Notes under the pieces: model-generated
Databases searched by the model: none
What the model saw: only the letters and a program-made list of their open reading frames with translations
What the model was told of the DNA's origin: nothing
Source of the DNA: Minisyncoccota bacterium
GTDB taxonomy: Bacteria; Patescibacteriota; Minisyncoccia; Phycocordibacterales; UBA9973
Assembly (NCBI GenBank): GCA_041674285.1
Contig: JBAYVZ010000004.1
Coordinates: forward strand, 21,913-85,912
Length of the DNA: 64,000 nucleotides
Direction of reading: 5' to 3'
Position numbers and translations under genes: made by a program
In this document: piece after piece, positions 1 to 64,000 of the stretch
Numbering within the stretch: the first letter of the stretch is position 1
Layout: every line of letters starts with the position of its first letter

Positions 1-507
1 CCCATCCTCCCCACCAGTTATCAGGGCATCTATACCAATATCAAATCCATACGGCCCCATCCATATACTCAGAGCACCGAGTACGCCCCCGAGAACAAAA
101 TAATTCAGGAAGCTATACAGATATGATGTACCGTATTTTTTCAATATAGATAAAAATACAAAAGAAAAAGCAAGCGTATGATAAAGGAGTAGTAGCCCAG
201 TACCTCGAGCAAAATTAGAGAGTAATGCTAAATTAGGATTGATCGCATATACAGCAGTCAGACTCATCCATAATACAAATAAAATTGCCGGAATAAAATA
301 CACTAGGTACTTCCTAGAAAAACGATAAGATGAATCCACAATCAGAGAGTATATCCAGACAAAGAACATAATCTCGACCACTCCATAGATAAAGAAAGTC
401 TTTGAAGATACATGTGGGTATAAATTATTGTAAAAATAAGCAATAGGTGCCAATAAAAAAAGCCCAAAAGAGCAGTATTTTAGTATTTTATCCTTTAGAT
501 TAAACAT
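1..507 (-). CDS. Polytopic integral membrane protein, N-terminal part only (truncated by window edge); O-antigen ligase/polymerase-like topology
   Basis: Minus-strand ORF absent from the ORF track because it runs off the window. ATG at 505-507; my translation is MFNLKDKILKYCSFGLFLLAPIAYFYNNLYPHVSSKTFFIYGVVEIMFFVWIYSLIVDSSYRFSRKYLVYFIPAILFVLWMSLTAVYAINPNLALL..., i.e. successive hydrophobic helices. Function inferred only from topology. Confidence 0.35.
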   Translation of the reverse strand, partial: MFNLKDKILKYCSFGLFLLAPIAYFYNNLYPHVSSKTFFIYGVVEIMFFVWIYSLIVDSSYRFSRKYLVYFIPAILFVLWMSLTAVYAINPNLALLSNFARGTGLLLLYHTLAFSFVFLSILKKYGTSYLYSFLNYFVLGGVLGALSIWMGPYGFDIGIDALITGGEDG

Positions 508-528
508 ATAAATAGTATACCAAAAAAA

Positions 529-556
529 CAAAAACCACCCAAATGGGTGGTTTTTG
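529..556 (-). terminator. Rho-independent terminator hairpin (CCACCC-AAAT-GGGTGG followed by a T-run) downstream of the 654-aa surface protein gene
   Basis: aaaaaccacccaaatgggtggttttt: GC stem flanked by A-run and T-run, so it could terminate in either direction. The same hairpin core recurs at ~46085 and ~57493. Confidence 0.6.
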
Positions 557-590
557 TAGTTCTGATATTCCTAGAACTAGCTAAACAACA

Positions 591-2555
591 TTAGTTGTTA
601 AGTAGTTGGAAACCAGTACGGAAGTTAACATCAGGAGACAAAGTCACCCCTGTACCTGTAACTAGACCAGCCTCTGTGAAAGTCTGAACTTGTTTAACTT
701 GTACGCGGTATGAAGTATTGTTTGTACCTGCTGTTAATGTTGCCTTCAATGTGAAGTGCTTTGCCTCTCCTTCATTTAGAGCGTAACCATTTGTATCAAT
801 AGTTGCATCTGAAGTTTCAAGTGTAATACCTGATACTGTTACAGATGTATCTGTTGTTGTTGGTGCGCCTGAATTTTGGAATACAAATGCGAATGCATGT
901 GAAGCTGAAACTGTTGCAGCATTTAGTGCTGTTTGGCCTAGGTAAAGTGTATCACCGAAAGCTGTAACAGTAACTGGGATTGAGTAAGCAACTGAAGTTA
1001 CATCACCAGTAGTTGTGTTTGCTGTAGGAGTAACTGTAGCAGTTCCCATTACAACGTTCACACCTTCTGCGAAGAATTGCTGAGCATTACCAGCAGCAGA
1101 TCCAGAGATTTCTGTAGAATCTGTTAGCTGATCACCTTCTGCGTTTTCAGCAACCATAGCTGCACGGTCTGTTGATAGCAAAGATGCTGTTAGAGTATCT
1201 CCACCATCAAAGTCTGTAGCTGTAACACCTGTGTTTTCTGTATCATTGATGTCAGCTGTAACAACGAATGTTGTTGTTGAGCCAGCAGCAAGATCAAGAT
1301 CCAAGTTGTCGAATGTTACAACAGCTGTTGTGTTTGATGCACAAGTAGATACACAGTTTGAACCTGTTGATTCAGTATATGTGTTTCCACCGATTGTCAA
1401 AGTAACAGATCCTGTTAGAGCATCGATAGAATCACCAGTTGATACTAGAGTGATTGGCATTTCATCCAACCATACCTTTGATGTACCATCTAGAACTAGC
1501 TTACCCTTTAGAAGTACAACTCCCTTTGTATCGTTAGTTGTACTTACTTTTACAACTGCTGCTGCAGGTGTACTGTCTGTAGAGATCTTTAGTTCTGTAT
1601 CTGCTGATGTAGCAAATGATACGAATGCCATACCTACTCCATCTCCTGCTGTATCGTAATCAAGATTACCAGTTAGCATTGAGTCTGCGTTTGTAAGTGT
1701 TGTTGTAACACCACCACCGTCAACGTAACGGATGTTGTTGATACCAACTGTCCATGAATCAGAATCGATATCACCTGAGTCTAGGTTTGAGATTGCGTCA
1801 ACTGTTACGTACATTTTTGCTGTAGTATCAGCCTTTACAACTGCACCTGCTAGAGTGATTGTCTTTGAGTAAACACCTGTTGAATCCTTTGTAAAGTCAG
1901 CAACGTTTGCTGTACCAACCTTTGTTGATCCTGCGTATACGTGTACTGCTGTTAGGTAATCATTTAGGCGATCTGAATCAGTAGAACCGTTTGAAGCTGA
2001 GTCGAAAGTCAATTTGATTGACTTTACTTCAACGTCACCATCCTTTGATGTATCAACATCGAAGCCCATAACTTTAACATCTGTCTGACCAGCACTTACT
2101 TCTTCATCATTGTATGAAGAGATTTGTGTGATTGATGTGATTTCACCTGTTACTCCAGCTAGTGTAGATGGAGTTGTAGCTGATGCTACACATGAAGCGA
2201 ATAGAGGAGCAACTGGAGTTGTAGCTACATATCCTGCTGGACATGTTGTACCTGTTGTACCACCTGTTGAACCACCGTCTGTTGCTACAGCGTTAGCCTT
2301 AGCTTTTGACATGTTTCCGAACACACCATCAGCTGTTAGGCCGTTAGCTGCTTGCCATACCATAACCTTTGCTTTAGTCATAGGACCAAAGTTTCCGTCA
2401 GCGTTTGCACCGACTAGAGTCTGGAGAGTCATTACTGCTGCTCCTTTACTTCCCACCTTAAGAGTAGTAGTACCGAAATCATAAGCAGCTGAAGCTGAGA
2501 ATGCGATTGCAAAAGCAGCTACTGCGAATGTTCCGATTAAATATTTTTTTAACAT
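591..2555 (-). CDS. Secreted cell-surface protein: signal peptide, peptidoglycan-binding (PG_binding_1-like) domain, long Thr/Ser/Gly/Asp-rich region
   Basis: N-terminal hydrophobic signal (MLKKYLIGTFAVAAFAIAFSASAA). LKVGSKGAAVMTLQTLVGANADGNFGPMTKAKVMVWQAANGLTADGVFG matches the PG-binding domain consensus (L..GS.G..V..LQ..L...DG.FG..T). The remaining ~550 aa are low-complexity and T/G/S/D/V-rich. Confidence 0.55.
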   Translation of the reverse strand: MLKKYLIGTFAVAAFAIAFSASAAYDFGTTTLKVGSKGAAVMTLQTLVGANADGNFGPMTKAKVMVWQAANGLTADGVFGNMSKAKANAVATDGGSTGGTTGTTCPAGYVATTPVAPLFASCVASATTPSTLAGVTGEITSITQISSYNDEEVSAGQTDVKVMGFDVDTSKDGDVEVKSIKLTFDSASNGSTDSDRLNDYLTAVHVYAGSTKVGTANVADFTKDSTGVYSKTITLAGAVVKADTTAKMYVTVDAISNLDSGDIDSDSWTVGINNIRYVDGGGVTTTLTNADSMLTGNLDYDTAGDGVGMAFVSFATSADTELKISTDSTPAAAVVKVSTTNDTKGVVLLKGKLVLDGTSKVWLDEMPITLVSTGDSIDALTGSVTLTIGGNTYTESTGSNCVSTCASNTTAVVTFDNLDLDLAAGSTTTFVVTADINDTENTGVTATDFDGGDTLTASLLSTDRAAMVAENAEGDQLTDSTEISGSAAGNAQQFFAEGVNVVMGTATVTPTANTTTGDVTSVAYSIPVTVTAFGDTLYLGQTALNAATVSASHAFAFVFQNSGAPTTTDTSVTVSGITLETSDATIDTNGYALNEGEAKHFTLKATLTAGTNNTSYRVQVKQVQTFTEAGLVTGTGVTLSPDVNFRTGFQLLNN

Positions 2556-3290
2556 AATTTTTTTGTAATTGTATACACGTTTAGATTAATTTCGACTTAT
2601 CTTTCGATGCGACTAATAATAATGCATCGGAAGAAAAAATTAATGTGTGTGTATATATTTTTATAACAGTCTCTATCAACTGCTATTTTTACTATCAGAT
2701 AATTCCCCGAGAGAAACTATCTGATGAACGTAAACGAATTGAATGAATGCCCTGAACGAAAAGCTCAGGAACAAAACATATCTGCCTTGTCGACAGGGCC
2801 GATACCACATTCTGTCTCCTCCTCTGTCACCCGCCTCTATCTGCGGATAATCGTAACTCTATCTGATACGATACACCCAACCTCTATCAAGTCGGGCAAG
2901 AAAGAAAAACACAAAATGGACGACCATAAAAACAAGCGCGGTCTAATATAGTGAGGTAAAATACCCCACAAACGAAACTACAAAGCCGTGACAATATTCG
3001 GTATCAAATTGCACGGTATTTTGTTTTCAATGATCGCCCCTCATTAAAGTATGAGGGCTACTTACATACTAGCACATATTGGCCAAAAAAGCCAGTACTA
3101 GATGTACATCCATTATATAACACCCATAGATATATATGCAAGCAAAATCAAGCATATCTGTGGATAAATACTATAGCCTGTTCCCCTCTTGAGGGGTGGA
3201 CTCTGTACTCAGAGGACGGGGTGGATGAATCCGAATCAATACTTCCACCCCACCCCTACGTGGCACCCCTGCCGAGGGGAATTTTAACCC

Positions 3291-4163
3291 CTAAGCTAGC
3301 ATGTACCTACTCCATCTTTTCTCCCCCGTTTTCTTTATTTTCCCCAGAGACACTAGCGTGTTCAATTCGCGCTGAATTGTCTTTTCTGAGCAGTCAGAGA
3401 ACGACACGGAAATGTCCTTTATGGACAAACCAAACTCTCCACCTTTGTCCTTTATGATATCCTTTATTTTTTGAGACCTGTCTTCCTTAGGTAGAGATAC
3501 TTCTTCTTGTCCTTTAGAGTAAGATTGACTCTTTGGCTTGTCTGAGAGAGCACTCAGTCCGTGATTATTCCCCAGAGACATGAATGTCTTTTTTTGTCCT
3601 ATAATACCCATCGGGTTCACAGTATTCGCAGACACGGACAAAGATTTAGAATCATCAATTTTGAACATTTCTTCTGACAAAATAAATTCTGAGATTTTGC
3701 GGTTTTCAAATCTTTCAGCACCTTCTTCTACCCCCTCGATCTTTCCCTGATGTAGCTCTAATTCGTGAATCAAAACTTCAAATTCCCTACGCAATATCCG
3801 AGCATTCATCTCTGAGATAAAACCAATAGTTGAGGATATGTCCACCAGCGAGATGACCTCATTTATCTGTAGTCGCACAGACGTGATATGTGTATGTTTT
3901 TCGACAGGAGAAAGGACAGACATTTGATGCACCGCAGATAGGACATCTACCCCTCGTAGGCGCATCTTCATCTTGATCGCGTCGTCTGTGTCCATACAGT
4001 CCGTGACCATATATAGAGCTGCCAGTAGCTTCTCTGTCTTTTTCAAAACAAAAGAATAAACATCTTCATTACCAATGCTTTTATCGTTACGGACATGGCT
4101 ACCCATATAGTTATTTTGGGTATTTGTCTGTTTGTTTTTTAGTTTGTCTTTTTGGTCGTTCAT
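3291..4163 (-). CDS. Hypothetical protein with C-terminal winged-helix-like DNA-binding region (putative regulator)
   Basis: C-terminus GLSIKDISVSFSDCSEKTIQRELNTLVSLGKIKKTGEKRWSRYML resembles a wHTH. The N-terminal 230 aa have no recognisable family. Confidence 0.3.
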   Translation of the reverse strand: MNDQKDKLKNKQTNTQNNYMGSHVRNDKSIGNEDVYSFVLKKTEKLLAALYMVTDCMDTDDAIKMKMRLRGVDVLSAVHQMSVLSPVEKHTHITSVRLQINEVISLVDISSTIGFISEMNARILRREFEVLIHELELHQGKIEGVEEGAERFENRKISEFILSEEMFKIDDSKSLSVSANTVNPMGIIGQKKTFMSLGNNHGLSALSDKPKSQSYSKGQEEVSLPKEDRSQKIKDIIKDKGGEFGLSIKDISVSFSDCSEKTIQRELNTLVSLGKIKKTGEKRWSRYMLA

Positions 4164-4347
4164 TGTCTTTTTTATAAAAAAATAATACTAGATACTGTCT
4201 TTTTGTGTGTCCATTATACACCTAAAATAGTTTCTAGCAACTAGACATGCAAGGCAAAAAAAGGTGGTCAGTATAGGTTATTTAAAGTACTAAAATCTAG
4301 CGCTCAAGCACTAGATTTATGATATAATTAGCATATAAATTTATGGT

Positions 4348-4468
4348 CCCGTTAGAAGTCATTTATGTCAGATCACGCACGGGAATAAATATTATTTTTT
4401 GAGTTATATTTTGATTTTATTATTTATAATTATGTACGATAATCTAAAGATTATCTACTTCTAACGGG
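4348..4468. repeat. Palindrome-bounded element, copy A: 12-bp perfect terminal inverted repeats CCCGTTAGAAGT / ACTTCTAACGGG enclosing a 97-bp AT-rich core with an internal 7-bp-stem/TAAA-loop hairpin; the 3' arm abuts the ftsK ATG
   Basis: 4348-4359 cccgttagaagt; 4457-4468 acttctaacggg; ATG of ftsK at 4469. Internal hairpin gataatc-taaa-gattatc at 4438-4455. Related copies at 22561-22677, 39291-39408 and 20736-20805; solo arm at 38027-38036. Confidence 0.7.
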
Positions 4469-6709
4469 ATGGCAAAAAAAGACATTGAAGATGAATTTGA
4501 AGACGATGAAGAATTCGAAGATGACGCTCCCATCCGCAGAAATTCCAGTAACGGAAAGAGGAAACCAGGGCCCAAAAAAGGATCAAAGCATCGCAGAAAA
4601 GTCGAACTAAAAGATGAAACCCGACAAAGTATTTGGGGTGTAGTTTTTTTTGTTTTCGCAATATTAATAATATTATCAATTTTTCACATAGGAGGTATCG
4701 CAGGTGATTTCTTGATGCAAGTATTAGGATCGTTCCTAGGCATTGGATACTACTTGCTCCCCGTAGTTTTAGGAGTACTCGGCGTATCATTTATGAGACG
4801 AGGCAGGCCAGAAGTTGCTACTCTGCATGCGATAGTTGGAGCTACTCTCATACTCTCTGTATTAGGTATTTGCGACATCACAGCTAACGGCGCAGGAGAA
4901 TCTACAAATCTCATATGGGGTGGATACCTAGGTAGTATCGTCGCATGGCCATTCATAAAATTATTCCGCGAGATCGGAGGCATCCTAGTCCTAGGAACTG
5001 TACTGATTGTATCCCTACTCGTACTCTTTGACGAGCGCCCAAACCTCATGCAAATCTGGGACAAGATAGTCGCATTCTTCAAGCAAGATATTCGCATAGA
5101 AAACAGTAATCAAGAATCTACCGCAGTAGAAGAAAACGAAGCAGAAGATTCTGCTCCTTTGAAAAAGATAAAACCACTAGAAGAGGAGTATGCGGAGACA
5201 GAGGAAGAGATGGAGCTAATAGAAAAACCTTTACCAAAATCCAAAAAATTTGTATCAAAAGCTTACACACCTCCCCCACTAACTCTCCTAGAAAAAGATA
5301 GCGGAAAGGCAAATGTCGGAGACACAAAATCAAACGTAAATATCATACAAAAAACTCTATTGAATTTTGGTATCCCAGTGGAGATGGACGAAGTAACAGT
5401 TGGACCTACTGTTACTAGATACGCACTCAAACCCGCTCAGGGGGTAAAGCTATCTCGTATAGTAGGACTCCAAAATGACCTAGCCCTATCTCTCGCTGCT
5501 CACCCTATACGTATCGAGGCACCTATCCCAGGTAAATCTCTAGTAGGTATAGAGATCCCAAACAAGGCAAAATCAACAGTCGGAATGGCGACGCTCCTAG
5601 CAGACGACAAGTTCCAAAACGCCCCAAAGCCATTAATGATTGCGTTGGGTCGAGGACTCTCTGGCAAGGCCCTATTCGGCAACCTAGCCAAGATGCCTCA
5701 TGCACTTATCGCTGGAACTACAGGCTCAGGAAAATCAGTCACAATCCACTCTGTCATAGTGTCTCTGTTATACAGGAATGGCCCAGAAGATTTACGATTT
5801 ATCATGGTGGATCCAAAGCGCGTAGAGCTCACCCTTTACAACAAGATCCCTCACCTACTCACACCTGTAATCACAGACCCAAAGAAGACAATCCTAGCCC
5901 TCAAATGGGCAGCAAAAGAGATGGACCGTCGATATGACCTGCTAGAGTCTCATTCTGTTAAAGATATTACCAGTTACCACGAAAATATCCTGGCAAAAGA
6001 CAAGAGTGGTGAATTGGAGCGTATGCCGTATATAGTCATCATTATCGATGAGTTGGCAGATATTATGCAGACATACCCAAGAGAGCTCGAGAGCGGTATC
6101 GTACGCCTCGCTCAGATGTCTCGTGCTGTCGGTATACACCTCATACTATCTACTCAGCGCCCATCTGTGAACGTCATCACAGGTCTCATCAAAGCTAATG
6201 TCCCTACTCGTATTGCCCTCCAAGTAGCATCCCAGATTGACTCTCGTACAATTCTAGATCAAGCAGGAGCTGAAAAATTGCTAGGTGCCGGAGATATGCT
6301 ATACGCAGGCGCAGAGATGAGTCAGCCAGAGCGTCTACAATCAGCATTCATATCAGAAAATGAAGTGAAGAAGGTGGTAGAATACCTAAAAGATGCATAT
6401 ATGGACGAATTACCAGATACTATCGAGCTATCTGGTTCGATAGAAAATGGCAACAACCTATTCAACGGCAGTCTGACAGATGAAGGTGGCGATGATGACC
6501 TATATGAAGACGCGAGGCAAATAGTGATTGAAACTGGAAAAGCCTCTACCTCATACCTACAGAGAAAGCTAGGAGTCGGATACGCTCGTGCAGCAAAACT
6601 GATAGATATGCTAGAAGACAGAGGTATAGTCGGTCCAGCCAATGGATCAAAACCTCGTGATGTATTAGAAAGACCAGTCGATCATATAGGTAGCGAAGAA
6701 CAAATCTAA
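4469..6709 (+). CDS. ftsK: DNA translocase FtsK/SpoIIIE
   Basis: N-terminal TM helices; Walker A AGTTGSGKSVTIHSVIVSLL, motor domain, and C-terminal gamma (winged-helix) domain YLQRKLGVGYARAAKLIDMLEDRGIVGP. Confidence 0.92.
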   Translation: MAKKDIEDEFEDDEEFEDDAPIRRNSSNGKRKPGPKKGSKHRRKVELKDETRQSIWGVVFFVFAILIILSIFHIGGIAGDFLMQVLGSFLGIGYYLLPVVLGVLGVSFMRRGRPEVATLHAIVGATLILSVLGICDITANGAGESTNLIWGGYLGSIVAWPFIKLFREIGGILVLGTVLIVSLLVLFDERPNLMQIWDKIVAFFKQDIRIENSNQESTAVEENEAEDSAPLKKIKPLEEEYAETEEEMELIEKPLPKSKKFVSKAYTPPPLTLLEKDSGKANVGDTKSNVNIIQKTLLNFGIPVEMDEVTVGPTVTRYALKPAQGVKLSRIVGLQNDLALSLAAHPIRIEAPIPGKSLVGIEIPNKAKSTVGMATLLADDKFQNAPKPLMIALGRGLSGKALFGNLAKMPHALIAGTTGSGKSVTIHSVIVSLLYRNGPEDLRFIMVDPKRVELTLYNKIPHLLTPVITDPKKTILALKWAAKEMDRRYDLLESHSVKDITSYHENILAKDKSGELERMPYIVIIIDELADIMQTYPRELESGIVRLAQMSRAVGIHLILSTQRPSVNVITGLIKANVPTRIALQVASQIDSRTILDQAGAEKLLGAGDMLYAGAEMSQPERLQSAFISENEVKKVVEYLKDAYMDELPDTIELSGSIENGNNLFNGSLTDEGGDDDLYEDARQIVIETGKASTSYLQRKLGVGYARAAKLIDMLEDRGIVGPANGSKPRDVLERPVDHIGSEEQI

Positions 6710-6710
6710 T

Positions 6711-7094
6711 ATGACATCAACTATCAAAAAAAGATCAGTGAAGTGGTGGGTGGGGACAGGGCTATGTATGGCTCTGTTCCTCTCTATCTCTGTATATTCA
6801 TATGCAAAGATGCGAGTCGTGATAAATGGAGTCAAAGTAAAGGCAGAGATAGAAAAAACATCTGAATCCCCCCTTGCCTTCATAAAAGGAAATGCGAGGA
6901 ATGCCATATATATCAGCCTAAATGGTAGAGAAATTTTTATAGACAAGGACGGCACATTCAAAGAGCCTATTGCCCTACTAGACGGCCTGGGTGTTGTCAC
7001 CATAGAAGCTCAAGACAAATTCGGTAATACCTCAAAAAAGCAATTCCAAGTTGTATATAAAGACAATCAAAAAGTCGCATTATTAGAAAAGTAA
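6711..7094 (+). CDS. Hypothetical membrane-anchored protein (single N-terminal TM), probably co-transcribed with ftsK
   Basis: Starts 2 nt after the ftsK stop. N-terminal hydrophobic segment WWVGTGLCMALFLSISVY. No family recognised. Confidence 0.3.
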   Translation: MTSTIKKRSVKWWVGTGLCMALFLSISVYSYAKMRVVINGVKVKAEIEKTSESPLAFIKGNARNAIYISLNGREIFIDKDGTFKEPIALLDGLGVVTIEAQDKFGNTSKKQFQVVYKDNQKVALLEK

Positions 7095-7215
7095 TACAAA
7101 ATTTTTAATTACAAATTTTTAATTTTTAAATAATAAACAAATGTTTTAATAAATTAATTCATTTAAACATTATTTATAAAATTTTTAAATTATAAAATTA
7201 CAAAATTATAATTTT

Positions 7216-8262
7216 ATGCAAAAGAAAGCAAAGAAAGAACCAAAGACAACAGGCAGTGCGATAGAAGATACAATCAAGTCTATCCAGACTAAATTCGGTG
7301 AAGGTGCCATCATGACACTCGGAGAGACAGCAAAGGTAGATGTGAATACTATATCCACTGGATCAGTGGGATTGGATATGGCGCTAGGCGTCGGTGGACT
7401 ACCCCGTGGACGTATAATCGAGATATTTGGACCAGAGTCATCTGGTAAGACTACTCTTGCCCTACACGTAGTAGCAGAAGCCCAGAAAACTGGCGGTGTA
7501 TGTGCGTATATCGACGCAGAACACGCTATGGACCCAGATTACGCAGCAAAGCTCGGAGTAAAGATAAATGAGCTCCTAATCTCTCAGCCAGACACTGGAG
7601 AGCAGGGTCTAGAGATCACAGAGAGTCTAATACGCTCTGGCAAGATCGACGTTATAGTCATCGACTCTGTAGCAGCACTCACTCCAAAGGATGAGATCGA
7701 GGGAGATATGGGTCAGTCACACGTAGGTAAACAAGCTCGTCTAATGTCTCAAGCACTAAGAAAGCTCACGGCAATCGTCGCCCATTCAAAGACTGTCGTT
7801 ATATTCATAAACCAGATCCGTATGCAGATCGGTATCATGTTCGGTAATCCCGAGACTACTCCAGGTGGAAAGGCTCTAAAATTCTATACATCTGTACGTC
7901 TTGATATTCGTCGTATCGCCCAGATCAAAAAAGGTGAAGACGTAGTAGGATCTCGTACTCGCGTAAAGGTGGTCAAGAACAAGGTCGCTGCCCCATTCAA
8001 ACAGACAGAATTCGACATACTGTACGGCGAGGGCATCTCTCGTGAGGGTGAGATCATCGCCCTAGGTGAAAAGCTAGGATTAATCGACAAAGCAGGCGCA
8101 TCATACTCTATGAAGAACAAGGAGGGTGAAAAGGTACCTATGGGTCGTGGATACGATGCTACTCGCGTATGGCTACGTGAGAATAAAAAGGTAGCTGATG
8201 CCCTACTCAAAGAGATCAAATCTCGTTTCAATGAAATCCAGATAACCAGCGCAGGAGAATAA
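7216..8262 (+). CDS. recA: Recombinase RecA
   Basis: [59 protein letters not shown] is canonical RecA (Walker [10 protein letters not shown]). Confidence 0.95.
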
Positions 8263-8377
8263 GACAGTTATAAAGTTGAAAGTTTATAAAGTGTAAAGAA
8301 TTAGACTTTTAGACTTTATTTTGATATATTCTCAGTAGTTTACTTTATAACTTTTAACATTAAGACTTTATAACTCT

Positions 8378-8965
8378 ATGGCAATGCTAGAATACAGCGA
8401 TATACGCACAGGAAAGATTATTATCCACGAAGAGGAGCCTTGTTTGGTGGTGGACAACCATGTTGCCCGCACTCAACAGCGCAAGCCTCAGAACCAAGTA
8501 AAGCTCAAGAGTCTACTATCTGGACGCACATGGAATACTACATTCCACGCTTCAGACAAGGCAGACGAGGCCGAGATTAGTAAAAAAGAGGTAAAGTTCC
8601 TATTTGCAAACAAAGGTGAATACTGGTTCTGTGATCCAGAGAATCCAAAAGACCGATTCCAATTAGCAGAGAGTGTCATCGGTGATCAGATAAAGTATCT
8701 CCAACCAAATGAGAATACAACTGCAATCTCTTGGAACAATGAAGATGATGAAGAGCAGATAATCAGTATAAAGCTCCCAGTCAAGATGGAATTCATCATC
8801 AAAGACTGCCCTCCTACTATCAAGGGTGCCACAGCTAGTGGTGGAAACAAGATCGCAGTATTGGAAAATGGTACTACAGTCAATGTCCCCCTATTCCTAA
8901 ACCCAGGCGAAAAAATCCGTATCAATACAGAGACTGGCGAATACGTAGAAAGAGTCCAATCGTAA
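8378..8965 (+). CDS. efp: Translation elongation factor P
   Basis: ~190 aa, three-domain EF-P-like layout: N-terminal KOW-like segment with a basic loop (VARTQQRKPQNQVKLKSLLSGR), then two OB-like domains. Length and position (after recA) fit. Confidence 0.75.
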   Translation: MAMLEYSDIRTGKIIIHEEEPCLVVDNHVARTQQRKPQNQVKLKSLLSGRTWNTTFHASDKADEAEISKKEVKFLFANKGEYWFCDPENPKDRFQLAESVIGDQIKYLQPNENTTAISWNNEDDEEQIISIKLPVKMEFIIKDCPPTIKGATASGGNKIAVLENGTTVNVPLFLNPGEKIRINTETGEYVERVQS

Positions 8966-8973
8966 TATGACGC

Positions 8974-9012
8974 AAAAAAAATCCTGACCACTTGTGGTCA
9001 GGATTTTTTTAT
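8974..9012. terminator. Bidirectional rho-independent terminator (atcctgaccacttgtggtcaggat flanked by A- and T-runs) between efp (+) and the convergent 9013-9738 gene (-)
   Basis: 12-bp perfect stem with A8 upstream and T9 downstream. Confidence 0.6.
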
Positions 9013-9738
9013 TTAGAAAGCCATAACATGCTTATTGTCTTCAATAAACTTATTTATAGCTTCTTCAAAGTGTAAAGGAAAAACTACGTCACGGAAACCC
9101 ACGATCTCATTTGCAAATCTTGATAATTCCGAAATGTGCTCACGTAGAACATTTACTAAAATAACTTCATCCCCATAGTGGAGATAACCCTCATATGCGT
9201 AAAATAAATATTCCCATTTTTCCAAAGCTGGAAATAAATTAACTTCATAAGGATATTCTTCTCTCAAATAAGTAATGGTAGTAATCGCATCTTCGGGGAA
9301 AATACTAAGATATTCATCAGATTTGTGAGCAAACTGCAATAAATAAGCCTCCATAAAATGGATATACAGATTAAAATCTGTAAACATAAAATGTTGAATC
9401 TTTTGCTCAAAAGCACTATACTCCTTTAAATCATGGTGAGCTCTTTTGCTCACAACAGAGATATCCTTCTTTTGAAGCAAGAGCCCTTCAGGCAAGTCAT
9501 GCCACTGGAATGCATCCTTCATTAATTCTGTATTTAATTTAGGGTAATGCCGACTCTTGAGATTAAAAAGTACGGGTATTATCACCATAGATACAGAATG
9601 CTGGTGGTGCAGAGTCGTCTGCTTTCTTAATTCGGGGTTACGCTCTACGAACCTACCCCATCTAACAACTTCGTCCAATGGACACTGAGATGCGAGCCAT
9701 AGGTCGAACATCTGCTCGAAAATTGTGTTACTAATCAT
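9013..9738 (-). CDS. Hypothetical protein, possibly HD-domain phosphohydrolase-like
   Basis: LHHQHS ... WHDLPE spacing is reminiscent of HD-domain H...HD metal ligands. Weak; no other motif. Confidence 0.3.
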   Translation of the reverse strand: MISNTIFEQMFDLWLASQCPLDEVVRWGRFVERNPELRKQTTLHHQHSVSMVIIPVLFNLKSRHYPKLNTELMKDAFQWHDLPEGLLLQKKDISVVSKRAHHDLKEYSAFEQKIQHFMFTDFNLYIHFMEAYLLQFAHKSDEYLSIFPEDAITTITYLREEYPYEVNLFPALEKWEYLFYAYEGYLHYGDEVILVNVLREHISELSRFANEIVGFRDVVFPLHFEEAINKFIEDNKHVMAF

Positions 9739-9846
9739 TGTTTGTTTCCTCCTATTTTATTGTTTTTCTTTCATCTTACTAATCCCCCACAATAAGTCAA
9801 ATAGAATAAAAACACCCCTTTCGGGGTGTTTTTATGTGTAAAACGA

Positions 9847-10272
9847 TTAGTCTACGATTGTGATTCCTGCACTGCGAGCTGATCCTTCTACGATTTTCAT
9901 AGCACCTTCAATGTTTTTAGCATTTAGGTCTGGCATTTTCTTTTCTGCGATTTCACGAACCTGAGCACGTGTAATCTTTCCTGCCTTTGAAGTGTTTGGC
10001 TTTCCTGAACCCTTTTCTATACCTGCAGCTTTGAATATCAATCCTGCTACTGGTGGAGTTGTGACTGTGAATTCGTATGTACGATCATCAAAAACTGAGA
10101 TCTTAACACCTACGATATCACCTGCCATTGCCTGTGTTGCGGCGTTGAATTTTTGACAGAATTCAGCGATGTTTACACCTGCCTGACCGAGTGCGGGTCC
10201 TAATGGTGGCGCTGGAGTTGCTTTCGCAGCGGCAATTTGTAGTTTTACCTTTTTTGTAATTTTCTTTGCCAT
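9847..10272 (-). CDS. rplK: 50S ribosomal protein L11
   Basis: [46 protein letters not shown] is canonical L11. The ORF track adds 4 N-terminal residues (MYDY); the likely start is the MAKK Met at 10272. Confidence 0.92.
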
Positions 10273-10450
10273 ATAGTCATACAATTCTTAATTTTGTAAT
10301 TTTTAAATAATGCAAAAATGTCTAATTTTTAAACATAAATACATTATAAAATTATTTATAAAATTAAAAATTTTAAATTAAAAATTCTTAATGTTTTGAA
10401 GCTTTTTGCGTAACAGGTCTACTTTAGCATAAAAATGCTTATAGGTAAAG

Positions 10451-10999
10451 CTAGAACTTTTTAACCTGTAGGAAGTCCAATTCCACTGGAGTCTCTCTAC
10501 CGAACATAGAAACCAATACTTTTACCTTGCCTCTCTCGTTATCTACATCACTAACTTTACCCTCTAGGTCCTTGAATGGGCCGTCTCCGATACGCACGAT
10601 CTCACCAACAGACAGATCAATCTGGTGCTTTGCCTTGTTCTCTGTATCCATCTTTCCGAAGAGTGCATCTACCTCAGACTTTTCAAGAGGAACTGGGTTC
10701 ACCCCTGCCCCTACGAATCCTGTGACGCGTGGAGTATTTCGGACTACATACCAAGAGTTGTCATCCACGATCATATCTACTAGGACATAACCTGGGTAAA
10801 CTTTTTCTTCTACTTCAGCACGCTTTCCACCCTTGATCTTGATCTTCTTCTCAGTAGGAACGATGACATTGAAAATCTTGTCATTCATACCTAGGCTATC
10901 TATACGCTGTTTTAGATTTCTCAAAACTGCATTCTCGTATCCGGCATATGTGTGGATTGCGTACCAATTGCGCTCCCCTTTTAATTCTTGTTTTGCCAT
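10451..10999 (-). CDS. nusG: Transcription termination/antitermination factor NusG
   Basis: NGN domain WYAIHTYAGYENAV; C-terminal KOW GEIVRIGDGPFKDLEGKVSDVDNERGKVKVLVSMFGRETPVELDFLQV. Conserved secE-nusG-rplK order. Confidence 0.9.
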   Translation of the reverse strand: MAKQELKGERNWYAIHTYAGYENAVLRNLKQRIDSLGMNDKIFNVIVPTEKKIKIKGGKRAEVEEKVYPGYVLVDMIVDDNSWYVVRNTPRVTGFVGAGVNPVPLEKSEVDALFGKMDTENKAKHQIDLSVGEIVRIGDGPFKDLEGKVSDVDNERGKVKVLVSMFGRETPVELDFLQVKKF

Positions 11000-11075
11000 T
11001 GATTTATTAGTTTCTAGTAATTAGTTTCTAGTGACTAGAAAATAAAAACTAGATTTTAAATTAATTTAATAATAA

Positions 11076-11264
11076 TTATCTGTTCAAAAGCAACCACTGT
11101 AAGCCAGATGAGAACAAGTAATCAAAAAGACCCAGGTAGTAAGCGATACCCACAGATATAACAATAACTGCAATAGTAGCAGATATAGCTTTTGTGCGAG
11201 TTGGCCATGTTACATTCTTTACCTCAGCCTTTGTTTCTTTAAAATATGTTATTAATTCTTTCAT
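11076..11264 (-). CDS. secE: Preprotein translocase subunit SecE
   Basis: 62 aa, single C-terminal TM (AISATIAVIVISVGIAYYLG), amphipathic N-terminus, located immediately upstream of nusG. Confidence 0.8.
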   Translation of the reverse strand: MKELITYFKETKAEVKNVTWPTRTKAISATIAVIVISVGIAYYLGLFDYLFSSGLQWLLLNR

Positions 11265-11391
11265 AAATTGATTATATTACTCTTACTAAAAAACACCCCG
11301 CGGGTGTATGTAAATACATAATACGCCTTTTATCCCATAAAGTCAATATAAAGAAAAAACCTCCCAAATGGAGGTTTTTTTCTTTATGTAT

Positions 11392-12204
11392 CTACCTTAT
11401 GCTGTATGTGATAGTCACATTTGAAGTGATCTTGTTCTCCCCTTTTGGTAGTACTGGAGCTGATGCACCCATAGCACTATCCATCATTGCACTCTTTGCA
11501 TACATGATAGGATATCCTCCACCATTCTCAGAGAAGCTAGCTACCTTGCCTAGTCTGACTCCTAGTTGCTTTGCTAGTATCTCAGCTTTTTCGCGAGCAT
11601 TCTGAATAGCGATACCACGAGCCTCATCTCGAAGAGTTTCTTCATCATCGATCATAAAAGTAGGACCACTGATCATATCTACTCCGATCTTGGAAAGACC
11701 AGTCTTGATATCATTTGCTGTATCAACATCACGAATTTTTACTGTGATAGATTGTGTAGCTGTATACCCTACGATCTTTGATTCACCTTGTGGACAAGGT
11801 ACAGTCACACAGTAGATAGGTGTATTTGAATACTTTGGATTCACTCCACCGTATTCAGCTTTGACATCCTTGTCGGCAATCTTTTGCTCTTTTAGATAAT
11901 TCAAAACAGATGCAGTTATCTCATTTAGATTCTTTGATGCAGAACCAGAGGTAGATGCATCCTTTGAAAGAGTAAAGTTGATACTTGCGATATCTGGAAC
12001 CGCAGTCACCTCTCCATCCGCAGATACACTGATAGTATTTTGGACCCCATTTTGACCATAGCGACCCATCATACCCCTACCACCATATGAATGAACACAG
12101 ATGATAGCTAAAACTATTAATCCAATAATGACGTACTTTTTGTTATTTTTTAATGTTTCCATAAGTATATTGTACCATATTCTAAATAAGTCCAGATTTG
12201 ACAA
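11392..12204 (-). CDS. SIMPL/DUF541-family periplasmic protein (BP26/OMP28-like)
   Basis: N-terminal TM, then ...VTAVPDIASINFTLSKDASTSGSASKNLNEITASVLNYLKEQKIADKDVKAEYGGVNPKY...ITVKIRDVDTANDI...GIAIQNAREKAEILAKQLG. This matches the two-layer SIMPL fold sequence pattern. Confidence 0.55.
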   Translation of the reverse strand: MSNLDLFRIWYNILMETLKNNKKYVIIGLIVLAIICVHSYGGRGMMGRYGQNGVQNTISVSADGEVTAVPDIASINFTLSKDASTSGSASKNLNEITASVLNYLKEQKIADKDVKAEYGGVNPKYSNTPIYCVTVPCPQGESKIVGYTATQSITVKIRDVDTANDIKTGLSKIGVDMISGPTFMIDDEETLRDEARGIAIQNAREKAEILAKQLGVRLGKVASFSENGGGYPIMYAKSAMMDSAMGASAPVLPKGENKITSNVTITYSIR

Positions 12205-12270
12205 AATCTTTAAAAGTTATATTATAGACATAAATTTCCTATTTTAAAACCATATAAAAAACAAAAAAAG

Positions 12271-12963
12271 ATGACTGACAAGAAATCAATCGAGTCCATG
12301 TTGATGGAATCCCAAACCTTAGTTGTTAATGAAGGAAACTTCCCAGTTAGAGGCACTCCCTATAAAATCCCATTGGGGGTTTTTATGCAAAAAATGATAT
12401 CAAACAATGAACTAGTTAACGAAATTGCTAGTATTATAATTGATAATTTGGACACAGAGATAGTTGCCGCTCATGATTATGACGGACTAGTTGTTGCTAG
12501 TGAAATTTGCAAAAGAACAAATAAGCAATTATTGTTCTTGCAGAGAAATACTTCAACAGGAAAACTTTCCGGACTAAACACAACAGAAGGCAAACCATTC
12601 CAGGGTAAAAAGGCTACCATTATCACAGGAGTATTGGCCACAGGCACACACAGCGCTGATGCTATTGAACTTTATGAAGAAAACGGTGGTAAGTGTAAAA
12701 AAATAATCGCAATTTTCGATTATGGTTTTAATTTACAACCAGCCGTATTTCAGAGCCCAAGCCAATTTGCTGAGGTTAAGAAATTGCCGGCAGAAGTACA
12801 TTCAATAGTTACTTTAAGGAGTACCGTTATCGATTCTGGATTCAGTGGGACTGAGCCATTAGAAAAATGGATTAGTGCACAAGGTGCTAACACCTTCCGA
12901 AAAACAAGAACAATCAGCATAAGACCCAAAGAAACAAAACCAGTAGGAGAACCTGCCAGCTAG
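12271..12963 (+). CDS. Phosphoribosyltransferase-domain protein (type I PRTase-like)
   Basis: KATIITGVLATGTHSADAIELYEENGGKCKKIIAIFD resembles the PRPP-binding loop (hydrophobic run followed by TGGT-like Thr/Gly). Assignment is weak. Confidence 0.35.
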   Translation: MTDKKSIESMLMESQTLVVNEGNFPVRGTPYKIPLGVFMQKMISNNELVNEIASIIIDNLDTEIVAAHDYDGLVVASEICKRTNKQLLFLQRNTSTGKLSGLNTTEGKPFQGKKATIITGVLATGTHSADAIELYEENGGKCKKIIAIFDYGFNLQPAVFQSPSQFAEVKKLPAEVHSIVTLRSTVIDSGFSGTEPLEKWISAQGANTFRKTRTISIRPKETKPVGEPAS

Positions 12964-13012
12964 TTATTTTTTGTAACAAAAAAATGCCACCCAATTGGAT
13001 TGGGTGGTTTTT

Positions 13013-13693
13013 TTATTTCTTATTCAATTTATCGCTCACAATCTTTCCGTCAGCCAGGTGTATCGTGCGGTCAGCCATCTGTGCATACTCCTCCTCATGA
13101 GTCACCATTATGATAGTCTGCCCTTCTTTATTTAATTCTAGAAATGCTTTGATCACAGAGGATGAAGTCTCGGAGTCTAGGTTTGCAGTAGGCTCATCAG
13201 CAAAGATAATCTTTGGGTCATGGGATATAGCACGAGCGATAGATACGCGCTGTTGCTGACCCCCAGAGAGCTCGCTCGGCAGATTGCCCATCTTGTCACC
13301 CAGACCGATCTTGATCAATGCCTTTTTTGCTTTTACTTCAGCCTCTTTCATATCATACCCCTGCATTAAAAGAGGTAGCAATGTATTCTCGAGTGCTGTG
13401 AGGGATGGCAATATCGCATAGTCTTGGAATATATACCCAAAGTCATTTAGGCGAACCATAGTCCTATCCTCCTCTGGCATATTCACCAGTTCTGCACCAT
13501 CAATCTGAATAGTTCCACTATTTGGCAGATCGAGCAATCCCAACTGATACATCAAAGTTGATTTACCAGACCCAGATTTACCAGTGATAGTCACAAACTG
13601 ACCTTCTTCTATAGTAAAAGAAAGGTCGTTCACTGCTATCACCTCTTGGTCTCCACTCTTAAATTTTTTTGTTAAATTTTTTACTTCGAGCAT
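13013..13693 (-). CDS. ABC transporter ATP-binding protein (MacB/LolD/FtsE-like)
   Basis: Walker A GKSGSGKST; signature LSGGQQQRVSIARAI; Walker B IIFADEPTANLD; H-loop. Confidence 0.92.
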   Translation of the reverse strand: MLEVKNLTKKFKSGDQEVIAVNDLSFTIEEGQFVTITGKSGSGKSTLMYQLGLLDLPNSGTIQIDGAELVNMPEEDRTMVRLNDFGYIFQDYAILPSLTALENTLLPLLMQGYDMKEAEVKAKKALIKIGLGDKMGNLPSELSGGQQQRVSIARAISHDPKIIFADEPTANLDSETSSSVIKAFLELNKEGQTIIMVTHEEEYAQMADRTIHLADGKIVSDKLNKK

Positions 13694-13714
13694 TTTATTT
13701 TTATTATCTTACAA

Positions 13715-14992
13715 TTATCTTCCGAGTATCGCGCTTAATGTATTTTGTTTTATGACCATTCGAGCTGGAATGAATCCGGCTATCATTGTCGTCACTAGTA
13801 GTATTCCTGCTCGGATCAATGCCCCTGGGAATGTAGCTACGAGTATACCATCAGAGAATGGGAAGTTTATAGGGTTGGCAGCAAAATATGGTTTTATAAA
13901 GAAGAATATGAGAACCATACCTATGATGATTCCAAGTGTCGCATATATAAAAGCCTGGTACATATAAGAATAAAGTATGGCTCTTTTATGGATACCTATA
14001 CCCTTTAGTATTCCGATAAAACGACGACGAGTTATAGCATTTACGAATATCACGATGAAGATAGTTATAGACGCGACGACTAGTCCTATAGCAGATATCA
14101 TCGAACCGAGTAGAGCAAATGTGCTTTTCATATCTTTGAGGAATTTAGGAAAGGCCTCCTCTGCAGTTTGCACACGAGCAAATTCTCCTACACCAGAATC
14201 AATCAAAAAGTTTTTTACAAAAACAGGATCTGTACCTGGTTGCAATAGAACTGCGATAGCTGCAGCATTTAAATCTGTGCGTCCAGTTAGCTTTCTGACC
14301 TCAGAATCGATCATAATGATAGAACTATCAAAGTCTACTTTAGACTGCACAAAGCCTTTTACAAAGTACTCTCTAGAAGTATTACCGACAGTGATTTTGA
14401 CTCGTGATCCGATTTGTACATCTTTGAGTGTCTGAAATCCAGGAGCTTCAATCGGAGTAAATTCGTAAAGTAGATTTTTACCTAGCAGAACACTATCACC
14501 ATCCTGTGGAGTCAGGTACTCCCCCTTGGTTACAAATTTAGCAATGCCAGAAAAATTTTCTTCTTGTATTGGATCGATACCCAATAGTGAACCCCCTGCT
14601 CCACCACGCTTATCTCCGGGCTTCACAGTGTCTCGATAATTTGACTCAACACGAGCAGAACCAGAGTATCTAACTGTATGATTCTTGTAACCAGGAATAT
14701 TTTTTACAATATCTACAACCTGCGGTGTCTGATCTATAGCACTACGATTCAAGAATGGTGATATGAGTACATCCCCTATGTCATACTTTTTTGCTGCATC
14801 TTCGGATCCTTGGATGAGTCCCACCAGGATTCCAGAAACTACAATCAGATTTAGAAATGTCAGAGTCATCACGAGCACGATCAATCCCGTAGTCCAGATA
14901 TTTGCACGCTGAATATCACGCTTGGCCAAAAACCAACCGACACGGGCATTTAACTTGAAAGAATTTTCGATTTTTTGTAGGTTATTTATCAT
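13715..14992 (-). CDS. ABC transporter permease, FtsX/MacB-type (N-terminal TM, large periplasmic domain, C-terminal 3-TM bundle)
   Basis: Topology and size (425 aa), with C-terminal TM cluster ILVGLIQ...IFIVIFVNAITRRRFIGILKGIGIHK typical of FtsX-like permeases. Adjacent to the ABC ATPase. Confidence 0.8.
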   Translation of the reverse strand: MINNLQKIENSFKLNARVGWFLAKRDIQRANIWTTGLIVLVMTLTFLNLIVVSGILVGLIQGSEDAAKKYDIGDVLISPFLNRSAIDQTPQVVDIVKNIPGYKNHTVRYSGSARVESNYRDTVKPGDKRGGAGGSLLGIDPIQEENFSGIAKFVTKGEYLTPQDGDSVLLGKNLLYEFTPIEAPGFQTLKDVQIGSRVKITVGNTSREYFVKGFVQSKVDFDSSIIMIDSEVRKLTGRTDLNAAAIAVLLQPGTDPVFVKNFLIDSGVGEFARVQTAEEAFPKFLKDMKSTFALLGSMISAIGLVVASITIFIVIFVNAITRRRFIGILKGIGIHKRAILYSYMYQAFIYATLGIIIGMVLIFFFIKPYFAANPINFPFSDGILVATFPGALIRAGILLVTTMIAGFIPARMVIKQNTLSAILGR

Positions 14993-15002
14993 TTAGAAAC
15001 TA

Positions 15003-16502
15003 TTAAGGGCGAGACAATATTATCTCATCGTTCACAGAAAGACCGCTCTGTATCTCTATCAATCCACCGTCCCCTAGCACTCCTGTAGTTACAGATTGTT
15101 TTACTGACTTTTTACTCTTTTTATTTGTGACCATATCTACATAGCTACCAGTCTCATCTTTTTTAACACCGGCTTTTGATACTACGAGAACATTGTCTTT
15201 TCCACCTGCATTTATTTTTACATCGGCATTCATACCTGGTCGGATTACATCACTCTTTTCATTTATAGAAATTTTAATCTCGTAGTTCACGATACCATCC
15301 TCTATTTTAGCAGCAGGATCTACTTGGACTACACTACCAGTGAATTCCCCAGCGAATGCATCAAATGATATAATTACAGATTGTCCCACTACTACGCTTG
15401 CGATATTTGATTCATTGATCTTTGTTTTTATATAAAGATTACTCACATCCTGGAGCATAACTACTTGCTTTGAAGTACTAGCTAGCTCACCTACCTTTAT
15501 ATCTACAGAAGTTATAGTACCATCTGCTGGAGCTCGAATGATAGTGTTTTCATAATTTGCCTGAGCCTGCTCAAGAGTTCCACGAGCTTGGAGAATATCA
15601 GCCTCAGCCAGAGCCACATCAGCAGGGCGAGCAATGGCTTTTTTAAGAGCAAGCTCAGCCTCCGCAGAGGACACGGTTGCCGACTTTGCCTGAAGGGCTG
15701 ACTGATATGCATTGTAATTTACAAGATAATTTGAAGCTTTTTTATTTGGAATTTCGATCTTCCAATCAGTACTCTCCACAGTGCCAGAAGTCGGCAATTT
15801 TATATACAATCCAGAATTACCAATAGGCTGGGCTACGTCATCATTCAAGGGACCAAAGCCTGTAGTGAGACCAGAAGCATCAAAACTCTTACCGTTTGAA
15901 GAATTATAAACCTTCAGGTTTATGGTACCTTCTTTACCCAAAATATAGTTTCCAGATATAACTGGTGCAATGTAATCCTTTGAAAAGTCTACGGGGATAG
16001 CTTCTGGGTAAGAACTAAGAAGATTATTTAAGGCATTTTTTACTAGCACATCTTGTGTTGCTTTTGTATTTTCAAGATTTATTTGAGCGATAGCAATCTC
16101 CTCATTTGAAGAACCGTCTATTATCTTTTTATATCGAGCTTCCGCTGCCGCAACAGCACCACGAGCAGAAGTAAGAGCTGCCCCCACAGAACCCTGCTCT
16201 AATGTAGCGATAATACCCCCCTTCTTTACTTGGTCTCCGACTTTTACTTTTACAGAAGACACGTTTCCACTACTATTAAAAGACAGACCTAGGTCTACAT
16301 TTGAGGTCACCTGACCAGTAGCGAGAACTGTCTGAGTTATACTCTTGTTCTCGACTGTTGCCACGACTACCCCTTTTGATGGATCTTTAAGCAAAAAAGA
16401 CAAGGCTATTATCACTATGATAATTGCACTTATCCAATATCTTTTTTTACCAAAAAAAATCGATACTATATTTTTAATTTTATTTATTTTATCTTGATCC
16501 AT
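15003..16502 (-). CDS. HlyD-family periplasmic adaptor (membrane fusion protein, MacA-like)
   Basis: N-terminal TM; coiled-coil hairpin AEAELALKKAIARPADVALAEADILQARGTLEQAQANY; beta-barrel/lipoyl-like segments. Operonic with the ABC ATPase and permease. Confidence 0.75.
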   Translation of the reverse strand: MDQDKINKIKNIVSIFFGKKRYWISAIIIVIIALSFLLKDPSKGVVVATVENKSITQTVLATGQVTSNVDLGLSFNSSGNVSSVKVKVGDQVKKGGIIATLEQGSVGAALTSARGAVAAAEARYKKIIDGSSNEEIAIAQINLENTKATQDVLVKNALNNLLSSYPEAIPVDFSKDYIAPVISGNYILGKEGTINLKVYNSSNGKSFDASGLTTGFGPLNDDVAQPIGNSGLYIKLPTSGTVESTDWKIEIPNKKASNYLVNYNAYQSALQAKSATVSSAEAELALKKAIARPADVALAEADILQARGTLEQAQANYENTIIRAPADGTITSVDIKVGELASTSKQVVMLQDVSNLYIKTKINESNIASVVVGQSVIISFDAFAGEFTGSVVQVDPAAKIEDGIVNYEIKISINEKSDVIRPGMNADVKINAGGKDNVLVVSKAGVKKDETGSYVDMVTNKKSKKSVKQSVTTGVLGDGGLIEIQSGLSVNDEIILSRP

Positions 16503-16507
16503 TTAAT

Positions 16508-16900
16508 TTATTTTATATTAACTAATTCTACTTCAAATATTAGAGTTGAATTTGGGGGTATTACTCCAGGTACACCGTTTTCTCCGTATGCCTTTTCTGG
16601 TGCGATAGTCAGAGTCTTCTTTTCCCCGACTTTCATCCCTACTAGACCCTCGTCCCATCCAGCTATTACCATACCTGCGCCTAGCTTGAATTCAAAAGGT
16701 TGTACATGATTAAATCTTGGATCTACATTTGAATCAAAAACAGTACCATCCTGTAAGCTTCCAGTATAATTCATAACCAAAACGTCTCCATTTTTTGCAA
16801 TTTTTTCCATATTTTTGTTTTTATTAATAAAGAAGTACCCTACTCCACAAACCACACCGATAATCAACAAAGATGTTATTATTGTATTTATATTTTTCAT
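16508..16900 (-). CDS. FKBP-type peptidyl-prolyl cis-trans isomerase
   Basis: GDVLVMNYTGSLQDGTVFDSNVDPRFNHVQPFEFKLGAGMVIAGWDEGLVGMKVGEKKTLTIAPEKAYG is a canonical FKBP domain. N-terminal TM anchor. Confidence 0.88.
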   Translation of the reverse strand: MKNINTIITSLLIIGVVCGVGYFFINKNKNMEKIAKNGDVLVMNYTGSLQDGTVFDSNVDPRFNHVQPFEFKLGAGMVIAGWDEGLVGMKVGEKKTLTIAPEKAYGENGVPGVIPPNSTLIFEVELVNIK

Positions 16901-16967
16901 TTTTTATAATCTTTAAATTAAAATGCTACTATATTTACATAGTAGCATTTTTATCACGATTTTGGAA

Positions 16968-17129
16968 TTAGATGAATCCTAATAATAAAGCAAAGGTAAA
17001 TGCAACACCAAGTATACCCAATACAGGGTGTATTTTCCATAAAATAATATCTATCAAAACCAATATAGCGAAATAAAGATATCCAATAGAACTAATTTTT
17101 AGTAAAACTTTTGAAAAAATTGTATCCAT
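16968..17129 (-). CDS. Small hydrophobic peptide (53 aa, two predicted TM helices) immediately downstream of the P-type ATPase; not in the ORF track (shorter than the cut-off)
   Basis: My translation of the minus strand from ATG at 17127-17129: MDTIFSKVLLKISSIGYLYFAILVLIDIILWKIHPVLGILGVAFTFALLLGFI*. Starts 2 nt after the ATPase stop. Followed by the hairpin aaaatgctactat...atagtagcatttt (16921-16954). Confidence 0.35.
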   Translation of the reverse strand: MDTIFSKVLLKISSIGYLYFAILVLIDIILWKIHPVLGILGVAFTFALLLGFI

Positions 17130-17131
17130 AT

Positions 17132-18982
17132 TTATATAATATCACGGCCAGCACGCAGTGCATAGAGTATAACTACTATGTCGATACCCTCTTGTATTAG
17201 AGCCCCGTAAAGTGGCATCAAATTGCCAGACAATGCAACGAACATACAGAGAGTAGACAAACCTATCCCAATAAATATTCCTTCACGAGCTACTTTTACA
17301 GTACGAATAGCTACTTTATAGGCTTCAGGAACTTTTTCAATAGAACCAGAGACTATCACAATATCCGCACTTTCAGATGCCGCTGTTGCACCGTGAGAGC
17401 CTAGAGCTATGCCGGCATCTGACTGTGCGAGAGCTGGTGCATCATTTACCCCGTCACCAATCATCGCTACTTTCAATCCACTCTTTTGAAGATCCTTAAT
17501 CACGATCAATTTTTCGTCGGGTAGACATTCCGCCTTATATTCATTTATTTTCATTGATGCAGCCACGGTCGATGCTACACTTTCTTTGTCACCAGATAAC
17601 AGCATAAATCTCTTTATACCTAAAGTAGATAGATCAGAGAAAACTTTACGCGCTTCAGGTCGAACTTCATCCTTAAAAGAAATCATTCCTATCACACCAG
17701 CACCTCTCCCCAAGTACACAGGTATGACTCCCTCATTTCTTGTTTTTATATATTCTTTGTTTAATTCGTCTCCGGCAATTATTCCATTATTTACTAGGTA
17801 TGCTAGTTTTCCAAAATAATATTTTTCACCGTTTACGACACCGCTGACTCCATCTCCAAAAACTTCCTTAAAGTCATCGGGGTAAATTAATTTTTGAGAT
17901 TTAGAATGGGCGTATTCCACCAATGACCTAGCAAATATATGTACCGACAGTTGATCGAGAGATGCGGATATTTTCAGTATTTCATCTTTTGGTATATTGG
18001 TGAATGTTTTTATGTCGTGTATCTCGGGTATCCCCATCGTGATAGTGCCTGTTTTATCAAACACGCACATATCCACTCTTGATAATAATTCGAGAGCTCC
18101 CCCATTCTTGACTATAATACCTGCGCGAGACGCCCTACTCATACCTGACATAAATGCGATGGGTGTAGCGAGGATTAGTGGACAAGGAGTAGCCACCACC
18201 AGCACTGCCAGCATTCGTATTGGCCCACCAAAATAATATGCCAATGCTGCCATTATGATAGTAAAAATTGTAAAGTATACACTGTATTTATCCGCCATAC
18301 GTACAAATGGTGCCTTGTTCTCCTCAGCCTGGCGCACCATATTGATTATTGTATGTAGTCTGGATTCAGTCAGTTCTTTGGTCACACGGATTTCTAGAGC
18401 AGCGTCTGTATTTTTTGTACCAGCCAAAACGACACTCCCGACTTCTTTTTTATTGGGTACTGATTCCCCTGTCATTACAGATTCATCAACATAAGAAACT
18501 CCACTCTCCACGACGCCGTCAGACGAGATAACTTCACCTGCCTTTACAATAATATGATCATTTATTTTTATATCAGAACTGTCTACATCAATAACCCCGT
18601 TATCCTTTTTTACATGGGTCTTTTGTGGTATCAAATTTAATAGATCAGAGAGTGCACGTCTAGCGCGGTTCATAGCATATGACTCCAGTGCTTCTCCTCC
18701 AGACAGCATCAATAGGACTATCATACCAGGTAAATATTCACCAAAGACAAGTGATGTGGCTAGGGCAAGTCCTGCGACGAGATCTACTCCAAAATTACGA
18801 CGAAGGATATTTGAGATTATTTCATACCAAAGGGGTATAGAAAATACACACAAAACCACGAGCGATACCTGTTGCGCAAATAAGTCTATTTTAAAAACAT
18901 AAGAAATGAAAACGAGAACCAGTGCCCCTAATGCGACAAAAGGAGTCCATGCCCGAACTTTGGAAATAATGTTTAGTATCAT
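17132..18982 (-). CDS. P-type ATPase, P1B (heavy-metal) subtype, lacking an N-terminal metal-binding domain
   Basis: DKTGTIT phosphorylation motif; hinge MIGDGVNDAPALAQSDAGIALG; TM6 VVATPCPLILATP (CPx-like motif of P1B ATPases). 616 aa. Confidence 0.85.
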   Translation of the reverse strand: MILNIISKVRAWTPFVALGALVLVFISYVFKIDLFAQQVSLVVLCVFSIPLWYEIISNILRRNFGVDLVAGLALATSLVFGEYLPGMIVLLMLSGGEALESYAMNRARRALSDLLNLIPQKTHVKKDNGVIDVDSSDIKINDHIIVKAGEVISSDGVVESGVSYVDESVMTGESVPNKKEVGSVVLAGTKNTDAALEIRVTKELTESRLHTIINMVRQAEENKAPFVRMADKYSVYFTIFTIIMAALAYYFGGPIRMLAVLVVATPCPLILATPIAFMSGMSRASRAGIIVKNGGALELLSRVDMCVFDKTGTITMGIPEIHDIKTFTNIPKDEILKISASLDQLSVHIFARSLVEYAHSKSQKLIYPDDFKEVFGDGVSGVVNGEKYYFGKLAYLVNNGIIAGDELNKEYIKTRNEGVIPVYLGRGAGVIGMISFKDEVRPEARKVFSDLSTLGIKRFMLLSGDKESVASTVAASMKINEYKAECLPDEKLIVIKDLQKSGLKVAMIGDGVNDAPALAQSDAGIALGSHGATAASESADIVIVSGSIEKVPEAYKVAIRTVKVAREGIFIGIGLSTLCMFVALSGNLMPLYGALIQEGIDIVVILYALRAGRDII

Positions 18983-19000
18983 ACAGGCATTATAGCATAA

Positions 19001-20296
19001 CTATTTTCCTCTCTTAAAAACCCAAAATAATATTAATAAATAGAAAATAACCAACATTAATAATGAAAATTTATATACAGTAACACTAGCAAATGGTAGT
19101 GAGGCAAATATCTGTATAACTTTTAAAATATAAGAAAGTAGTATATTTGAAACCCCACCAAATAAAGAGGATAATCCAATCCCCAAAAAACCAGCCAAGC
19201 CAGAGATAAATGAGAACAGCATCGCTAGTGGAATAAAAGGTAGTATAAATATATTTGCGGGGAAAGAAACAAAAGACAGTATTCCACTACTATATAGTAG
19301 CAGTGGGAGTACTGCTATTTGCGCAGCGATAGTAGTGGAGGCTATTTCTCGTATACCAAATCGTGCAGGTATCAAGAATACCCAAGACACCACCATAGGT
19401 GTAATATATAAAATACCAAAAGTAGCAACAAAAGAAAGTTGAAAAGATATATCAGTAACAACTCGCGGATCATACGCAAACATAATAAGACCTGCTATTA
19501 TCAGGGCCCTACTAGCATCATAATTCCTCCCAGATATCCTACCGAGCAATGCGATGATAGCCATTACCCCCGCCCGGACAGCAGATGCCCCAGACCCAGC
19601 CATGACAACAAATAAAATTATGACAAAAACACCCAAACCCAGAGATATAGCCATCGAGAAAATAATACCGAAAACTTTGACTACAGAGTTCGCAACGATA
19701 GTCACATTGTACCCAGAGAGTGCGATGATATGTATCGTTCCAGTAGTCACAAAATCATTGCGCATCTTTTCGCTAAAATTCCCTTTTACTCCTAAGATCA
19801 ATCCATTAGCCAAGTCGCTACTAGGATGACCGATAGCAAGATTGATATTTTCTACAAAATTATTTTTTAATTTAAATAAATATTTTTTAATCATACTCCC
19901 CTGATCATGAGACACCACGTCCACCTCTGCATACTGCACAGTAAAATAAACATCTCGATTTGCAAGATATCTCTCATAATTAAATTCCTTGCCTGTATTT
20001 GTAATAAAATTCTCTGGAGTTTCTAATGATCCCTTTACATAAATCTCGTCTCCATACTCTACTTTAGTCTCAAGATTAGCAACTACTAGGATATTGATAT
20101 CTGTATTGATAGGATTTACAGTCAATCTCTGATTATTGACTCTTACATCTGGCTGATCCACAACGATACCGTGGAACGATACGACCTTCCCCACACTATC
20201 AAAATACCCACTCGGAGGAGTAGGTATAAAATACAAAAAGCGTATGAGTGCTATAGATAAGAGTATTATTACAATTATTATTTCACGAGTTCGCAT
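19001..20296 (-). CDS. ComEC/Rec2-family DNA-uptake channel protein (DUF4131 + competence domain; no metallo-beta-lactamase domain)
   Basis: N-terminal TM, OB-like periplasmic segment (VVSFHGIVVDQPDVRVNNQRLTVNP...), then a polytopic competence domain. The short form is common in small genomes. Confidence 0.6.
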   Translation of the reverse strand: MRTREIIIVIILLSIALIRFLYFIPTPPSGYFDSVGKVVSFHGIVVDQPDVRVNNQRLTVNPINTDINILVVANLETKVEYGDEIYVKGSLETPENFITNTGKEFNYERYLANRDVYFTVQYAEVDVVSHDQGSMIKKYLFKLKNNFVENINLAIGHPSSDLANGLILGVKGNFSEKMRNDFVTTGTIHIIALSGYNVTIVANSVVKVFGIIFSMAISLGLGVFVIILFVVMAGSGASAVRAGVMAIIALLGRISGRNYDASRALIIAGLIMFAYDPRVVTDISFQLSFVATFGILYITPMVVSWVFLIPARFGIREIASTTIAAQIAVLPLLLYSSGILSFVSFPANIFILPFIPLAMLFSFISGLAGFLGIGLSSLFGGVSNILLSYILKVIQIFASLPFASVTVYKFSLLMLVIFYLLILFWVFKRGK

Positions 20297-20832
20297 ACTC
20301 CTTTACTTGAAAAACTTGTAGCTATTTGATCAGCGCGTTCATTGTAGATATGACCGCTGTGGCCTTTTACTTTTTCCCATGAGAGCTTCCCTTGATATCC
20401 ACGTACGAGGCCGATGAGTTCTTGCCATAGGTCCTGGTTCAAGACTGGCTTTTTATTGGCAGTTCGCCATCCATTTTTTTCCCAGTTTGCCACCCAAGAA
20501 TTTACGCCACCTAATACATAGGCAGAATCAGCGCAGATATTCACCTCGGGGAAACTTTTTAGACTAGATAAATATCGTAGCGTCTCAATCACGCCTTTTA
20601 ACTCCATTCGATTGTTTGTAGTGGCTTTTTCGTATCCACCGAGCTCGTATACTATTTTATCCCCTTCTACCATGACAGCACCGTACCCTCCAGGACCAGG
20701 ATTCCCTAGTGAAGATCCGTCTGTATATACATCAACCCTGTTAGAAGCCGCCCCCGATAGTAATCGGGTGCTACGGTCACCTTGGGGCGACCTGCTTCTA
20801 ACAGGGTCAATTTTTTTTATATTCATATTCAT
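20278..20832 (-). CDS. rnhA: Ribonuclease HI, with a ~32-aa N-terminal extension that is encoded by a palindrome-bounded element
   Basis: VDVYTDGSSLGNPGPGGYGAV...ELKGVIETL...ICADSAYV...WEKVKGHSGHIYNERADQIA is a canonical RNase H1 fold. There is no in-frame ATG/GTG/TTG between the element and VDVYTDG, so translation probably starts at ATG 20832. Confidence 0.85.
   Translation of the reverse strand: MNMNIKKIDPVRSRSPQGDRSTRLLSGAASNRVDVYTDGSSLGNPGPGGYGAVMVEGDKIVYELGGYEKATTNNRMELKGVIETLRYLSSLKSFPEVNICADSAYVLGGVNSWVANWEKNGWRTANKKPVLNQDLWQELIGLVRGYQGKLSWEKVKGHSGHIYNERADQIATSFSSKGVCELVK
20736..20805. repeat. Palindrome-bounded element, copy D (13-bp perfect IR CCCTGTTAGAAGC / GCTTCTAACAGGG, GC-rich 44-bp core), lying inside the 5' coding region of rnhA
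   Basis: 20736-20748 ccctgttagaagc and 20793-20805 gcttctaacaggg. The arms differ from copies A-C by a single inserted T. Confidence 0.6.
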
Positions 20833-20862
20833 ATTTGCATTGTATCAGAAATGTACTCCCAA

Positions 20863-22557
20863 TTAAACTATGTCAACAATACGCAAACGGAGCTCTGTGC
20901 GCCCTGCAAAGAAGCTTTTTTCAAAGGTAGCTAGGAGATTTATTCTATCCCCATCATTTAATTTAAAAGTCTCGCGAGTTTTAAAGAATGCGATAGCTTT
21001 AATTGTTCGTCGTCTTGAATCTAGAAATACAAGTTCAAGATGATTTTTTTCTTTTCCAAATTCTTTTAATCCAGCGATTTGAATATTTTCAAATTTGAAA
21101 ATTGGCTTTGGATTACCCATCCCAAACGGTGCCATCTTTTCTATAACTTTATAATTATCATTATTTACATCATCAAGAGTGATTGATGCATCTATCATAT
21201 ACGAATTATTATTTTCTTCTGTGTCTTCTGTTTTATTTGAAATAATATTTGAGTGTACAATATTTAATCTCTCTTCAAGGAAATGAACCTCTGTGTGAGA
21301 GACAGCGAATCCTCCTGCCCCCACATGACCTCCGAATTCAAGTAAGCTATTTTCAGGTAATCCGGTCATCAGTTCTACAACATTTACAGACCCCCATGTA
21401 CGACAAGATCCACGAATAGTATCACTACCCTCTTGTCCCCAGACGAATACTGGCTTTTTGTATTCTTCAGCAATTTTAGATGCCACGAGTCCGAGCACTC
21501 CTACTCGCCAATCAGGATTACCTATCACTATTATTTCTTTTTCTTCTCGGGCTTGCATCTTGTGCTTCACATCTTTCATAATGTGCGCAACTATTGTTTT
21601 TCTCTCTGTATTTATTTTGTCCAGATGAGATGCGAGAGTTTTTGCTTGTACGAGATCCGTAGTTGAGAGAAGTTCGAATGCACGCATCGGACTATCCATA
21701 CGACTGGCAGCATTGAGCTTTGGTGCAATAGTAAAACCGACATCATCTTCAATGATATTTTTTGGATCTACATTCGCCTTCTTTAACAATTCAGCCAGTC
21801 CTGGACGACGAGCTTTTTGTAAAACTTTCAAACCATAAAATGCTAATACTCGATTCTCATGTAGCAGTGGCACTTGATCAGCAATAGTAGCGAGTCCTGC
21901 CATATCCAGTAACCATTTCTCCCAGCCATTTTGAATATTCCAATACTCTCCGTATTTTTTTATTAATCCTTGTACGAGCTTGAATGCGAGTCCTGCCCCA
22001 CAGAGCATATCATCCGGATAGCTACAATCACTCTGTTTTGGATTGATGATCGCATAAGCCTTTGGTATATGCTCGTGCGGAAGATGGTGATCTGTGATGA
22101 TCACGTCTATACCATTGGCCGTAGCGGTCGCCACCTCTTCAACTGCTGTGATACCTAGATCAAAAGTGATGACGAGTTTTACATCTGTCTTTATAAATTC
22201 ATCTACGGCTTCTTTGTTTAAACCATACCCTTCGAGGTGTCTGTCTGGTATATATACTAGGAAATTCTCATATCCGATCTTTGTAAAAAAATCGTGCATT
22301 ATCACAGCAGCAGGGATACCATCGCAATCATAATCACTGTAAACGACTATTTTTTCTTTTGCTTCTACTGCTTCGAATATGCGTACACAGGCACGCTCCA
22401 TATCTTTTAATAGATACGGATCATATATATCAGTCTCATAATTAGGATTTAGGAACTTGTCGGCATCAGATGCAGATATTCCCCTATTTCTCAAAAGTAT
22501 CTCTAGTAGTTCGGCATGGTTTGGCATACCTGCAATTGTAACATATAATAGATACAT
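20863..22557 (-). CDS. recJ: Single-stranded-DNA-specific exonuclease RecJ
   Basis: DHH motifs VVYSDYDCDGIPAAVIMHDFF and ITDHH; DHHA1 GGHVGAGGF; C-terminal OB domain. Confidence 0.9.
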   Translation of the reverse strand: MYLLYVTIAGMPNHAELLEILLRNRGISASDADKFLNPNYETDIYDPYLLKDMERACVRIFEAVEAKEKIVVYSDYDCDGIPAAVIMHDFFTKIGYENFLVYIPDRHLEGYGLNKEAVDEFIKTDVKLVITFDLGITAVEEVATATANGIDVIITDHHLPHEHIPKAYAIINPKQSDCSYPDDMLCGAGLAFKLVQGLIKKYGEYWNIQNGWEKWLLDMAGLATIADQVPLLHENRVLAFYGLKVLQKARRPGLAELLKKANVDPKNIIEDDVGFTIAPKLNAASRMDSPMRAFELLSTTDLVQAKTLASHLDKINTERKTIVAHIMKDVKHKMQAREEKEIIVIGNPDWRVGVLGLVASKIAEEYKKPVFVWGQEGSDTIRGSCRTWGSVNVVELMTGLPENSLLEFGGHVGAGGFAVSHTEVHFLEERLNIVHSNIISNKTEDTEENNNSYMIDASITLDDVNNDNYKVIEKMAPFGMGNPKPIFKFENIQIAGLKEFGKEKNHLELVFLDSRRRTIKAIAFFKTRETFKLNDGDRINLLATFEKSFFAGRTELRLRIVDIV

Positions 22558-22560
22558 GAT

Positions 22561-22677
22561 CCCGTTAGAGATTTGTTTGTAATATTTCTAATTATTGGGA
22601 TAATTTAAATTATCGTCGCATTTTTTACTAGATATTAATTAGATACGGTAATGTAAACATTACCTATCTCTAACGGG
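22561..22677. repeat. Palindrome-bounded element, copy B (IR CCCGTTAGAGAT / ATCTCTAACGGG) filling the divergent recJ / HIT intergenic region; both start codons abut its ends
   Basis: 22561-22572 and 22666-22677. HIT ATG at 22678; recJ ATG (minus strand) at 22555-22557, 3 nt from the left arm. Internal hairpin ggtaatg-taaa-cattacc. Confidence 0.7.
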
Positions 22678-22992
22678 ATGAATGAAAATTGTATTTTTTG
22701 TAAGATTATAAGCAATGAAATCCCATCATCAAAAGTATATGAAGATGATAAATTCTTGGCTTTTTTAGACATCCATCCTGTTTCTAATGGGCACACCCTG
22801 TTAATACCCAAATCACATCATGAATGGATGGTTAATGCTCCAGATGAATTAATATCAGAAATATACAAAATGGCAAAAAAATTGATGATAGAGATCAAAG
22901 AGAAAAATAAATGTGAATATGTAAAACTATCTGTTATAGGTAAAGACGTGCCACACTTCCACATACACCTAATACCTGAATATAATAAATAA
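22678..22992 (+). CDS. HIT-family (histidine triad) nucleotide hydrolase
   Basis: CIFCKII...HPVSNGHTLLIPKSH...VPHFHIHLIP (HxHxHxx triad). Confidence 0.88.
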   Translation: MNENCIFCKIISNEIPSSKVYEDDKFLAFLDIHPVSNGHTLLIPKSHHEWMVNAPDELISEIYKMAKKLMIEIKEKNKCEYVKLSVIGKDVPHFHIHLIPEYNK

Positions 22993-23016
22993 AAAACGCC
23001 CTGTAGGGCGTTTTTT
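22990..23016. terminator. Bidirectional terminator aaaaaacgccctgtagggcgtttttt between HIT (+) and pgk (-)
   Basis: Perfect 8-bp GC-rich stem flanked by A/T runs. Confidence 0.6.
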
Positions 23017-23026
23017 ATTATTCTGA

Positions 23027-24151
23027 TTATTTTAAAGCTTTGATTCCAGGGAGTGTGCCCTTTGCTAAGAATTCAAGAGTAGCACCGCCACCGGTCGATA
23101 CAAAAGTAAAATCTTTTTCCATCTTAAATTTAGATATGACTTCTACCGTATCCCCTCCACCGATTATAGATATAGCTTTTGATTTTCCAATTGCTTTGAG
23201 TAGAGATTTAGTTCCGGCATCAAAACCATCTTCCAATTTTCCAAGTGGTCCATTCCAAAGAATCAGTTTTGCTTTTGCAATCTCCTCTTCCATCTTTACT
23301 ATTGTCATCGGTCCTGAATCGACAATTGTCTCTCCTGATGAAACCTTGTTAGCAGATACTGAATGTGGCTTGCCACTACCAGTAACCAATACATCAGTAG
23401 GTACGATTATCTTTGGATTCTTGATTAGTTTTGGTAGATTAAAATTCTTTTCTTCTATCAGAGAGTGCCCTACTTCATACCCCTGCTCTCGAAATACCTG
23501 ATCCGCGAGCGCCCCTCCGATAAACAGAGAATCAGCTATTGGTAGATATTTTTTAATCAAAGGTAATTTTGTCTCAAATTTTGCGCCTCCGAGAATAAAT
23601 AAAAATGGATGCTTGGGCTCGTTGAATACAACAGAAAGATGCTGGACTTCATCCATCATTTGCAGGCCAGCAAAACTCGGCAAGAATTTAGGTAGTGATA
23701 CGATAGATGCATGAGGGCGATGAGACACAGAAAATGCATCATTTACATAGATATCTCCTAGTCGAGACAAACCACGAGCAAAAGATACGTCATTTTTCTT
23801 TTCACCCACCTCTCTGCGAATATTTTCCAGCAATACAACACTGCCAGATTTCAATCCGGCTATTATATTCTCAGTCTCGTCAGATAGTATGCTGGATTTT
23901 ACAAAAACAACTTCTTTTATATATTTTTTAAGAGTCTTGGCTATTACATCCAAGCTTTGACTACCATCATCCCCCGCGTGAGCCACTAGTATAACGATCG
24001 CCCCCTTTTTCAACAGAAAGTTAATAGTAGGTAATGATTTTTGTATCCTAAAGTCATCGATTATTTTACCGTTCTTTATTGGCACATTAAAATCCACTCT
24101 TACTAGAACTTTCTTACCCTTCAGATTTTCGATTTCTTTAATTGATTTCAT
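23027..24151 (-). CDS. pgk: Phosphoglycerate kinase
   Basis: VLVRVDFNVP...; the bilobed PGK signature is present throughout the ORF. 374 aa. Confidence 0.9.
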   Translation of the reverse strand: MKSIKEIENLKGKKVLVRVDFNVPIKNGKIIDDFRIQKSLPTINFLLKKGAIVILVAHAGDDGSQSLDVIAKTLKKYIKEVVFVKSSILSDETENIIAGLKSGSVVLLENIRREVGEKKNDVSFARGLSRLGDIYVNDAFSVSHRPHASIVSLPKFLPSFAGLQMMDEVQHLSVVFNEPKHPFLFILGGAKFETKLPLIKKYLPIADSLFIGGALADQVFREQGYEVGHSLIEEKNFNLPKLIKNPKIIVPTDVLVTGSGKPHSVSANKVSSGETIVDSGPMTIVKMEEEIAKAKLILWNGPLGKLEDGFDAGTKSLLKAIGKSKAISIIGGGDTVEVISKFKMEKDFTFVSTGGGATLEFLAKGTLPGIKALK

Positions 24152-24909
24152 TTTATTTGATCCGCAATAGATATTATTTTTACAATCTTTTTTGAATTTA
24201 GACTGTCTCGGCCAACTAATAAACCATCAGCACTACCCTCCAATAGGAAAGACAATGCATTCTCTGGGTGAACAGAACCTCCATACAGTACGGACATACC
24301 ATGAGCAGTTTTAATGTCATACATATCAGAAATAACTTTCTTGATAAAAATACTCATTTCAATAAACTCAGGAATCTCTGCATTTCGCACGGCCGAAGAA
24401 CCTATCGCCCAAACTGGTTCATAAGCAATAACAACATTTTTTATTTGAGATTTAGACACAGAAGCCAAACACTCATGTATCTGATTTTTTACAAAAGAAA
24501 GATAAAAACCATTATGATCTCGTTCCTTCTCCCCTACACACAAAACTGGGATCAGTTTATTCTTTAAGGATAATAGTATTTTTTTATTTACCAGAGCGTT
24601 GTCTTCACCCATAGCTCGACGCTCAGAGTGACCTATGATTGCATAAGTGGCCCCGATGCTACCTGCCATCTTGACTGATACTTCGCCAGTATAAGCACCT
24701 TCAGACTCAGAAGAAATATTCTGTACTCCAATAAATATTTTTTTATTTTTTAATTTAAGATTAGATATGAATGGAAATGGTGGACAGATGACAGTAATAC
24801 TATTTTTAAAATTCTTAATAGCACTTGAGATTTCATTTGAAATCTTGTCAGAATCCTTTTGAGTTTGAGGATTCATCTTCCAGTTAGCAATTATAAGTTT
24901 TTGAGCCAT
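24148..24909 (-). CDS. tpiA: Triosephosphate isomerase
   Basis: IIANWKMN...; catalytic IGHSERR...; overlaps pgk by 4 nt (operon). Confidence 0.9.
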   Translation of the reverse strand: MAQKLIIANWKMNPQTQKDSDKISNEISSAIKNFKNSITVICPPFPFISNLKLKNKKIFIGVQNISSESEGAYTGEVSVKMAGSIGATYAIIGHSERRAMGEDNALVNKKILLSLKNKLIPVLCVGEKERDHNGFYLSFVKNQIHECLASVSKSQIKNVVIAYEPVWAIGSSAVRNAEIPEFIEMSIFIKKVISDMYDIKTAHGMSVLYGGSVHPENALSFLLEGSADGLLVGRDSLNSKKIVKIISIADQIK

Positions 24910-24938
24910 TTATCTATTATAGCACAATTAAGGCGTTT

Positions 24939-26729
24939 CTACTGAGCCTCTTTCCAAGAGGCCAAATTCCATGAGCCGCTTGCATTTGAAGACTGAAACC
25001 CTAGACTAGACAAGGCTGATTTGAAATTAATCTTTGCCCCATTGGTTATGGCCATTTGGTAAGCTACAACAGTATTGAGCTCTGACCCTCCTGCAACCCA
25101 TATCTCTCCATTTGGAGCATAAAAAGCGTCCACGTCCCCTCCGTTGTCTAAATATCCAGCAAATTGTTCTTTGTTGCTTATAGACCCGGAGTGGATTGCA
25201 TTGTTGGTGGTAACAAGAACCAAGAAACTATTAGAATTGCCAGAACCACGGACGCTGGCACCACCGTAGATATATATAGGCCCATCTGAAATTATAATAC
25301 CGTCATTAGTACCAAAACTAGAAGCGAGCTCTATGTCCCCCCCATTGCTCACCTGTATCTTACCTGTAACATACACAGGGCCATTGATAGTCAATTTACC
25401 AGAAGTAATGATAAGGTCACCTACTATTTTTCGTGGACCAAGAGACCCCCCAGACCAGTTGATACTTACGCTGCCATTAGTGACTCCCCCTGCAGTTGCT
25501 TGCTCCTTCCATGAGTCGATGAATTCGTTTGTCACGGGGAAAGACAGTGGCTGAGGGTTTGAAGATTCTTCTGGCGCTGTCACGCAATTTTTATTATTTC
25601 TACCGGCTTGACAGTATAGATTATAATTACTATTCACATTTACACCTCCTACCGTCTCAGCATATGCATTCCCTTCTAGATTAATAGAGCCATAAGATTC
25701 TCCTTGAATATAAGAAGGCACCCTATCGAAAAATACTTTATAGTAGCTTGTGGACGCAGGTGAATTGGCAACCCAAGCGCTACCATTATTGGATCTGACC
25801 TTACCCTCTCCACCAGTGGTCAAACCAAGAGTGTGATGATTCCACTGAGAAGTAGTGTGGTTAAAAATAATCCAATATTTTGTATTCGCTGAAAGTGTTG
25901 GGGTGGTAGTAAAATCCGCATTAACCCATCCAAAACTACTCATCGTTCCGAAGCTATTCTGCGGAGTAGTCCAGGTGGCTAGTGTGGTTGTCCCAGGTGA
26001 GCCATAATTATCATTAACGACACTCACAGTAAAATTACCCGCGGACTGATTCGTCTTCATGTAGAGAGACACTCTCTTTAGGACACCACTTGCTGTAGTA
26101 GTAAAACTTTGAGCAAAATCTTCCTTGGGACTGTAGCCCAATATCACGCTTGATGGTGGAGTACTCGCACCAATATTTGAGACATGAGCTGGAGCTGGGA
26201 CTGGACTCGCAGCATAGATATTTCCGTGCACACTCACGCTTTGGGCCGTTAAATTACCGCTGACATATATATCCCCACTCTCTACTTGGACACCATTACC
26301 CAGGAATAGCCCCCCGCCACCAACTTGAGCCCCATAACTAAAAGACAAGCCAGGTGAAGTCGTTAGACTAATATTATTTTTTCTCTGCAATGATCCACTA
26401 TCCCCCAGGGAACTAATCTCTTTTTTATTGGCAGTGATGCTATTTATAGTCGTGGTTGCAGTAGAACTACCTAGGACTATTGTTTCACTCGATCCAATCT
26501 GTTTGTTATTTTTTATGCGATATATAGCGTCTTCAACTCCCGACTCAGAAGCAAAATAGGACTGCCTGGAGGTTATAACATTTGAAGCTATCTTAAATTC
26601 TCTCACTACAGGAGTAACTATCCCTATTAAAATAGTAATACTAATAAACATAAAAAAGAAGACGAGTACCAATGTCGCTGCCCCCTTATGCCCTTTTTTA
26701 TATTTAATTTGTAATTTATAATTTATCAT
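24939..26729 (-). CDS. Large membrane-anchored extracellular protein at the end of the pilin operon (putative minor pilin / pilus-tip protein)
   Basis: N-terminal TM ATLVLVFFFMFISITILIGIV followed by a ~560-aa Gly/Ser/Thr/Asn-rich beta-type ectodomain. Position right after three pilin genes. Confidence 0.4.
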   Translation of the reverse strand: MINYKLQIKYKKGHKGAATLVLVFFFMFISITILIGIVTPVVREFKIASNVITSRQSYFASESGVEDAIYRIKNNKQIGSSETIVLGSSTATTTINSITANKKEISSLGDSGSLQRKNNISLTTSPGLSFSYGAQVGGGGLFLGNGVQVESGDIYVSGNLTAQSVSVHGNIYAASPVPAPAHVSNIGASTPPSSVILGYSPKEDFAQSFTTTASGVLKRVSLYMKTNQSAGNFTVSVVNDNYGSPGTTTLATWTTPQNSFGTMSSFGWVNADFTTTPTLSANTKYWIIFNHTTSQWNHHTLGLTTGGEGKVRSNNGSAWVANSPASTSYYKVFFDRVPSYIQGESYGSINLEGNAYAETVGGVNVNSNYNLYCQAGRNNKNCVTAPEESSNPQPLSFPVTNEFIDSWKEQATAGGVTNGSVSINWSGGSLGPRKIVGDLIITSGKLTINGPVYVTGKIQVSNGGDIELASSFGTNDGIIISDGPIYIYGGASVRGSGNSNSFLVLVTTNNAIHSGSISNKEQFAGYLDNGGDVDAFYAPNGEIWVAGGSELNTVVAYQMAITNGAKINFKSALSSLGFQSSNASGSWNLASWKEAQ

Positions 26730-26735
26730 TTCATT

Positions 26736-27257
26736 TTAATACCCACCTCTTAATATTATAGTACTATTAAAATTGCGGGGTATTATATTTTGAGTATTTG
26801 TATTTACTACAGTCATTTCTATCTTTACAGCCTCCCCAGCTGTAGTCACAATACGCCTAAATACTAAGTTAGAAATAGATACATCTGCTCCCAGTAAATT
26901 ATCAACAAGAGTACCATTTTGATATAGATTCAAGGCTCCATTCTCTATTATAAATTTTACTGTTCGAGCATTCCCTGATTCATCTTTGCTATTCAACTGC
27001 AAAGAGCCCAGACTACTACCTAGCACACTATTTGAAGTATCTACACTAGATGATTGCCTGATCTCCCGTGTCATCCTCTCAAAAACAACATTACCAGTTT
27101 CTAATATATTACGAATATCACGTGTCTTACTAAAAGATGAAATTACTACTACAGATGAAGTAATAACCGCGATAGATATAATACTAAAGATACCAACATA
27201 AATTAAAATTTCCACCAAGGAGAAACCTTTATTAAATTGTTTTAAATTATTTGTCAT
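26736..27257 (-). CDS. Type IV pilin-like protein (class III signal peptide)
   Basis: KGFSLVEILIYVGIFSIISIAV: G/FSLVE prepilin cleavage and N-methylation motif plus hydrophobic helix. Confidence 0.65.
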   Translation of the reverse strand: MTNNLKQFNKGFSLVEILIYVGIFSIISIAVITSSVVVISSFSKTRDIRNILETGNVVFERMTREIRQSSSVDTSNSVLGSSLGSLQLNSKDESGNARTVKFIIENGALNLYQNGTLVDNLLGADVSISNLVFRRIVTTAGEAVKIEMTVVNTNTQNIIPRNFNSTIILRGGY

Positions 27258-27752
27258 TTAATTAAAAATATTAGCAACGTAAAAAGACAAACTCTTTGAA
27301 AGAGTGACTCCTCCAGAAGGCCAAGATACAGTGACTGTCACCTTCTTGGTGCCTGGGTCAACTGTCCCAGACGTAGCGATATCATCATTCGAATCTCTAG
27401 ATACAGCAGAGAATACGATTGTTCTTGTAAAAAAACTATCGATAGTATTGGGGGTTGTAGATAGAGAAACCGTATTATTACCTGTATTAAAAGATGTGTA
27501 ATAATTAGTATTATTACTAAAACCAGAGATGTTTGACCAATTATTGTCTCGTATTATTTTTACACTCTCTGCCCCCTCTTCAAGAAGGAAACTCGCTTGC
27601 ACTTGCCTGAGTGCTACATTTGAAAGATTTATACCTTTGTTGGTAGCAGAAATTAAACTGAAGGATAATATCGAGAAAATCGAACATGCCACCATCACCT
27701 CTACGAGAGCAGAACCCTTCTTGTATTTATTTTTTAAAAAAATATTAAACAT
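27258..27752 (-). CDS. Type IV pilin-like protein
   Basis: KKGSALVEVMVACSIFSILSF: prepilin-like leader with Glu at +5. Confidence 0.55.
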   Translation of the reverse strand: MFNIFLKNKYKKGSALVEVMVACSIFSILSFSLISATNKGINLSNVALRQVQASFLLEEGAESVKIIRDNNWSNISGFSNNTNYYTSFNTGNNTVSLSTTPNTIDSFFTRTIVFSAVSRDSNDDIATSGTVDPGTKKVTVTVSWPSGGVTLSKSLSFYVANIFN

Positions 27753-27754
27753 TT

Positions 27755-28231
27755 TTAATTTGAAGAAGAAACTCCAGTTTTTTTAATCGTTATAATCTTT
27801 TTTTGATTATTATCACTATTTAATTGTAGCACGATATTCCCATTTTGATTTGTATCTCCAGTTAGTCGCGTAAATGTTACATTTGCACCACCCCCAGTTA
27901 GATTGATCCCGCCACTAGATGGGATAGATACAGCACTATCAAAATTTACTACATAATTATTTGAGTCACTGCGATTAAATACACCACCAGTGAACAAGAC
28001 AGCTCTATTTGTTTCAAAATGGACGCTGTAGTAATTTGAATTCTTTGAAGCCAATGTTTCCATCCGAGCTTTGTTCAAAAGAGACACGACATCTTCTGCT
28101 GTATTAACCAAGACTTGGTGATTCTTGAAGCTAGACAATGATGGCATAACAACCGCCGTGATAACCGCCAATATCGCTATTGATATCAATATCTCAATTG
28201 CCCCTATACCCTTATTGTAATTATTTTTTTT
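27755..28231 (-). CDS. Type IV pilin-like protein (likely start at the MKKNNYNKG Met; the ORF-track N-terminus overlaps pilC)
   Basis: NKGIGAIEILISIAILAVITAVV is a prepilin leader. The upstream 22 residues of the track ORF overlap the pilC 3' end and are probably not translated. Confidence 0.6.
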   Translation of the reverse strand, partial: KKNNYNKGIGAIEILISIAILAVITAVVMPSLSSFKNHQVLVNTAEDVVSLLNKARMETLASKNSNYYSVHFETNRAVLFTGGVFNRSDSNNYVVNFDSAVSIPSSGGINLTGGGANVTFTRLTGDTNQNGNIVLQLNSDNNQKKIITIKKTGVSSSN

Positions 28232-28235
28232 CATA

Positions 28236-29450
28236 TTATTGAATTGTGTCCAATATTGAATACATTGGCTGTAACATAGATACAGCAAAAAATCCAACAG
28301 CCGCGCCTATAAACACCATAAGTATAGGCTCTATTATAGTCGAAAGATCTTTTGTTTTTGAATCAACTTCACCTTCGTAAAACGAGGCAATATCGAGCAT
28401 CATATTAGACAAATTACCAGTCTCTTCCCCCACTTCTATCATCTCACCCACCATCACAGGATAAAGATCGTTCCGCTCTTTAAAGACAGAAGATAGGGGT
28501 ATTCCTTTTTCGATGCAGACGATACCTTTGTCGATAACATTCTTGTAGTAAACATTCTGAAGAACTTCCTTTGTAATCTCTAGAGCTTTTGACATATTGA
28601 CCCCCGAAGATAAGAGTGATGCTAGTGTGCGTGTTGTGCGTGCTGCATTCATCTCTTGAACAATAGAACCAATGACTGGCAATTTTATAATAATAAAATC
28701 AAGAATCTTTTTTGTAGAATCAAAAGTAGACATAAAATAAATAAGACCAAATATTCCTGATATAAAACCTAAGAATAGAATCAAGTGATTACTCACTGTG
28801 TCCGACAGCCATATTACAAATTTTGTAGAAGCAGGAAGTTCGGCACCCACATCTGCAAAAGTCTTTGTTAGAGTAGGCACTACAAATATCAACATCAAAA
28901 CACCAATTAAAATCATCGCTGAAAAAATAATCCCTGGATACATAAGTGCTCCTTTTATCTTTTTATTTAGAGCATAAGTTTTCTGTAAATTTGTACCAAC
29001 TTCAACTAGGGCTTTTGGGACAGACCCTGACTCCTCCCCCGCACGAACCATAGAGACGAACAACGAAGAAAAAGTGTCCGGAAATTTTTTCATACCATCT
29101 GACAAAGACCCTCCTTTACTGATAGTCTCTGACAGTGTCTGTAAAACTTTTTTGTATTGATAATTCTGAGTTTGCTTTTCGAGAACAGCAAGAGATCGAG
29201 CTAGTGACAAACCAGCCTGGAGCATTCCTGATAAATTTTTAGTAAACATAATACGCTCCTCTAGACCAATTCCGCCAAAACTAATATGTGATATTTTAAA
29301 CCATATATTTTTTTCTTCAACTTCTTGTACTGAAAGTGGTGTCTCGTTCATATCACGAATCTGTCGAGCAGCCAAAAGGCTATCAGATGCCTCGATGGAA
29401 CCCTTGTGAATCTCACCTATCTTATTTTGAGATACGTAATTAAATTTCAT
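28236..29450 (-). CDS. pilC: Type IV pilus assembly platform protein PilC (GspF family)
   Basis: Two GspF repeats, 3-TM topology, ~400 aa; follows pilB. Confidence 0.85.
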   Translation of the reverse strand: MKFNYVSQNKIGEIHKGSIEASDSLLAARQIRDMNETPLSVQEVEEKNIWFKISHISFGGIGLEERIMFTKNLSGMLQAGLSLARSLAVLEKQTQNYQYKKVLQTLSETISKGGSLSDGMKKFPDTFSSLFVSMVRAGEESGSVPKALVEVGTNLQKTYALNKKIKGALMYPGIIFSAMILIGVLMLIFVVPTLTKTFADVGAELPASTKFVIWLSDTVSNHLILFLGFISGIFGLIYFMSTFDSTKKILDFIIIKLPVIGSIVQEMNAARTTRTLASLLSSGVNMSKALEITKEVLQNVYYKNVIDKGIVCIEKGIPLSSVFKERNDLYPVMVGEMIEVGEETGNLSNMMLDIASFYEGEVDSKTKDLSTIIEPILMVFIGAAVGFFAVSMLQPMYSILDTIQ

Positions 29451-29451
29451 A

Positions 29452-31215
29452 TTATTCAGAAACTACACGTAGGACTTCTTCTGTGGTAGTCACACCTTGC
29501 ACAGCAAGGAAAATACCATCTTCAAGCATAGTCATCATACCTTCACTTTTTGCTTGCTTTTCAATCTCATCCGCAGGTGCACCTTTTAATATTAACTCTT
29601 TTATTGATAAAGATACTTTCAGTACTTCATGTATACCTATTCTACCCTTGTATCCCTCTTTATTCTCTTCAGTGATTTTAGGTCTATAAAAAGGAACTTG
29701 GTCCCAAGTAGCATCCCCTTTTATAATATTTTCCTTTTTCAAGATAGAGAGCATTTTATCCATATCTATCATACGAGCCATAGCTTGCTTCTCGTTTTCA
29801 TTTAAAAAATATTGCTCTTTGCCTTCAGATAGTCTACGAACAAGACGCTGTGCAATAACCGTTTTAACTGTAGATACAATCAAAAACGGCTCTACTCCCA
29901 TATCTACTATACGAGGGATGGCTCCAGCGGCAGAGTTAGTATGGATAGTAGATAGCACAAGGTGACCAGTCAGAGCCGCATTCACAGCTAGTGATGCAGT
30001 CTCCCCATCACGAATCTCACCTACCATTATTATGTCTGGATCCTGACGTAGTAGCGTACGCAATCCATTTGCAAAAGTTAAACCAATTTCAGATTTAGTC
30101 TGAGTCTGATTTATGCGAGCCATCTGATACTCGATAGGATCCTCTACAGTAGAAATATTCACATCAGGAGTATTTAATATATCTAACATTGTATACAGAG
30201 TAGTTGTCTTACCGGATCCAGTAGGTCCAGCACATAGCAACATACCAGTTCTCTGCTTCATACCATCGTGTATCTTTTCTAATGCTTCACCATGAAAACC
30301 TAGACCTTCAAGAGTAAAACCTTTTGCATTCTCACGAAGGATACGGATGACAGTTTTTTCTCCAAAGTATGTAGGCAGTGTAGACACACGAAATGACACT
30401 CTCCCCTGTTCATTTTCAACCTTGAATCTTCCATCTTGAGGTAGTCTTTTTTCATCGAGCTTCAAATTAGACAATACTTTTATACGGGCAGTTATACCTG
30501 GAGCCATATCCTTTGGCAAGACCATCGCATCATGAAGAATTCCGTCAATGCGGTAACGAACCAGAAGTGAATCTTCACACGGCTCGATATGCACATCAGA
30601 AGCACCTTGTAGTATGGCATGAGATATCAGAGTATCTACAATCTTAATTATAGGAAGATCTTCTACTAGTTCGCGTAATTCCTTCTCTGTCTTTTCTGAG
30701 TCAGGAGTACCTCCCGTATTATTCTTTGAGGCCTCTACACTCTCTTTTTTAATTATGTCTTCAAAGTCTGCTTGCAGGCTCTTTTTATATTGAGACAAGG
30801 CGCTCTTGATAGAGTCACTATCTGTCAGACGAGGCAAAATTCGAAGCCCAATCTTTTTCTTTATAAAGTCGATAACAGTTAAATTGGCAACATCTAGCAT
30901 GGCCACCTCTAGAGAATCCGGACCATTTTTATAGGCAATAATATTATTATTTCTCGCAATAGGCTCTGGGATCAAGGTCAATACTTCTGGGGCAATTCTT
31001 ATATTTTTAAGAGACACATAAGGTATACCCAATGCTTGAGCCTGCATATTCATCCAATCTTTTTCAGTCAAATTACCCATAGAAACTAATATCTCCCCTA
31101 TAGACTGTTTCTTTTCTAGAGATTTTTTATACGCAGTTTCAAAATCAGTTTTTGTAACCAATCCTGAATCACGTATCAGATCCAATATTTTAGTGTCGCT
31201 AATATACATACGCAT
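29452..31215 (-). CDS. pilB: Type IV pilus assembly ATPase PilB (GspE family)
   Basis: Walker A GPTGSGKTTTLY; GspE N-domain; Asp/His boxes; C-terminal Zn-binding region. Confidence 0.9.
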   Translation of the reverse strand: MRMYISDTKILDLIRDSGLVTKTDFETAYKKSLEKKQSIGEILVSMGNLTEKDWMNMQAQALGIPYVSLKNIRIAPEVLTLIPEPIARNNNIIAYKNGPDSLEVAMLDVANLTVIDFIKKKIGLRILPRLTDSDSIKSALSQYKKSLQADFEDIIKKESVEASKNNTGGTPDSEKTEKELRELVEDLPIIKIVDTLISHAILQGASDVHIEPCEDSLLVRYRIDGILHDAMVLPKDMAPGITARIKVLSNLKLDEKRLPQDGRFKVENEQGRVSFRVSTLPTYFGEKTVIRILRENAKGFTLEGLGFHGEALEKIHDGMKQRTGMLLCAGPTGSGKTTTLYTMLDILNTPDVNISTVEDPIEYQMARINQTQTKSEIGLTFANGLRTLLRQDPDIIMVGEIRDGETASLAVNAALTGHLVLSTIHTNSAAGAIPRIVDMGVEPFLIVSTVKTVIAQRLVRRLSEGKEQYFLNENEKQAMARMIDMDKMLSILKKENIIKGDATWDQVPFYRPKITEENKEGYKGRIGIHEVLKVSLSIKELILKGAPADEIEKQAKSEGMMTMLEDGIFLAVQGVTTTEEVLRVVSE

Positions 31216-31278
31216 ATTATATCATAGGGTTTAATTTTTAAACCAATAAAATACCCCAGACTTTCATCTGGGGGTATT

Positions 31279-31794
31279 TTATTTTAGTCGTCCGGGGTGA
31301 TAACCACCCTCCTCTTCATATTTTTCTTTTTTACTCTCTTCTTCTGGTGTTATAAACTTACCTTTTTCTTCCAGAGTTCTCTGCATCCACAATCTGTATA
31401 ATTCACTAGCATGCATAGTATCGGTAGATATAAACATTGGAACATCGTACGAATGCAATTCACCAAGGAAAACAGTTAATCGTTCTGATAAATCAGAAGT
31501 AGTAGTCAACATAAGCATATACTGATCTACATCTTCTAGTACTCCGTGCCATGGATACACCGACTCAACGGGCCACAAATCTCCACACACTGCCATATGA
31601 TTCTCTACTGCGGACCGGGCCAGATCACGCGCCTCGTCCCTATCTCTGCATGTAGTATACACAAACACGGCACCTTCTGAATCTTTATTTATTTTATCTA
31701 TAATCATTGATTCTGCGGAATCACATCGCGCAAGTCGATTTAGCGCGATGCTCTTCAAATTAATAATAATTAAATCACTTCCTGCTGATAACAC
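31279..31794 (-). CDS. cutA: CutA1-like divalent-cation tolerance protein (start probably at the internal MIIDKINKD Met)
   Basis: VFVYTTCRDRDEARDLARSAVENHMAVCGDLWPVESVYPWHGVLEDVDQYMLMLTTTSDLSERLTVFLGELHSYDVPMFI follows the CutA trimer-fold pattern (...SxYxWxG.IxE..E..L..KT...L...v...HpYe.P). The annotated 5' end overlaps the upstream Cys-rich gene by 25 nt. Confidence 0.55.
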   Translation of the reverse strand: MLSAGSDLIIINLKSIALNRLARCDSAESMIIDKINKDSEGAVFVYTTCRDRDEARDLARSAVENHMAVCGDLWPVESVYPWHGVLEDVDQYMLMLTTTSDLSERLTVFLGELHSYDVPMFISTDTMHASELYRLWMQRTLEEKGKFITPEEESKKEKYEEEGGYHPGRLK

Positions 31795-33482
31795 TTCTCA
31801 CAATAAATAACCTCTGGTCGGTCTGGAGCGTAGCTAGTCTGGAATTCATTATCACAACCTTCGTGCATACATTTTCTGTTCCAGAGCTTTAAAGGTGTTC
31901 TTTTTGAAAATCTTTCTTTGTGACGACACTGATAACACATCCTAGGTATCGGAATATTGAATCTTTTGTAAAAGGTTAATTCATCTCGAGTTAGACGAAA
32001 TGCCCCAGAGCAACGATCGGATCCAGGGAATGTATCGCAAGATATTATTTCTTGCAGAATATCGAGGGAGGTATCTATTATTGAATCAGGAATTTGCTCT
32101 GTTTTAATTGTGGGATTATGATTTTGATTATCTTTATCTCTATATAAATAACCATTGCTAATGGTATCCTCTTTAGATAAAGGATAGAAGTAATTAGCGA
32201 TAGTCTCATTATAGGCAAATGGTGAAAATTCTATTGGGAAAAATTCTCCATATTTATACACCCTACCCTTTTTATCAACATATGGCATATCAATCATATG
32301 CTTTTTAATTTTACCAACCATATCAAAATATTCTTCTTTTGAATATTGTTTATTTAAAATACAATATGATTTATTTCTAAGACCAATACACCCAAATAAA
32401 TCATGCGAATTATAACAATTAAAAGAATATTCTACATTACTTGAGTTATAAACAACATTTGAAAAATTACAATTTGTGCCCCCTACTCCGGAGTCACAAG
32501 ACTCAAAACTATTTTCTAGCAGTCCAATAGCATTACAATAATAACAATCAAAAATATTTTCAGCTGCCCAGTACAAATATTTAGTATTTTTAACATTACC
32601 AGAAGCATCAAATATATGCTGACTATCAACAACGCCACTGAGGTCATTCCCTGTAGCATTATGACAATTAATCAACGCAGCATATTTATGAATTGAATTT
32701 AATTTTAATTCTTCAAAATCTTTTTTTAGTTTCTGAATTGTATTATAACTACCCAGATCATATTGTTTTATTTTTTCAAAATACTCCTCTTTTGAATATT
32801 GAATATTATTAAAACAATAGCTCTTGTTGCGGAGATTAGACGACATAAAACAATTCACACAACCCTTACAGTCATATAGGAAATAAGAGTCAGTTGATGA
32901 ATTTGTTTTTTCACAATAAAAAATTTTGTAAGAATCTACACAGTAAATATCCTGATAACAAAACTCACTATTGTGAACAACATACAAATCAGAAGAATCT
33001 TTAACTTTTGTAATAGAATCAGAATACATCGTTCTTTCATTTTTCCAACAAGCAGAACATAGATAACAGTCATAATTTTCTTCTGCTACATTACAATAAT
33101 CACTATTAACAGATTTTGAATTTGATAGGGCCTGAAATGGAACAACATCACGCAGAGCACGCCATTGTGAGAAAAAATCAACAGAAAAATCAAAATCACG
33201 TCCATAGTCAAATGGATCCCATTGGTCACCCCACCAATATTTTTGATCTACAATATTCATCTTTACATCTGGGTGATATATAGAGATTAAATCTTTCCCC
33301 GTCACACTATCTGGACGCCTATATAGAGCGTGAGTATTACGCCAAGCAAAACGTCTTTGATGTGAACAATCCGGGCAAAATGTAGGTGGTGGGACTTTTA
33401 TCTTGTCATAAAACGCAAAATCCTCTGGCTCTATCGTGAAATCCTGCAGGCAGTTCTGACATTGACGTGCTTCTTTATTCAT
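31770..33482 (-). CDS. Cysteine-rich zinc-ribbon repeat protein, paralog 1 (uncharacterised family; 570 aa, ~40 Cys)
   Basis: N-terminal CQNC...FYDKIKVPPPTFCPDC; C-terminal CYQCRH...C...YAPDRPEVIYCEKCYQQEVI; internal duplicated block ...C.GC.NCFMSSNLRNKSYCFNNIQYSKEEYF... / ...GCIGLRNKSYCILNKQYSKEEYF...YVDKKGRVYKYGEFFP. No signal peptide or TM. Confidence 0.6.
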   Translation of the reverse strand: MNKEARQCQNCLQDFTIEPEDFAFYDKIKVPPPTFCPDCSHQRRFAWRNTHALYRRPDSVTGKDLISIYHPDVKMNIVDQKYWWGDQWDPFDYGRDFDFSVDFFSQWRALRDVVPFQALSNSKSVNSDYCNVAEENYDCYLCSACWKNERTMYSDSITKVKDSSDLYVVHNSEFCYQDIYCVDSYKIFYCEKTNSSTDSYFLYDCKGCVNCFMSSNLRNKSYCFNNIQYSKEEYFEKIKQYDLGSYNTIQKLKKDFEELKLNSIHKYAALINCHNATGNDLSGVVDSQHIFDASGNVKNTKYLYWAAENIFDCYYCNAIGLLENSFESCDSGVGGTNCNFSNVVYNSSNVEYSFNCYNSHDLFGCIGLRNKSYCILNKQYSKEEYFDMVGKIKKHMIDMPYVDKKGRVYKYGEFFPIEFSPFAYNETIANYFYPLSKEDTISNGYLYRDKDNQNHNPTIKTEQIPDSIIDTSLDILQEIISCDTFPGSDRCSGAFRLTRDELTFYKRFNIPIPRMCYQCRHKERFSKRTPLKLWNRKCMHEGCDNEFQTSYAPDRPEVIYCEKCYQQEVI

Positions 33483-33498
33483 AATTTAATTATACATT

Positions 33499-34725
33499 TT
33501 AGACTCTTTTATACAAGAATCGAAATACTATACCCGATATGACTATAGTTATCGCAGCTATTAGTAGCGGTGTAGTAGAGGCTAGCGCTGCAGCGATGAA
33601 TCCAGAGAGTATTGCCGGGATAGCTTGAGCTAGAGCCTGGACAGAAGAACTAATTCCCATTATTTCCCCTCTTTGATCTGCTGGTGCTGATTTTGAAAGT
33701 AGACTATTTACATTGGCCATAGTGAGTCCTGTAAACATAGAAAAGAATGGAGGGATCAATAATAATTGCCAAGAATACTGTGGCAAGAAATATGCGAGAA
33801 TCATAATACCTGCCCCCATCAACGAATAACTAAGTATCTGATATTCACTAAATCTTTTTGAAAAAGCGCGAGTGAGCACTGCCTGAGTAAACACACTCCA
33901 TAGGCCTACGTATGCAAAAAAATCTCCGATATTTCCCTGAGTAAAAGAAAATTTATTAATTAAAAATACCCCAAAGAAAGTAGTGAAGAATGTAAACCCA
34001 CCAAAAAATAAAAAGTTTGTAGCAAACAGTATACTCATACCTTTCATCTTCATTGCACGTTTTATATTTGAGATTGATTTGCCCCAAGTCAGTTCTTCTT
34101 TACGTAGATTTTTATTTGTCTCAGGTACAAGGAAAAGTACAGACAGCATATTTATAAATGCCAAAAATGCTGCAAAATAAAATGGGACAGCAGCACTAAA
34201 CCAAGACACGATTGATGGATCAGAAAGCTTACCCCCTATATATGGACCAAATATAAACCCCAGACCAAATGCAGCACCCAGCATACCAAAGTTTTTTGCA
34301 CGATTATCTGGACTTGATACATCCCCTATCATAGCCTGAGCAATAGATATATTTCCACCTGTAATACCGTCAAAAAATCTTGAAGCAAATAATAATGGGA
34401 TATTTTTTGTAATGATAGCCACAGCGAACAATATATAAGACAGGGCCGTCCCCAAAAGTGCAATACTGAGAATTTTCTTTCTTCCGTATTTATCAGACAA
34501 CTGTCCGAGTATAGGAGTAGCAAGGAATTGACCGATTGGATACACAGCAATCAATAGCCCTAGTAACATATACCCCTGATTAAGAGACGTGCCAAATGGA
34601 AGCATGTATTCCGATGAGAACGGATTAGCAAATAACTGAGGAATAACCGGGATCAGTATCCCCACCCCGAGCAAGTCAATAAATACAGTAAGGAAAATTG
34701 TAATCAAAATTTTATTTTTAAACAT
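33499..34725 (-). CDS. MFS transporter (drug:H+ antiporter-like)
   Basis: 12 TM; motif A-like GxLSDKYGRKK between TM2 and TM3. Confidence 0.85.
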   Translation of the reverse strand: MFKNKILITIFLTVFIDLLGVGILIPVIPQLFANPFSSEYMLPFGTSLNQGYMLLGLLIAVYPIGQFLATPILGQLSDKYGRKKILSIALLGTALSYILFAVAIITKNIPLLFASRFFDGITGGNISIAQAMIGDVSSPDNRAKNFGMLGAAFGLGFIFGPYIGGKLSDPSIVSWFSAAVPFYFAAFLAFINMLSVLFLVPETNKNLRKEELTWGKSISNIKRAMKMKGMSILFATNFLFFGGFTFFTTFFGVFLINKFSFTQGNIGDFFAYVGLWSVFTQAVLTRAFSKRFSEYQILSYSLMGAGIMILAYFLPQYSWQLLLIPPFFSMFTGLTMANVNSLLSKSAPADQRGEIMGISSSVQALAQAIPAILSGFIAAALASTTPLLIAAITIVISGIVFRFLYKRV

Positions 34726-34788
34726 TGTTCTACTGTATCACAAAATTAAACACTACGCATAAAAAACTCACCCGGATGGGTGAGTTTT

Positions 34789-35334
34789 TTATGCTCTTGA
34801 GATGTATTTATAATTCCAAAGTATCAACATTAGGAATACTCCCATTGACAGTGCCATAACAGGGATAGATACATAAGAGAATTCATATACATATCGCACT
34901 GCACATGACACCTCGGTAGCACTACCCGTAGCACAAGCGAGATTTGACGCTCCTCCATGTTCTACATATATATGGAATAGTGATATTATGCTACCGATAA
35001 ATGCGAGAACTAGTGCGTAGTCCACTATCACCTTTTCCCTCTTCCAGAGCTCCATACCAAAAAGAATAACTTGTGGATAGATAAATATTCTCTGCATCCA
35101 ACACAATTCACAAGCTGGAAATCCAATCACATTTGAATAGAATAAACTAATTGCCATAGCTCCAAATGCAGTTAGGAATCCAATTATAAATGTGTAGTCG
35201 TGCAAAAATTTCAAAAACACATTATCTTTTTTTCTAAAAAACAAAAGTGCTCCAAAAATAGTAAAGCAAAAAAGCTGTATGAAAATCGTCCCTAGAGACA
35301 ATATATAATTCAATGTAGGTACGTAAGTAGGCAT
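34789..35334 (-). CDS. DsbB/BdbC-family disulfide-bond formation protein
   Basis: 4 TM; periplasmic loop GFPACELCWMQRIFIYPQ (CxxC followed by WxQR, typical of BdbC/DsbB); second Cys pair in the distal loop. Confidence 0.7.
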   Translation of the reverse strand: MPTYVPTLNYILSLGTIFIQLFCFTIFGALLFFRKKDNVFLKFLHDYTFIIGFLTAFGAMAISLFYSNVIGFPACELCWMQRIFIYPQVILFGMELWKREKVIVDYALVLAFIGSIISLFHIYVEHGGASNLACATGSATEVSCAVRYVYEFSYVSIPVMALSMGVFLMLILWNYKYISRA

Positions 35335-35335
35335 A

Positions 35336-35923
35336 TTATTGAGGTAGAGTAAACTTTATCTGTTCGGCCAAGAATTCAAGAGGAATCTCTCCTACTGCCA
35401 TAGCACTGCTATCAAAATTCCAAACATCACCATTTTGAACTGGATCTTTTTCTGACTTTATTGAGAATTTATAATTTGAAAATACCCAAACTTTTGCGTA
35501 CTCTGAATGTATATTTGCACAGACAGCAGGCTCCCCCTCAATCTTTGCCCCAGTAGGACTAGGAGCACAAGCAAGAGGCTTTGGGTCGGAAGATTTCAAT
35601 GTTATACCATTCTTGAATGTCCAAGATGGGTAACTCTCTACTTTATTAGCCTTGCACTCATTCGTCTGACCTCGTGAATCAGGGGTAGAACATTCTACAT
35701 AAGGTATATACTTTTTAGAGCTACCAAAAAGAGCTTTTGTAGCCTGACAATGCGGACACCAAAATGCCCCATAGAATACTGCACCCTCAGATTTGAGAGC
35801 TTGTGCAAAAGCGTCATACTTTCCAGGTTTTGCAGTTTTTTCAACAATAAAACCAACACCCATAATCAATATAATAATAGCAACAACAGACACGATGAAT
35901 ATATTTTGTTTTGTTTTAAACAT
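35336..35923 (-). CDS. Membrane-anchored thioredoxin-fold thiol-disulfide oxidoreductase (DsbA-like; motif type usually fused to VKOR)
   Basis: FYGAFWCPHCQATKALFG matches the Trx domain partnered with bacterial VKOR (YGAYWCPHCQ). N-terminal TM. Overlaps DsbB by 1 nt, so probably co-transcribed. Confidence 0.7.
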   Translation of the reverse strand: MFKTKQNIFIVSVVAIIILIMGVGFIVEKTAKPGKYDAFAQALKSEGAVFYGAFWCPHCQATKALFGSSKKYIPYVECSTPDSRGQTNECKANKVESYPSWTFKNGITLKSSDPKPLACAPSPTGAKIEGEPAVCANIHSEYAKVWVFSNYKFSIKSEKDPVQNGDVWNFDSSAMAVGEIPLEFLAEQIKFTLPQ

Positions 35924-35949
35924 AAGTTAATTATACCAAAATGATAGAT

Positions 35950-37995
35950 TTAAAAGAAATTAAAAATTAAACCAAAAAATGTTGTAATATTATGCCACAC
36001 AACCCTTGTGATTGCGGGTATTTTAGATACAAACGGTGCAGAACTCGCACTTGCTACTAGGTTATTTTTTGCTGGCACAGGACTATCCACAATATCATTC
36101 CTAACGACAGGTGTTATCTTTTTTACTTCTTTATTTGGTTTTTTTACTTCTTCTTTTTTTATTTCTTTTTTAGCTTCTTGAATGACTGGAGTAATCGGTA
36201 TAATTTTTTCTTGAACAACAGGAATGATAACAGCAGGAATAATTTCCACTTTATTTTCACCTGAAGTTTTTACTATTTCTGTGACTGCAGGCTTCTCAAA
36301 GTCAGACAGTATGTCTATCCATGATTTGAGTGATTCTGCTGTTAGCGCATAAGAGGTAGCCCAGACACGTGAATCTACATCGCTACCTATATCCCCTACA
36401 CCACCATCACTTTTCTGTTGTGATGATACATAATTTCTCGCATTAGACAAAGCAGATGCAAATTCAGATCCGAGTGATAGTGCCTGTATAGCCCAGCTTG
36501 TAGAAGATACATTGTCCCCTATACGCCCATCAGAAGATTGATTGCTGGTTAGATAAATATAAGCTTTGTCTATATAATCTGAGACTCCATTTTTATTTTT
36601 AAAAGGAGACAATGCCATTATCGCAGCAGATGTCATATCAACACTATTATCCCAAGACCCATTTGAGTATTGTTTAGTTTTTATAAAATCAATAGTATTG
36701 GCGATTATCTCATCTTTATATGAATACCCTGCTTTTTTCAAAACGATCAAGCCAAAGATGTCATCATTATCCAGGTTCGCATCCCCTATCTGAACTCCAT
36801 CAAATTTTCCTACAATTTTTGAGATATAGTCTACGTTTGTACCGCTATATGGATTTATACCGAGAGCCATCAGGGCCATCGCATGGCGCTCATTGTCAGT
36901 CACAGTGCTTGATGTAAAATTATTTGATGTTAGATATACAGCGATGCTTTCAATCAGAGCTGAGTCACCAGTAGATCCAATAGCGACAGCCCCCCAGTCC
37001 GTATACAATGATGTACCCAAAGATCCATCTGATTTTTTATTGGCATTTAAAAAAACTACTGCATTTTCTTTTGAGAAAGTTACTACAACAGGAGCACTAT
37101 TTGAACCACCAGAAGACACAGGCTCCGATACAGACACAGAATAAGATGGAAAATAATAATCCTCTGATACTCCTATATTGTATGCACCTGGACTTGAGAA
37201 AGAAAGATTTGCACTCCCCATATCATCTACCAACGTAGTTGATATTACGGTTGGATTCCATGGATCATTCGGATTTGTCTGGGTTATGCCGATATTCACC
37301 CCGGTACGCACCACCCATGTATCGTCTGTATAATTATAAGATTTTGCCTGTGCAGTTATGGACCCAGTAGTTGTGATTGTATTAGTATCTAAGTCTACCT
37401 TGTATGGACTACCAAAATACAAACCAATATTTTCTCCTCCTGAGAGAACAGTCGCATCGATACTTGTCCAAGGGCTAGCACCTCCTACTACATACTGCCA
37501 ATTATCACACACTTCTCCGGATGAATTTATATTTAAACATTTCAAATAAAAAGAAGAAAAAGAATCATAGTACTGCAGACTAGAAAGTGAGAAAGAATCT
37601 TCTGATTGATCGAGAGTGTATAGCACACCGAGCACACTCCGAGAATTCACAGAGTGAGATACTCCCACATTATCTAGTATATCTATATTCCCTTCTGGAG
37701 GTAGAGCAATATCCCCACTATACACAACGTCCGCACCATTACGAATAAATATATTTTCATACAAAATTGGTGCAGGTTCTTCAGCTTGATTTTGCTCTAC
37801 CGGAGGCTGTTCTTCTGTGGGGATTTCTTGTACCGGAGACTGCTCTTCTAGTGGGGCTGGCGTTGAATTCTGAGTCTCTTCTACTGGCGGATTTCCAGTA
37901 TTCTGATCTGTCTGAGTAGAATCTTCTGCATATACAAAAAATCCTGAGAAAATAAAACCGAGTATTATTAAGATAGAAAATATATTTTTTTTCAT
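35950..37995 (-). CDS. Secreted protein with Pro/Glu/Thr-rich linker and C-terminal prenyltransferase/squalene-oxidase-type alpha/alpha-toroid repeats (likely start at MKKNIFS, position 37995)
   Basis: Signal peptide MKKNIFSILIILGFIFSGFFVYA. Repeats KQYSNGSWDNSVDMTSAAIMAL / NQSSDGRIGDNVSSTSWAIQALS / QQKSDGGVGDIGSDVDSRVWATSYALT fit the QxxxDGSW-type toroid repeat. The 16-codon N-extension in the track ORF contains a solo element arm (CCCGTTAGGA). Confidence 0.6.
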   Translation of the reverse strand: MKKNIFSILIILGFIFSGFFVYAEDSTQTDQNTGNPPVEETQNSTPAPLEEQSPVQEIPTEEQPPVEQNQAEEPAPILYENIFIRNGADVVYSGDIALPPEGNIDILDNVGVSHSVNSRSVLGVLYTLDQSEDSFSLSSLQYYDSFSSFYLKCLNINSSGEVCDNWQYVVGGASPWTSIDATVLSGGENIGLYFGSPYKVDLDTNTITTTGSITAQAKSYNYTDDTWVVRTGVNIGITQTNPNDPWNPTVISTTLVDDMGSANLSFSSPGAYNIGVSEDYYFPSYSVSVSEPVSSGGSNSAPVVVTFSKENAVVFLNANKKSDGSLGTSLYTDWGAVAIGSTGDSALIESIAVYLTSNNFTSSTVTDNERHAMALMALGINPYSGTNVDYISKIVGKFDGVQIGDANLDNDDIFGLIVLKKAGYSYKDEIIANTIDFIKTKQYSNGSWDNSVDMTSAAIMALSPFKNKNGVSDYIDKAYIYLTSNQSSDGRIGDNVSSTSWAIQALSLGSEFASALSNARNYVSSQQKSDGGVGDIGSDVDSRVWATSYALTAESLKSWIDILSDFEKPAVTEIVKTSGENKVEIIPAVIIPVVQEKIIPITPVIQEAKKEIKKEEVKKPNKEVKKITPVVRNDIVDSPVPAKNNLVASASSAPFVSKIPAITRVVWHNITTFFGLIFNFF

Positions 37996-38048
37996 ATTAT
38001 TATTTATATTTAAATTGCGATCGCGGATCCTAACGGGATTCATATCCT

Positions 38049-38570
38049 TTAATTAATAAAGCCTTCTCTCTCCCATCGCACAGCATCACCCTCTTTCAAA
38101 AAATTCTTAGATATACCCACAGATGCTTTTTTATCATTTAAATAATACACCCAATATTTACCCTCATTACCTTGTAAACCATTGATACTATCTACAAACA
38201 TACCCATACCACTATAGTCTTTTGACGTAAAAGTAAAATATTTATTTTGAGTAGATAAATCTACCATTGATTGGTATATACTCACCCCTTCTGAGGCTTT
38301 GGATTCGTAAATTTTATCTTCAACGATTATTTTGATATTTATCTCATTTTTATCTATCTCTGGAATTATTTCTTTTACTTCTGAAATTTTATAAGTAACT
38401 TTTTTGGAACTTTCAGTTTTTCTCGGTACTAGCTTTGGGGCCTCTATTTTAGGTGTAGTATTCACTACTGATTCAGAGTTGCTAACTTTTTTAGAATACT
38501 GATAAAAGAAAGCAATAGACAGTATGACTAGGACAGCGAACAAAAATATTTTAATATATTTATTTTTCAT
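38049..38570 (-). CDS. DUF4430-domain protein (transcobalamin/intrinsic-factor beta-domain-like), membrane-anchored
   Basis: N-terminal TM; C-terminal ...GMFVDSINGLQGNEGKYWVYYLNDKKASVGISKNFLKEGDAVRWEREGF matches DUF4430 (GxxWxYxVNG...G...Y.L.dGD.I.W.Y). Confidence 0.6.
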   Translation of the reverse strand: MKNKYIKIFLFAVLVILSIAFFYQYSKKVSNSESVVNTTPKIEAPKLVPRKTESSKKVTYKISEVKEIIPEIDKNEINIKIIVEDKIYESKASEGVSIYQSMVDLSTQNKYFTFTSKDYSGMGMFVDSINGLQGNEGKYWVYYLNDKKASVGISKNFLKEGDAVRWEREGFIN

Positions 38571-38768
38571 AATAAATTAATGCATACTAAATAATAAAAA
38601 CTCCTGCACGGGCAGAAGTTTTTATATCCTTTTTTACAAAGAGATTTCCTGCTCGGGTGAACAATTTATATATTAAGATCGGACTTGTCTCTTGCGAGCT
38701 TTACCGTTGCGGCACAGTGGAGGAATATGACCTCACTTCCAAACATATAAACTTAAATTTTAAATGAA

Positions 38769-39290
38769 TTATACTCGGACAACTTCTGGAATAACAACGA
38801 CTGCAGTACTTTCCTTTTCTACCCATCTTTCAATCATTGGTGATAGAACTATAGCAAAGGATACATTTGAAAGCAAATGAATAGCCGTGAATGGTATCTG
38901 ACCTACTATTGCCGCCATGAATGATTGCCCAAAGAATAGTGGACCCATAGTCAAACCAGTAACAACATCAAATACGATAGTACTTACAAATGCGAATTTA
39001 GCATAGTTCTTCCATCCTGTACGATTCTGGAAATAGAAAGATGCAGCAAGACCAACTAATCCATAGGCAATACCTGCAAATAGTGTCCACACACCAAATC
39101 CTACTGTAAACATGTCGTACACAGCCACAGACAAGAAACCAAATAAAAATGAATACAATCTACCGTATGTACGAGACAACGGCATAACCATAGCCATCAG
39201 AGGCTCCAGATTTGGAGCCCTAAATGGTAGCAGTCGAACCAGTAGTCCAACTACAAACAGAGATATAATTTTGATTGGGTTTTTCTTCAT
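38769..39290 (-). CDS. Small polytopic membrane protein, ECF-transporter S-component-like (candidate cobalamin-specific CbrT-type)
   Basis: 173 aa, 5-6 TM, no soluble domains. Adjacent to DUF4430 and the toroid protein, which is a common ECF S-component context. Assignment by context and topology only. Confidence 0.4.
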   Translation of the reverse strand: MKKNPIKIISLFVVGLLVRLLPFRAPNLEPLMAMVMPLSRTYGRLYSFLFGFLSVAVYDMFTVGFGVWTLFAGIAYGLVGLAASFYFQNRTGWKNYAKFAFVSTIVFDVVTGLTMGPLFFGQSFMAAIVGQIPFTAIHLLSNVSFAIVLSPMIERWVEKESTAVVVIPEVVRV

Positions 39291-39408
39291 CCCGTTAGAA
39301 GTAGATACTCTTTAGAGTATCGTACATAATTTAACTAATAAACTCGAATATAACTAATTTATTCAAATAAAATCCGTAGCTAGAATAACATGCATGACTT
39401 CTAACGGG
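39291..39408. repeat. Palindrome-bounded element, copy C (IR CCCGTTAGAAGT / ACTTCTAACGGG) between nrdJ and the ECF-S-like gene; the left arm abuts that gene's ATG
   Basis: 39291-39302 and 39397-39408. Read on the minus strand it ends ...gatactc-taaa-gagtatc-t-acttctaacggg-ATG. Apart from compensatory stem changes it is nearly identical to the 3' end of copy A. Confidence 0.7.
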
Positions 39409-39426
39409 ATCATAAGTTTTTTTATC

Positions 39427-41796
39427 TTACACGATATCGCAAACTCCTGCAACACAAGCCAATTCTTTCTTTACCTCAGTCTCATCACGTAGTTCATAAG
39501 TCACGATCTTTGAGAAATCAAAGTCAGGCATGCGACTTGCGAGCTGTTCAAAGGTCTCTTTTGTTATCGCTTCATATGGAGCTAGCTGGTACACGTGATT
39601 TGAACGTGGTAGGAATGATAGTCCACCTACGATATCCCAGTTCTGATATAGCCAGTGCGCTACCTTGATCCATTCATTCTCCCCCACTGATATAGTCACA
39701 GATGGATTGTGCTCTGTATAATTTACCTTTACAACCTTCCAGTGCTCTAGCTGATCAATAGCAGATATATCATCTTTACATATCGCACCGTCTGGAGCTT
39801 TCATTGGGAATTCTAGAACAAAAGTATTTGCATCTTCTGCATTCTGCCCCACCTCTGCATGATATGGCACACCTTGGTCCTTCATCATTTTGAATAGTGA
39901 GTCTGTAGCAGAGATACGAACACGACGGATATAGTACGGAGCATGACGTGGGTGCATACCAGATGCACAATCCACAGTCTGAGATACAGTACCAGAAGGC
40001 TTCACTGCTGTGATACATGTAGATTCACTAACACCAAATTTCTTTGCATAAATCTTGTTTATACGGATAGCTTCTAGGCGGAGCTTTTCTAACATCTTTG
40101 CATCACGCGCCAAAGTCGAATCCCACTGACCAGTCACTGACACTCCTAGGAGTCTCTCCTCATCACAATTCTCCTTCCATTCCTTTGAAAGGTACCCGAA
40201 TTTTGTAAGTGTTGATTGATATGTTCCTAGAATTGTAGCGATACGGATCTTCTTCATCAGAGTCTTCTCTGTATCTTCTGCACGGGCTACAACTTCTGAA
40301 AGATTGCAGAACTGTTTTGATCGGAGGATAATCTCCCCACAAGGGTTTGTACCCATCTCTCCGATAAAGTCACGGGACTTTTCTACACGCCTCTTTGGTA
40401 GCGATGTATATAGTGATCCACGATTAAATATTCCACGCTCTCCTGTACCTGACTCCATAAGTGCAATCCACTCTCTTAGGAATTCTGTTTCTGTAGGTTT
40501 TGTATTGTATACAGCAGAGTTATTTGCGAGCATTCTCTGGCCTTCATTGTTCCAGAATTGACCATTCTTTGCATCACGCATGTCCTGATCATCTAGATCT
40601 GATAGTGAGATAAGTGCAGAACGACGTACTCCACCAGATACTACACACTCACCTATTTTACAGATGATATCGTGCGCATCGATATTGCGAAGATGTCTTC
40701 CTTGACGACGTAGGATACGTTCACGAGTAAAACCGAGTAGGTCTATCAATGGTTTTGGACCAGAGCTCTTGCCTCCCATGATCTTGAGACGTGCACCAGA
40801 AGGACGCAATAGAGAGAAATCGAAATCAACGTCCTCTCCGTTGAACCATGTCTTCATACCAAATACGAGTGCATCTGCCCAGCCCTCTTTTGTATCAGGA
40901 ACCACGTATGTAGGCTGCTTTTTGCCTACCTGAGTTTTGATCTGAGGAAGAGATTGAATATTCTGACTTTCGACAGAGAATCCTACTCCAGTACCACACA
41001 TAGATATGTAGACTATCTCACCAAAGTCTTGGAGCTTTGATGGTGCGATAAATGAACAATTGTACGCACATACATTTGTCTTCTCTGCTGCAGGTCCTGC
41101 GAATTGGAGTAGGCGCATTGATGGCATAGCTTCTTGCTTCAAAATACCTTCACGCACTTCTCCATACTCATCGACAGATAACATATCTCCGAGCTTTCCT
41201 TTCATGAATGACATATAGCGATCTACTGTCTCGATCCATGTCTCGCGTCTACCCTGCTCTTCGATCCATTTGGCATAAGTACGATAGTATACGAATTCAG
41301 AAAGTGGATTTCTGAAATATTTTTTACTTTCATCTGCGAGCTGCTTTACATGTGGAGGAACAGACATACTGTGTGATCGGAGACGAGCACGTTCTTCACG
41401 GTATAGGATGTAGTGCTTTGAAGTCTTTACATAATCAGAGAGCATGAGCTCCTGCTCTACGCTATCCTGGATACCCTCTACTGTAGGTACAAAGTTTTTG
41501 TACTTCTTTGCGATCTTTATCATGTCCATCAATACACGACTAGCCACTAGGTGAGCCTCTTCGATAGAGCCTTCTCCTGCTGCAAGCATAGCTTTATTAA
41601 TAGCATTCGTAATTTTTTCAATATCGAATGGAACAGTCGATCCATCACGACGTTGAACGCTTTTAATAAAATTATTCTTTATCTTTATCTCTGTTTTTTT
41701 CACAGGAGTTGCTTCTACTTTCTCTACAACCTCTACTTTTTTCGCGACCACTTTCACTTTTTTTGTAGCCTTAACTACTTTCTTTTTTGATGGCAT
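39427..41796 (-). CDS. nrdJ: Ribonucleotide reductase, class II (adenosylcobalamin-dependent), with N-terminal ATP-cone
   Basis: ATP-cone (VQRRDGSTVPFDIEKITNAINKA); active-site NPCGEI; C-terminal Cys pair CVAGVCDIV. The monomeric ~790-aa architecture has no separate beta-subunit gene, and there is no glycyl-radical motif. Confidence 0.8.
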   Translation of the reverse strand: MPSKKKVVKATKKVKVVAKKVEVVEKVEATPVKKTEIKIKNNFIKSVQRRDGSTVPFDIEKITNAINKAMLAAGEGSIEEAHLVASRVLMDMIKIAKKYKNFVPTVEGIQDSVEQELMLSDYVKTSKHYILYREERARLRSHSMSVPPHVKQLADESKKYFRNPLSEFVYYRTYAKWIEEQGRRETWIETVDRYMSFMKGKLGDMLSVDEYGEVREGILKQEAMPSMRLLQFAGPAAEKTNVCAYNCSFIAPSKLQDFGEIVYISMCGTGVGFSVESQNIQSLPQIKTQVGKKQPTYVVPDTKEGWADALVFGMKTWFNGEDVDFDFSLLRPSGARLKIMGGKSSGPKPLIDLLGFTRERILRRQGRHLRNIDAHDIICKIGECVVSGGVRRSALISLSDLDDQDMRDAKNGQFWNNEGQRMLANNSAVYNTKPTETEFLREWIALMESGTGERGIFNRGSLYTSLPKRRVEKSRDFIGEMGTNPCGEIILRSKQFCNLSEVVARAEDTEKTLMKKIRIATILGTYQSTLTKFGYLSKEWKENCDEERLLGVSVTGQWDSTLARDAKMLEKLRLEAIRINKIYAKKFGVSESTCITAVKPSGTVSQTVDCASGMHPRHAPYYIRRVRISATDSLFKMMKDQGVPYHAEVGQNAEDANTFVLEFPMKAPDGAICKDDISAIDQLEHWKVVKVNYTEHNPSVTISVGENEWIKVAHWLYQNWDIVGGLSFLPRSNHVYQLAPYEAITKETFEQLASRMPDFDFSKIVTYELRDETEVKKELACVAGVCDIV

Positions 41797-42019
41797 ATTT
41801 TTATAAAAAATTAATAATAATGTATCCTCCGATACTTTGGACTATTATTATACCGCCCGACCAAAACCATGCCAATACCCAAAACAGGCAAAAAAGCACT
41901 ATGTCGGACACTTACCCCGTCGTCAACTGCATCCCTGACAGAGCATTAAAACAGAAGTTATTTTCAGAAAAATTTACTAAAACTAAAAAACTACAAAAAA
42001 TTTCATTTTTTGTAGTTTT

Positions 42020-42499
42020 TTATCTGATTTTTTCTATTTTACAAGATAGTATATTGTAATTTTCATCAAAAACGGCACCTCCCTCAAAATATTCTCTATT
42101 TAGAAAAAATGGGAACCAATATTTATCAGATTTCCACATCTTCTCAAAAGGGATTTTATCTATATGGAACCAGTATGGAATCATCTCGTTACTCTCAACT
42201 AGAACTCCTGTACAATCCAAGCCTTCATATATATGAACTTCCTTAATAGAATCAAAAAATTCAAATTTCATAACTCCACGAAGCTCGTATTTCAATAAAT
42301 CTAAATCCGATTCCTCTTTCATCTCGCGCACGAGTGCCTGCTCCACACTCTCCTCCGGATCTACCTTGCCACCGTAGCCATTATAGTTCCCGGCGCCAAA
42401 ACGAACTTTCTTCATGCCAAGCAAAAGTTCATCCTCTTTTCGCAAGATACAAAGAGTCATAACTTGCGTAGGTTTTTGAATGTTATTTTCTTTATTCAT
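42020..42499 (-). CDS. NUDIX hydrolase (MutT-like)
   Basis: Nudix box GGKVDPEESVEQALVREMKEESDL (GX5EX7REUXEEXGU). Confidence 0.8.
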   Translation of the reverse strand: MNKENNIQKPTQVMTLCILRKEDELLLGMKKVRFGAGNYNGYGGKVDPEESVEQALVREMKEESDLDLLKYELRGVMKFEFFDSIKEVHIYEGLDCTGVLVESNEMIPYWFHIDKIPFEKMWKSDKYWFPFFLNREYFEGGAVFDENYNILSCKIEKIR

Positions 42500-42564
42500 C
42501 TTAATATTCCATATTTTAAATTATTACTATTCCAATCCCATGGGTTTGAAATAGTAAAGACTAC

Positions 42565-44277
42565 CTAGAGTACTTCTTGTTGATAACATTTCTCACAATA
42601 TACCCTCTCTGGTCGATCTGGGGCATAGGTTGTTTGAAAAGTGGTTCCGCAGTTGTTTGAACATTCGCGATTATACAAACTGAGAGGGTTTCTGTATCTT
42701 AGTCTTTCTTCGTGTCGACAATTTGGGCATAATCTAGGAATGGGTAAATTATTCTTCTTGCAAAATTCTAGTTCTTCTTTTTTTATTCTAAAAGCATATG
42801 TACATTGATTACTAAAACCTTCAACTTTACTACACAAAATAACATCATCTAATATTGAGTCATTTATTTCGGAGATACAATCAGGTAGAGTGTCCTTGTC
42901 CTGATTAGTCTTGTAGTCTCTAATGTCTCTTTCATACCAGTTATAACCCATATCAAGAGCAGTATCTTTCGAAATAGGATACATATCATTGGCAAGAGAC
43001 TCATTGTAGCCAAATAATGAAAATCCAGTAGGAAAAAACTCTCCGTACTTATAAACCCTACCCTGTTTATCTACATAAGGAATATATATCATATGTTTTT
43101 TTATTTTACCTACAGCATCAAAATATGCATCTTTTGAATATTGCTTGTTTAATATACAATATCTTGCATTCGTAAGACCAACACAACCAATACAATCAGT
43201 ACAATTTTTACATGAGATAGAATACTGTATATCTCTTGAGCTTACACACATAAAACAAGAAACTTGGTTGAAGGACCCCCCGCTGCCAGTCATTGTCTCG
43301 TACTCGAGCTCCCCAGCCAAAACCCATCCGCAATCCATTAGATCTTTTGATTTTACAATACGATAAGAATAACTAATATCTTCAGCCTCCATTATATCGA
43401 ATGATTTTTTTACATTCTTTGATCTTGTGATTATATCCCCAGAAACATCGACAGAAGCGATTACATTTGCAAAGCGATGGGTAGCAGAACTTATTAAGCC
43501 TTTAAATTCATCTTTTAAAATAACCAAGGTTTTAAAAGAACCTCTCTCTAAATCCTGGATGGCTTTTTCGTAGTCAGATTTTGATAATTTTACATTCCTA
43601 AAGACATAAGATTCATTTCTTAACCCTGAAGACATAAAACAATTCGAGCAGTTAGAACAATCAAAAAGAAATGAAGAGTCCATACAATTCTTGGATTCAA
43701 ACATATAGTGACAATTATAATTTTTCTCTGAATTTATATTCCAAGAGCACTGCTGTATATCTATACAAGACAAACAATCAAAACAATCTTTTGATCTATC
43801 TACATTTTCGGAATAAAAAATATTTTCTGATTCAATAGATGAAAAAGATAGGTATAAATTTTTAGAATTTACTATTGAGTTAGAATAGTCACTATCCAAG
43901 TTTGTCCCATATCGAATAGAAAAAACTCTCGGTTGAACATTCAAAATATTTTTAAGCTGAGTAAAAAAATCTTTAGAAAAATCAACATCTGCTGAAAATT
44001 TATACATATCCCAGTTGTCGCCAGAATAACAACTCTCACAGTAAACAGGAGCGCCATCATCCTTATAAAAAGAAATTAAATTTTTTTTACAAACACCACA
44101 AGAGCGAGAATGAAGAGATCTATTGTTTCTCCATGAGAGTCTTCGGATATTTCTACACTCCGGGCAGAATGTCGGTGGTGGGACTTTGATCTTGTCATAG
44201 AACACAAAATCCTCTGGATCAATAGTGAAATCCCCTTTGCAATTCTGACACATTCTTTTTTCTGTTTGATATTCCAT
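42565..44277 (-). CDS. Cysteine-rich zinc-ribbon repeat protein, paralog 2 (tandem with paralog 3; start taken at MEYQTEKRMCQNC)
   Basis: Same architecture as 31770-33482: CQNCKGDFTIDPEDFVFYDKIKVPPPTFCPEC ... YVDKQGRVYKYGEFFP ... CPNCRHEER...YAPDRPERVYCEKCYQQEVL. The ORF-track start at 44355 would overlap paralog 3; the internal Met at 44277 removes the overlap. Confidence 0.6.
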   Translation of the reverse strand: MEYQTEKRMCQNCKGDFTIDPEDFVFYDKIKVPPPTFCPECRNIRRLSWRNNRSLHSRSCGVCKKNLISFYKDDGAPVYCESCYSGDNWDMYKFSADVDFSKDFFTQLKNILNVQPRVFSIRYGTNLDSDYSNSIVNSKNLYLSFSSIESENIFYSENVDRSKDCFDCLSCIDIQQCSWNINSEKNYNCHYMFESKNCMDSSFLFDCSNCSNCFMSSGLRNESYVFRNVKLSKSDYEKAIQDLERGSFKTLVILKDEFKGLISSATHRFANVIASVDVSGDIITRSKNVKKSFDIMEAEDISYSYRIVKSKDLMDCGWVLAGELEYETMTGSGGSFNQVSCFMCVSSRDIQYSISCKNCTDCIGCVGLTNARYCILNKQYSKDAYFDAVGKIKKHMIYIPYVDKQGRVYKYGEFFPTGFSLFGYNESLANDMYPISKDTALDMGYNWYERDIRDYKTNQDKDTLPDCISEINDSILDDVILCSKVEGFSNQCTYAFRIKKEELEFCKKNNLPIPRLCPNCRHEERLRYRNPLSLYNRECSNNCGTTFQTTYAPDRPERVYCEKCYQQEVL

Positions 44278-44281
44278 ATTT

Positions 44282-46036
44282 TTACAATACTTCTTTTTGA
44301 TAACACTTCTCGCAATATACTTTTTCAGGTCTGTCTGGGGAGTAGCTAGTCTCAAACTCTACATCACACTGCACTACGTGATCATGATTATCCAGATCAC
44401 ACATGCACTGACGGTGCCAGAGCTTCATTGGATTACGTTTTGACAATCTGTCCGCATGACGACAGCTATAGCAAACTCGAGGCAGTGGAATAACGAGCCT
44501 CTTGTAGAAAGAAACTTCTACTTCATTCATTTTATAAGCTTTTGTGCAAGTTACATACTTATCATTGTTTATATTTTTACATTCTACAATCTCACCCAGG
44601 ATAGAATCATTTACATCAATGATTGAATCAGGCAGTTCAGAGGACTTCACAGTAATATTGTATTGTTTATTTACTTTTGGTATATATTGAAAATTTTTCT
44701 GAACTAAATCATTTTCATTCAAAGGGAAAAAGTCCCCTGCAACAGTATCATTATAAGCATAAGGAGCAATCTCTATAGGAAAAAATTCTCCATATTTATA
44801 GATATTCCCCATGCTGTCACTGTAAGGGATTTCATTCATCTGTTTTTTTATTCTGCCTAGCAACTCAAAATATTCATCTTTTTCATACTGCTTGTTGAAT
44901 ATACAATAATTTTTATTTTTCAAACTCACACAACCAAAACAATTATTGCAAGAATAGCAATTAAATGAATACTCTACATTCGTAGAATTCCAAACAACTA
45001 CACTAAATTTTACATTACTATTAGCTACACCGATACTAATACCCTCATAAGTAAGTTCTGACTTTCCACCTGCACCAGGGCCGACATCGTATGAATCCTT
45101 CAATCCAAAAGTCCCCCAGTTACAATATTTGATATTCTCGACACCCCTTGGCAGATCAAAAGAATAATATGCATCTTTTGCATTTTGCATATTATCCCCC
45201 ACCACATTTACACAGTTGGTAAGCTGGGCGTATTTCCTAATGGCATTTTTCTTTAATAACTCAAATGATGCCTTATGATTTTGAATTGATGCATAACTAC
45301 TCAAATTAAATTCTTTAATTTTTTCTTTATATTCATCTTTTGAGTATTGAATATTGTTTATGCAATAAGATTTATTTCTCAAACTATTACACATAAAACA
45401 ATCAGTACAATTCCTACAGTCAAAAAGAAAATATGAATTTACACAGTTATATGAGTTCTCGCTATAAAACAATCGAGACGAATCCCCACAATAAATATCC
45501 TCGTACGAGAAATCTAGCTTGTGGCTGATATATGAATCTACTGTATTCTGACAAAATGATATCCTGTTTGAATACATAGAATCTTCACATGTCCAAACAG
45601 CAGAAAGCATATAATTATTTTTACTCTCAGTAATATAATTACAAAATTGATTATTTACACCCTTGCTATCAAAAAAAGAAATCAGGGGTGTTCTATATAA
45701 AAGATCTTTATACTGAGAAAAGAAATCTCGAGATAAATCATATTCGCAACCAAAAGATATAGCATCCCAACTATCACTCCACCAATAAGTATTGTCGTAA
45801 GAGGAAACAGGAATACTCTCAGGGTAAGTAGAGATCATTTTTTCTTCGGAGCCAGGCTTGTCATTCTTTCGAAAGTACAGACCTCTCTCATTTCTCCAAG
45901 CTAGACGTCTCTGCATTCTACACTCCGGACAGAATGTCGGTGGTGGGACTTTGATCTTGTCATAGAACACAAAATCCTCGGGCTCTACTACGAACTCCCC
46001 TTTGCAATTCACGCACGCTCTCGTTTCTGGGCTCAT
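44282..46036 (-). CDS. Cysteine-rich zinc-ribbon repeat protein, paralog 3
   Basis: CVNCKGEFVVEPEDFVFYDKIKVPPPTFCPECR ... LRNKSYCINNIQYSKDEY ... NKNYCIFNKQYEKDEYF...YSDSMGNIYKYGEFFP ... CYSCRHADR...YSPDRPEKVYCEKCYQKEVL. A 50-nt stretch at its 5' end is identical to paralog 2 at the DNA level. Confidence 0.6.
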   Translation of the reverse strand: MSPETRACVNCKGEFVVEPEDFVFYDKIKVPPPTFCPECRMQRRLAWRNERGLYFRKNDKPGSEEKMISTYPESIPVSSYDNTYWWSDSWDAISFGCEYDLSRDFFSQYKDLLYRTPLISFFDSKGVNNQFCNYITESKNNYMLSAVWTCEDSMYSNRISFCQNTVDSYISHKLDFSYEDIYCGDSSRLFYSENSYNCVNSYFLFDCRNCTDCFMCNSLRNKSYCINNIQYSKDEYKEKIKEFNLSSYASIQNHKASFELLKKNAIRKYAQLTNCVNVVGDNMQNAKDAYYSFDLPRGVENIKYCNWGTFGLKDSYDVGPGAGGKSELTYEGISIGVANSNVKFSVVVWNSTNVEYSFNCYSCNNCFGCVSLKNKNYCIFNKQYEKDEYFELLGRIKKQMNEIPYSDSMGNIYKYGEFFPIEIAPYAYNDTVAGDFFPLNENDLVQKNFQYIPKVNKQYNITVKSSELPDSIIDVNDSILGEIVECKNINNDKYVTCTKAYKMNEVEVSFYKRLVIPLPRVCYSCRHADRLSKRNPMKLWHRQCMCDLDNHDHVVQCDVEFETSYSPDRPEKVYCEKCYQKEVL

Positions 46037-46077
46037 AAATATAAGTATACATTTCCAGATGATTTACACAATACATA

Positions 46078-46106
46078 ACAAAAAACCACCCAATGGGTGG
46101 TTTTTG
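46078..46106. terminator. Terminator hairpin aaaaaaccacccaatgggtggttttt (shared core with the 529-556 and 57486-57514 terminators)
   Basis: CCACCC-AAT-GGGTGG stem with flanking A/T runs. Confidence 0.55.
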
Positions 46107-46198
46107 TTTAGAATTATTTTCTTGATTCGATGATAGTTGTAGCCATCCCAAAGGAAAGAGTACTTCCTACGGGACAGGCATTCTGAGGTGTGAGTATA

Positions 46199-48342
46199 TT
46201 ACTTACGTGACTCAATAATTGTCGTTGCTACGTTTTGAGGCACTATGTCGTAACGTAGGAATTCCATAGTGAATCCTGCGCGACCTTCTGTCATAGAACG
46301 TAGAGTTGTCATGTAACCGAACATTTCAGATAGTGGAACAACAGCTTTCACTGCTTGGTTCATACCACGTTGTTCCATACCTTCGATCAATCCACGCTTT
46401 GAAGATAGACTTCCTGTCACATCTCCCATGAATTTATCTGGAGTCACAACTTCGACATTCATCATAGGTTCTAGGATCACTGGGCGAGCCATCTTACATG
46501 CATCTTGGATTGCCATAGAGGCTGCGATCTTGAAGGCCATTTCGTTTGAGTCCACATCGTGGTAACTTCCATCCCATAGCTCGACAGATACGTTTCCCAA
46601 TTTGAATCCTGCAAGAACTCCACGATCAAGACCTTCTTTAAATCCTTTTTCACAAGCTGGAATGTATTCTTGTGGAATAGCACCTCCCTTGATTGTGTTC
46701 ACGAATTCAAATCCCTTTTCACGCTTTGTATTTCTTGGTAGATCTTCAATTGCGATACTCTGATCCATTGGCTTTACCTTGATCTTTACGTGACCGTAGT
46801 TTCCACGTCCTCCTGATTGCTTGATGTACTTGCCTTCTACATCTGCTGTACCTGTGATTGTCTCACGGTATGCAACCTGTGGCTTACCTACATTTGTCTC
46901 AACAGCGAATTCACGCTTCATACGATCTACGATAATTTCCAAGTGGAGCTCTCCCATACCTGCGATGATTGTCTCATTTGTCTCTTGGTCTGTAGCTACG
47001 CGGAATGTTGGATCCTCTTGAGCAAGACGATTCAGTGCCATACCCATTTTCTCTTGGTCGGCTTTTGTCTTTGGCTCTACACGTAGAGAGATAACTGGCT
47101 CTGGGAATATGATACGGATCAATTCTGCTGGAGCATTTTCATCACAAAGAGTATCTGAAGTGATAGTGTCTTTTAGTCCTACTGCAGCTGCGATTTCTCC
47201 AGCGTATACCTTCTTTACTTCTTCACGGTCATTGGCATGCATACGTAGGATACGTCCGATACGCTCTTTGTTTCTTGTACGAGGATTGTATACATATGAA
47301 CCTGCAGTTACAGATCCAGAGTAGACACGGAAGAATATAATCTGTCCTACGAATGGGTCAGTAGCGATTTTGAATGCTAGAGCTGAGAATGGTTCAGCAT
47401 CTGAAGCCTTACGTACTAGTGGCTCATCTGTATTTGGATCAATACCTGTGATTGGAGGAATGTCTGTAGGAGCTGGTAGGTAGTCGACAACTGCGTCTAG
47501 CACTAGTTGAACTCCTTTGTTCTTAGAGCTGATCCAGCAAATACTGGGAATACATCGTTGGCGATAACAGCCTTACGCATTAGCTTCTTTAGAGTATCGT
47601 AGTCTGGAACTTTTCCTTCGAAGTAGTCACTCATGATCTGATCATCTTGCTCAACTATTTTTTCTACTAGTTCTGCGTGATACTTTTCTGCTTCTGCCTT
47701 GTACTCTTCTGGGATTTCTTTTTCGATAACTTTGTTACCCATCTCCCCTTCAAAGTAGAAAGCCTTCATCTTCAATAGGTCGATCACACCTTCGTGCTTT
47801 TCTTCAAGACCGATTGGGATTTGCATACGGATAGCTTTTTTAGTAAGTCTATCTAGGATTGTTTTATATGAGTGCTCAAAAGATGCGCCTGTACGGTCAA
47901 GCTTGTTTACGAAACAAATACGTGGCACATTCGCCTCGTCAGCATAGCGCCAGTTTGTCTCTGACTGTGGCTCTACTCCAGCCACTCCATCGAATACAAC
48001 TACTGCACCATCGAGTACACGAAGTGAGCGCTTTACTTCTACAGTAAAGTCGATGTGTCCTGGTGTGTCGATAATGTTAAAGCGGTGCTTCTTTGTCTTG
48101 TCTGTCAGTGCGTATGTCGGTGTCCAGAAACAAGTAACAGCAGCAGATGTGATAGTGATACCACGCTCGCGCTCTTGTTCCATCCAGTCTGTAGTTGTCT
48201 CACCATAGTGCACTTCACCTATCTTGTGTGATACACCAGTGTAAAACAATACACGCTCTGTTGTTGTAGTCTTACCCGCGTCGATGTGGGCAATAATACC
48301 TATATTTCTAACTTTCTCTAAAGGATAATCTCTTTGGTCCAT
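46199..48342 (-). pseudogene. fusA: Elongation factor G, interrupted by a single-nucleotide deletion at ~47505-47520. The ORF track splits it into 47503-48342 (G domain) and 46199-47503 (domains II-V, GTG start)
   Basis: The upstream fragment ends ...[16 protein letters not shown]. Reading the same DNA in the -1 frame gives [20 protein letters not shown], the canonical continuation of EF-G. The actual sequence gctctaagaacaaagg is one A short of the expected gctctaaagaacaaagg (GSALKNKG). Confidence 0.8.
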
Positions 48343-48459
48343 ATATATAATTCTTATTAATAAAATAAAAAACCCCGTAAGGCATTTGTCCCTAGAATAT
48401 ACAACAAATAGGCTAATTTTGCAACAAAAAAGGTAGTCTGATTTAGACTACCTTTTTTA

Positions 48460-48678
48460 CTATTTTATACACTTTACTCGTGAGCGTTTTACACAAACAT
48501 TCTTACTAAGAGACACTGTTGTGTTTCCACGACTATCTGGTTTAAGTAAATTATTTACAGCTCGAGTATTTAAAATGAGCTTTCCGTCTTTTTTTACTTC
48601 CAAGACTTTTACGTGGATTAAACCACAAATACATAGATATTCAACGATATCTCCTGCTTTAATAATTTCTTTTTCCAT
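48460..48678 (-). CDS. Small hypothetical protein (72 aa) inserted between rpsG and fusA
   Basis: ORF with start and stop, basic C-terminus, 4 Cys (LCICG...CVKRSRVKC); no recognised family. Position within the str operon is atypical. Confidence 0.3.
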   Translation of the reverse strand: MEKEIIKAGDIVEYLCICGLIHVKVLEVKKDGKLILNTRAVNNLLKPDSRGNTTVSLSKNVCVKRSRVKCIK

Positions 48679-48784
48679 AATTTCAATATTTATTTGTTTT
48701 TCTCCAGATTACTACATTCCCACTTTTTGTCAATAAATAACAAAACTCCCCAAGTGGGGAGTTTTGTGTTTGAGTCTATTTTGA

Positions 48785-49255
48785 TTACCAAGCAAAGTGA
48801 GCGAACGCTTTGTTTGATTCTGCCATCTTGTGAGTATCATCACGCTTCTTGATAGCGATACCTTCGTTCTTTGAAGCAAGGATTATCTCTTCAGCTAGCT
48901 TTTCTGCCATTGCTGCACCTTTCTTTCCACGAGCTGCTGTGATTATCCATCTCATAGCTAGTGATGTGCGGCGGTCTGGGCGTACTTCACGAGGAACCTG
49001 GTAGTTTGCACCACCGATACGACGTGAGCGAACCTCTACTAGAGGACCTGCATTTTTGATTGCAGTATCGAAAACTTCTAGAGGATTTGGATTACCAGTC
49101 TTTTCTTTGATGATATCAAAGGCACCGTATACAATCTTTCTTGAAGTCTCCTTCTTTCCGTCCCACATAACATTGTTTATGAACTTTCCAAGCTTTTGTG
49201 AGTTATAAACGATATCTGGTTCAACAATATTTCGATTTTTTACTTTTCTTCGCAT
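48785..49255 (-). CDS. rpsG: 30S ribosomal protein S7
   Basis: [19 protein letters not shown]...[28 protein letters not shown] is canonical S7. Confidence 0.92.
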
Positions 49256-49260
49256 AAATT

Positions 49261-49686
49261 TTATTTCTTAGCTCCAGCCTTTGGACGCTTGTTACCATAC
49301 TTACTTCTTGCTTTTCGACGTTTCTCAACTCCAGTAGCATCGAGACGTCCACGAACTATGTGGTAACGTACTCCGATCAAGTCTTTTACACGACCACCAC
49401 GTAGCATAACTACAGAGTGTTCTTGTAGGTTGTGACCTTCACCTGGGATATAAGCTGTAACTTCCATACCATTTGTAAGACGTACACGAGCAATCTTTCG
49501 GAGAGCTGAGTTAGGCTTTTTAGGAGTAGTTGTTGTAACTTTTGTACAAACACCACGCTTGAATGGTGCTGGGTAATAAACTGGCTTGTTTTTAAGCGCA
49601 TTAAAACCGCGAGCGAGAGCTACGGCCTTTGATTTTCTTTTTATTATTGTACGGCTCTTGCGAACCAATTGATTCATTGTAGGCAT
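49261..49686 (-). CDS. rpsL: 30S ribosomal protein S12 (start at MPTMNQL; the track ORF carries a spurious 21-aa extension)
   Basis: [12 protein letters not shown]...[59 protein letters not shown] is canonical S12. Confidence 0.92.
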
Positions 49687-49766
49687 ATATTTAAAATAGG
49701 TCGTAAAGACCAGTAGGAACACTTTACTATATAGCCGTAAAAAAAGCAAGCCTGCTTTCTAATGCT

Positions 49767-51506
49767 CTATTCTCCAAGCAACAATCTAGCCAACCGCAAT
49801 TCATCATATGAATATTTTCCATCAAAATGCTCAAATACTGCAGACAGTGATCGGGTGTCGAGCTTGTGAAAAGCCTTGTGTATAGCAGGAAGAGATTTTT
49901 CTGTATTTTTATCTAGGATTCTAGATAGCTCCCCTATTGGAATCTTTTCATCTTCCACTAATTCTTCTATGTGAGTAAAAATTGTACTTTCTTTTAATTT
50001 ACGGAGCTTTGCAATCTCTACTATATCGCGCCCTTCATTCCACATATCTAGAGTCAATTCTTTTGTATCTACTTTTGATCCTTTTTTATCTTTTACTTTT
50101 TTCTGAAAATCCGGGCTGGGGTTTACTACTCCGCCGGATGCACGGATAAAATTGTCATGCATTTTTTGTAATTCATTTTTAGGTAATTTTGAAAATTCTA
50201 TTTCTGCAGCACTTGATTGCTCTTTGAAAATCTGATCTTGGGAGAATATCTGTGGGTGAACTTCAAATGCTCGCCTATTCCATCCGAGTAAATGCAACCC
50301 TGAAAGACGTCGCACACGCGAGAGTGCCACGTACCCCTGACCATATTCAAATACATCAGAAAGGTCCATCACAGCTTCATCCAGACTCATACCCTGACTC
50401 TTGTGCACAGTGATAGCCCACGCCAGGCGTAGTGGGATCTGAGATATACTTGCTCTCACCTTTCCATTCTCCTCGAGGGCCCACTCTGCAGGTTCAACTG
50501 TAAACTTCTTTCCCTTACGATCTTCAACTATTGGGTACCGAGTGCCCGGGGCAAATCCGACGATAGTACCGAGGGTGCCATTCACATATCCCTCCTTTTG
50601 ATTATTCTTTGTGCACATCACCTCCGCACCGAGCTTCAGCACCAGAGTGTCTGGAGACAGACATCCCTTTTTCAATGTCTCGACAATGATATCTCGCCCT
50701 GTACCTACCATACGATAGAATTCTTTTTCTTCTTTTATTTTCTCTAGCATCGCATTGTTCACGCTATCCACATCGACATTGCGAGAAAAAAGTTTGAGCA
50801 TTTTTGCAGATGTCTTGCCCACCTCTACCTTACGAGCTTCGAGGTGCTCGAACATATCTTCATCAAAAGTATTGGACCGGATAGAAGATAGTATAGATAA
50901 AAATGTATCATCATCTTGGCGATACTGCTCGGATAGGTAGCAAGTGATAGGTTGAGCTCTGGCCCAAGATTCAGATTCATATGCAAATATTCCTAGTGGC
51001 TTTGCCTCAAATAGTGCGTCCTGATTGTAGTCATCCTCTGGAACTTTTGTATTTAAAATATCTCTCTTTGTGATCGGTGGTAATTGGAAAAAATCTCCGA
51101 CAAATATAACCTGCAGTCCGCCAAAGGCCTCAGTACTCCTGCGTACTTCCCTACATACTGCATCCACCATATCGATAGTATTGGGTCCGAGCATGGACAC
51201 CTCATCTATCACGAGAACTTTTGCTTTTGTTACACGACGAGTGACATATTCACTAGTCGATATTTTATCTAGATCGTATTTAGTCAGAGATTTACGAATA
51301 CCGATACCACTCCATGAGTGGATAGTCATCCCGCCGATATGAGTAGCCGCAATACCTGTGGATGCAGTGATAGCCACCTCTACACCACGACTACGCAAAT
51401 AAGACACATACTCATTTATCGTATGTGTCTTGCCGGCACCAGGCTCCCCTGTCAGAAAAACATTGGCCCCAGTCTTTAGTATTTGCAGTGCCTCGTCTTG
51501 GATCAT
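49767..51506 (-). CDS. PIF1/RecD-family ATP-dependent DNA helicase with C-terminal helix-turn-helix domain
   Basis: Walker A FLTGEPGAGKTHT; Walker B VLVIDEVSML; SF1 motif GDFFQLPP; ...VHKSQGMSLD (motif V/VI region); C-terminal HTH-like ~80 aa. Confidence 0.72.
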   Translation of the reverse strand: MIQDEALQILKTGANVFLTGEPGAGKTHTINEYVSYLRSRGVEVAITASTGIAATHIGGMTIHSWSGIGIRKSLTKYDLDKISTSEYVTRRVTKAKVLVIDEVSMLGPNTIDMVDAVCREVRRSTEAFGGLQVIFVGDFFQLPPITKRDILNTKVPEDDYNQDALFEAKPLGIFAYESESWARAQPITCYLSEQYRQDDDTFLSILSSIRSNTFDEDMFEHLEARKVEVGKTSAKMLKLFSRNVDVDSVNNAMLEKIKEEKEFYRMVGTGRDIIVETLKKGCLSPDTLVLKLGAEVMCTKNNQKEGYVNGTLGTIVGFAPGTRYPIVEDRKGKKFTVEPAEWALEENGKVRASISQIPLRLAWAITVHKSQGMSLDEAVMDLSDVFEYGQGYVALSRVRRLSGLHLLGWNRRAFEVHPQIFSQDQIFKEQSSAAEIEFSKLPKNELQKMHDNFIRASGGVVNPSPDFQKKVKDKKGSKVDTKELTLDMWNEGRDIVEIAKLRKLKESTIFTHIEELVEDEKIPIGELSRILDKNTEKSLPAIHKAFHKLDTRSLSAVFEHFDGKYSYDELRLARLLLGE

Positions 51507-51513
51507 TAACTGA

Positions 51514-52413
51514 TTATAACAGATTTAGAGTTCTTTCTTTTATTGAATCATATTTATCTTTTTGTTCGGAGTAGGCAAAGAATGCGAGCGAACCTAATCC
51601 TATTCGAAGTTTGTAGCACAGCAGTCGCTCTTCAAAATTTTCTAAATTCATATCTCGATAGGCTTGCTCTGCGTTTTTGTTTGGGTCATTTCTAACTGAC
51701 CAAAACGATAGCCATGCTACGTCGTAAATAAAGTCTCCATACATAGATTCACCCCAATCAAGAATTCCTGTGATATTCTCCTTATCAGAGACCACATTAT
51801 TGCCACCGTAATCTGCGTGGACTAAATATCTCTCCTCTGGACACATTTCAGCAAGTTCTTCTATTTTAGAATATATCTTAACCCAAACATCTTTCTCTAG
51901 AATTGAATTTTCAAATAATTTATCTTTATCTAAATGTGACCCCACAGATAGTACAAATTCTTTCCAAGTCTCGAATTCCCCCACCCCGTCATTATTCCAT
52001 TTTCCAAAGCCATTTGAATCGCCAATATCAGTAGAACTTATTTCCCCCAATATCTCGAGTAGTTCGGGTAAGATTTTTTGATATTCATCTTCATTCAGCA
52101 GATTGAGAGTCGCGCCAAGAGCTTTCTTTGAAATACAAAGAAAGTGAATATCATCAAATTTTACAGTTTCTATTATTTCGGGGATTGGCAAGGTGCTCTT
52201 TGTAAAATACTTTGAAGCATATTCGTCTTTATAAAAACTACGCGCGCCCTTATTCACCCGAGCTACTAGGTCCATACCCTTTGAATTAAAAGCAAAAGCC
52301 TGTGAGGACTCCCCTCCTTTTAGGAATTCCAATTCTTTTATTTCTGCATCAAAATTTTCTCTTAGAAAAGAAAGGACTAGGCTCTGATCAATTTTTGTTT
52401 TTACTGTAGACAT
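51514..52413 (-). CDS. Aminoglycoside/phosphotransferase (APH)-family small-molecule kinase
   Basis: Catalytic loop LVHADYGGNNVV (HxDxxxxN) and metal-binding ILDWGESMYGD (D...D); Brenner/eukaryotic-like kinase fold signature. Confidence 0.6.
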   Translation of the reverse strand: MSTVKTKIDQSLVLSFLRENFDAEIKELEFLKGGESSQAFAFNSKGMDLVARVNKGARSFYKDEYASKYFTKSTLPIPEIIETVKFDDIHFLCISKKALGATLNLLNEDEYQKILPELLEILGEISSTDIGDSNGFGKWNNDGVGEFETWKEFVLSVGSHLDKDKLFENSILEKDVWVKIYSKIEELAEMCPEERYLVHADYGGNNVVSDKENITGILDWGESMYGDFIYDVAWLSFWSVRNDPNKNAEQAYRDMNLENFEERLLCYKLRIGLGSLAFFAYSEQKDKYDSIKERTLNLL

Positions 52414-52946
52414 TTTATTTTTATTTCATTACTTATTTTTAATTCTTCTGGAGTATTTATAAATTTTACAAAACCATCTGCCAATTCATCGGCGCTCAAA
52501 GAAGAAGAACTTTCAAAAACATAATGCTTAGGTTGAGACAGGACTTCTTTTTCTAAGTGATGAGCCCAATTTAAATTGTCTTGAATTAATTGATCATTCC
52601 AACCTCTTTCTTTTAATCTATTTTTAATCACCTCATCATCTGCGTGCAAAATACCAAAAACTAAATCTGTATCTTTATTTAAACTTGGTGAATTTAAAAT
52701 TTCAGAAGGAACACTAACTCCACATATAACTGTAGAGATTTTATTTTTCTCATTCTCATTTGAAATTTGTATCCATATATCCGTAGTCTCCTGTCTCCAC
52801 TCTTTACTAGGATTCTGAGGAACACCATTTTCATCAAAATCATGGACATCAAAACTATCTATCGGAAGTTTAGTTTTAAGGGATTCCATCAAAGTGGTTT
52901 TACCTGATCCACTAGTCCCAGTTATAAAATATATGCTCATATACAC
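52401..52946 (-). CDS. P-loop NTPase, nucleotide/small-molecule kinase-like (AAA_33-like)
   Basis: Walker A ITGTSGSGKTTL at the N-terminus; 181 aa; overlaps the APH gene by 13 nt (operon). Confidence 0.5.
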   Translation of the reverse strand: MYMSIYFITGTSGSGKTTLMESLKTKLPIDSFDVHDFDENGVPQNPSKEWRQETTDIWIQISNENEKNKISTVICGVSVPSEILNSPSLNKDTDLVFGILHADDEVIKNRLKERGWNDQLIQDNLNWAHHLEKEVLSQPKHYVFESSSSLSADELADGFVKFINTPEELKISNEIKIKCLQ

Positions 52947-52989
52947 AGTATACCAAATAAAAACCCTCCTGTTTGGAAGGGTTTTATTA

Positions 52990-53586
52990 TTATTCTTTAA
53001 AGTATTTATTTTTTAAAAATTCTGTTAAATCATCCATCTCTTTTCTGGATAAATCCAAAATAGTTCTTTTATTTTCAATAGAATTATTCTCAGCATTTTC
53101 CAACCCTACTGGAGCTAAGCTGTACATTGAATCTTTTGTAAAGACCGAGACGCCGTAGTGGTAAGGTGACCATTCTTTTCCGGAATAGAATTCGTCCAAC
53201 AAAATTTGAACCTTGTTCTTTAGATTTGAAGATTCTTCTTTTATTGATTCCAGAAGTTCACGATACTCAGGACTATCACCCTTGACATTTCTATATTTTG
53301 TATTTATTTCGTTTGATTCTTTTGAGTAGAATTGAGAATGTTTTTTTGATCCGAATATAACACTAGGATATGGCTTTTCTTTTTCTACATGCCCTTCACA
53401 AGATTCCATAGTATTTACACCCAGGAGGTTCATAACCACAACTGTATCCATAACACCCTCTTCCATTTTTTCATTCTCAAATTCAGATGCTGACTTTAAA
53501 ATATTCTGTTTTATATCATCCCAAGCTTTCTGTTTGATTGAAATATTTTCAGGATCAGTTTTAATAAAACTTTCTAGATTTTTCAT
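52990..53586 (-). CDS. Hypothetical protein
   Basis: 198-aa ORF, acidic, no recognisable motif. Last gene of the helicase-kinase string before the repeat region. Confidence 0.3.
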   Translation of the reverse strand: MKNLESFIKTDPENISIKQKAWDDIKQNILKSASEFENEKMEEGVMDTVVVMNLLGVNTMESCEGHVEKEKPYPSVIFGSKKHSQFYSKESNEINTKYRNVKGDSPEYRELLESIKEESSNLKNKVQILLDEFYSGKEWSPYHYGVSVFTKDSMYSLAPVGLENAENNSIENKRTILDLSRKEMDDLTEFLKNKYFKE

Positions 53587-53597
53587 AAATTAAATAT

Positions 53598-53832
53598 ACC
53601 AGAAAAGTCTTTCGATTCCCAGACACTGGGACCGCGAGTACGCTTATCGCCGATTACATCGGCAGGTACTTTTCGCTCTGGTAAACCAGAGAACGAAAAG
53701 TCTTTCAATTCCCAGACGACTACTGGGACCGGCAGTAGCCTTATCGGTCCTTACAGGACCAGTATACCTTTTGCATTTTTCTGGAGTACTCTCCATAAAA
53801 ATAAGCAAAAGGTTTTCGATTCCCAGACGGAA
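53598..53832 (+). repeat. Three tandem, degenerate ~95-bp repeat units each starting with a tRNA T-arm-like block (gaaaagtctttcgattcccagac...), in inverted orientation relative to the adjacent tRNA-His
   Basis: Units begin at 53601, 53695 and 53808. The first two share gaaaagtctttc[g/a]attcccagac-N6-8-ctgggaccg-gcagta-cttatcg. TTCGATTCCCAG equals the T-loop/T-stem of the neighbouring tRNA-His. Confidence 0.6.
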
Positions 53833-53896
53833 CATGCTCAAGCATGTTCCTTAGTCCCCCAATAGAAAAAGCCGGCACAAGGCCGACTTTTTCTAT

Positions 53897-53971
53897 TGGG
53901 GGACTACTGGGAATCGAACCCAGATCGAAGGTTCCACAAACCTCAGTGTTAACCGTTACACCATAATCCCC
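53897..53971 (-). tRNA. tRNA-His (anticodon GTG)
   Basis: Minus-strand sequence GGGGATTATGGTGTAACGGTTAACACTGAGGTTTGTGGAACCTTCGATCTGGGTTCGATTCCCAGTAGTCCCCA folds as a cloverleaf with anticodon loop TTGTGGA (GUG) and T-arm CTGGG-TTCGATT-CCCAG. A 15-bp perfect-stem hairpin follows its 3' end. Confidence 0.8.
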
Positions 53972-53983
53972 ATATATACAATC

Positions 53984-54538
53984 CTACTTGTAAGTAGGAG
54001 GTTCCTCATTTATACCAGAAAAGTGGTTAGAAAGTCTAGCTAGTGCATAAAGTAGTGAAGAAAGTCGATTTAGATAAGCTTTTGTATAATCACCCACTTT
54101 TATATTCCCCTCGTCCGCTACACCTATCACTCTCCTCTCTGCTCTGCGTGAAATAGTACGAGCGACATCAAAAAATGCCGCCAATTCTGTGCCCCCAGAA
54201 ATAAAAAAAGATTTTATTGGTGGCAATTCTTTTTCTATTGTATCTACATAATTTTCTATCTCTTTTATTTTTTCCTCGGCTATAGTCATATCACTACCAG
54301 CGAGCTCTGCCTGCACAATAAAAAGATTTTGCTGTACATCATGTACAACTTTTTCAAAAAGTTCACCTGTCGGAACTTTATACCCCTTTTCAGAACTCTT
54401 TACTTTGCAGACACCCAAAAAAGAATTGATCTCATCGAGAGTCCCTAGCGCCTCTGCTATATTTGAACTCTTTGATATTCTCTGGTCGCAGCCAAAAGTT
54501 TTCGTTGTTCCATTGTCCCCTTTTCTTGTATAAAGCAT
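53984..54538 (-). CDS. ATP:cob(I)alamin adenosyltransferase, PduO/MMAB type
   Basis: MLYTRKGDNGTTKTFGCDQRISKSSNIAEALGTLDEINSFLG matches the PduO-type N-terminus (IYTKTGDKGxT.L..G.RV.K...R.EAYG.LDELNS). Confidence 0.8.
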   Translation of the reverse strand: MLYTRKGDNGTTKTFGCDQRISKSSNIAEALGTLDEINSFLGVCKVKSSEKGYKVPTGELFEKVVHDVQQNLFIVQAELAGSDMTIAEEKIKEIENYVDTIEKELPPIKSFFISGGTELAAFFDVARTISRRAERRVIGVADEGNIKVGDYTKAYLNRLSSLLYALARLSNHFSGINEEPPTYK

Positions 54539-54539
54539 G

Positions 54540-54968
54540 TTAGATATATAGACGATAAAAAGCTAATAAAAACATAAGGATAGATATCAATGCAGATGAT
54601 ATACACCACACACACCACTGTTTAATCAGAAAGCTTTGAATAAACAAAAGATAGACAGAGAATAGCACAGACATGCCAGATATCACAATAAATAGCTCGT
54701 TTATAAAAGGTGTCCACACAAGATAAAAATTTACAAACAGATAGGCTGATGTGATAAATAAATAATATACCAAACCTAGAACTTCCACGCGGAAAGGTCC
54801 AACCACAGAATAATCACTATTCGTCACAAGCTCACAATCTGTCCTAGCTGGGCAAATCAATTTTTTCTTTTCACTCTTTTTTCTATAAATATAGAAAGCG
54901 ACGAGGAAGCCCGAGATCCCGAGTATGACGAATATTATAGAGATAATCAATTCTAGGTTTATTTGCAT
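54540..54968 (-). CDS. Vitamin K epoxide reductase (VKOR)-family membrane oxidoreductase
   Basis: 142 aa, 4-5 TM; loop Cys pair (CPARTDC) and TM CxxC (WCVWCI), the VKOR redox arrangement. Confidence 0.6.
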   Translation of the reverse strand: MQINLELIISIIFVILGISGFLVAFYIYRKKSEKKKLICPARTDCELVTNSDYSVVGPFRVEVLGLVYYLFITSAYLFVNFYLVWTPFINELFIVISGMSVLFSVYLLFIQSFLIKQWCVWCISSALISILMFLLAFYRLYI

Positions 54969-56770
54969 ACAGTTCCAGATAAGGCGATTTTTGTAGTTAT
55001 CTTTTTATTTGTACTATCTACACAGACATAGCTACCAGTCTCTGATGCCAATGGAAATGACATAGCCCAAGCTTTAGTTGTAGAGTAGCAAGATCCCTCT
55101 CCGTCCGTATTATCAAATATTTTACCCAAGAAAAACGAGATAGTGTTTGTATTCATATCATTAGGGTCAGTATAGAAAAGAGAATCTTTTTCTGGGTCAA
55201 CACAACTGCCTTTGAGGTTTGACTTGGTTCCATACAGGTTTTTATTCAATGCATACTTTTTATATATTTGAAGCTCAATATTAGAAATATTTTCTTCTAT
55301 ATTTTTATCTTTTATCTTCAGAGCTTCGATATCTACAGCGGAATTAGGAGGCACAAGGACATCTACACCACCAGACCCTTCAGTCTGGCCAGATTCATCA
55401 AATACAAAAGAATTAGTAACATTATTTAATTCCAAGTTCGTATTATTTTGCTGATTTGAATTTTGTTCATTTATTATTGGGTCGATATATTTTGCAGTTA
55501 CAGCTGTCTGATTAATCTTTGGCAAAAAAGGAATATCTATCAGTCCAGTCGTGTAAGCAAAAGCCACCCCACCAAAAATACAAGCAATCGCAACAAAAAT
55601 AAAAACTCCAACAATGAATCTTGGGACACCAGGTTTTTTCTCTTCAAAAACAAAATTCTTTGAATCACGAGGGAATGATGAAGTAACTGCACTATTCGGA
55701 GAATATGGGGCAGGTGCTGATACTGGCATAGATACTGGACTAGTTACAGGTTTTGACAATTCTTGTTTGGCAAAGACCATATAAGGTGGCTTGCCAGACG
55801 GAGCTGATGTAGCAGGAGCGATATTTACAACTGGAGGAACAGAAACAGTGGGGGTAGGATTTATTTCTACTGCTGGACTGGCTAGAGTGGATACTGGAGC
55901 TGGAGTAGACACACCTGGCATAGGCGCTGAAGATGACGCTGGCACTGTAGACATAGCTATGGGGGCACTCATCGCAGGGGGCACTATATTGTCCTCCACA
56001 GGGGCCACTGATGGCTTCTGATAAACTTTTGCAAGTTCTGCTTTTCTCTCTGGTGTACGCACTGGCGGTAATACAGCCTTTGGTGAGACAACTGGTTCTA
56101 CCTTTTTAGGAATCAGTCTGGGTATAACTTCTGTGTTCTCAGAAGAAATGATAGGTATATTTGAAGGTGTCCAGACTTTTGGGAGATTCGATGGTGGCAC
56201 AGAAGCAGAAAAACTATTTTCAATAGGCTTATCCTCTTTTACCACTTCCCTATATGGATCTATCTTTGGAGTTTCTGGCTCAATATTAGAATCTATTTTT
56301 ACTTCTGGTGTTAATACTATATCGGGGGCAGGCGCAGAAACTGGAGTTGGCTCCACAATAGGAGCTACTGAAATTTGTGGTTCTATATTTTTAACAATTT
56401 GAGTTGCTGGTTTTTCTGAAGTTGATGGTTCTAGTATTTGTACTGATTCTACTGTTTTTACCTCAGGCATTTTTTCTGATTCTGGAGTTTTTATTTCTGC
56501 AGGAACAACAATATCCGCCTTTGGTTCAGCTGGGGGTGTACTAAAGGCCGGAGTAAAAGTAGTTTGTATTTTAGGAGCAACAGGTTCTACCATCTTGGGT
56601 ACAACAAAAGCAGGAGCAACCTTCTGGAAACCTTCTTCGATATCTTCTGCTAGCCAACCAGCAGAAAGTAGCTCGGATTTAATTTTCTCACGAGGTGTAC
56701 CATTCTTTTCTTCTTTCTCAATAAACTCTACAAGATCAAGAGTAATCATATGATAAATTATATCACACAA
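54959..56770 (-). CDS. Pro/Ser/Val-rich membrane protein with C-terminal Cys-containing ectodomain
   Basis: ~330 aa low-complexity P/S/A/V-rich region; single TM FIVGVFIFVAIACIFGGVAFAY at ~aa 385; C-terminal 200 aa with 4 Cys. Confidence 0.4.
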   Translation of the reverse strand: MCDIIYHMITLDLVEFIEKEEKNGTPREKIKSELLSAGWLAEDIEEGFQKVAPAFVVPKMVEPVAPKIQTTFTPAFSTPPAEPKADIVVPAEIKTPESEKMPEVKTVESVQILEPSTSEKPATQIVKNIEPQISVAPIVEPTPVSAPAPDIVLTPEVKIDSNIEPETPKIDPYREVVKEDKPIENSFSASVPPSNLPKVWTPSNIPIISSENTEVIPRLIPKKVEPVVSPKAVLPPVRTPERKAELAKVYQKPSVAPVEDNIVPPAMSAPIAMSTVPASSSAPMPGVSTPAPVSTLASPAVEINPTPTVSVPPVVNIAPATSAPSGKPPYMVFAKQELSKPVTSPVSMPVSAPAPYSPNSAVTSSFPRDSKNFVFEEKKPGVPRFIVGVFIFVAIACIFGGVAFAYTTGLIDIPFLPKINQTAVTAKYIDPIINEQNSNQQNNTNLELNNVTNSFVFDESGQTEGSGGVDVLVPPNSAVDIEALKIKDKNIEENISNIELQIYKKYALNKNLYGTKSNLKGSCVDPEKDSLFYTDPNDMNTNTISFFLGKIFDNTDGEGSCYSTTKAWAMSFPLASETGSYVCVDSTNKKITTKIALSGTVCK

Positions 56771-56781
56771 ACATCTACAAA

Positions 56782-57351
56782 TTAAAATTTATAGATATAT
56801 AATTTTCGAGCATTAGTATAATCACCCTCTCTATCCATATCAATCTCGGCAATCGGTTGCTTGTTTGTAAACTTAAAAGCCACGGACACGAGAGTAGTCC
56901 CCTCTTTTATCTCTTCATCAAACTTTTTTAAAATATCATCCATAACATTTGGATAAAGATACATAACCAGATGAGTGGCATCACTAAAGTTGTAATCATA
57001 AAAATCTTCTTTAATTATTTTTACTCCATCGATACCTTTTATTTTATTTATATATTTTCTAGCGACAGAAAGAACGTACGGGAAACTAAATTTTTCCAAT
57101 CCGACAAATGTAGCTTTTGGATTATTCTTTTTGAGGAAATACAACAACCGTGCATCACCAGAACCCAGATCGTAGACGACTGAATCATCTTTTAATTCCA
57201 GAGCCTTCAACACATAAGGCAATACACTCCTAGGTGTACGGATAAATGGAGTGTCTGTCTTTATGAAAGACATAGCCCACATACAGGCCAAGATAAACAA
57301 GACTATGACAATAGCTGTGAAAAGATAAATAATTATAGAAAAAAATATCAT
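56782..57351 (-). CDS. Class I SAM-dependent methyltransferase with N-terminal TM anchor
   Basis: Motif I VYDLGSGDARLLYFL; acidic motif II FVGLEKF. Confidence 0.6.
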   Translation of the reverse strand: MIFFSIIIYLFTAIVIVLFILACMWAMSFIKTDTPFIRTPRSVLPYVLKALELKDDSVVYDLGSGDARLLYFLKKNNPKATFVGLEKFSFPYVLSVARKYINKIKGIDGVKIIKEDFYDYNFSDATHLVMYLYPNVMDDILKKFDEEIKEGTTLVSVAFKFTNKQPIAEIDMDREGDYTNARKLYIYKF

Positions 57352-57353
57352 TG

Positions 57354-57435
57354 TGCCCGGGACTGGACTCGAACCAGCACATCTTACGACACACCCACCT
57401 CAAGGGTGCTTGTCTACCAATTTCAACACCCGGGC
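57354..57435 (-). tRNA. tRNA-Leu (anticodon GAG), long variable arm
   Basis: GCCCGGGTGTTGAAATTGGTAGACAAGCACCCTTGAGGTGGGTGTGTCGTAAGATGTGCTGGTTCGAGTCCAGTCCCGGGCA: 7-bp acceptor; anticodon stem CACCC/GGGTG with loop TTGAGGT; long extra arm; T-loop TTCGAGT. Confidence 0.75.
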
Positions 57436-57485
57436 AAACACTTACAAGAGTGAGCATAACAGATTTAGGTCTTTTTTTCAATAAA

Positions 57486-57514
57486 AAATAAAACCACCCA
57501 ATGGGTGGTTTTAT
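57486..57514. terminator. Terminator hairpin aaaaccacccaatgggtggtttt downstream of rplS
   Basis: Identical core to the 46078-46106 terminator. Confidence 0.55.
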
Positions 57515-57517
57515 TTT

Positions 57518-57955
57518 TTATTCAGCAGATTTCTCTTCTGTATCTGTAGACTCTTCTTTTGAAAGAGTGATACTCTTTAGGCGCTTCTTAACTTCTTTAA
57601 CAGCCTTTGTACGGATAAAGTATAGCTTACTTCGGCGTGTCTTTGAGCGTTTGATAATCTCAATCTTGTCGATATTTGGAGAATATAGAGGAAAGATTCT
57701 TTCTACTCCGATAGTTGAAGCAACTTTACGTATTGTAAATGTAGCACCAATCTCGGCACCATGTTTACGAGCCAAAACTAGGCCCTCAAAAGCCTGAAGA
57801 CGAACTTTTCCTTTTTCTAAAATTTTTGACCAGACCTTAACAGTATCACCTGCTTTGAAATCAAGCTTTTTGCGAGCTTCGATATCTACTGGAGTTAATT
57901 TCATTGTGGTTTTTTCCATAGGCGTTAATATAGCATAAGAAAATGTTTTAAGCAA
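57518..57955 (-). CDS. rplS: 50S ribosomal protein L19
   Basis: GDTVKVWSKILEKGKVRLQAFEGLVLARKHGAEIGATFTIRKVASTIGVERIFPLYSPNIDKIEIIKRSKTRRSKLYFIR is canonical L19; lysine/glutamate-rich C-terminal tail. Confidence 0.88.
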   Translation of the reverse strand: MLKTFSYAILTPMEKTTMKLTPVDIEARKKLDFKAGDTVKVWSKILEKGKVRLQAFEGLVLARKHGAEIGATFTIRKVASTIGVERIFPLYSPNIDKIEIIKRSKTRRSKLYFIRTKAVKEVKKRLKSITLSKEESTDTEEKSAE

Positions 57956-57961
57956 GATTTT

Positions 57962-58756
57962 CTATTTTAATTGATGATTATTGATAACTTTTACGAAATC
58001 CGTAGGCAGTGGAGCCTCGACTTCTATTTCTTGCCCTGAGAGGAGTATGAATTTGATAGATTTTGCATGTAGGGCCAGTCTGTCAAAACCTAGAGATTTT
58101 TCTTTCTTACCTCTGTATATAGGATCTGAGATAATCGGGTGGTTTATATATCGTAGGTGCACACGGAGCTGATGGGTGCGGCCAGTTTTTGGGTAAAGCT
58201 CCAGATAAGAGAATTGGTGACTGTTGTCTTTGATCTCCACCTCATCTTGTGTATCTGTAAATCTAGACAGGACTACATACCCAGTCTTTGCTTCACGTAT
58301 AGGATCCCGGGCACCACGCCCTGCAGTCCACATACGTACATCTCCGGGAGATCTCCCTATTGGGGCATTGATTACGCCCATCTTGCCATTCAAAAGTGAG
58401 GCATTGGGATCTGCTACATATCCATAAACAAAAGCTCGGTAAACTTTCTCAATAGTATGATTCTTGAATTGATCTTTCAAGAACAAAAAGGATTCCTGGT
58501 TCTTTGCCAAGATGATCACTCCTGAAGTTTCGCGATCGAGACGGTGTACTATACCCGGACGCATGATTGCACGTCTCTCCCCACCTTTTGCATCTACCAT
58601 CAATGGCTCCCCTACATCTTTTGATTCTGGGTATTGTTTTATAAACCAATCAGCCAGTGTCTCATCCTTGTTCTTTCCATCGTTGTGCACAGAAATACCA
58701 GACGGTTTGTCTACCACCACCAAATCATTATCTTCATATAGAATAGTTACTTTCAC
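57962..58756 (-). CDS. RluA-family pseudouridine synthase (probable GTG start at 58756; the ORF-track N-terminus is antisense to tRNA-Val and is not real)
   Basis: VVVDKPSGISVH and catalytic HRLDRETSGVIILAKN (RluA motif with catalytic Asp). The first 30 residues of the track ORF are the reverse-complement reading of the tRNA-Val gene. Confidence 0.8.
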   Translation of the reverse strand: MKVTILYEDNDLVVVDKPSGISVHNDGKNKDETLADWFIKQYPESKDVGEPLMVDAKGGERRAIMRPGIVHRLDRETSGVIILAKNQESFLFLKDQFKNHTIEKVYRAFVYGYVADPNASLLNGKMGVINAPIGRSPGDVRMWTAGRGARDPIREAKTGYVVLSRFTDTQDEVEIKDNSHQFSYLELYPKTGRTHQLRVHLRYINHPIISDPIYRGKKEKSLGFDRLALHAKSIKFILLSGQEIEVEAPLPTDFVKVINNHQLK

Positions 58757-58758
58757 GG

Positions 58759-58831
58759 TGCGCGATGAGGGACTTGAACCCCCGACCTTCCCGGTGTAAA
58801 CGGGTTGCTCTACCAACTGAGCTAATCGCGC
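58759..58831 (-). tRNA. tRNA-Val (anticodon TAC)
   Basis: GCGCGATTAGCTCAGTTGGTAGAGCAACCCGTTTACACCGGGAAGGTCGGGGGTTCAAGTCCCTCATCGCGCA: D-arm GCTC/GAGC; anticodon loop TTTACAC; T-arm CGGGG-TTCAAGT-CCCTC. Confidence 0.8.
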
Positions 58832-58925
58832 ATAAAAACTTGAAAACAATTTAATAGATAAACAATAACCTATTTCAAGACTTTTTTCAAGTCCTCCTTG
58901 CGAGAAAGTTAATTTTAAGGTATTT

Positions 58926-59080
58926 TAAGTAAATATCCTTGTAGTGTATAAGATATAAACCGTACATACTGTAGTCAAGGTTTTGGTGTTAAATGTAGTA
59001 AATATACGCCCTTGTAGTGTATGTGATATAAACCGTACATACTGTAGTCAAGGTTTTGGTGTTAAATGTAGTAAATATAT
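58926..59080 (+). repeat. Two-and-a-half tandem ~72-bp direct repeats, each ending with the first 11 nt of tRNA-Arg (GCCCTTGTAGT) followed by a degenerate tRNA-like segment; the third unit runs into the intact tRNA
   Basis: Unit 58990-59062 taaatgtagtaaatatacgcccttgtagtgtatgtgatataaaccgtacatactgtagtcaaggttttggtgt. The preceding unit (58926-58989) is ~90% identical with a small deletion. The next unit (59063-) continues as gcccttgtagttaaatggatataactgcgg..., i.e. the real tRNA. Confidence 0.7.
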
Positions 59081-59152
59081 GCCCTTGTAGTTAAATGGAT
59101 ATAACTGCGGACTTCTAAGCCGTTATTGCAGGTTCGATTCCTGCCGAGGGCA
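59081..59152 (+). tRNA. tRNA-Arg (anticodon TCT), with a non-canonical A31:G39 pair
   Basis: GCCCTTGTAGTTAAATGGATATAACTGCGGACTTCTAAGCCGTTATTGCAGGTTCGATTCCTGCCGAGGGCA: acceptor 7 bp; D-stem GTTA/TAAC; anticodon loop CTTCTAA; T-arm GCAGG-TTCGATT-CCTGC. The A:G mismatch at the base of the anticodon loop lowers confidence in function. Confidence 0.6.
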
Positions 59153-59181
59153 CAAAGCAAAGTAACATACTTATATTTTTA

Positions 59182-59227
59182 GCGGACAAAAAAGCCGTTA
59201 TTGCAGGTTCGATTCCTGCCGAGGGCA
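59182..59227 (+). repeat. Duplicated 3' half of tRNA-Arg (anticodon stem through 3' end; loop replaced by CAAAAAA), 30 nt downstream of the intact gene: att-site-like scar
   Basis: gcggacaaaaaagccgttattgcaggttcgattcctgccgagggca. Identical to the tRNA from position 39 to the 3' end (agccg...gagggca) and in the 5' anticodon stem (gcgga). It lacks the acceptor 5' strand and the D-arm. Confidence 0.7.
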
Positions 59228-59238
59228 CAATATAAATA

Positions 59239-59265
59239 AAATACCTCCCCTATTGGGGAGGTATT
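59239..59265. terminator. Bidirectional terminator aaatacctcccctattggggaggtatttt between the tRNA-Arg locus (+) and the pil genes (-)
   Basis: 10-bp stem with flanking A/T runs. Confidence 0.55.
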
Positions 59266-59613
59266 TTATTTCTTAAAACGAGGGTCTTCTAATTTTAGAT
59301 TACTATCCCTTAGTGATTCCATTTTTTTAGCCTTTATATCAAAATAGCTCTTTACATTATTCAACAATTTTTCATTCCTAGAAATCAAAGTATTTTTTGA
59401 AGAAAACTCCAAACTTTTATTTAAAAAATTATCATTTTTTATTTCATATAACAGATAGAAGCTTGATATAACCAAAAGAAACAGAATCACAAAAAAAGAA
59501 TTCAACATAAAAATCCAATGCTTGTGTGGATTCATACACACAGACTTTTTGTGATGTTTTATGAAAAGAGATTTTATATCTAATATATTCATATTAAAAA
59601 GTATATACTTCAA
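59266..59613 (-). CDS. Small membrane protein, last gene of the pilMNO cluster (PilP-like position)
   Basis: 115 aa with one TM (IFMLNSFFVILFLLVISSFYLLY); function by position only. Confidence 0.3.
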   Translation of the reverse strand: MKYILFNMNILDIKSLFIKHHKKSVCMNPHKHWIFMLNSFFVILFLLVISSFYLLYEIKNDNFLNKSLEFSSKNTLISRNEKLLNNVKSYFDIKAKKMESLRDSNLKLEDPRFKK

Positions 59614-60148
59614 ATAATATTTCAGCGACCCAAGGATACCAAACTTCCCCCTTTTTTAGAACCTGGGCCGGAGTACCATCTTTGTTCGCAATATTCGTAT
59701 TTATATTTAAAGATTTTATATTTACAATATAAGGTATACTCTCGACCATTTTTATAGACTTAAACACAGAGACGAAGCTTCCCTCTATGGACAATCCTAT
59801 ATTTATAACCCGTTTATCTTCTTTTGAAAAATCAACAGATGACACTGAGGTTTTATTTCCCAGACTATTTGAATCTTTTTCAAGACCAGAAACAAAGTCA
59901 TCAATGGAGTCTGGATTAATAAAATATGAATCTACTATTTTATTATCATCAACAGCTTCTTTTATATTTTTAGACAAAATAGATCCTTGCTGTTTTTGCA
60001 TAATCTTTTCATCCAAAGTCGCCTGCATCGCACTTGTATGAATATTTTTATTCATAATAACAGTGAACAAAAAAGCAAAAAAACCCACAGACAAAATCAA
60101 TAGAATAGAAGAGATTATAAATAAAATGGTTGTTTTAGATTTTTTCAT
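59594..60148 (-). CDS. Type IV pilus assembly protein PilO-like (bitopic)
   Basis: N-terminal TM plus ~150-aa periplasmic domain; follows pilN. Confidence 0.45.
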   Translation of the reverse strand: MKKSKTTILFIISSILLILSVGFFAFLFTVIMNKNIHTSAMQATLDEKIMQKQQGSILSKNIKEAVDDNKIVDSYFINPDSIDDFVSGLEKDSNSLGNKTSVSSVDFSKEDKRVINIGLSIEGSFVSVFKSIKMVESIPYIVNIKSLNINTNIANKDGTPAQVLKKGEVWYPWVAEILFEVYTF

Positions 60149-60149
60149 A

Positions 60150-60689
60150 TTATTTCAGAATTAATACCATGTTAAAATCTATATCCTGTGGTTTAATAAA
60201 ATTAGAAATAGGCAAATCTACAGAAGAAAAAGTTTGATCGGCAGAGAGTGCGTCTTTAAAAGTCCTAAGTGCAGTTCTATCACTAGCAATACCCACTATA
60301 TTAACAGTCGCTTTTTTTAACCCAGCGATATTATAAGATATCTGACTGAATACTACCCCCTGAGTCCGGAGGGATAATATTTTCTCTAAAACATATTCAG
60401 AAATATACGAATCATTTTTCTTTGAAATTATAAAAGACAATTTTTCGTTTGTTTTTAAAATTTCATTGTTTAATTTATCTATATCAATCTGTGGATTTTG
60501 AGCATTAAAAATTTCTAGATTTGACTGAGCTATCCCCTCTCTGAGGACTGAGTATTTGTATGATGGAGAGATAAACAACGCAGCAACTACGGCAAGAATT
60601 GATATCATAAAAAAAGAAACAATTAAAAGTCGGAATAGATATTCCTGTCTTAATTTATCTTTATCTTTTTTGGGTAATAGATTAATCAT
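60150..60689 (-). CDS. pilN: Type IV pilus assembly protein PilN
   Basis: N-terminal INLLP motif (MINLLPKK), a hallmark of PilN, then a single TM and periplasmic domain. Confidence 0.7.
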   Translation of the reverse strand: MINLLPKKDKDKLRQEYLFRLLIVSFFMISILAVVAALFISPSYKYSVLREGIAQSNLEIFNAQNPQIDIDKLNNEILKTNEKLSFIISKKNDSYISEYVLEKILSLRTQGVVFSQISYNIAGLKKATVNIVGIASDRTALRTFKDALSADQTFSSVDLPISNFIKPQDIDFNMVLILK

Positions 60690-61761
60690 ATAAATAATCT
60701 CCTAATGCCAGACCAAGCACGGTAACATAAGACAAAGATTCTTTTGCTGACATATACGGAACTGATTCATCCATGTTTGATATATTGGTCCAAGCATTTG
60801 CATACTCTACACGGGTTTTAAAACTGACAGAGAGGTACGAAGATAGGCCTGGTATATTTGACCCACCTCCACATAGAATAATCTTGGATATTGGATTTCT
60901 ACTTTTACCACTTTCTGATTTATGAGTAGCCCAATAAACAAAATGCTTATTTATCTCATCGCGAAGTACGGCCACCACGTTTAGAACTGCGGGAAAAATA
61001 TCTTCACCGCTCTCTATCCCCAACTCCCCAAAGGCATATTTTTTCTTCTCGGCATCTTCGATAGAAATATTGTAGTGCTTTGCTATCATCTCCGTAAAAG
61101 TATCTCCCCCGATATCAAAAGTAGAAGTAAATACAATCTTTCTGTTCACTGCTATAGATATCCCTGTGCGAGTCTCTCCAAAATCTATAATCATAGTAGT
61201 GCCGATATCTTCCATTGAGATAACAGCTTCAGCTATAGACTGAGCCTCCAGTTCAAAAGATATAGGTATGAGCCCCGCGCGATTAAAAACAAATAGATAA
61301 TCTTCGACAACCTCAGAAGAAATGGCTACCACCTCCACTGTCACATGGGTATCGGTCTCAGACAAAACCTCATAATCAAAAAGAGTGGATTTTGCAGAAA
61401 GAGGAATATGGTCTTCGAGTTGCAACAAGATTGTATCTCTGAGGCCAGTCTCTTCTATCTTTACAACAGACAAGGTAAAAAGATATATTTGTTCCTCGGG
61501 CAGAGCCACTCGGACAAATTCCATATTTTCTTTTTCTTTTAATCTGCTCAAGATTACGATAAGCTCTTCGGGATCCTCTATCCTACCTGATTTTATTATC
61601 CCGCTATCGATTTTTTCCCTGCCATACTTCCCTAGCCTCAATCCAGAAGGAGACATCTTTAATTCACCGTATTTGATAGAGTGATCAGATATGTCCATAG
61701 AATAAGAAAACATACCGAGTAGTTTGGGTGTAGGAAAATGCTTGCTGTATAATTGCTTCAT
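60682..61761 (-). CDS. pilM: Type IV pilus assembly protein PilM (actin-like ATPase fold)
   Basis: ~350 aa, FtsA/actin-like two-domain pattern (GIDIGTTMIIDFGETRTGISIA...ILCGGGSNIPGL); precedes pilN with an 8-nt overlap. Confidence 0.78.
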   Translation of the reverse strand: MKQLYSKHFPTPKLLGMFSYSMDISDHSIKYGELKMSPSGLRLGKYGREKIDSGIIKSGRIEDPEELIVILSRLKEKENMEFVRVALPEEQIYLFTLSVVKIEETGLRDTILLQLEDHIPLSAKSTLFDYEVLSETDTHVTVEVVAISSEVVEDYLFVFNRAGLIPISFELEAQSIAEAVISMEDIGTTMIIDFGETRTGISIAVNRKIVFTSTFDIGGDTFTEMIAKHYNISIEDAEKKKYAFGELGIESGEDIFPAVLNVVAVLRDEINKHFVYWATHKSESGKSRNPISKIILCGGGSNIPGLSSYLSVSFKTRVEYANAWTNISNMDESVPYMSAKESLSYVTVLGLALGDYLYD

Positions 61762-61801
61762 CGTATTTATATTATACGATAGATACTATCAATATAAAAG
61801 T

Positions 61802-62398
61802 TTATTTTGTTTTAGATAAATAATTTCTAATCAGAGTTGCCAGTACTGGGATCAATGACAAAAATACGATGCCTACAACTACAGGGATGATATACGTATC
61901 TGGATTGGGAATTAAATTTCCAAAGAAATACCCGAGTGAGAGTAATGAAACGGACCACAGGATTCCCCCAAAAATATTGTAAGAGATGAATGTCTTGTAA
62001 TCCATCCTAGCAACTCCAGCAACTATAGGAGCAAATGTACGGATCACAGGGATGAAGCGAGCTAGTATTATCGTATACTTGCCATGCTTTTCATAAAAAT
62101 GCTCAGCTTGATGCAATCTCTTTTTCTTAAAGAAAAAACCCGCTTCTTTTTCAAATAAAGATCTGCCCATACTCTTTCCTGACCAGTACCCCACACTATC
62201 CCCTAGTATCGCTGCGATGGAACACAAAATTAAAAGCAATCTAATATCCAAAAATCCTTGAGATGCGATGAGTCCTGCAGTGAACAGCAGAGAATCTCCT
62301 GGGAAAAAGAATCCAAAGAAAACACCGGATTCCAAGAATACGATAACTACTATTCCGATTAAACCAACTGTCTGTATTAAATTTATAGGATCTAGCAT
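61802..62398 (-). CDS. DedA/VTT-family membrane protein
   Basis: FLESGVFFGFFFPGDSLLFTAGLIAS...LGDSVGYWSGK is the canonical DedA signature ([F/Y]xxxR/GxxxPGD...G). Confidence 0.8.
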   Translation of the reverse strand: MLDPINLIQTVGLIGIVVIVFLESGVFFGFFFPGDSLLFTAGLIASQGFLDIRLLLILCSIAAILGDSVGYWSGKSMGRSLFEKEAGFFFKKKRLHQAEHFYEKHGKYTIILARFIPVIRTFAPIVAGVARMDYKTFISYNIFGGILWSVSLLSLGYFFGNLIPNPDTYIIPVVVGIVFLSLIPVLATLIRNYLSKTK

Positions 62399-62402
62399 AA
62401 AA

Positions 62403-62777
62403 TTATCTTATCTTGGAACCATTATCTACTTCGACTTCAGGAGTTATAAAAACAGGTGCACCGTCACGGCCATCTACAGCCATCAGCATACCCTGACTCT
62501 CGAAACCTTTTATCTTTCGTGGCTCCAAGTTTACGATGTAAAGAATTTGTTTGCCAATCAATTTTTCATAATCTGGATAAAATTCTCGAATACCAGATAC
62601 TATTTGTCGAAGTTTTGGCTCTGTAGTTTTTTCTTCACCTTCCCCTACTTCTACTGTCTCACCAAAATCAATCTGGCATCGTAGTAGTTTGTCTGTATCG
62701 GGAACAGGCTCGACTTCCCTAATCGTTCCAAATCTTATATCCATTTTTTTAAATTCATCGTATGTTATGTATTCCAT
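62403..62777 (-). CDS. tRNA-binding domain protein (CsaA/Trbp111/EMAP-like OB fold)
   Basis: DIRFGTIREVEPVPDTDKLLRCQIDFGE...LRQIVSGIREFYPDYEKLIGKQILYIVNLEPRKIKGFESQGMLMA matches the Myf/tRNA-binding OB domain found at the C-terminus of MetRS/PheT. Confidence 0.75.
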   Translation of the reverse strand: MEYITYDEFKKMDIRFGTIREVEPVPDTDKLLRCQIDFGETVEVGEGEEKTTEPKLRQIVSGIREFYPDYEKLIGKQILYIVNLEPRKIKGFESQGMLMAVDGRDGAPVFITPEVEVDNGSKIR

Positions 62778-62796
62778 TTCTTTATTTTAATTATTT

Positions 62797-63777
62797 CTAA
62801 AGCGTATTAACTAACTTATCTTGAGACGATATGTCACCATCCAATTCTCCAATTTTACGAAAAGTATCAGCACCAAATGTTTCATCCACTAATCTTCCCA
62901 GTGGCAAAATATTTCCAGTTATCATTCCTTTAAAGAATACTTCAAGGACTTCTTCTTTATCTTTGAATTTTTCAGTATTCTTCTGATAAATTTTATCAAC
63001 TAAAGTGTGCAAAATTTTCCTTTCTTGTTTATACGTAAACCTTTCTGTATTTATTATAGTATTATATTTTTTACCAACTAAGCGCCCGACTGCCTCTCTC
63101 AATGATTTACGATTCTGTGTTTCTGCATAAAAAGTATCCTCATTAAAAAGTGGCTTTCCAGGCTCGATAATAGCTTGTGGATGTTTAGATATTATTTCTT
63201 TTGTCTGATTTACTTCATCGATAAAAAGTTTATTATCTAGAATTTTCAATACAGTCCTTTTTGTTATCTCTTCTGTAACTGCTTCATTGAGATTTGTAAA
63301 ATATATTTTATCTCCATCTCTGGTCTGAACAGTTAAACCTAGCCGATATTCTGATAGTTCAGGTTTTTCAACGTTAGTAATTTGAAGGGCATTATATGAT
63401 TTAAAGTGCAGCATTTCATGAAAAACCTTAGCAGTGAATGCTAGATTAGAAAAATTCTCACGCATAACAACACCTTGCATGCCTGAATTAAAATAAGCTG
63501 TATTTTTTTCATCTGACCATTTTTCATCAGAAACAACATGAATATTATCCGGCGGTACGTCAAAATTTTCTAAACCATATTTTTGCCTAATTTCATTTGT
63601 AAGATTATTAACCATATCAATAATCTGCAACTCATTTGATGTTTTTTTTCTTTCAACCCTCTTTAAATGATCAAAGGCTTGATCGTTAAATGACTCCCCA
63701 CTGTGTCTAAGAATTTGTTCTTGTTCTTTTTCTGAAATTTTTCCGACAACTCGGTCAATTGATGAAAATTTTTCCAT
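62797..63777 (-). CDS. Hypothetical protein with HExxH motif (possible zinc metallopeptidase-like)
   Basis: VFHEMLHFKSY contains HEMLH; no other conserved feature recognised. Confidence 0.3.
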   Translation of the reverse strand: MEKFSSIDRVVGKISEKEQEQILRHSGESFNDQAFDHLKRVERKKTSNELQIIDMVNNLTNEIRQKYGLENFDVPPDNIHVVSDEKWSDEKNTAYFNSGMQGVVMRENFSNLAFTAKVFHEMLHFKSYNALQITNVEKPELSEYRLGLTVQTRDGDKIYFTNLNEAVTEEITKRTVLKILDNKLFIDEVNQTKEIISKHPQAIIEPGKPLFNEDTFYAETQNRKSLREAVGRLVGKKYNTIINTERFTYKQERKILHTLVDKIYQKNTEKFKDKEEVLEVFFKGMITGNILPLGRLVDETFGADTFRKIGELDGDISSQDKLVNTL

Positions 63778-63786
63778 TCTATTATT

Positions 63787-64000
63787 TTAATTACTTTTTA
63801 AATTTTTCTTTTCGAGATATCTCTGTAGTATGAGTGCGGCGGCAGAGGCATCGGCGGGATTTTGTTTTTCTTTTGCTGTCTTACGGGCATTGTTCACCTC
63901 TTTGCCACCCCTACCCCGAGCCTCTATGGTAGTCATGAATTCTTTTTGTAGATAAACAGGAAGATCACACTCTATCTCTATATTCTTTACAAATGTTTCA
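63787..64000 (-). CDS. ruvX: YqgF/RuvX (RuvC-like) Holliday-junction-resolvase-like nuclease, C-terminal part (truncated by window edge)
   Basis: Minus-strand translation ...FVKNIEIECDLPVYLQKEFMTTIEARGRGGKEVNNARKTAKEKQNPADASAAALILQRYLEKKNLKSN* matches the YqgF C-terminus (DERLTTvEA...D..AA.ILQ.YL). Confidence 0.5.
   Translation of the reverse strand, partial: ETFVKNIEIECDLPVYLQKEFMTTIEARGRGGKEVNNARKTAKEKQNPADASAAALILQRYLEKKNLKSN

Follow-up and report, generated by a model that had tools for sequence, protein, structure and literature searches.

A split fusA gene in a Patescibacteria contig: probable consensus error in the deposited sequence

Elongation factor G (EF-G), the product of fusA, is essential, and the genomes of Patescibacteria are small. 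In the analyzed stretch of 64,000 nucleotides (herein referred to as the window), fusA is distributed between two open reading frames (ORFs) that lie in different frames. This raises the question of whether the organism carries a broken gene, makes EF-G by recoding or from two fragments, or has an ordinary gene that was damaged only in the deposited sequence. The split was observed correctly and is, in biological terms, ordinary.

The fusA locus and its surroundings

Both fusA ORFs are located on the minus strand (Table 1). The first one contains codons 1-274 of EF-G in frame, followed by five out-of-frame codons, found within the string RTKEFN, and a TAG stop (47505-47503). The second one (434 aa), as called mechanically, begins at a GTG (47503-47501) that overlaps this stop by one base. 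The EF-G homology extends upstream of the GTG, to the junction, and is read in the -1 frame with respect to the 5' part. With the repaired EF-G as a query, tblastn matched the 5' part to residues 1-276 at 99% identity and returned a second HSP, 47554..46202, in the other frame. The Pfam domains GTP_EFTU in the 279-aa ORF and GTP_EFTU_D2/EF-G_D2, EFG_III, EFG_IV, and EFG_C in the 434-aa ORF are all full-length profile matches. Thus, the five-domain EF-G architecture (G, II, III, IV, V) is present across the two ORFs.

Table 1. Features of the fusA locus and positions at which the window differs from the ENA assembly ERZ27247358
Feature	Position	Strand	Evidence or remark
Terminator-like hairpin with a following T run, 3' of the fusA stop	46081..46105	-	Sub-threshold Rfam leader/terminator-like matches at the same place
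fusA 3' part, end of the G domain and domains II, III, IV, V	46199..47522	-	Frame translation; Pfam; tblastn
434-aa ORF, mechanical call	46199..47503	-	ORF list
fusA 5' part, EF-G G domain (279 aa)	47503..48342	-	ORF list; Pfam GTP_EFTU, E=6.6e-58; tblastn
Lesion site, AA run (TT on the plus strand), AAA expected (CTA-AAG, Leu-Lys)	47523..47524	-	Alignments with L001/L002 and L093/L095
Private substitution GAA>GGA, EF-G E583G	46596	-	Relatives V, E, T, I, K, S or L, never G
Private substitution GAT>TAT, EF-G D46Y	48207	-	D or E in 84/88 relative matches, never Y
72-aa ORF between rpsG and fusA	48460..48678		
rpsG, upstream of fusA	48785..49255	-	Pfam Ribosomal_S7
rpsL, upstream of fusA	49261..49749	-	Pfam Ribosom_S12_S23
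All window substitutions versus ENA ERZ27247358	4025, 15204, 19374, 27973, 31576, 43191, 46596, 48207, 52107, 53512		

The minus-strand sequence at the junction is GCTCTAAGAACAAAGG. Addition of one A to GCTCTAAGAAC yields a protein of 714 aa, and the top database match of this repaired protein, 96% identical, is annotated as "elongation factor G [Candidatus Nomurabacteria bacterium]". A chance arrangement of ORFs is ruled out by this result. A single reading frame of about 700 aa is therefore absent from the window and is obtained on inserting one A. The affected codons, CTA-AAG, belong to the G5-box motif GSALKNKGVQ. The G domain is cut immediately behind the G5 box (GSAL), and its last helix would lie on the second polypeptide.

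These results bear out the first-pass annotation, which had described the two ORFs as a fusA split by a single-base deletion; the sequence is one A short relative both to related genomes and to an independent assembly of the same strain. The annotation had also proposed that reading the junction in the -1 frame restores the conserved EF-G sequence, and frame translation confirmed it. The range that it had suggested for inspection of read pile-ups, 47500-47520, is a few bases too low, because the missing base belongs to the run at 47523-47524.

The genomic context of the locus is the usual str-operon one (rpsL-rpsG-fusA), with the addition of the 72-aa ORF. In the window and in the closest relatives, tuf does not follow fusA. 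A tblastn search with the repaired EF-G found no second fusA, as had been noted earlier, and no other translational GTPase within the 64-kb window.

The organism belongs to the Patescibacteria (Nomurabacteria/Paceibacterota) and is represented by a metagenome-assembled genome (MAG); in NCBI, the window proteins are filed under a Candidatus Paceibacterota MAG with the locus-tag prefix WC089. On either side of fusA are WC089_02660 (MFA7192177.1) and WC089_02670 (MFA7192178.1), and WC089_02665, which lies between them in number, has no protein accession. This suggests that fusA was already labelled a frameshifted pseudogene in the annotation by the depositor. Exact look-ups of both fragment proteins found neither on record, which is consistent with the deposited record treating the locus as a pseudogene.

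Several features elsewhere in the window were recorded as well. Three paralogous genes on the minus strand (31770..33482, 42565..44355, and 44282..46036) encode Cys-rich proteins of 570-596 aa with CxxC pairs at both ends; no Pfam match was found for any of them. The latter two genes have common 96-nt stretches with 92% identity. Each of the intergenic regions 4346-4470, 22559-22679, and 39289-39410 contains an inverted pair of 11-mers, ATCCCGTTAGA and TCTAACGGGAT, about 100 nt apart, and in most cases one copy directly abuts an ATG start codon. The sequence TCTAACGGG occurs 6 times versus 0.26 expected. These pairs may represent a shared operator, leader, or small palindromic element. A TATAAT-like box is located a few bases before the start codon in several genes, for example 17132..18982, 35336..35923, 49767..51506, and 60682..61761. 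Judged from such sequence features, the window genes are suggested to be translated mostly by Shine-Dalgarno-independent, possibly leaderless, initiation. Finally, a gene for tRNA-Val (TAC; 58757..58831, minus strand) lies inside the 5' end of the ORF 57962..58849, which encodes a 295-aa pseudouridine synthase, so the TTG start of this ORF is placed too far upstream.

Relatives and an independent assembly of the same strain

The junction was analyzed in 82 related loci collected from GTDB genomes and public assemblies, with a single tblastn HSP over residues 265-295 taken as evidence of an unbroken frame. The junction is crossed in one frame in all 82 loci, none being shifted, and the frame break is thus not conserved. 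The motif G[ST]ALKN[KR]G[VI] was found in frame in 65 of them, with varied codon choice. Each of the 82 loci has one fusA. In the closest other species (L001/L002, 91.7% nucleotide identity), the junction reads GCTCTAAAGAAT, and besides the missing A the only other fusA indel relative to the window is one whole codon at the N-terminus. The best match in a scan of GTDB genomes with fusA was 90% identical. The best 120 database homologues of the repaired EF-G are all 707-733 aa long; those with a name given by the source are all elongation factors, nearly all of them "elongation factor G".

When the 279-aa fragment was used as the query, every match was either a partial protein at a contig end or a fusA gene with its frameshift elsewhere, and none of them ends in RTKEFN. 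The exact junction of the window, with or without the extra base, had no matches in the metagenome scan. Matches of 2.6-3.1 kb (L009, L010, L011, L022, L027, and others) were considered as candidates for inteins or introns in fusA and rejected, since they represent fusA joined to the G domain of tuf located 150-900 nt downstream.

Measured against L001, fusA has a dN/dS ratio of 0.071 as a whole, with 0.091 for the part before the shift and 0.056 for the part after it. Such values indicate strong purifying selection on both halves of the gene until essentially now. Decay of a pseudogene is expected to leave several lesions and a dN/dS approaching 1; here, one frame-breaking lesion and a dN/dS of 0.07 were found, but two private nonsynonymous changes occur at conserved positions.

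An assembly of the same strain, ENA ERZ27247358, was reached through exact-protein look-ups of neighbouring genes. All 64,000 bases of the window are covered by two of its contigs, k141_1827620 (55.6 kb) and k141_1702343 (258 kb). The latter contig (L093) bears fusA in the same gene order, with rpsL and rpsG upstream, and is 99.96-99.97% identical to the window (99.96% over 13.7 kb). Its junction region, GCTCTAAAGAACAAAGGA, is part of an intact gene encoding a 714-aa EF-G. The string that the first-pass annotation had predicted for the repaired gene, GCTCTAAAGAACAAAGG, is found there verbatim. The ENA EF-G is 99.7% identical to the repaired window EF-G; two of the 714 residues differ, namely D46 (Y in the window) and E583 (G in the window).

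Away from contig ends, 10 substitutions and exactly one indel were found between the window and the ENA contigs. This single indel over 64 kb is the missing A of fusA. In a tblastn search with 4,550 ORFs from related loci, no other frame breaks were found in the window, and no truncated Pfam domains were found among its about 60 ORFs. Apart from the lesion, then, the window is clean, and its assembly is not one with indels throughout. The short-read ENA assembly, for its part, breaks inside the Cys-rich gene 31770..33482, at about 32,330-32,367, and the contig of the window spans this break. Additionally, Logan contigs of SRR6484325 cover 20 kb of the window, all outside fusA; they have the ENA allele at all three of the differing sites that they span and no differences of their own.

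The 10 substitutions comprise 2 transitions and 8 transversions, and 9 of them are nonsynonymous. In natural divergence between the window and four related species, 59% of the changes are transitions. Under this natural spectrum, two or fewer transitions in 10 have a probability of 0.014, and a random spectrum is favoured by a likelihood ratio of about 16. At the five sites that could be aligned with relatives, the ENA residue was found among the relatives in every case, and the window residue was absent at four. The exception is site 19374, where L, the window residue, was found in 5 relatives and W, the ENA residue, in 3. On this comparison of sequences, the private differences of the window look like unselected errors, not natural polymorphisms, and the missing A would most simply be one more of these random-looking changes. 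They suggest a consensus error rate of roughly 1 per 6 kb in the deposited MAG. A homopolymer-boundary signature pointing to a particular sequencing platform was sought and rejected, as it was seen at 3 of the 9 private substitutions examined, no more than by chance.

Broken fusA genes were also found in other Patescibacteria assemblies. Frameshift-truncated EF-G proteins with breaks at other positions are represented by P0156, P0157, P0210, P0211, P0213, and P0221. The source of P0210 is a 501-kb contig (L105; JGI 3300049821, Ga0509788_07292), where, at locus coordinates 1867-4653, the gene calls divide rpsG into two parts and fusA into three. A degenerate scan of JGI metagenomes for the same kind of deletion (KNK codons) gave one match, in a high-GC contig riddled with indels. 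Broken fusA is thus a recurrent artefact at scattered positions. According to Antonov et al. (2013, PMC3711429), most singleton frameshifts in genes that have clear homologues stem from sequencing errors.

Explanations for the split

The split of fusA is probably a consensus or assembly error in the deposited sequence, as judged from the sequence comparisons. One A of the AAA run in CTA-AAG would have been dropped during sequencing, assembly, or polishing, not in the cell; in the organism, fusA is most likely a single ordinary gene that is intact and encodes an EF-G of 714 aa. This reading is favoured by the intact allele at 99.97% identity and by the error-like spectrum of the other private differences, as well as by the 82 of 82 unshifted relatives, the lack of decay, and the essentiality of fusA with no second copy in the window. 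Of the three options listed in the first-pass annotation, an assembly or sequencing indel is hence the one preferred. Some observations pull the other way. As a homopolymer, a run of three bases offers little occasion for an indel error. It may also be that the ENA and Logan contigs derive from a sample other than that of the window, and the difference could then be real strain variation. A dN/dS near 1 is also shown by very recent real polymorphisms.

A real, very recent defective fusA allele, carried by the population that was sampled and either accompanied by a second copy elsewhere or not, is considered unlikely, though it is the least improbable of the alternatives. The deletion would then be a loss-of-function mutation in the sampled lineage or belong to a sub-population haplotype picked by the assembler; cells with this allele would be non-viable or declining beside cells with the intact one, or dependent on a second fusA elsewhere. 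The distribution of the differences speaks for such an allele. The fusA gene makes up 3.3% of the window and holds 3 of the 11 window-ENA differences, all protein-altering: D46Y, the frameshift, and E583G cluster within 1.6 kb of fusA, and, given the frameshift, 2 of the other 10 differences were seen in the gene where 0.34 were expected (P about 0.045). This mild clustering leaves some room for a real damaged haplotype. The lack of any other indel in the window fits a careful assembly, and the absence of a protein accession for WC089_02665 suggests that the deposited record marks the locus as a pseudogene. On the other hand, EF-G is essential, no second copy is present in the window, and one fusA was found at each of the 82 loci; an intact version exists at 99.97% identity; and the transversion-rich, nonsynonymous private differences fit errors better than mutations. 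With a dN/dS of 0.07 and no further lesion, there has been practically no time for the gene to exist as a pseudogene. For the earlier suggestion of a pseudogene compensated by another copy, no support was found, given this ratio and the single frame-breaking lesion.

Programmed frameshifting and a functional split EF-G are, even when taken jointly, very improbable. In the former, ribosomes would slip by -1 near CUA-AGA, or RNA polymerase would add an A, so that full-length EF-G is produced; the chance of this appears minute. A -1 shift between the ORFs does restore a perfect EF-G, and there is, in principle, precedent for "corrective" frameshifting at indels (Atkins et al., 2016, PMC5009743). 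No slippery heptamer of the form X XXY YYZ was found at the junction (A GCU CUA AGA ACA AAG), as the first-pass annotation had already remarked, and, as read from the sequence, a -1 slip would leave both the P-site and the A-site tRNA unable to re-pair. Transcriptional slippage needs a long A/T run of about 7 or more, and the A run at the junction, AA in the window and AAA in relatives, is far below this length. No stimulatory RNA structure was predicted in the 116 nt that begin 12 nt upstream of the site and span the junction, mostly on its downstream side: the folding energy was -20.5 kcal/mol versus a shuffle mean of -20.7 (z = 0.06). In the region 45500-49500, no Rfam family reached the threshold and no frameshift element was found. 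The only Shine-Dalgarno-like string near the site, AAGGAG, lies past the shift site instead of ahead of it. None of the 82 relatives has the shift, nor does the other assembly of the same strain, and an essential, highly expressed gene could not rest on inefficient, unassisted slippage. No description of recoding in fusA was found in the literature, nor any mention of SRR6484325, ERZ27247358, or WC089. The recoding option of the earlier annotation therefore fails every test that was run (heptamer, fold, Rfam, and conservation).

In a functional split, the G domain (279 aa) would end at UAG, translation would re-initiate at the overlapping GUG (UAGUG) to produce domains II-V (434 aa), and the two fragments would assemble. 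This is no more credible than programmed frameshifting, even with a stop and a start that share one base and AAGGAG 8 nt upstream of the GTG. The string AAGGAG is not meaningful here, because it consists of the codons AAA-GGA-G of the conserved K-G-V, which are also found in intact relatives, and because a Shine-Dalgarno-like core lies 3-20 nt upstream in only 4 of 45 window genes, so that the organism hardly uses one. Moreover, a cut after the G5 box would strip the last helix from the G domain and leave RTKEFN in its place; no relative is split here, and the intact allele exists in the same strain. It is just as hard to credit that the AA allele is real and lived with, EF-G being supplied by low-level, non-canonical corrective frameshifting or by two fragments assembling on the ribosome.

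If the split is an error, as preferred here, it matters for data quality only. The deposited MAG would carry a false fusA pseudogene, which would lower its completeness and marker-gene scores and could mislead surveys of pseudogenes and gene loss in Patescibacteria. A real and tolerated deletion would be remarkable, with an essential translocase made by recoding or as a split protein, and nothing found supports that. Were two fragments to be used, the organism, a Patescibacterium with a reduced genome, would possess a natural split form of an essential translational GTPase.

Comparison with known systems

The locus shares with other bacterial fusA genes of the str operon the five-domain architecture of the product and the position downstream of rpsL and rpsG. 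Unlike the usual str-operon fusA, its frame is broken once, the product has the changes D46Y and E583G, a 72-aa ORF is interposed, and tuf does not follow.

In dnaX of Escherichia coli, programmed -1 frameshifting takes place at A AAA AAG, flanked by a Shine-Dalgarno sequence upstream and a hairpin downstream. The likeness of fusA to dnaX is limited to the direction (-1) needed to restore the protein; the fusA junction lacks the slippery heptamer, the stimulatory structure, and the upstream Shine-Dalgarno sequence, and its frame break is not conserved.

The lesion is unlike those of heavily indel-ridden assemblies (L083 and L105) in that its run is short (AAA to AA) and it is the sole indel in 64 kb. 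It resembles the consensus indels known to fragment genes (Antonov et al., 2013, PMC3711429; Kastor, PMC12007338), being a single-base change of homopolymer length in a gene with clear full-length homologues. As in those cases, no relative shares the fusA lesion, and the separately made assembly of the same strain lacks it.

Follow-up and report, generated by a model that had tools for sequence, protein, structure and literature searches.

A conserved, structured element downstream of tRNA genes in Patescibacteria with arms that match the neighbouring tRNA

A repeat array beside tRNA-His

The window, by which we mean the whole 64-kb stretch of DNA analysed here, carries a conserved element in three copies, two complete and one truncated, all on the strand of an adjacent tRNA-His gene (minus). 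The features of the locus are as follows, in tRNA sense:

53898..53970, minus strand: tRNA-His (GUG), called by ARAGORN and matching the Rfam tRNA model at 60.9 bits
53861..53897, no strand assigned: spacer hairpin made of an A-tract, a GC stem, and a U-tract; inverted repeat with 25-nt arms, 96% complementary
53852..53860, minus strand: acceptor arm (acc5'*), reading GGGGGACUA on this strand; from sequence and inverted repeat
53829..53850, minus strand: hairpin P4, 9–10 bp; inverted repeat in which all 9 pairs covary across 123 elements
53732..53828, minus strand: unit B, complete, subtype GUAUACC/CUUUUGC; covariance model (CM) match at 53732–53857, 63.0 bits, E = 1.6e-14; GU at 53827–53828, T arm plus GAA at 53815–53826 (complementary to tRNA 54–65), P3 at 53766–53813, P2 at 53746–53760, mini-hairpin at 53731–53740
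53718..53728, minus strand: DR1 of unit B, UCCCAGUAGUC, 100% identical to 53902–53912
53626..53717, minus strand: unit A, complete, subtype GUACC/CUUUUCG; CM match at 53635–53727, 73.2 bits, E = 3.6e-17; GU at 53716–53717, T arm at 53704–53715, P3 at 53668–53701, P2 at 53649–53663, mini-hairpin at 53634–53643, DR1' UCCCAG at 53626–53631
53602..53624, minus strand: truncated third unit, consisting of GU, T arm, then GAAAGACUUUUC; a 23-nt repeat copy
51514..53586, minus strand: three-gene block outside the element (Pfam, NCBIfam, and blastn against locus L006)
52990–53586, minus strand: hypothetical protein, 198 aa, without a Pfam or NCBIfam match
52401–52946, minus strand: P-loop kinase (AAA_18; Pfam/NCBIfam)
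51514–52413, minus strand: APH-family phosphotransferase, APH(4)-Ia-like (Pfam/NCBIfam)

The 3' third of tRNA-His (positions 54–73, window 53898–53918) is both the target of the complementary arms and the source of the direct repeats. The acceptor arm GGGGGACUA is the Watson-Crick complement of the acceptor 3' strand of the tRNA, UAGUCCCCC, while DR1 of unit B is a direct copy of its T-stem 3' strand and the start of its acceptor 3' strand. The spacer hairpin, which from its sequence looks like a bidirectional intrinsic terminator, runs flush into the helix formed by the acceptor 3' strand and the acceptor arm, and relatives show the same arrangement. Unit B is homologous to the elements of loci L014 and L003; unit A is 95.7% identical to the unit of L006, where the flanking genes are about 85% identical. 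The truncated third unit gives only a weak CM match (53549–53633, 17.6 bits, E = 0.01) and stops in the 5' strand of P3, at the start of the three-gene block. The covariance model finds only these three matches in the 64 kb, all on the minus strand.

A preliminary description of this DNA reported tandem units carrying T-arm-like blocks, and the repeats themselves are readily recovered. The 23-nt block GAAAAGTCTTTCGATTCCCAGAC occurs three times, at 53602–53624, 53695–53717 (96%), and 53806–53828 (87%), with a spacing of 93 and 111 nt, and a 21-mer search allowing up to 3 mismatches returns exactly three sites in the 64 kb, against 0.00 expected from shuffles. Twelve nucleotides of the block, TTCGATTCCCAG at 53611 and 53815 and with one mismatch at 53704, are identical to the T-loop and T-stem of tRNA-His, whose minus-strand copy lies at 53907–53918. 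The continuation common to the first two units extends over 34 nt at 76% identity. TRF reports no tandem array at the units, because they are too diverged. Of the three hairpins named in the preliminary description, ggaacatgct/agcatgttcc (53829–53850) is the conserved helix P4 and ctctgg..ccagag is the P3 tip of unit A; the third, cccagacactggg, is only a junction between the tRNA-derived end of one unit and the arm of the next. The region folds far better than shuffles on both strands (z = -11.4 and -10.3).

The units had also been described as not being simple att duplications. A direct repeat of the tRNA 3' part does lie downstream on the tRNA's own strand, with GACTACTGGGA at 53718–53728 and 53902–53912, and each full unit ends in such a copy, as do elements across the family. 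A plain att-like duplication of 35 nt is present at tRNA-Arg in the same window.

Architecture and predicted fold

Read in tRNA sense, the tRNA gene is followed by an optional terminator hairpin and then by the element, which begins with an arm complementary to the acceptor 3' strand, continues with hairpin P4, GU, and an arm complementary to tRNA 57–65 (54–65 when the constant GAA after the arm is counted), and ends with GAAAGAC, hairpin P3, GUACC, hairpin P2, and a direct copy of the tRNA 3' third. The constant scaffold thus comprises P4 (loop CUGC), GU, GAAAGAC, P3 (base ACUUUUC/GAAAAGU), GUACC, and P2 (loop GUA). The locus-specific sequence consists of the two arms, which are Watson-Crick complements of the tRNA 3' third, and the downstream direct copy (DR1).

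A lone unit is predicted to fold as a tRNA-like Y, in which an acceptor-like helix P0 and a T-like helix P1 share a continuous 3' strand identical to tRNA 57–73. P4, which lies between the acceptor arm and the T arm, stands in for the tRNA body, and the T-loop gives way to a three-way junction bearing P3 and P2 (GAAAGAC-P3-GUACC-P2). Single elements fold as P0/P4/P1/P3/P2 at about -58 kcal/mol, and complete members, for example those of L027 and L019, show the P0/P1 fold with the full 3' strand. In this window P0 is available for the arm of unit B only, with DR1 cut to 11 nt and 6 nt in the two complete units. When tRNA and element are folded together (L027, L019, and this window), the best ViennaRNA structure is a long hairpin pairing the tRNA 3' third with the arms rather than two separate tRNA-like folds.

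The units are not cloverleaf tRNAs: ARAGORN and Rfam call only tRNA-His at 53898–53970 and no tRNA in 53598–53897 on either strand, and the unit hairpin loops have 3–4 nt, as opposed to the 7-nt T-loop of a cloverleaf tRNA. Bases outside the helices are strongly conserved, which hints at a specific partner or at a catalytic core.

Covariation and strand

P4 and P2 covary, with 516 double-change cells compared to 148 in shuffles; none of 500 shuffles reaches 516, and slid controls give 75–146. RNAalifold independently recovers P4, P3, and P2. For the strand test we used exact helices and a strand-symmetric scoring that treats G.U and A.C equally. On the tRNA strand, G.U outnumbers A.C by 171:26 (P4 22:10, P3 63:10, and P2 86:6, the last inflated by one closing U.G pair that does not covary cleanly); column-based strand counts from the RNAalifold table looked symmetric. 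Moreover, only on the tRNA strand does P4 fall between the acceptor and T stems, at the site of the tRNA body. The folded strand of the element is therefore that of the tRNA. The preliminary description had assigned small structured RNAs or degenerate tRNA-derived elements to the plus strand; their structured, tRNA-derived, and non-coding character is upheld, whereas the strand is reversed, and the plus-strand T-arm-like block is the complementary arm of the element read backwards.

Arms and direct repeats follow the neighbouring tRNA

The arms differ along with the adjacent tRNA in more than 100 loci, a key property that had not been part of the preliminary description. The T arm is complementary to tRNA 57–65 at a mean of 8.15 of 9 positions. 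At tRNA stems with a G.U pair or a mismatch, 21 cases have arms complementary to the 3' strand, against 3 whose arms are copies of the 5' strand. Of 80 loci, about 33 carry the whole of DR1 (17/17), and most of the others keep at least its inner 7 nt. Worn or shortened DR1 copies accompany well-matched tRNA-proximal arms in L036 (arms 17/17, DR1 11/13), L046, L070, L082, L106, and L133. Across about ten loci, this sequence pattern suggests that the arms may be selected to pair with the real tRNA rather than with DR1; against this, acceptor arms decay too, and in L062 the internal repeats have been remodelled into a short P4.

Distribution and tRNA linkage

A search pattern without tRNA-derived bases, representing one subtype, retrieved at least 120 metagenome loci. 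A tRNA lies no more than 250 nt away in 90 of the 122 matches listed, in every case convergent with the plus strand of the preliminary description, and the tRNAs preceding the element belong to 19 amino-acid types. All 20 apparent orphans inspected among the CM matches follow either a tRNA or another unit. The element is Patescibacteria-wide and, among the matches listed, always lies immediately 3' of a tRNA gene and in the same orientation. Eight of the 15 matches in the genome collection share the flanks of the element and belong to Saccharibacteria, Paceibacterota, Parcubacteria, Nomurabacteria, or Minisyncoccia; the remaining seven are bare 21-mer matches in unrelated genomes.

Tandem arrays of 2–3 units are common, with up to four copies per 15-kb locus. 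Within a genome the element accompanies only some tRNAs, and relatives differ; in L027 it follows Val, Arg, Leu, and His, and in this window His only. Such patchy presence would be expected of a dispensable or selfish element no less than of a functional one. At the Leu gene of L027, the repeat reaches through the terminator, over about 55 nt.

Two scans of 2.9 million viral contigs gave no match. As the preliminary description had proposed, the units were compared to Rfam: no family matched, the known self-cleaving ribozymes and riboswitches included. At permissive filters (Rfam 15 cmscan, E <= 10, 52500–55000), only tRNA-His and chance hairpin matches to the terminator were returned, and at gathering thresholds the whole window yielded three tRNAs and one AdoCbl riboswitch and nothing else. 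Full-text literature searches found no description of the element, which apparently has not been described so far.

Neighbouring genes and coding potential

The preliminary description regarded a helicase, an APH kinase, a P-loop kinase, and a hypothetical gene as an accessory string. This holds for the last three, which the 85%-identical locus L006 lacks (window 51510–53624), and fails for the helicase, which L006 retains (blastn). A 65-aa ORF across the units, likewise suspected earlier, is probably spurious; it has no family support, and homologous elements elsewhere have variable, non-triplet lengths, so that a coding role is unlikely.

No recombinase was detected by Pfam in the ten ORFs around the array. 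At 89 family loci an ORF could be called beyond the element; reading these translations by eye, we recognised ordinary housekeeping genes but no integrase, no transposase, and no reverse transcriptase. The element is therefore not a general marker of islands.

Possible functions and origins

Tentatively, and with rather less than even confidence, we favour a pseudo-tRNA trailer RNA carrying recombination-prone tRNA 3' thirds, a function that we infer. RNA polymerase reading through the tRNA terminator would transcribe the element as a trailer, which may fold as a pseudo-tRNA and be taken up by the enzymes that process tRNA ends (RNase P, RNase Z, and the CCA-adding enzyme). Processing would then cut read-through transcripts off the tRNA and off downstream genes, and unequal recombination between the repeated tRNA 3' thirds could give rise to arrays in tandem, to incomplete copies, and to the mixture of A and B in this window. 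Several observations fit this model poorly. A terminator-like hairpin usually lies between tRNA and element and the space is too small for a separate promoter, so that the RNA may be rare. P0 is often incomplete and DR1 often truncated, in this window too, so that an intact pseudo-tRNA cannot be a requirement. Moreover, the element lacks the T-loop elbow used by RNase P and RNase Z, the best joint fold is the long hairpin with the tRNA's own 3' third, presence is patchy across tRNAs and relatives, and the conserved unpaired bases are not accounted for.

Nearly as likely is a miniature tRNA-homing element, non-autonomous and either mobile or integrative. It would insert in the T-loop at about position 56/57, bringing a replacement tRNA 3' third and terminator so that the tRNA stays intact, and the displaced original 3' third would be left downstream as DR1, free to decay. 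The arms would fold onto the tRNA-derived segment to give a ssDNA or RNA hairpin mimicking the duplex target site, perhaps analogous to CTX-phi attP or integron attC, on which a recombinase or reverse transcriptase encoded elsewhere could act. Integrative elements that target tRNA genes are classically recognised by a direct repeat of the tRNA 3' part starting in the T-loop, and such a repeat is found here. Consistent with mobility are also the decay of DR1 while tRNA-proximal arms keep matching, the common arrays of 2–3 units, the differing presence among relatives, the L027-Leu repeat that runs through the terminator, and a predicted best fold that resembles a tRNA with a large T-loop insertion. 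Units A and B of the window are of different subtypes, so that the array is not a simple local duplication. On the other hand, no mobility gene was recognised by eye in the 89 loci and no match was found in the viral contigs. One constant element cannot provide three tRNA-specific segments for 19 tRNA types, and every lineage would therefore need to be specialised. Elements that follow the same tRNA are of one subtype across genomes, and the copies of a single genome are unlike one another; this pattern speaks for long vertical residence and against recent bursts. None of the pairs of empty and filled sites is close enough to set the insertion boundaries.

A programmable tRNA-addressed module is conceivable but doubtful. 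In such a module, a fixed scaffold would present two guide arms pairing with the 3' third (54–73) of one tRNA, serving either an RNA- or ssDNA-guided mobile element homing to tRNA genes or a system peculiar to Patescibacteria, perhaps a small ribozyme, with single tRNAs or tRNA precursors as its targets. We know of neither a guided tRNA-homing element nor such a tRNA-acting system in bacteria.

We consider it unlikely that the element is a cis-acting tRNA trap or sensor, in which the arms pair with the tRNA's own 3' third in read-through precursors. The resulting long hairpin, with the terminator at its apex, would inactivate escaped transcripts, mark them for RNase III, or terminate them, and DR1 would compete for pairing and thereby set the balance. 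The arm plus GAA is a perfect 12-nt complement of tRNA-His 54–65 and the acceptor arm complements 66–74; in many loci the inverted repeat crosses the spacer without a break, the arms match the 3' strand by strict Watson-Crick complementarity, and the predicted best joint fold is this hairpin in L027, L019, and the window. However, its frequent formation would destroy an essential tRNA, and the model leaves unexplained both the conserved, covarying P2, P3, and P4 with their junction nucleotides and the retention of the inner 7 nt of DR1 in most loci. Perfect arms could instead be maintained by quasi-palindrome correction at the DNA level.

Very improbable is the original reading, in which the plus strand would encode independent small RNAs or degenerate pieces of tRNA, with their ends at the shared terminator. 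The last unit on that strand is followed directly by the hairpin and a U-run, some relatives have -10-like sequences upstream (by eye), and both strands fold better than shuffles. The G.U bias nevertheless favours the opposite strand, and P4 would come to lie 3', between the T strand and the acceptor strand, an arrangement we know from no tRNA-like fold. In L004, L011, and L021 a terminator directly precedes the element on the plus strand without a promoter, and a promoter scan was not above chance.

Inert attL/attR scars of successive island insertions at tRNA-His, with the kinase genes as the last cargo, can hardly be credited: the repeated tRNA 3' end, the absence of the three-gene block from L006, and the att-like duplication at tRNA-Arg fit them, but this reading is already contradicted by covariation. 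Scars would not form such a family, in which distant Patescibacteria lineages keep the scaffold and its loops and show compensatory changes. In addition, there is no integrase at this locus and none was recognised by eye at the 89 others, and unit A is more conserved than the adjacent genes.

Significance

Patescibacteria make up a large share of bacterial diversity and have tiny genomes with little room for non-essential DNA; to our knowledge, almost none of their non-coding RNAs has been characterised. The element combines abundance, conservation across lineages, covariation, and arms that are rewritten for each neighbouring tRNA. A functional RNA would represent an unknown layer of tRNA transcript handling in reduced cells, and a selfish element would represent an unusual homing strategy that spares its target tRNA. 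For annotation, the element gives rise to spurious ORF calls and tRNA-fragment signals and should be masked by pipelines. Rearrangement and gene insertion beside tRNA genes are likely to be frequent at its repeats, as for the kinase block.

Comparison with known systems

A number of known classes were considered and rejected. Tandem repeats upstream of ORF 52990–53586 recall a ToxIN-like type III toxin-antitoxin layout, but no toxin gene was found and the downstream gene differs in every locus. An RNase P RNA remnant was suggested by GAAAGUC and GCUUAUCG, which resemble CR-I and CR-V, but these are not conserved in single-unit relatives and have no Rfam match. Hammerhead, hairpin, twister, pistol, and hatchet ribozymes are not indicated, with no CUGANGA-type core by eye and no Rfam match. 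Against a retron ncRNA, no reverse transcriptase was recognised nearby, and the short and long hairpins come in the right order only on the non-folded strand. A cis-regulatory leader of the kinase operon is at odds with downstream genes that differ per locus, some of them convergent with a terminator between. A defence system was rejected, as PADLOC yields only weak P-loop and helicase matches; ORF 52990–53586 has a weak partial match to AriAB (E = 6.7e-05, 19.7 bits, residues 87–139). A phage origin was discarded given the empty viral-contig scans, and an integrase-type att element given that no recombinase was recognised by the repeats, by Pfam here or by eye in the other loci, and that no cargo lies by them; the repeats stand only ~100–130 nt apart. 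A group I or tRNA intron does not apply, as the tRNA here is intact; the only Patescibacteria tRNA introns in the literature searched interrupt the anticodon loop at 35/36 (10.1101/2025.07.03.662931).

Like REP/BIME, Correia, RPE, and MITE sequences, the element is small, non-coding, hairpin-rich, multi-copy, and found in gene 3' flanks. It differs in its strict tRNA association and in terminal inverted sequences that are locus-specific rather than constant; an assignment to MITE or REP was rejected, as these sequences change from one tRNA to the next and the element is flanked by a repeat of tRNA sequence, 7 to 17 nt or more in length.

Some mobile ribozymes form helices with host sequence, such as the group I IGS/P1, the group II EBS-IBS, and the R2 5' ribozyme (28S rRNA). 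The element shares with them a constant scaffold and variable arms complementary to a co-oriented upstream host RNA gene. Its scaffold is only ~70–100 nt, with no known catalytic core recognised and no reverse transcriptase or endonuclease nearby, and unlike in these ribozymes the upstream "exon" sequence is duplicated downstream.

Integrative elements that target tRNA genes and leave attL/attR repeats were reportedly treated by Williams in 2002. Such elements likewise show a T-loop-starting direct repeat downstream of an intact tRNA, tandem accretion, and presence that varies between relatives. In contrast, our element has only ~100–150 nt between the repeats, without integrase or cargo, and has a conserved, covarying interior and an inverted copy of the same tRNA segment.

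Bacterial tRNA mimics include the tRNA-like domain of tmRNA and YrlA/Y-RNA-like RNAs, alongside viral tRNA-like structures. Bacterial Y RNAs that mimic tRNAs have been listed (PMC4201824). The element has a three-way junction where mimics have the hallmark T-loop; its stems copy the tRNA gene immediately upstream while those of mimics are fixed, and it is tied to tRNA 3' flanks, often in arrays, with no Rfam match at E <= 10. As in these mimics, acceptor-like and T-like helices would stack on a continuous 3' strand in complete members of the family, and the tRNA body is swapped for another module.

A Structured Element Matched to the Neighboring tRNA

The GAAAAGTCTTTCGATTCCCAGAC block occurs three times beside tRNA-His, at 53602 (100%), 53695 (96%), and 53806 (87% identity), with spacings of 93 and 111 nt, and a 21-mer search allowing up to 3 mismatches found these three sites in the whole 64 kb and no others (0 expected). 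A 12-mer within the blocks, TTCGATTCCCAG, is the T-loop and 3' T-stem of the adjacent tRNA-His; the repeated block of the preliminary description is thus borne out. Its proposal of structured units also holds, as both strands of the interval are much more stably folded than shuffled sequence (z = -11.4 and -10.3) and compensatory changes are found family-wide. A covariance search against Rfam 15 returned no match for the units, even at E <= 10. A covariance model trained on 123 members of the family matches exactly three units in the 64 kb, every one on the minus strand. The features of this interval are:

53602-53624, minus strand: third unit, truncated inside P3 (covariance model 17.6 bits)
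53626-53717, minus strand: unit A (73.2 bits)
53644-53841, minus strand: 65-aa ORF, probably spurious
53718-53728, minus strand: DR1 of unit B
53732-53828, minus strand: unit B (63.0 bits)
53829-53850, minus strand: P4
53852-53860, minus strand: acc5'*
53898-53970, minus strand: tRNA-His (GUG)

On the tRNA strand, the tRNA is followed by an optional spacer hairpin resembling a bidirectional terminator and by acc5'*, an arm complementary to the tRNA acceptor 3' strand. After an A come the hairpin P4 (9-10 bp, loop CUGC), GU, and T5'*, an arm complementing tRNA positions 57-65, with a constant GAA after it that also complements U54-U55-C56. The remainder comprises (GA)AAGAC, hairpin P3 (conserved base ACUUUUC/GAAAAGU, variable tip), GUACC, hairpin P2 (loop GUA), a mini-hairpin in some subtypes, and DR1, a direct repeat of the tRNA sequence starting at position 57. 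In the compact tandem arrays of L053 (7658-7876) and L062 (1-280), the P4 5' strand is supplied by the terminal part of the tRNA or DR copy that precedes it (GCAC..., GUCC CUGC GGAC), and therefore the repeat unit overlaps the tRNA 3' end itself.

The arms track the neighboring tRNA closely, with a mean of 8.15 of 9 T5'* positions complementary to tRNA 57-65. At G.U pairs or mismatches within the tRNA stems, the arm follows the 3' strand as its Watson-Crick complement in 21 cases and repeats the 5' strand in 3, so the arms are not the decayed 5' half of a tRNA. Of 80 loci, about 33 have a DR1 that matches at 17/17 positions; in the others it is shortened or diverged, though most of these retain its inner ~7 nt, which close the P1/P3/P2 junction. 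At about 10 loci (e.g., L036) DR1 has diverged while the arms are still perfect complements of the real tRNA, which is suggestive of arms matched to the real tRNA, and no more than that because acceptor arms also decay.

Covariation and the Folded Strand

In an alignment of 123 sequences, double compensatory changes occur in 9/9 P4 pairs and 5/7 P2 pairs. The 516 double-change cells observed compare with 148 +/- 11 in shuffled alignments (0/500 reach 516) and 75-146 in slid controls, and selection acts on the structure. The same P4, P3, and P2 emerge independently from RNAalifold, including one P3 pair that is CG in 45 sequences, GC in 39, UA in 23, and AU in 10. The invariance of the P3 base is imposed by the search pattern and so is no proof of selection.

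The strand was assessed with a scoring that treats G.U and A.C equally. G.U:A.C counts on the tRNA-sense strand are 22:10 for P4, 63:10 for P3, and 86:6 for P2 (the last including one frequent closing U.G pair). The tRNA-sense strand is the only one on which P4 falls between the two 5' strands of the acceptor-like and T-like helices, the place of the tRNA D and anticodon domain. The element therefore folds on the tRNA strand, and the + strand units initially described opposite the tRNA are the element read backwards.

Distribution among Patescibacteria and Metagenomes

Relatives show that the element belongs to a family and is not peculiar to this locus. The 21-mer was found at 15 loci in a genome collection, 8 of them with homologous flanks and covarying hairpins; these eight are all from Patescibacteria (Saccharibacteria, Paceibacterota, Parcubacteria, Nomurabacteria, and Minisyncoccia). 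The constant part alone, GGTACTTTTC N12-40 GAAAAGTCTTTC, chosen against bias toward the tRNA-His T-arm, matched at least 120 metagenome stretches, which represent one subtype; taxonomy comes from the genome-collection matches only. At the metagenome loci, the flanks of the constant part vary by locus and match the adjacent tRNA on both sides. Among the matches listed, a tRNA lies within 250 nt in 90 of 122 elements, in one relative orientation throughout and with 19 amino-acid types, and each of 20 apparent orphans inspected among covariance-model matches likewise lies 3' of a tRNA or another unit. Units frequently form arrays of 2-3. Not every tRNA carries an element (87 of 150, in a biased locus set). 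These loci define a new, widespread, tRNA-linked family of structured elements with a constant scaffold and tRNA-matched arms.

A P2 variant, GCCGCAGUAUCGGCG, was seen only after tRNA-Ser genes, with several anticodons (L017, L046, L064, L076, L087, L093, L124, L033), a pattern suggestive of spread among tRNA genes whose 3' thirds are alike. L027, a relative with 70-84% identity and the same Val/Arg/Leu/His tRNA cluster, has elements of different subtypes after all four tRNAs; the window has them after His only. The window also encodes tRNA-Arg (UCU) (59081-59153, + strand; feature region 58930-59270), whose 3' half has a perfect 35-nt direct repeat 40 nt downstream (59119-59153, 59194-59228), then a terminator. 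L027 shares this duplication, followed by a structured element, the window being the 'empty' version. Upstream of tRNA-Arg in the window are two ~70-nt direct repeats (~58937-59006 and ~59010-59079), each opening with the tRNA-Arg 5' start gcccttgtag.

Neighboring Genes

In L006, a Parcubacteria MAG and the window's closest relative here (~85% identity), a PIF1-type helicase directly adjoins a partial unit, unit A, P4, and tRNA-His. Between the two genomes, identity is 95.7% across unit A, as against ~85% in the coding flanks. Relative to L006, the window has unit B and 51510-53624 as extra sequence; the latter three-gene block is therefore accessory and encodes a hypothetical protein (198 aa), an AAA_18 P-loop kinase, and the following:

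51514-52413, minus strand: APH-family phosphotransferase, APH(4)-Ia-like

The gene string originally regarded as accessory is so for these three genes but not for the helicase, which is conserved in L006. The best similarity of the APH protein is to APH(4)-Ia (hygromycin-B phosphotransferase; E = 3.4e-50), at 171 bits well short of the 725-bit cutoff; an aminoglycoside-kinase-like accessory gene is paired here with the AAA_18 P-loop kinase in a Patescibacteria genome. PADLOC gave no convincing defence assignment for the neighboring genes.

The block lies directly against the truncated third unit, which fits a role of the repeats as a recombination-prone site. Repeat D3, TATACCAGAAAAGT..., occurs at 53595-53615 and 54011-54031; its minus-strand form, ACTTTTCTGGTATA(T/A), is an extended -10-like motif found upstream of both tRNA-His and the 198-aa ORF. 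The break in the third unit falls precisely at the ACTTTTC common to D3, which suggests that the block was joined via microhomology between the P3 base and promoter sequence.

The 65-aa ORF, already suspected to be spurious, lies wholly within two covariance-model matches, has no family match, and corresponds in homologues to a region whose length differences are not multiples of three. A PduO-type cobalamin adenosyltransferase gene (53984-54538) adjoins tRNA-His, and an AdoCbl (B12) riboswitch is found at 38639-38766 (minus strand; 50.5 bits versus an Rfam gathering cutoff of 50).

Possible Roles and Relation to Known Systems

Two predicted states underlie the competing explanations. A complete element alone is predicted to form a tRNA-like Y (acceptor-like helix P0, P4, and T-like helix P1 with P3 and P2; ~-58 kcal/mol). 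With the tRNA included, the best predicted fold is a long hairpin that pairs the arms with the 3' third of the tRNA itself and carries the terminator at its apex. The motif GAGCGAAGCGAG / CGAAGUGAG, recurring in P3 tips and spacer loops (L019, L016, L068, L036, L026, L040, L075), contains GCGAAGC, an exceptionally stable DNA mini-hairpin, which gives a hint that folding as single-stranded DNA may play a part for the element.

We tentatively favor a joint reading, with somewhat less than an even chance, in which the element would be a read-through trailer RNA of the tRNA that may fold as a pseudo-tRNA, would be handled by tRNA-processing enzymes, and may expand through recombination between repeated tRNA 3' thirds. 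A miniature tRNA-homing mobile element, whose own 3'-third copy would restore the tRNA and leave the displaced original as DR1, is only a little less likely. Viral contigs gave zero element matches, and neighbor ORF translations from 89 loci, read by eye without a domain search, showed recognisable ordinary genes (enolase, GMP synthase, RuvA, SmpB, MiaA, and others) and no recognised integrase, transposase, or reverse transcriptase. It is improbable that the element is a cis-acting trap whose arms would capture the tRNA's own 3' third in the long hairpin. The + strand sRNA reading, disfavored by the G.U:A.C counts and P4 position, and inert att scars are both very improbable.

In the predicted fold of tRNA plus element, DR1 pairs with the tRNA 5' strands, and the whole looks like a tRNA whose T-loop carries a giant insertion. 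A full-text literature search found no description of the element; the one related paper deals with group I introns that lie at 35/36 in tRNAs of Patescibacteria (10.1101/2025.07.03.662931).

Follow-up and report, generated by a model that had tools for sequence, protein, structure and literature searches.

Partial copies of a tRNA-Arg(UCU) gene lie on both sides of the intact gene in a Patescibacteria genome

Classical tRNA-targeting integrases leave 3′ fragments of tRNA genes, and the identity blocks of tRNA-targeting elements reportedly begin at the anticodon stem and run slightly past the end of the tRNA. Documented partial tRNA genes stem from the integration of elements and, in rare cases, from the uptake of CRISPR spacers, with the copies kilobases apart and the element between them (PMC9897764). 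At such attL/attR duplications (Reiter 1989; Williams 2002; van der Gulik et al. 2023, PMC9897764), as at the locus described here, a direct repeat of the 3′ portion that starts at the anticodon stem stands beside an intact tRNA gene. The present locus differs in that 29 nt separate the two sites, no integrase or element was found, the copies differ in the anticodon loop, and 5′ fragments, which classical tRNA integration does not make, are found upstream of the gene.

Three other described systems resemble parts of this arrangement. Islands of dusA-specific integrases (PMC4482086), which insert at the 5′ end of a gene and restore it, would have a 5′ gene fragment upstream and the intact gene downstream of the insert, much as here; those islands are kilobase-scale and carry an integrase, whereas the inserts at this locus are non-coding and 29–62 nt long. 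Intergenic variable-number tandem repeats share with the upstream array a head-to-tail order, a constant period, differences of whole units, higher identity within an array, and degenerate edge copies, but here the unit embeds the 5′ part of an adjacent essential gene and holds an 18-nt block that is invariant across lineages. Finally, a group I intron at the anticodon loop can make Patescibacteria tRNA genes look partial (bioRxiv 10.1101/2025.07.03.662931), and these genes have in common with our locus the phylum, adjoining partial matches, and a break point at the anticodon loop. A tRNA gene split by a group I intron was ruled out here, as the tRNA is intact and uninterrupted, the gap is 29 nt, and the Rfam model Intron_gpI had no match at E≤10 in positions 52000–64000. 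In the literature searched, the coverage of which was incomplete, we found no description of conserved 5′-half repeats in bacterial tRNA leaders.

The window, by which we mean the whole 64,000-nt stretch of DNA that was analyzed, is a housekeeping stretch from the genome of an ultra-small bacterium of the Patescibacteria (Paceibacterota/Nomurabacteria-like). It contains four tRNA genes. Running ARAGORN, a check that the initial annotation had proposed, returned one tRNA-Arg(tct) at 59081–59153, and the search for a second tRNA-Arg(TCT) gene found none in the window besides this one. The Rfam tRNA model scores the gene at 62.7 bits over 59081–59152, and its alignment contains the A31:G39 mismatch that had been pointed out earlier as the one non-standard pair. 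Because the 34-nt 3′ segment of the gene that includes G39 has an exact match in every related locus retrieved, this mismatch is native to the gene and not a sign of decay.

Upstream of tRNA-Arg lies a divergent tRNA-Val(TAC) gene (Table 1), the 3′ end of which is 2 nt from the GTG start codon of an RluA gene (58756, minus strand, from translation). A mechanical ORF (57962–58849, minus strand) and the recorded 295-aa gene call both overrun tRNA-Val; the true RluA start is the GTG at 58756. Between the two tRNA genes, a candidate native promoter for tRNA-Arg can be read from the sequence, and transcription would be expected to start at about 58933, just 5′ of the first repeat unit. Its TTGCGA and TATTTT hexamers occur with equal spacing in three related loci (L003, L032, and L011), and it scores under the threshold of a consensus scan for sigma-70-type promoters. 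Downstream, a perfect hairpin that is kept in L002 and L011 is predicted to be a bidirectional terminator, common to the tRNA-Arg unit and a convergent pilus-gene operon. An exact-protein look-up of a small ORF downstream of tRNA-Arg gave no match.

Table 1. Features of the tRNA-Arg(UCU) locus, in window coordinates.
Feature	Position	Strand	Description and evidence
tRNA-Val(TAC)	58757..58831	-	Divergent partner of tRNA-Arg; ARAGORN; Rfam tRNA 68.6 bits
Candidate native promoter of the tRNA-Arg unit	58898..58926	+	TTGCGA, 17 nt, TATTTT; read from sequence; inference
Repeat unit 1 (73 nt)	58935..59007	+	Degenerate tRNA 5′ fragment ATCCTTGTAGT, invariant block, AT-rich tail
Invariant 18-nt block, unit 1	58952..58969	+	GATATAAACCGTACATAC; lineage comparison
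Repeat unit 2 (73 nt)	59008..59080	+	Exact tRNA positions 1–11 (GCCCTTGTAGT), in-register D-loop motif GATATAA, invariant block, tail
Invariant 18-nt block, unit 2	59025..59042	+	GATATAAACCGTACATAC; lineage comparison
Intact tRNA-Arg(UCU)	59081..59152	+	No encoded CCA; sole tRNA-Arg(TCT) of the window; ARAGORN, Rfam
Filler (26 nt)	59156..59181	+	AGCAAAGTAACATACTTATATTTTTA; first part of the 75-bp block missing in L011
Partial tRNA copy	59182..59230	+	tRNA positions 27–72 plus CAA; AAAA at 59188–59191 replaces TTCT; otherwise identical to the gene
Hairpin, perfect, 17 bp	59234..59271	.	Flanked by A and T runs; inverted-repeat search

The initial annotation had described two 72-bp tandem repeats upstream of the gene, each bearing the first 11 nt of the tRNA followed by a tRNA-like continuation. 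Two units are indeed present (58935–59080, directly 5′ of tRNA-Arg), but Tandem Repeats Finder gives their period as 73 (58937–59091, 2.1 copies, 96% matches), and a repeat search placed three copies of the tRNA start in register, at spacings of +73 and +73. Each unit opens with the first 9–11 nt of the tRNA: the match is exact over 11 nt in unit 2 and holds at only 9 of 11 positions in unit 1. A 44-nt pattern of the unit had 0 chance matches in 100 shuffles. The continuation fared less well. Beyond position 11, likeness to the tRNA consists of the D-loop motif GATATAA only; in-register identity over tRNA positions 12–72 is non-significant (p=0.21), and no Rfam tRNA match was obtained at E≤10 for the units either in context or alone. 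On these results the possibility that the units are decayed copies of the whole tRNA was ruled out.

Relatives were gathered by way of the neighboring RluA gene, by exact searches for proteins of the window, and by searches of metagenomes with the tRNA 3′ 34-mer. The core of the unit precedes the equivalent tRNA-Arg gene in several lineages, and its copy number across the clade is 0, 1, 2, or 3. There are two 73-nt units in L011 (JACCDZ011663635.1), one unit of 71 nt in L031 and one of 57 nt in L032, and three and two 52-nt units in L033 and L034, respectively; L003, L002, L027, L036, and L037 have none. The L033 and L034 loci, which encode an identical RluA protein, are exactly one 52-nt unit apart. 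Within each array the most degenerate copy is the most upstream one, and in L032 the fragment opens with GCCCCTG, as does the tRNA, which indicates concerted change. Slippage during replication, one of the processes put forward by the initial annotation, fits the upstream array, as does unequal crossing-over.

Between the window and L011, ∼5.5% of sites differ within RluA and ∼12% downstream of the terminator. Across the intergenic sequence, 1 of 249 sites differs (58979, G/A, which is also the sole difference between the two in unit 1), and the probability of at most one difference at the RluA rate is ∼1e-5. This near-identity of the cassette might come from recent recombination, with the conserved tRNAs as anchors, rather than from selection.

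As first reported, a 3′ portion of the tRNA from the anticodon stem through the 3′ end is repeated after the gene: 59107–59155 and 59182–59230 form a 49-nt direct repeat with 92% identity (45/49) at a spacing of 75, and the gap between tRNA-Arg and the copy is 29 nt rather than the thirty first given. The altered anticodon loop was also described correctly, with the four differences contiguous (TTCT to AAAA) at tRNA positions 33–36, which are U33 and the anticodon. Scored alone, the copy reaches 19.2 bits as a 5′-truncated tRNA, under the 29-bit gathering score of the Rfam model. In L011, which is ∼93% identical in the flanking genes and alike in its two upstream units, CAATATAAAT and the terminator come straight after the tRNA, so the extra 75 bp of the window (the 26-nt filler and the 49-nt copy) is an indel. 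The copy is missing in L011, L003, L031, L032, and 21 metagenome loci, and no other locus has two 34-mers. These comparisons point to a 75-bp insertion or duplication that is young and private to this lineage. BLAST-short searches for a source of the filler or of the unit, made against the window and the loci collected by then, returned short chance matches only.

An assembly artefact was rejected as the origin of the repeats, as L011, an independent assembly from a lineage 93% identical, has both upstream units. In SRR6484325, the Logan k=31 unitigs stop exactly at the point where the 3′ repeat gives way to unique sequence, as expected if both junctions exist in the reads. In addition, the name of the 258-kb contig to which the window is identical (ERZ27247358:k141_1702343) implies assembly by megahit with 141-mers, which would span the tRNA, the filler, and the copy.

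Based on these comparisons, the reading that we on balance favor is that this is a single functional tRNA-Arg(UCU) gene that bears polar partial duplications at both ends, formed by gain and loss of repeats while one intact copy was always kept, with no need for an integrase or a resident mobile element. The transcription unit would probably extend from the candidate promoter to the hairpin (Table 1). The repeat would be composed of the 5′ part of the tRNA (positions 1 to ∼24, possibly ∼32), the invariant 18-nt block, and a fast-diverging AT-rich tail, and it would be a repeat found throughout a subclade of Paceibacteria. Slippage or unequal recombination between units would take its copy number anywhere from 0 to 3, a step that the relatives show, and the units would probably lie in a 5′ leader that RNase P removes, a step that we infer. 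At the other end, the 75-bp block between the tRNA and the terminator would most likely be a one-off duplication with filler, or else a small non-coding insertion; it would act as a non-functional trailer, easily lost by recombination between the 39-nt identical stretches. Comparison of the unit tails with the native upstream sequence found no significant similarity (p=0.14–0.85), so a simple tandem duplication is not demonstrated as the origin of the first unit. Random drift does not explain the four adjacent changes (TTCT to AAAA) in the downstream copy.

The initial annotation had read the downstream copy as the footprint of a tyrosine integrase. In such an account the copy is an attR-type scar of an element that was later deleted to 26 nt, or the trace of a tiny element mobilized in trans. 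The copy does take in the anticodon stem from its first base onward and continues 3 nt beyond the tRNA, like the identity blocks of tRNA-targeting elements, and to this extent the resemblance to a classical attachment site stands. Comparison with L011 also places the distal, incomplete copy in the ancestral downstream context and shows the filler to be foreign. Small non-coding elements are found at tRNA 3′ ends in related contigs, between 15–19-nt direct repeats of the tRNA end (L024, L030, and L022), and a crossover 3′ of the anticodon loop followed by near-total deletion would fit the copy. Gene and copy are identical over 39 nt (positions 37–72 plus 3). Against the scar, they differ at 4 of the 7 bases of the anticodon loop, in conflict with a crossover in the loop, and a further event would be required, namely the removal of nearly the whole element with both sites left in place.

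The searches for an element and its integrase were negative within their scope. No integrase or recombinase family was found by Pfam in 10 window ORFs, where the matches were to FtsK, RecJ, P-type ATPase, ribonucleotide reductase, and similar proteins, and none was recognizable by eye among 29 further ORF translations from the window, of which the recognizable ones were housekeeping proteins (RecA, EF-G, ribosomal proteins, PilC, and others). The cognate integrase that had been proposed was thus not found in either set. Nor did insertion variants between the 3′ copies turn up among relatives: across ∼30 related loci there was no element at the tRNA-Arg site, only empty sites (L011, L003, L031, L032, and the 21 metagenome loci). 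The attP of the postulated element would carry ...TTTTTAGCGGACAAAAAAGCCGTT...; the tRNA 3′ 34-mer had 0 matches in IMG/VR viral contigs, hence no attP there, and a 16-nt block had four chance matches in viral contigs, each without tRNA context. The exact 41-nt terminator pattern had no match in metagenomes. An integrase mechanism at this locus is therefore not supported by positive evidence, and we regard the scar as somewhat unlikely. The comparative data indicate that partial tRNA genes, usually read as footprints of elements, can arise and persist without any element, and that att-site calls made from a tRNA fragment alone call for caution in small, repeat-poor genomes.

The whole arrangement could instead be neutral, a variable-number tandem repeat next to a random duplication, with the apparent conservation of the units produced by recent horizontal exchange of the Val-Arg cassette. 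The intergenic sequences of the relatives fall into two unrelated types. Type I (window, L011, L003, and L032) has the promoter TTGCGA, 17 nt, TATTTT, and type II (L002, L031, L033, L034, and L027) has the promoter TTGAAT...TGCTATATT. The Val-Arg cassette next to RluA is divergent in the window, inverted relative to RluA in L002, L033, L034, and L036, and tandem in L037. Neither the types nor the orientation track RluA similarity to the window (a comparison of similarities, not a tree), which suggests exchange, for which the conserved tRNAs could serve as anchors, and no promoter, RNA structure, or coding signal was detected within the units. Weighing against neutrality, the tails of the units are 27–65% identical across four lineages while the adjacent 18 nt are unchanged, a contrast that recent transfer of whole units would not yield. 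We consider this explanation unlikely, a little more so than the integrase scar.

A third alternative is a mirror-image event, in which an element that targets the 5′ half of the tRNA gene came with a promoter and 5′ half of its own (like the dusA islands) and later shrank to 29–49 nt, with the upstream units as the scars of this site-specific insertion. It would fit the fragments of L031 and L032, which sit at the promoter-relative place of the tRNA in unit-free relatives, the occurrence of the unit core in both intergenic cassette types, and our own reading of the three fragment families examined (tRNA-Arg and two sets of tRNA-Val fragments), in which homology to the tRNA is lost around the anticodon loop. 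But it is very improbable, given that no relative showed an element or integrase at the site, that a scar should decay whereas the 18-nt block is invariant and the 5′ fragments are conserved across lineages, and that copy-number shifts of whole units between near-identical genomes are the behavior of repeats.

Under the favored reading of repeat gain and loss around one intact gene, the 18-nt block calls for separate consideration. It is identical at 18 of 18 positions in all six pairwise comparisons among four lineages, whereas the tails differ in length as well as in sequence. Elsewhere in the 64-kb window it has no match, also when 3 mismatches are allowed. On the plus strand of the units there is no sigma-70-type promoter at a 9-of-12 threshold (two hexamers, 16–18-nt spacing). 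A weak TTGTAG, 17–18 nt, TACATA arrangement that is common to all lineages can be read by eye; this pairing is insufficient, as it would leave the invariant spacer unaccounted for. The folding energy of six units showed no gain over shuffles (z from -1.6 to +1.5), and the hairpin potential of GTATGT/ACATAC in the units shifts in register. A minus-strand micro-ORF (MYGLY...) was rejected, since third codon positions within the block do not vary either, the frames diverge after the block, and no ribosome-binding site is visible. A dif/Xer-like site was also rejected, since by our reading the pattern of arms and spacer does not fit.

With no promoter, fold, or coding signal in the units, and with the block specific to this locus in the window, what remains is a recognition site that is linear and sequence-specific, whether in DNA or in RNA. 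Invariance of the block may then imply selection for a sequence-specific cis role in the expression or maturation of tRNA-Arg, a suggestion that we make tentatively. If the block is functional, it would offer a rare handle on how tRNA supply is regulated in ultra-small bacteria with single-copy tRNA genes. A broader proposal is that Paceibacteria tRNA genes carry an undescribed cis element, a 5′-leader module of variable copy number that mimics the 5′ half of the tRNA, contains a strictly conserved recognition sequence (GATATAAACCGTACATAC), and tunes the transcription or maturation of a single-copy, high-demand tRNA, with the polar partial copies at Val, Leu, and Ser tRNAs as the same phenomenon. 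This generalization is speculative, and we think it distinctly less probable than a cis role at tRNA-Arg.

The polarity of the partial copies was surveyed by running ARAGORN on 29 non-redundant related sequences, which gave 74 tRNA genes with adequate flanks, and scoring matches to their ends (score ≥12). The first 36 nt of the tRNA had 10 matches within 200 nt upstream and 0 within 200 nt downstream (control), and the last 40 nt had 4 matches within 200 nt downstream and 0 within 200 nt upstream (control); many of the loci are homologous, so these counts are not independent. This polarity, with 5′ copies upstream and 3′ copies downstream, is the arrangement that keeps the intact gene between its promoter and its terminator.

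Degenerate copies of the 5′ half of tRNA-Val were observed upstream of intact tRNA-Val genes in L016/L025, L013, L014, L024, L027, L028, L031, L033/L034, and L002, in L016 as two tandem 55-nt units. These fragments recur in several lineages with diagnostic changes in common, for example GCTGTCTTGG for GCTCAGTTGG. They are old as well, and represent the same phenomenon as at tRNA-Arg.

Taken over all relatives, the description of the locus as a rearrangement hotspot holds: the number of units ranges from 0 to 3, presence of the 75-bp block varies, some lineages have the cassette inverted, and a MITE-like element is found at RluA in the closest relative. A fast-rearranging cassette bracketed by conserved tRNAs helps account for the breaks of contigs in metagenome assemblies. 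The MITE-like element is ∼320 bp long with terminal inverted repeats of ∼35 nt (TTGTACCAAGTTAGAACCTATTTTCAAAA) and occurs at L001:1–127, L019:4405–4725, and L018:3360–3429. In L001, the closest relative by RluA (98% aa), one end of it abuts the RluA start at the position that the tRNA-Val 3′ end has in the window, and the element is cut off by the end of the contig. L037 has an ORF with a reverse-transcriptase domain (RVT_1, 4343–4930) between the RluA and L19 genes, and an ORF with a faint LAGLIDADG_3 match follows the L19 gene in L035 (2859–3418) and L036 (4374–5051). These ORFs suggest that the neighborhood attracts selfish elements in more distant relatives.

A structured element of ∼115 nt was also noted downstream of three tRNAs, Arg-TCT, Val-TAC, and Ser-TGA (L024, L030, and L022, respectively, and also L015 and L021), where it follows a palindromic terminator. 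It starts with an inverted copy of the 3′ strand of the tRNA acceptor/T-arm, has the core ...TCGAAAG CTTTTC[hairpin]GAAAAG GTAYAC..., and ends with a direct copy of the last 15–19 nt of the tRNA. The L024 element (115 nt) ends 10 nt upstream of the RluA start and occupies the place where the tRNA adjoins RluA directly in L013 and L023. No Rfam family matched the element, and it may be an undescribed miniature element or RNA that mimics tRNA ends.

Two further features of tRNA flanks were observed. In the window, a long palindrome (53845–53914), which gives spurious microRNA matches in Rfam, overlaps the 3′ end of tRNA-His (53898–53970, minus strand), and the terminator stem of this gene appears to take in the 3′ strand of the tRNA acceptor, like other tRNAs of the clade. 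A conserved GC-rich motif, GAGGCGGGGTCGCGAGATTTTTCA..AGAAAAATATTTGTGACCAA, occurs in the flanks near tRNA-Val or tRNA-Arg in L010, L020, L022, L023, and L029.
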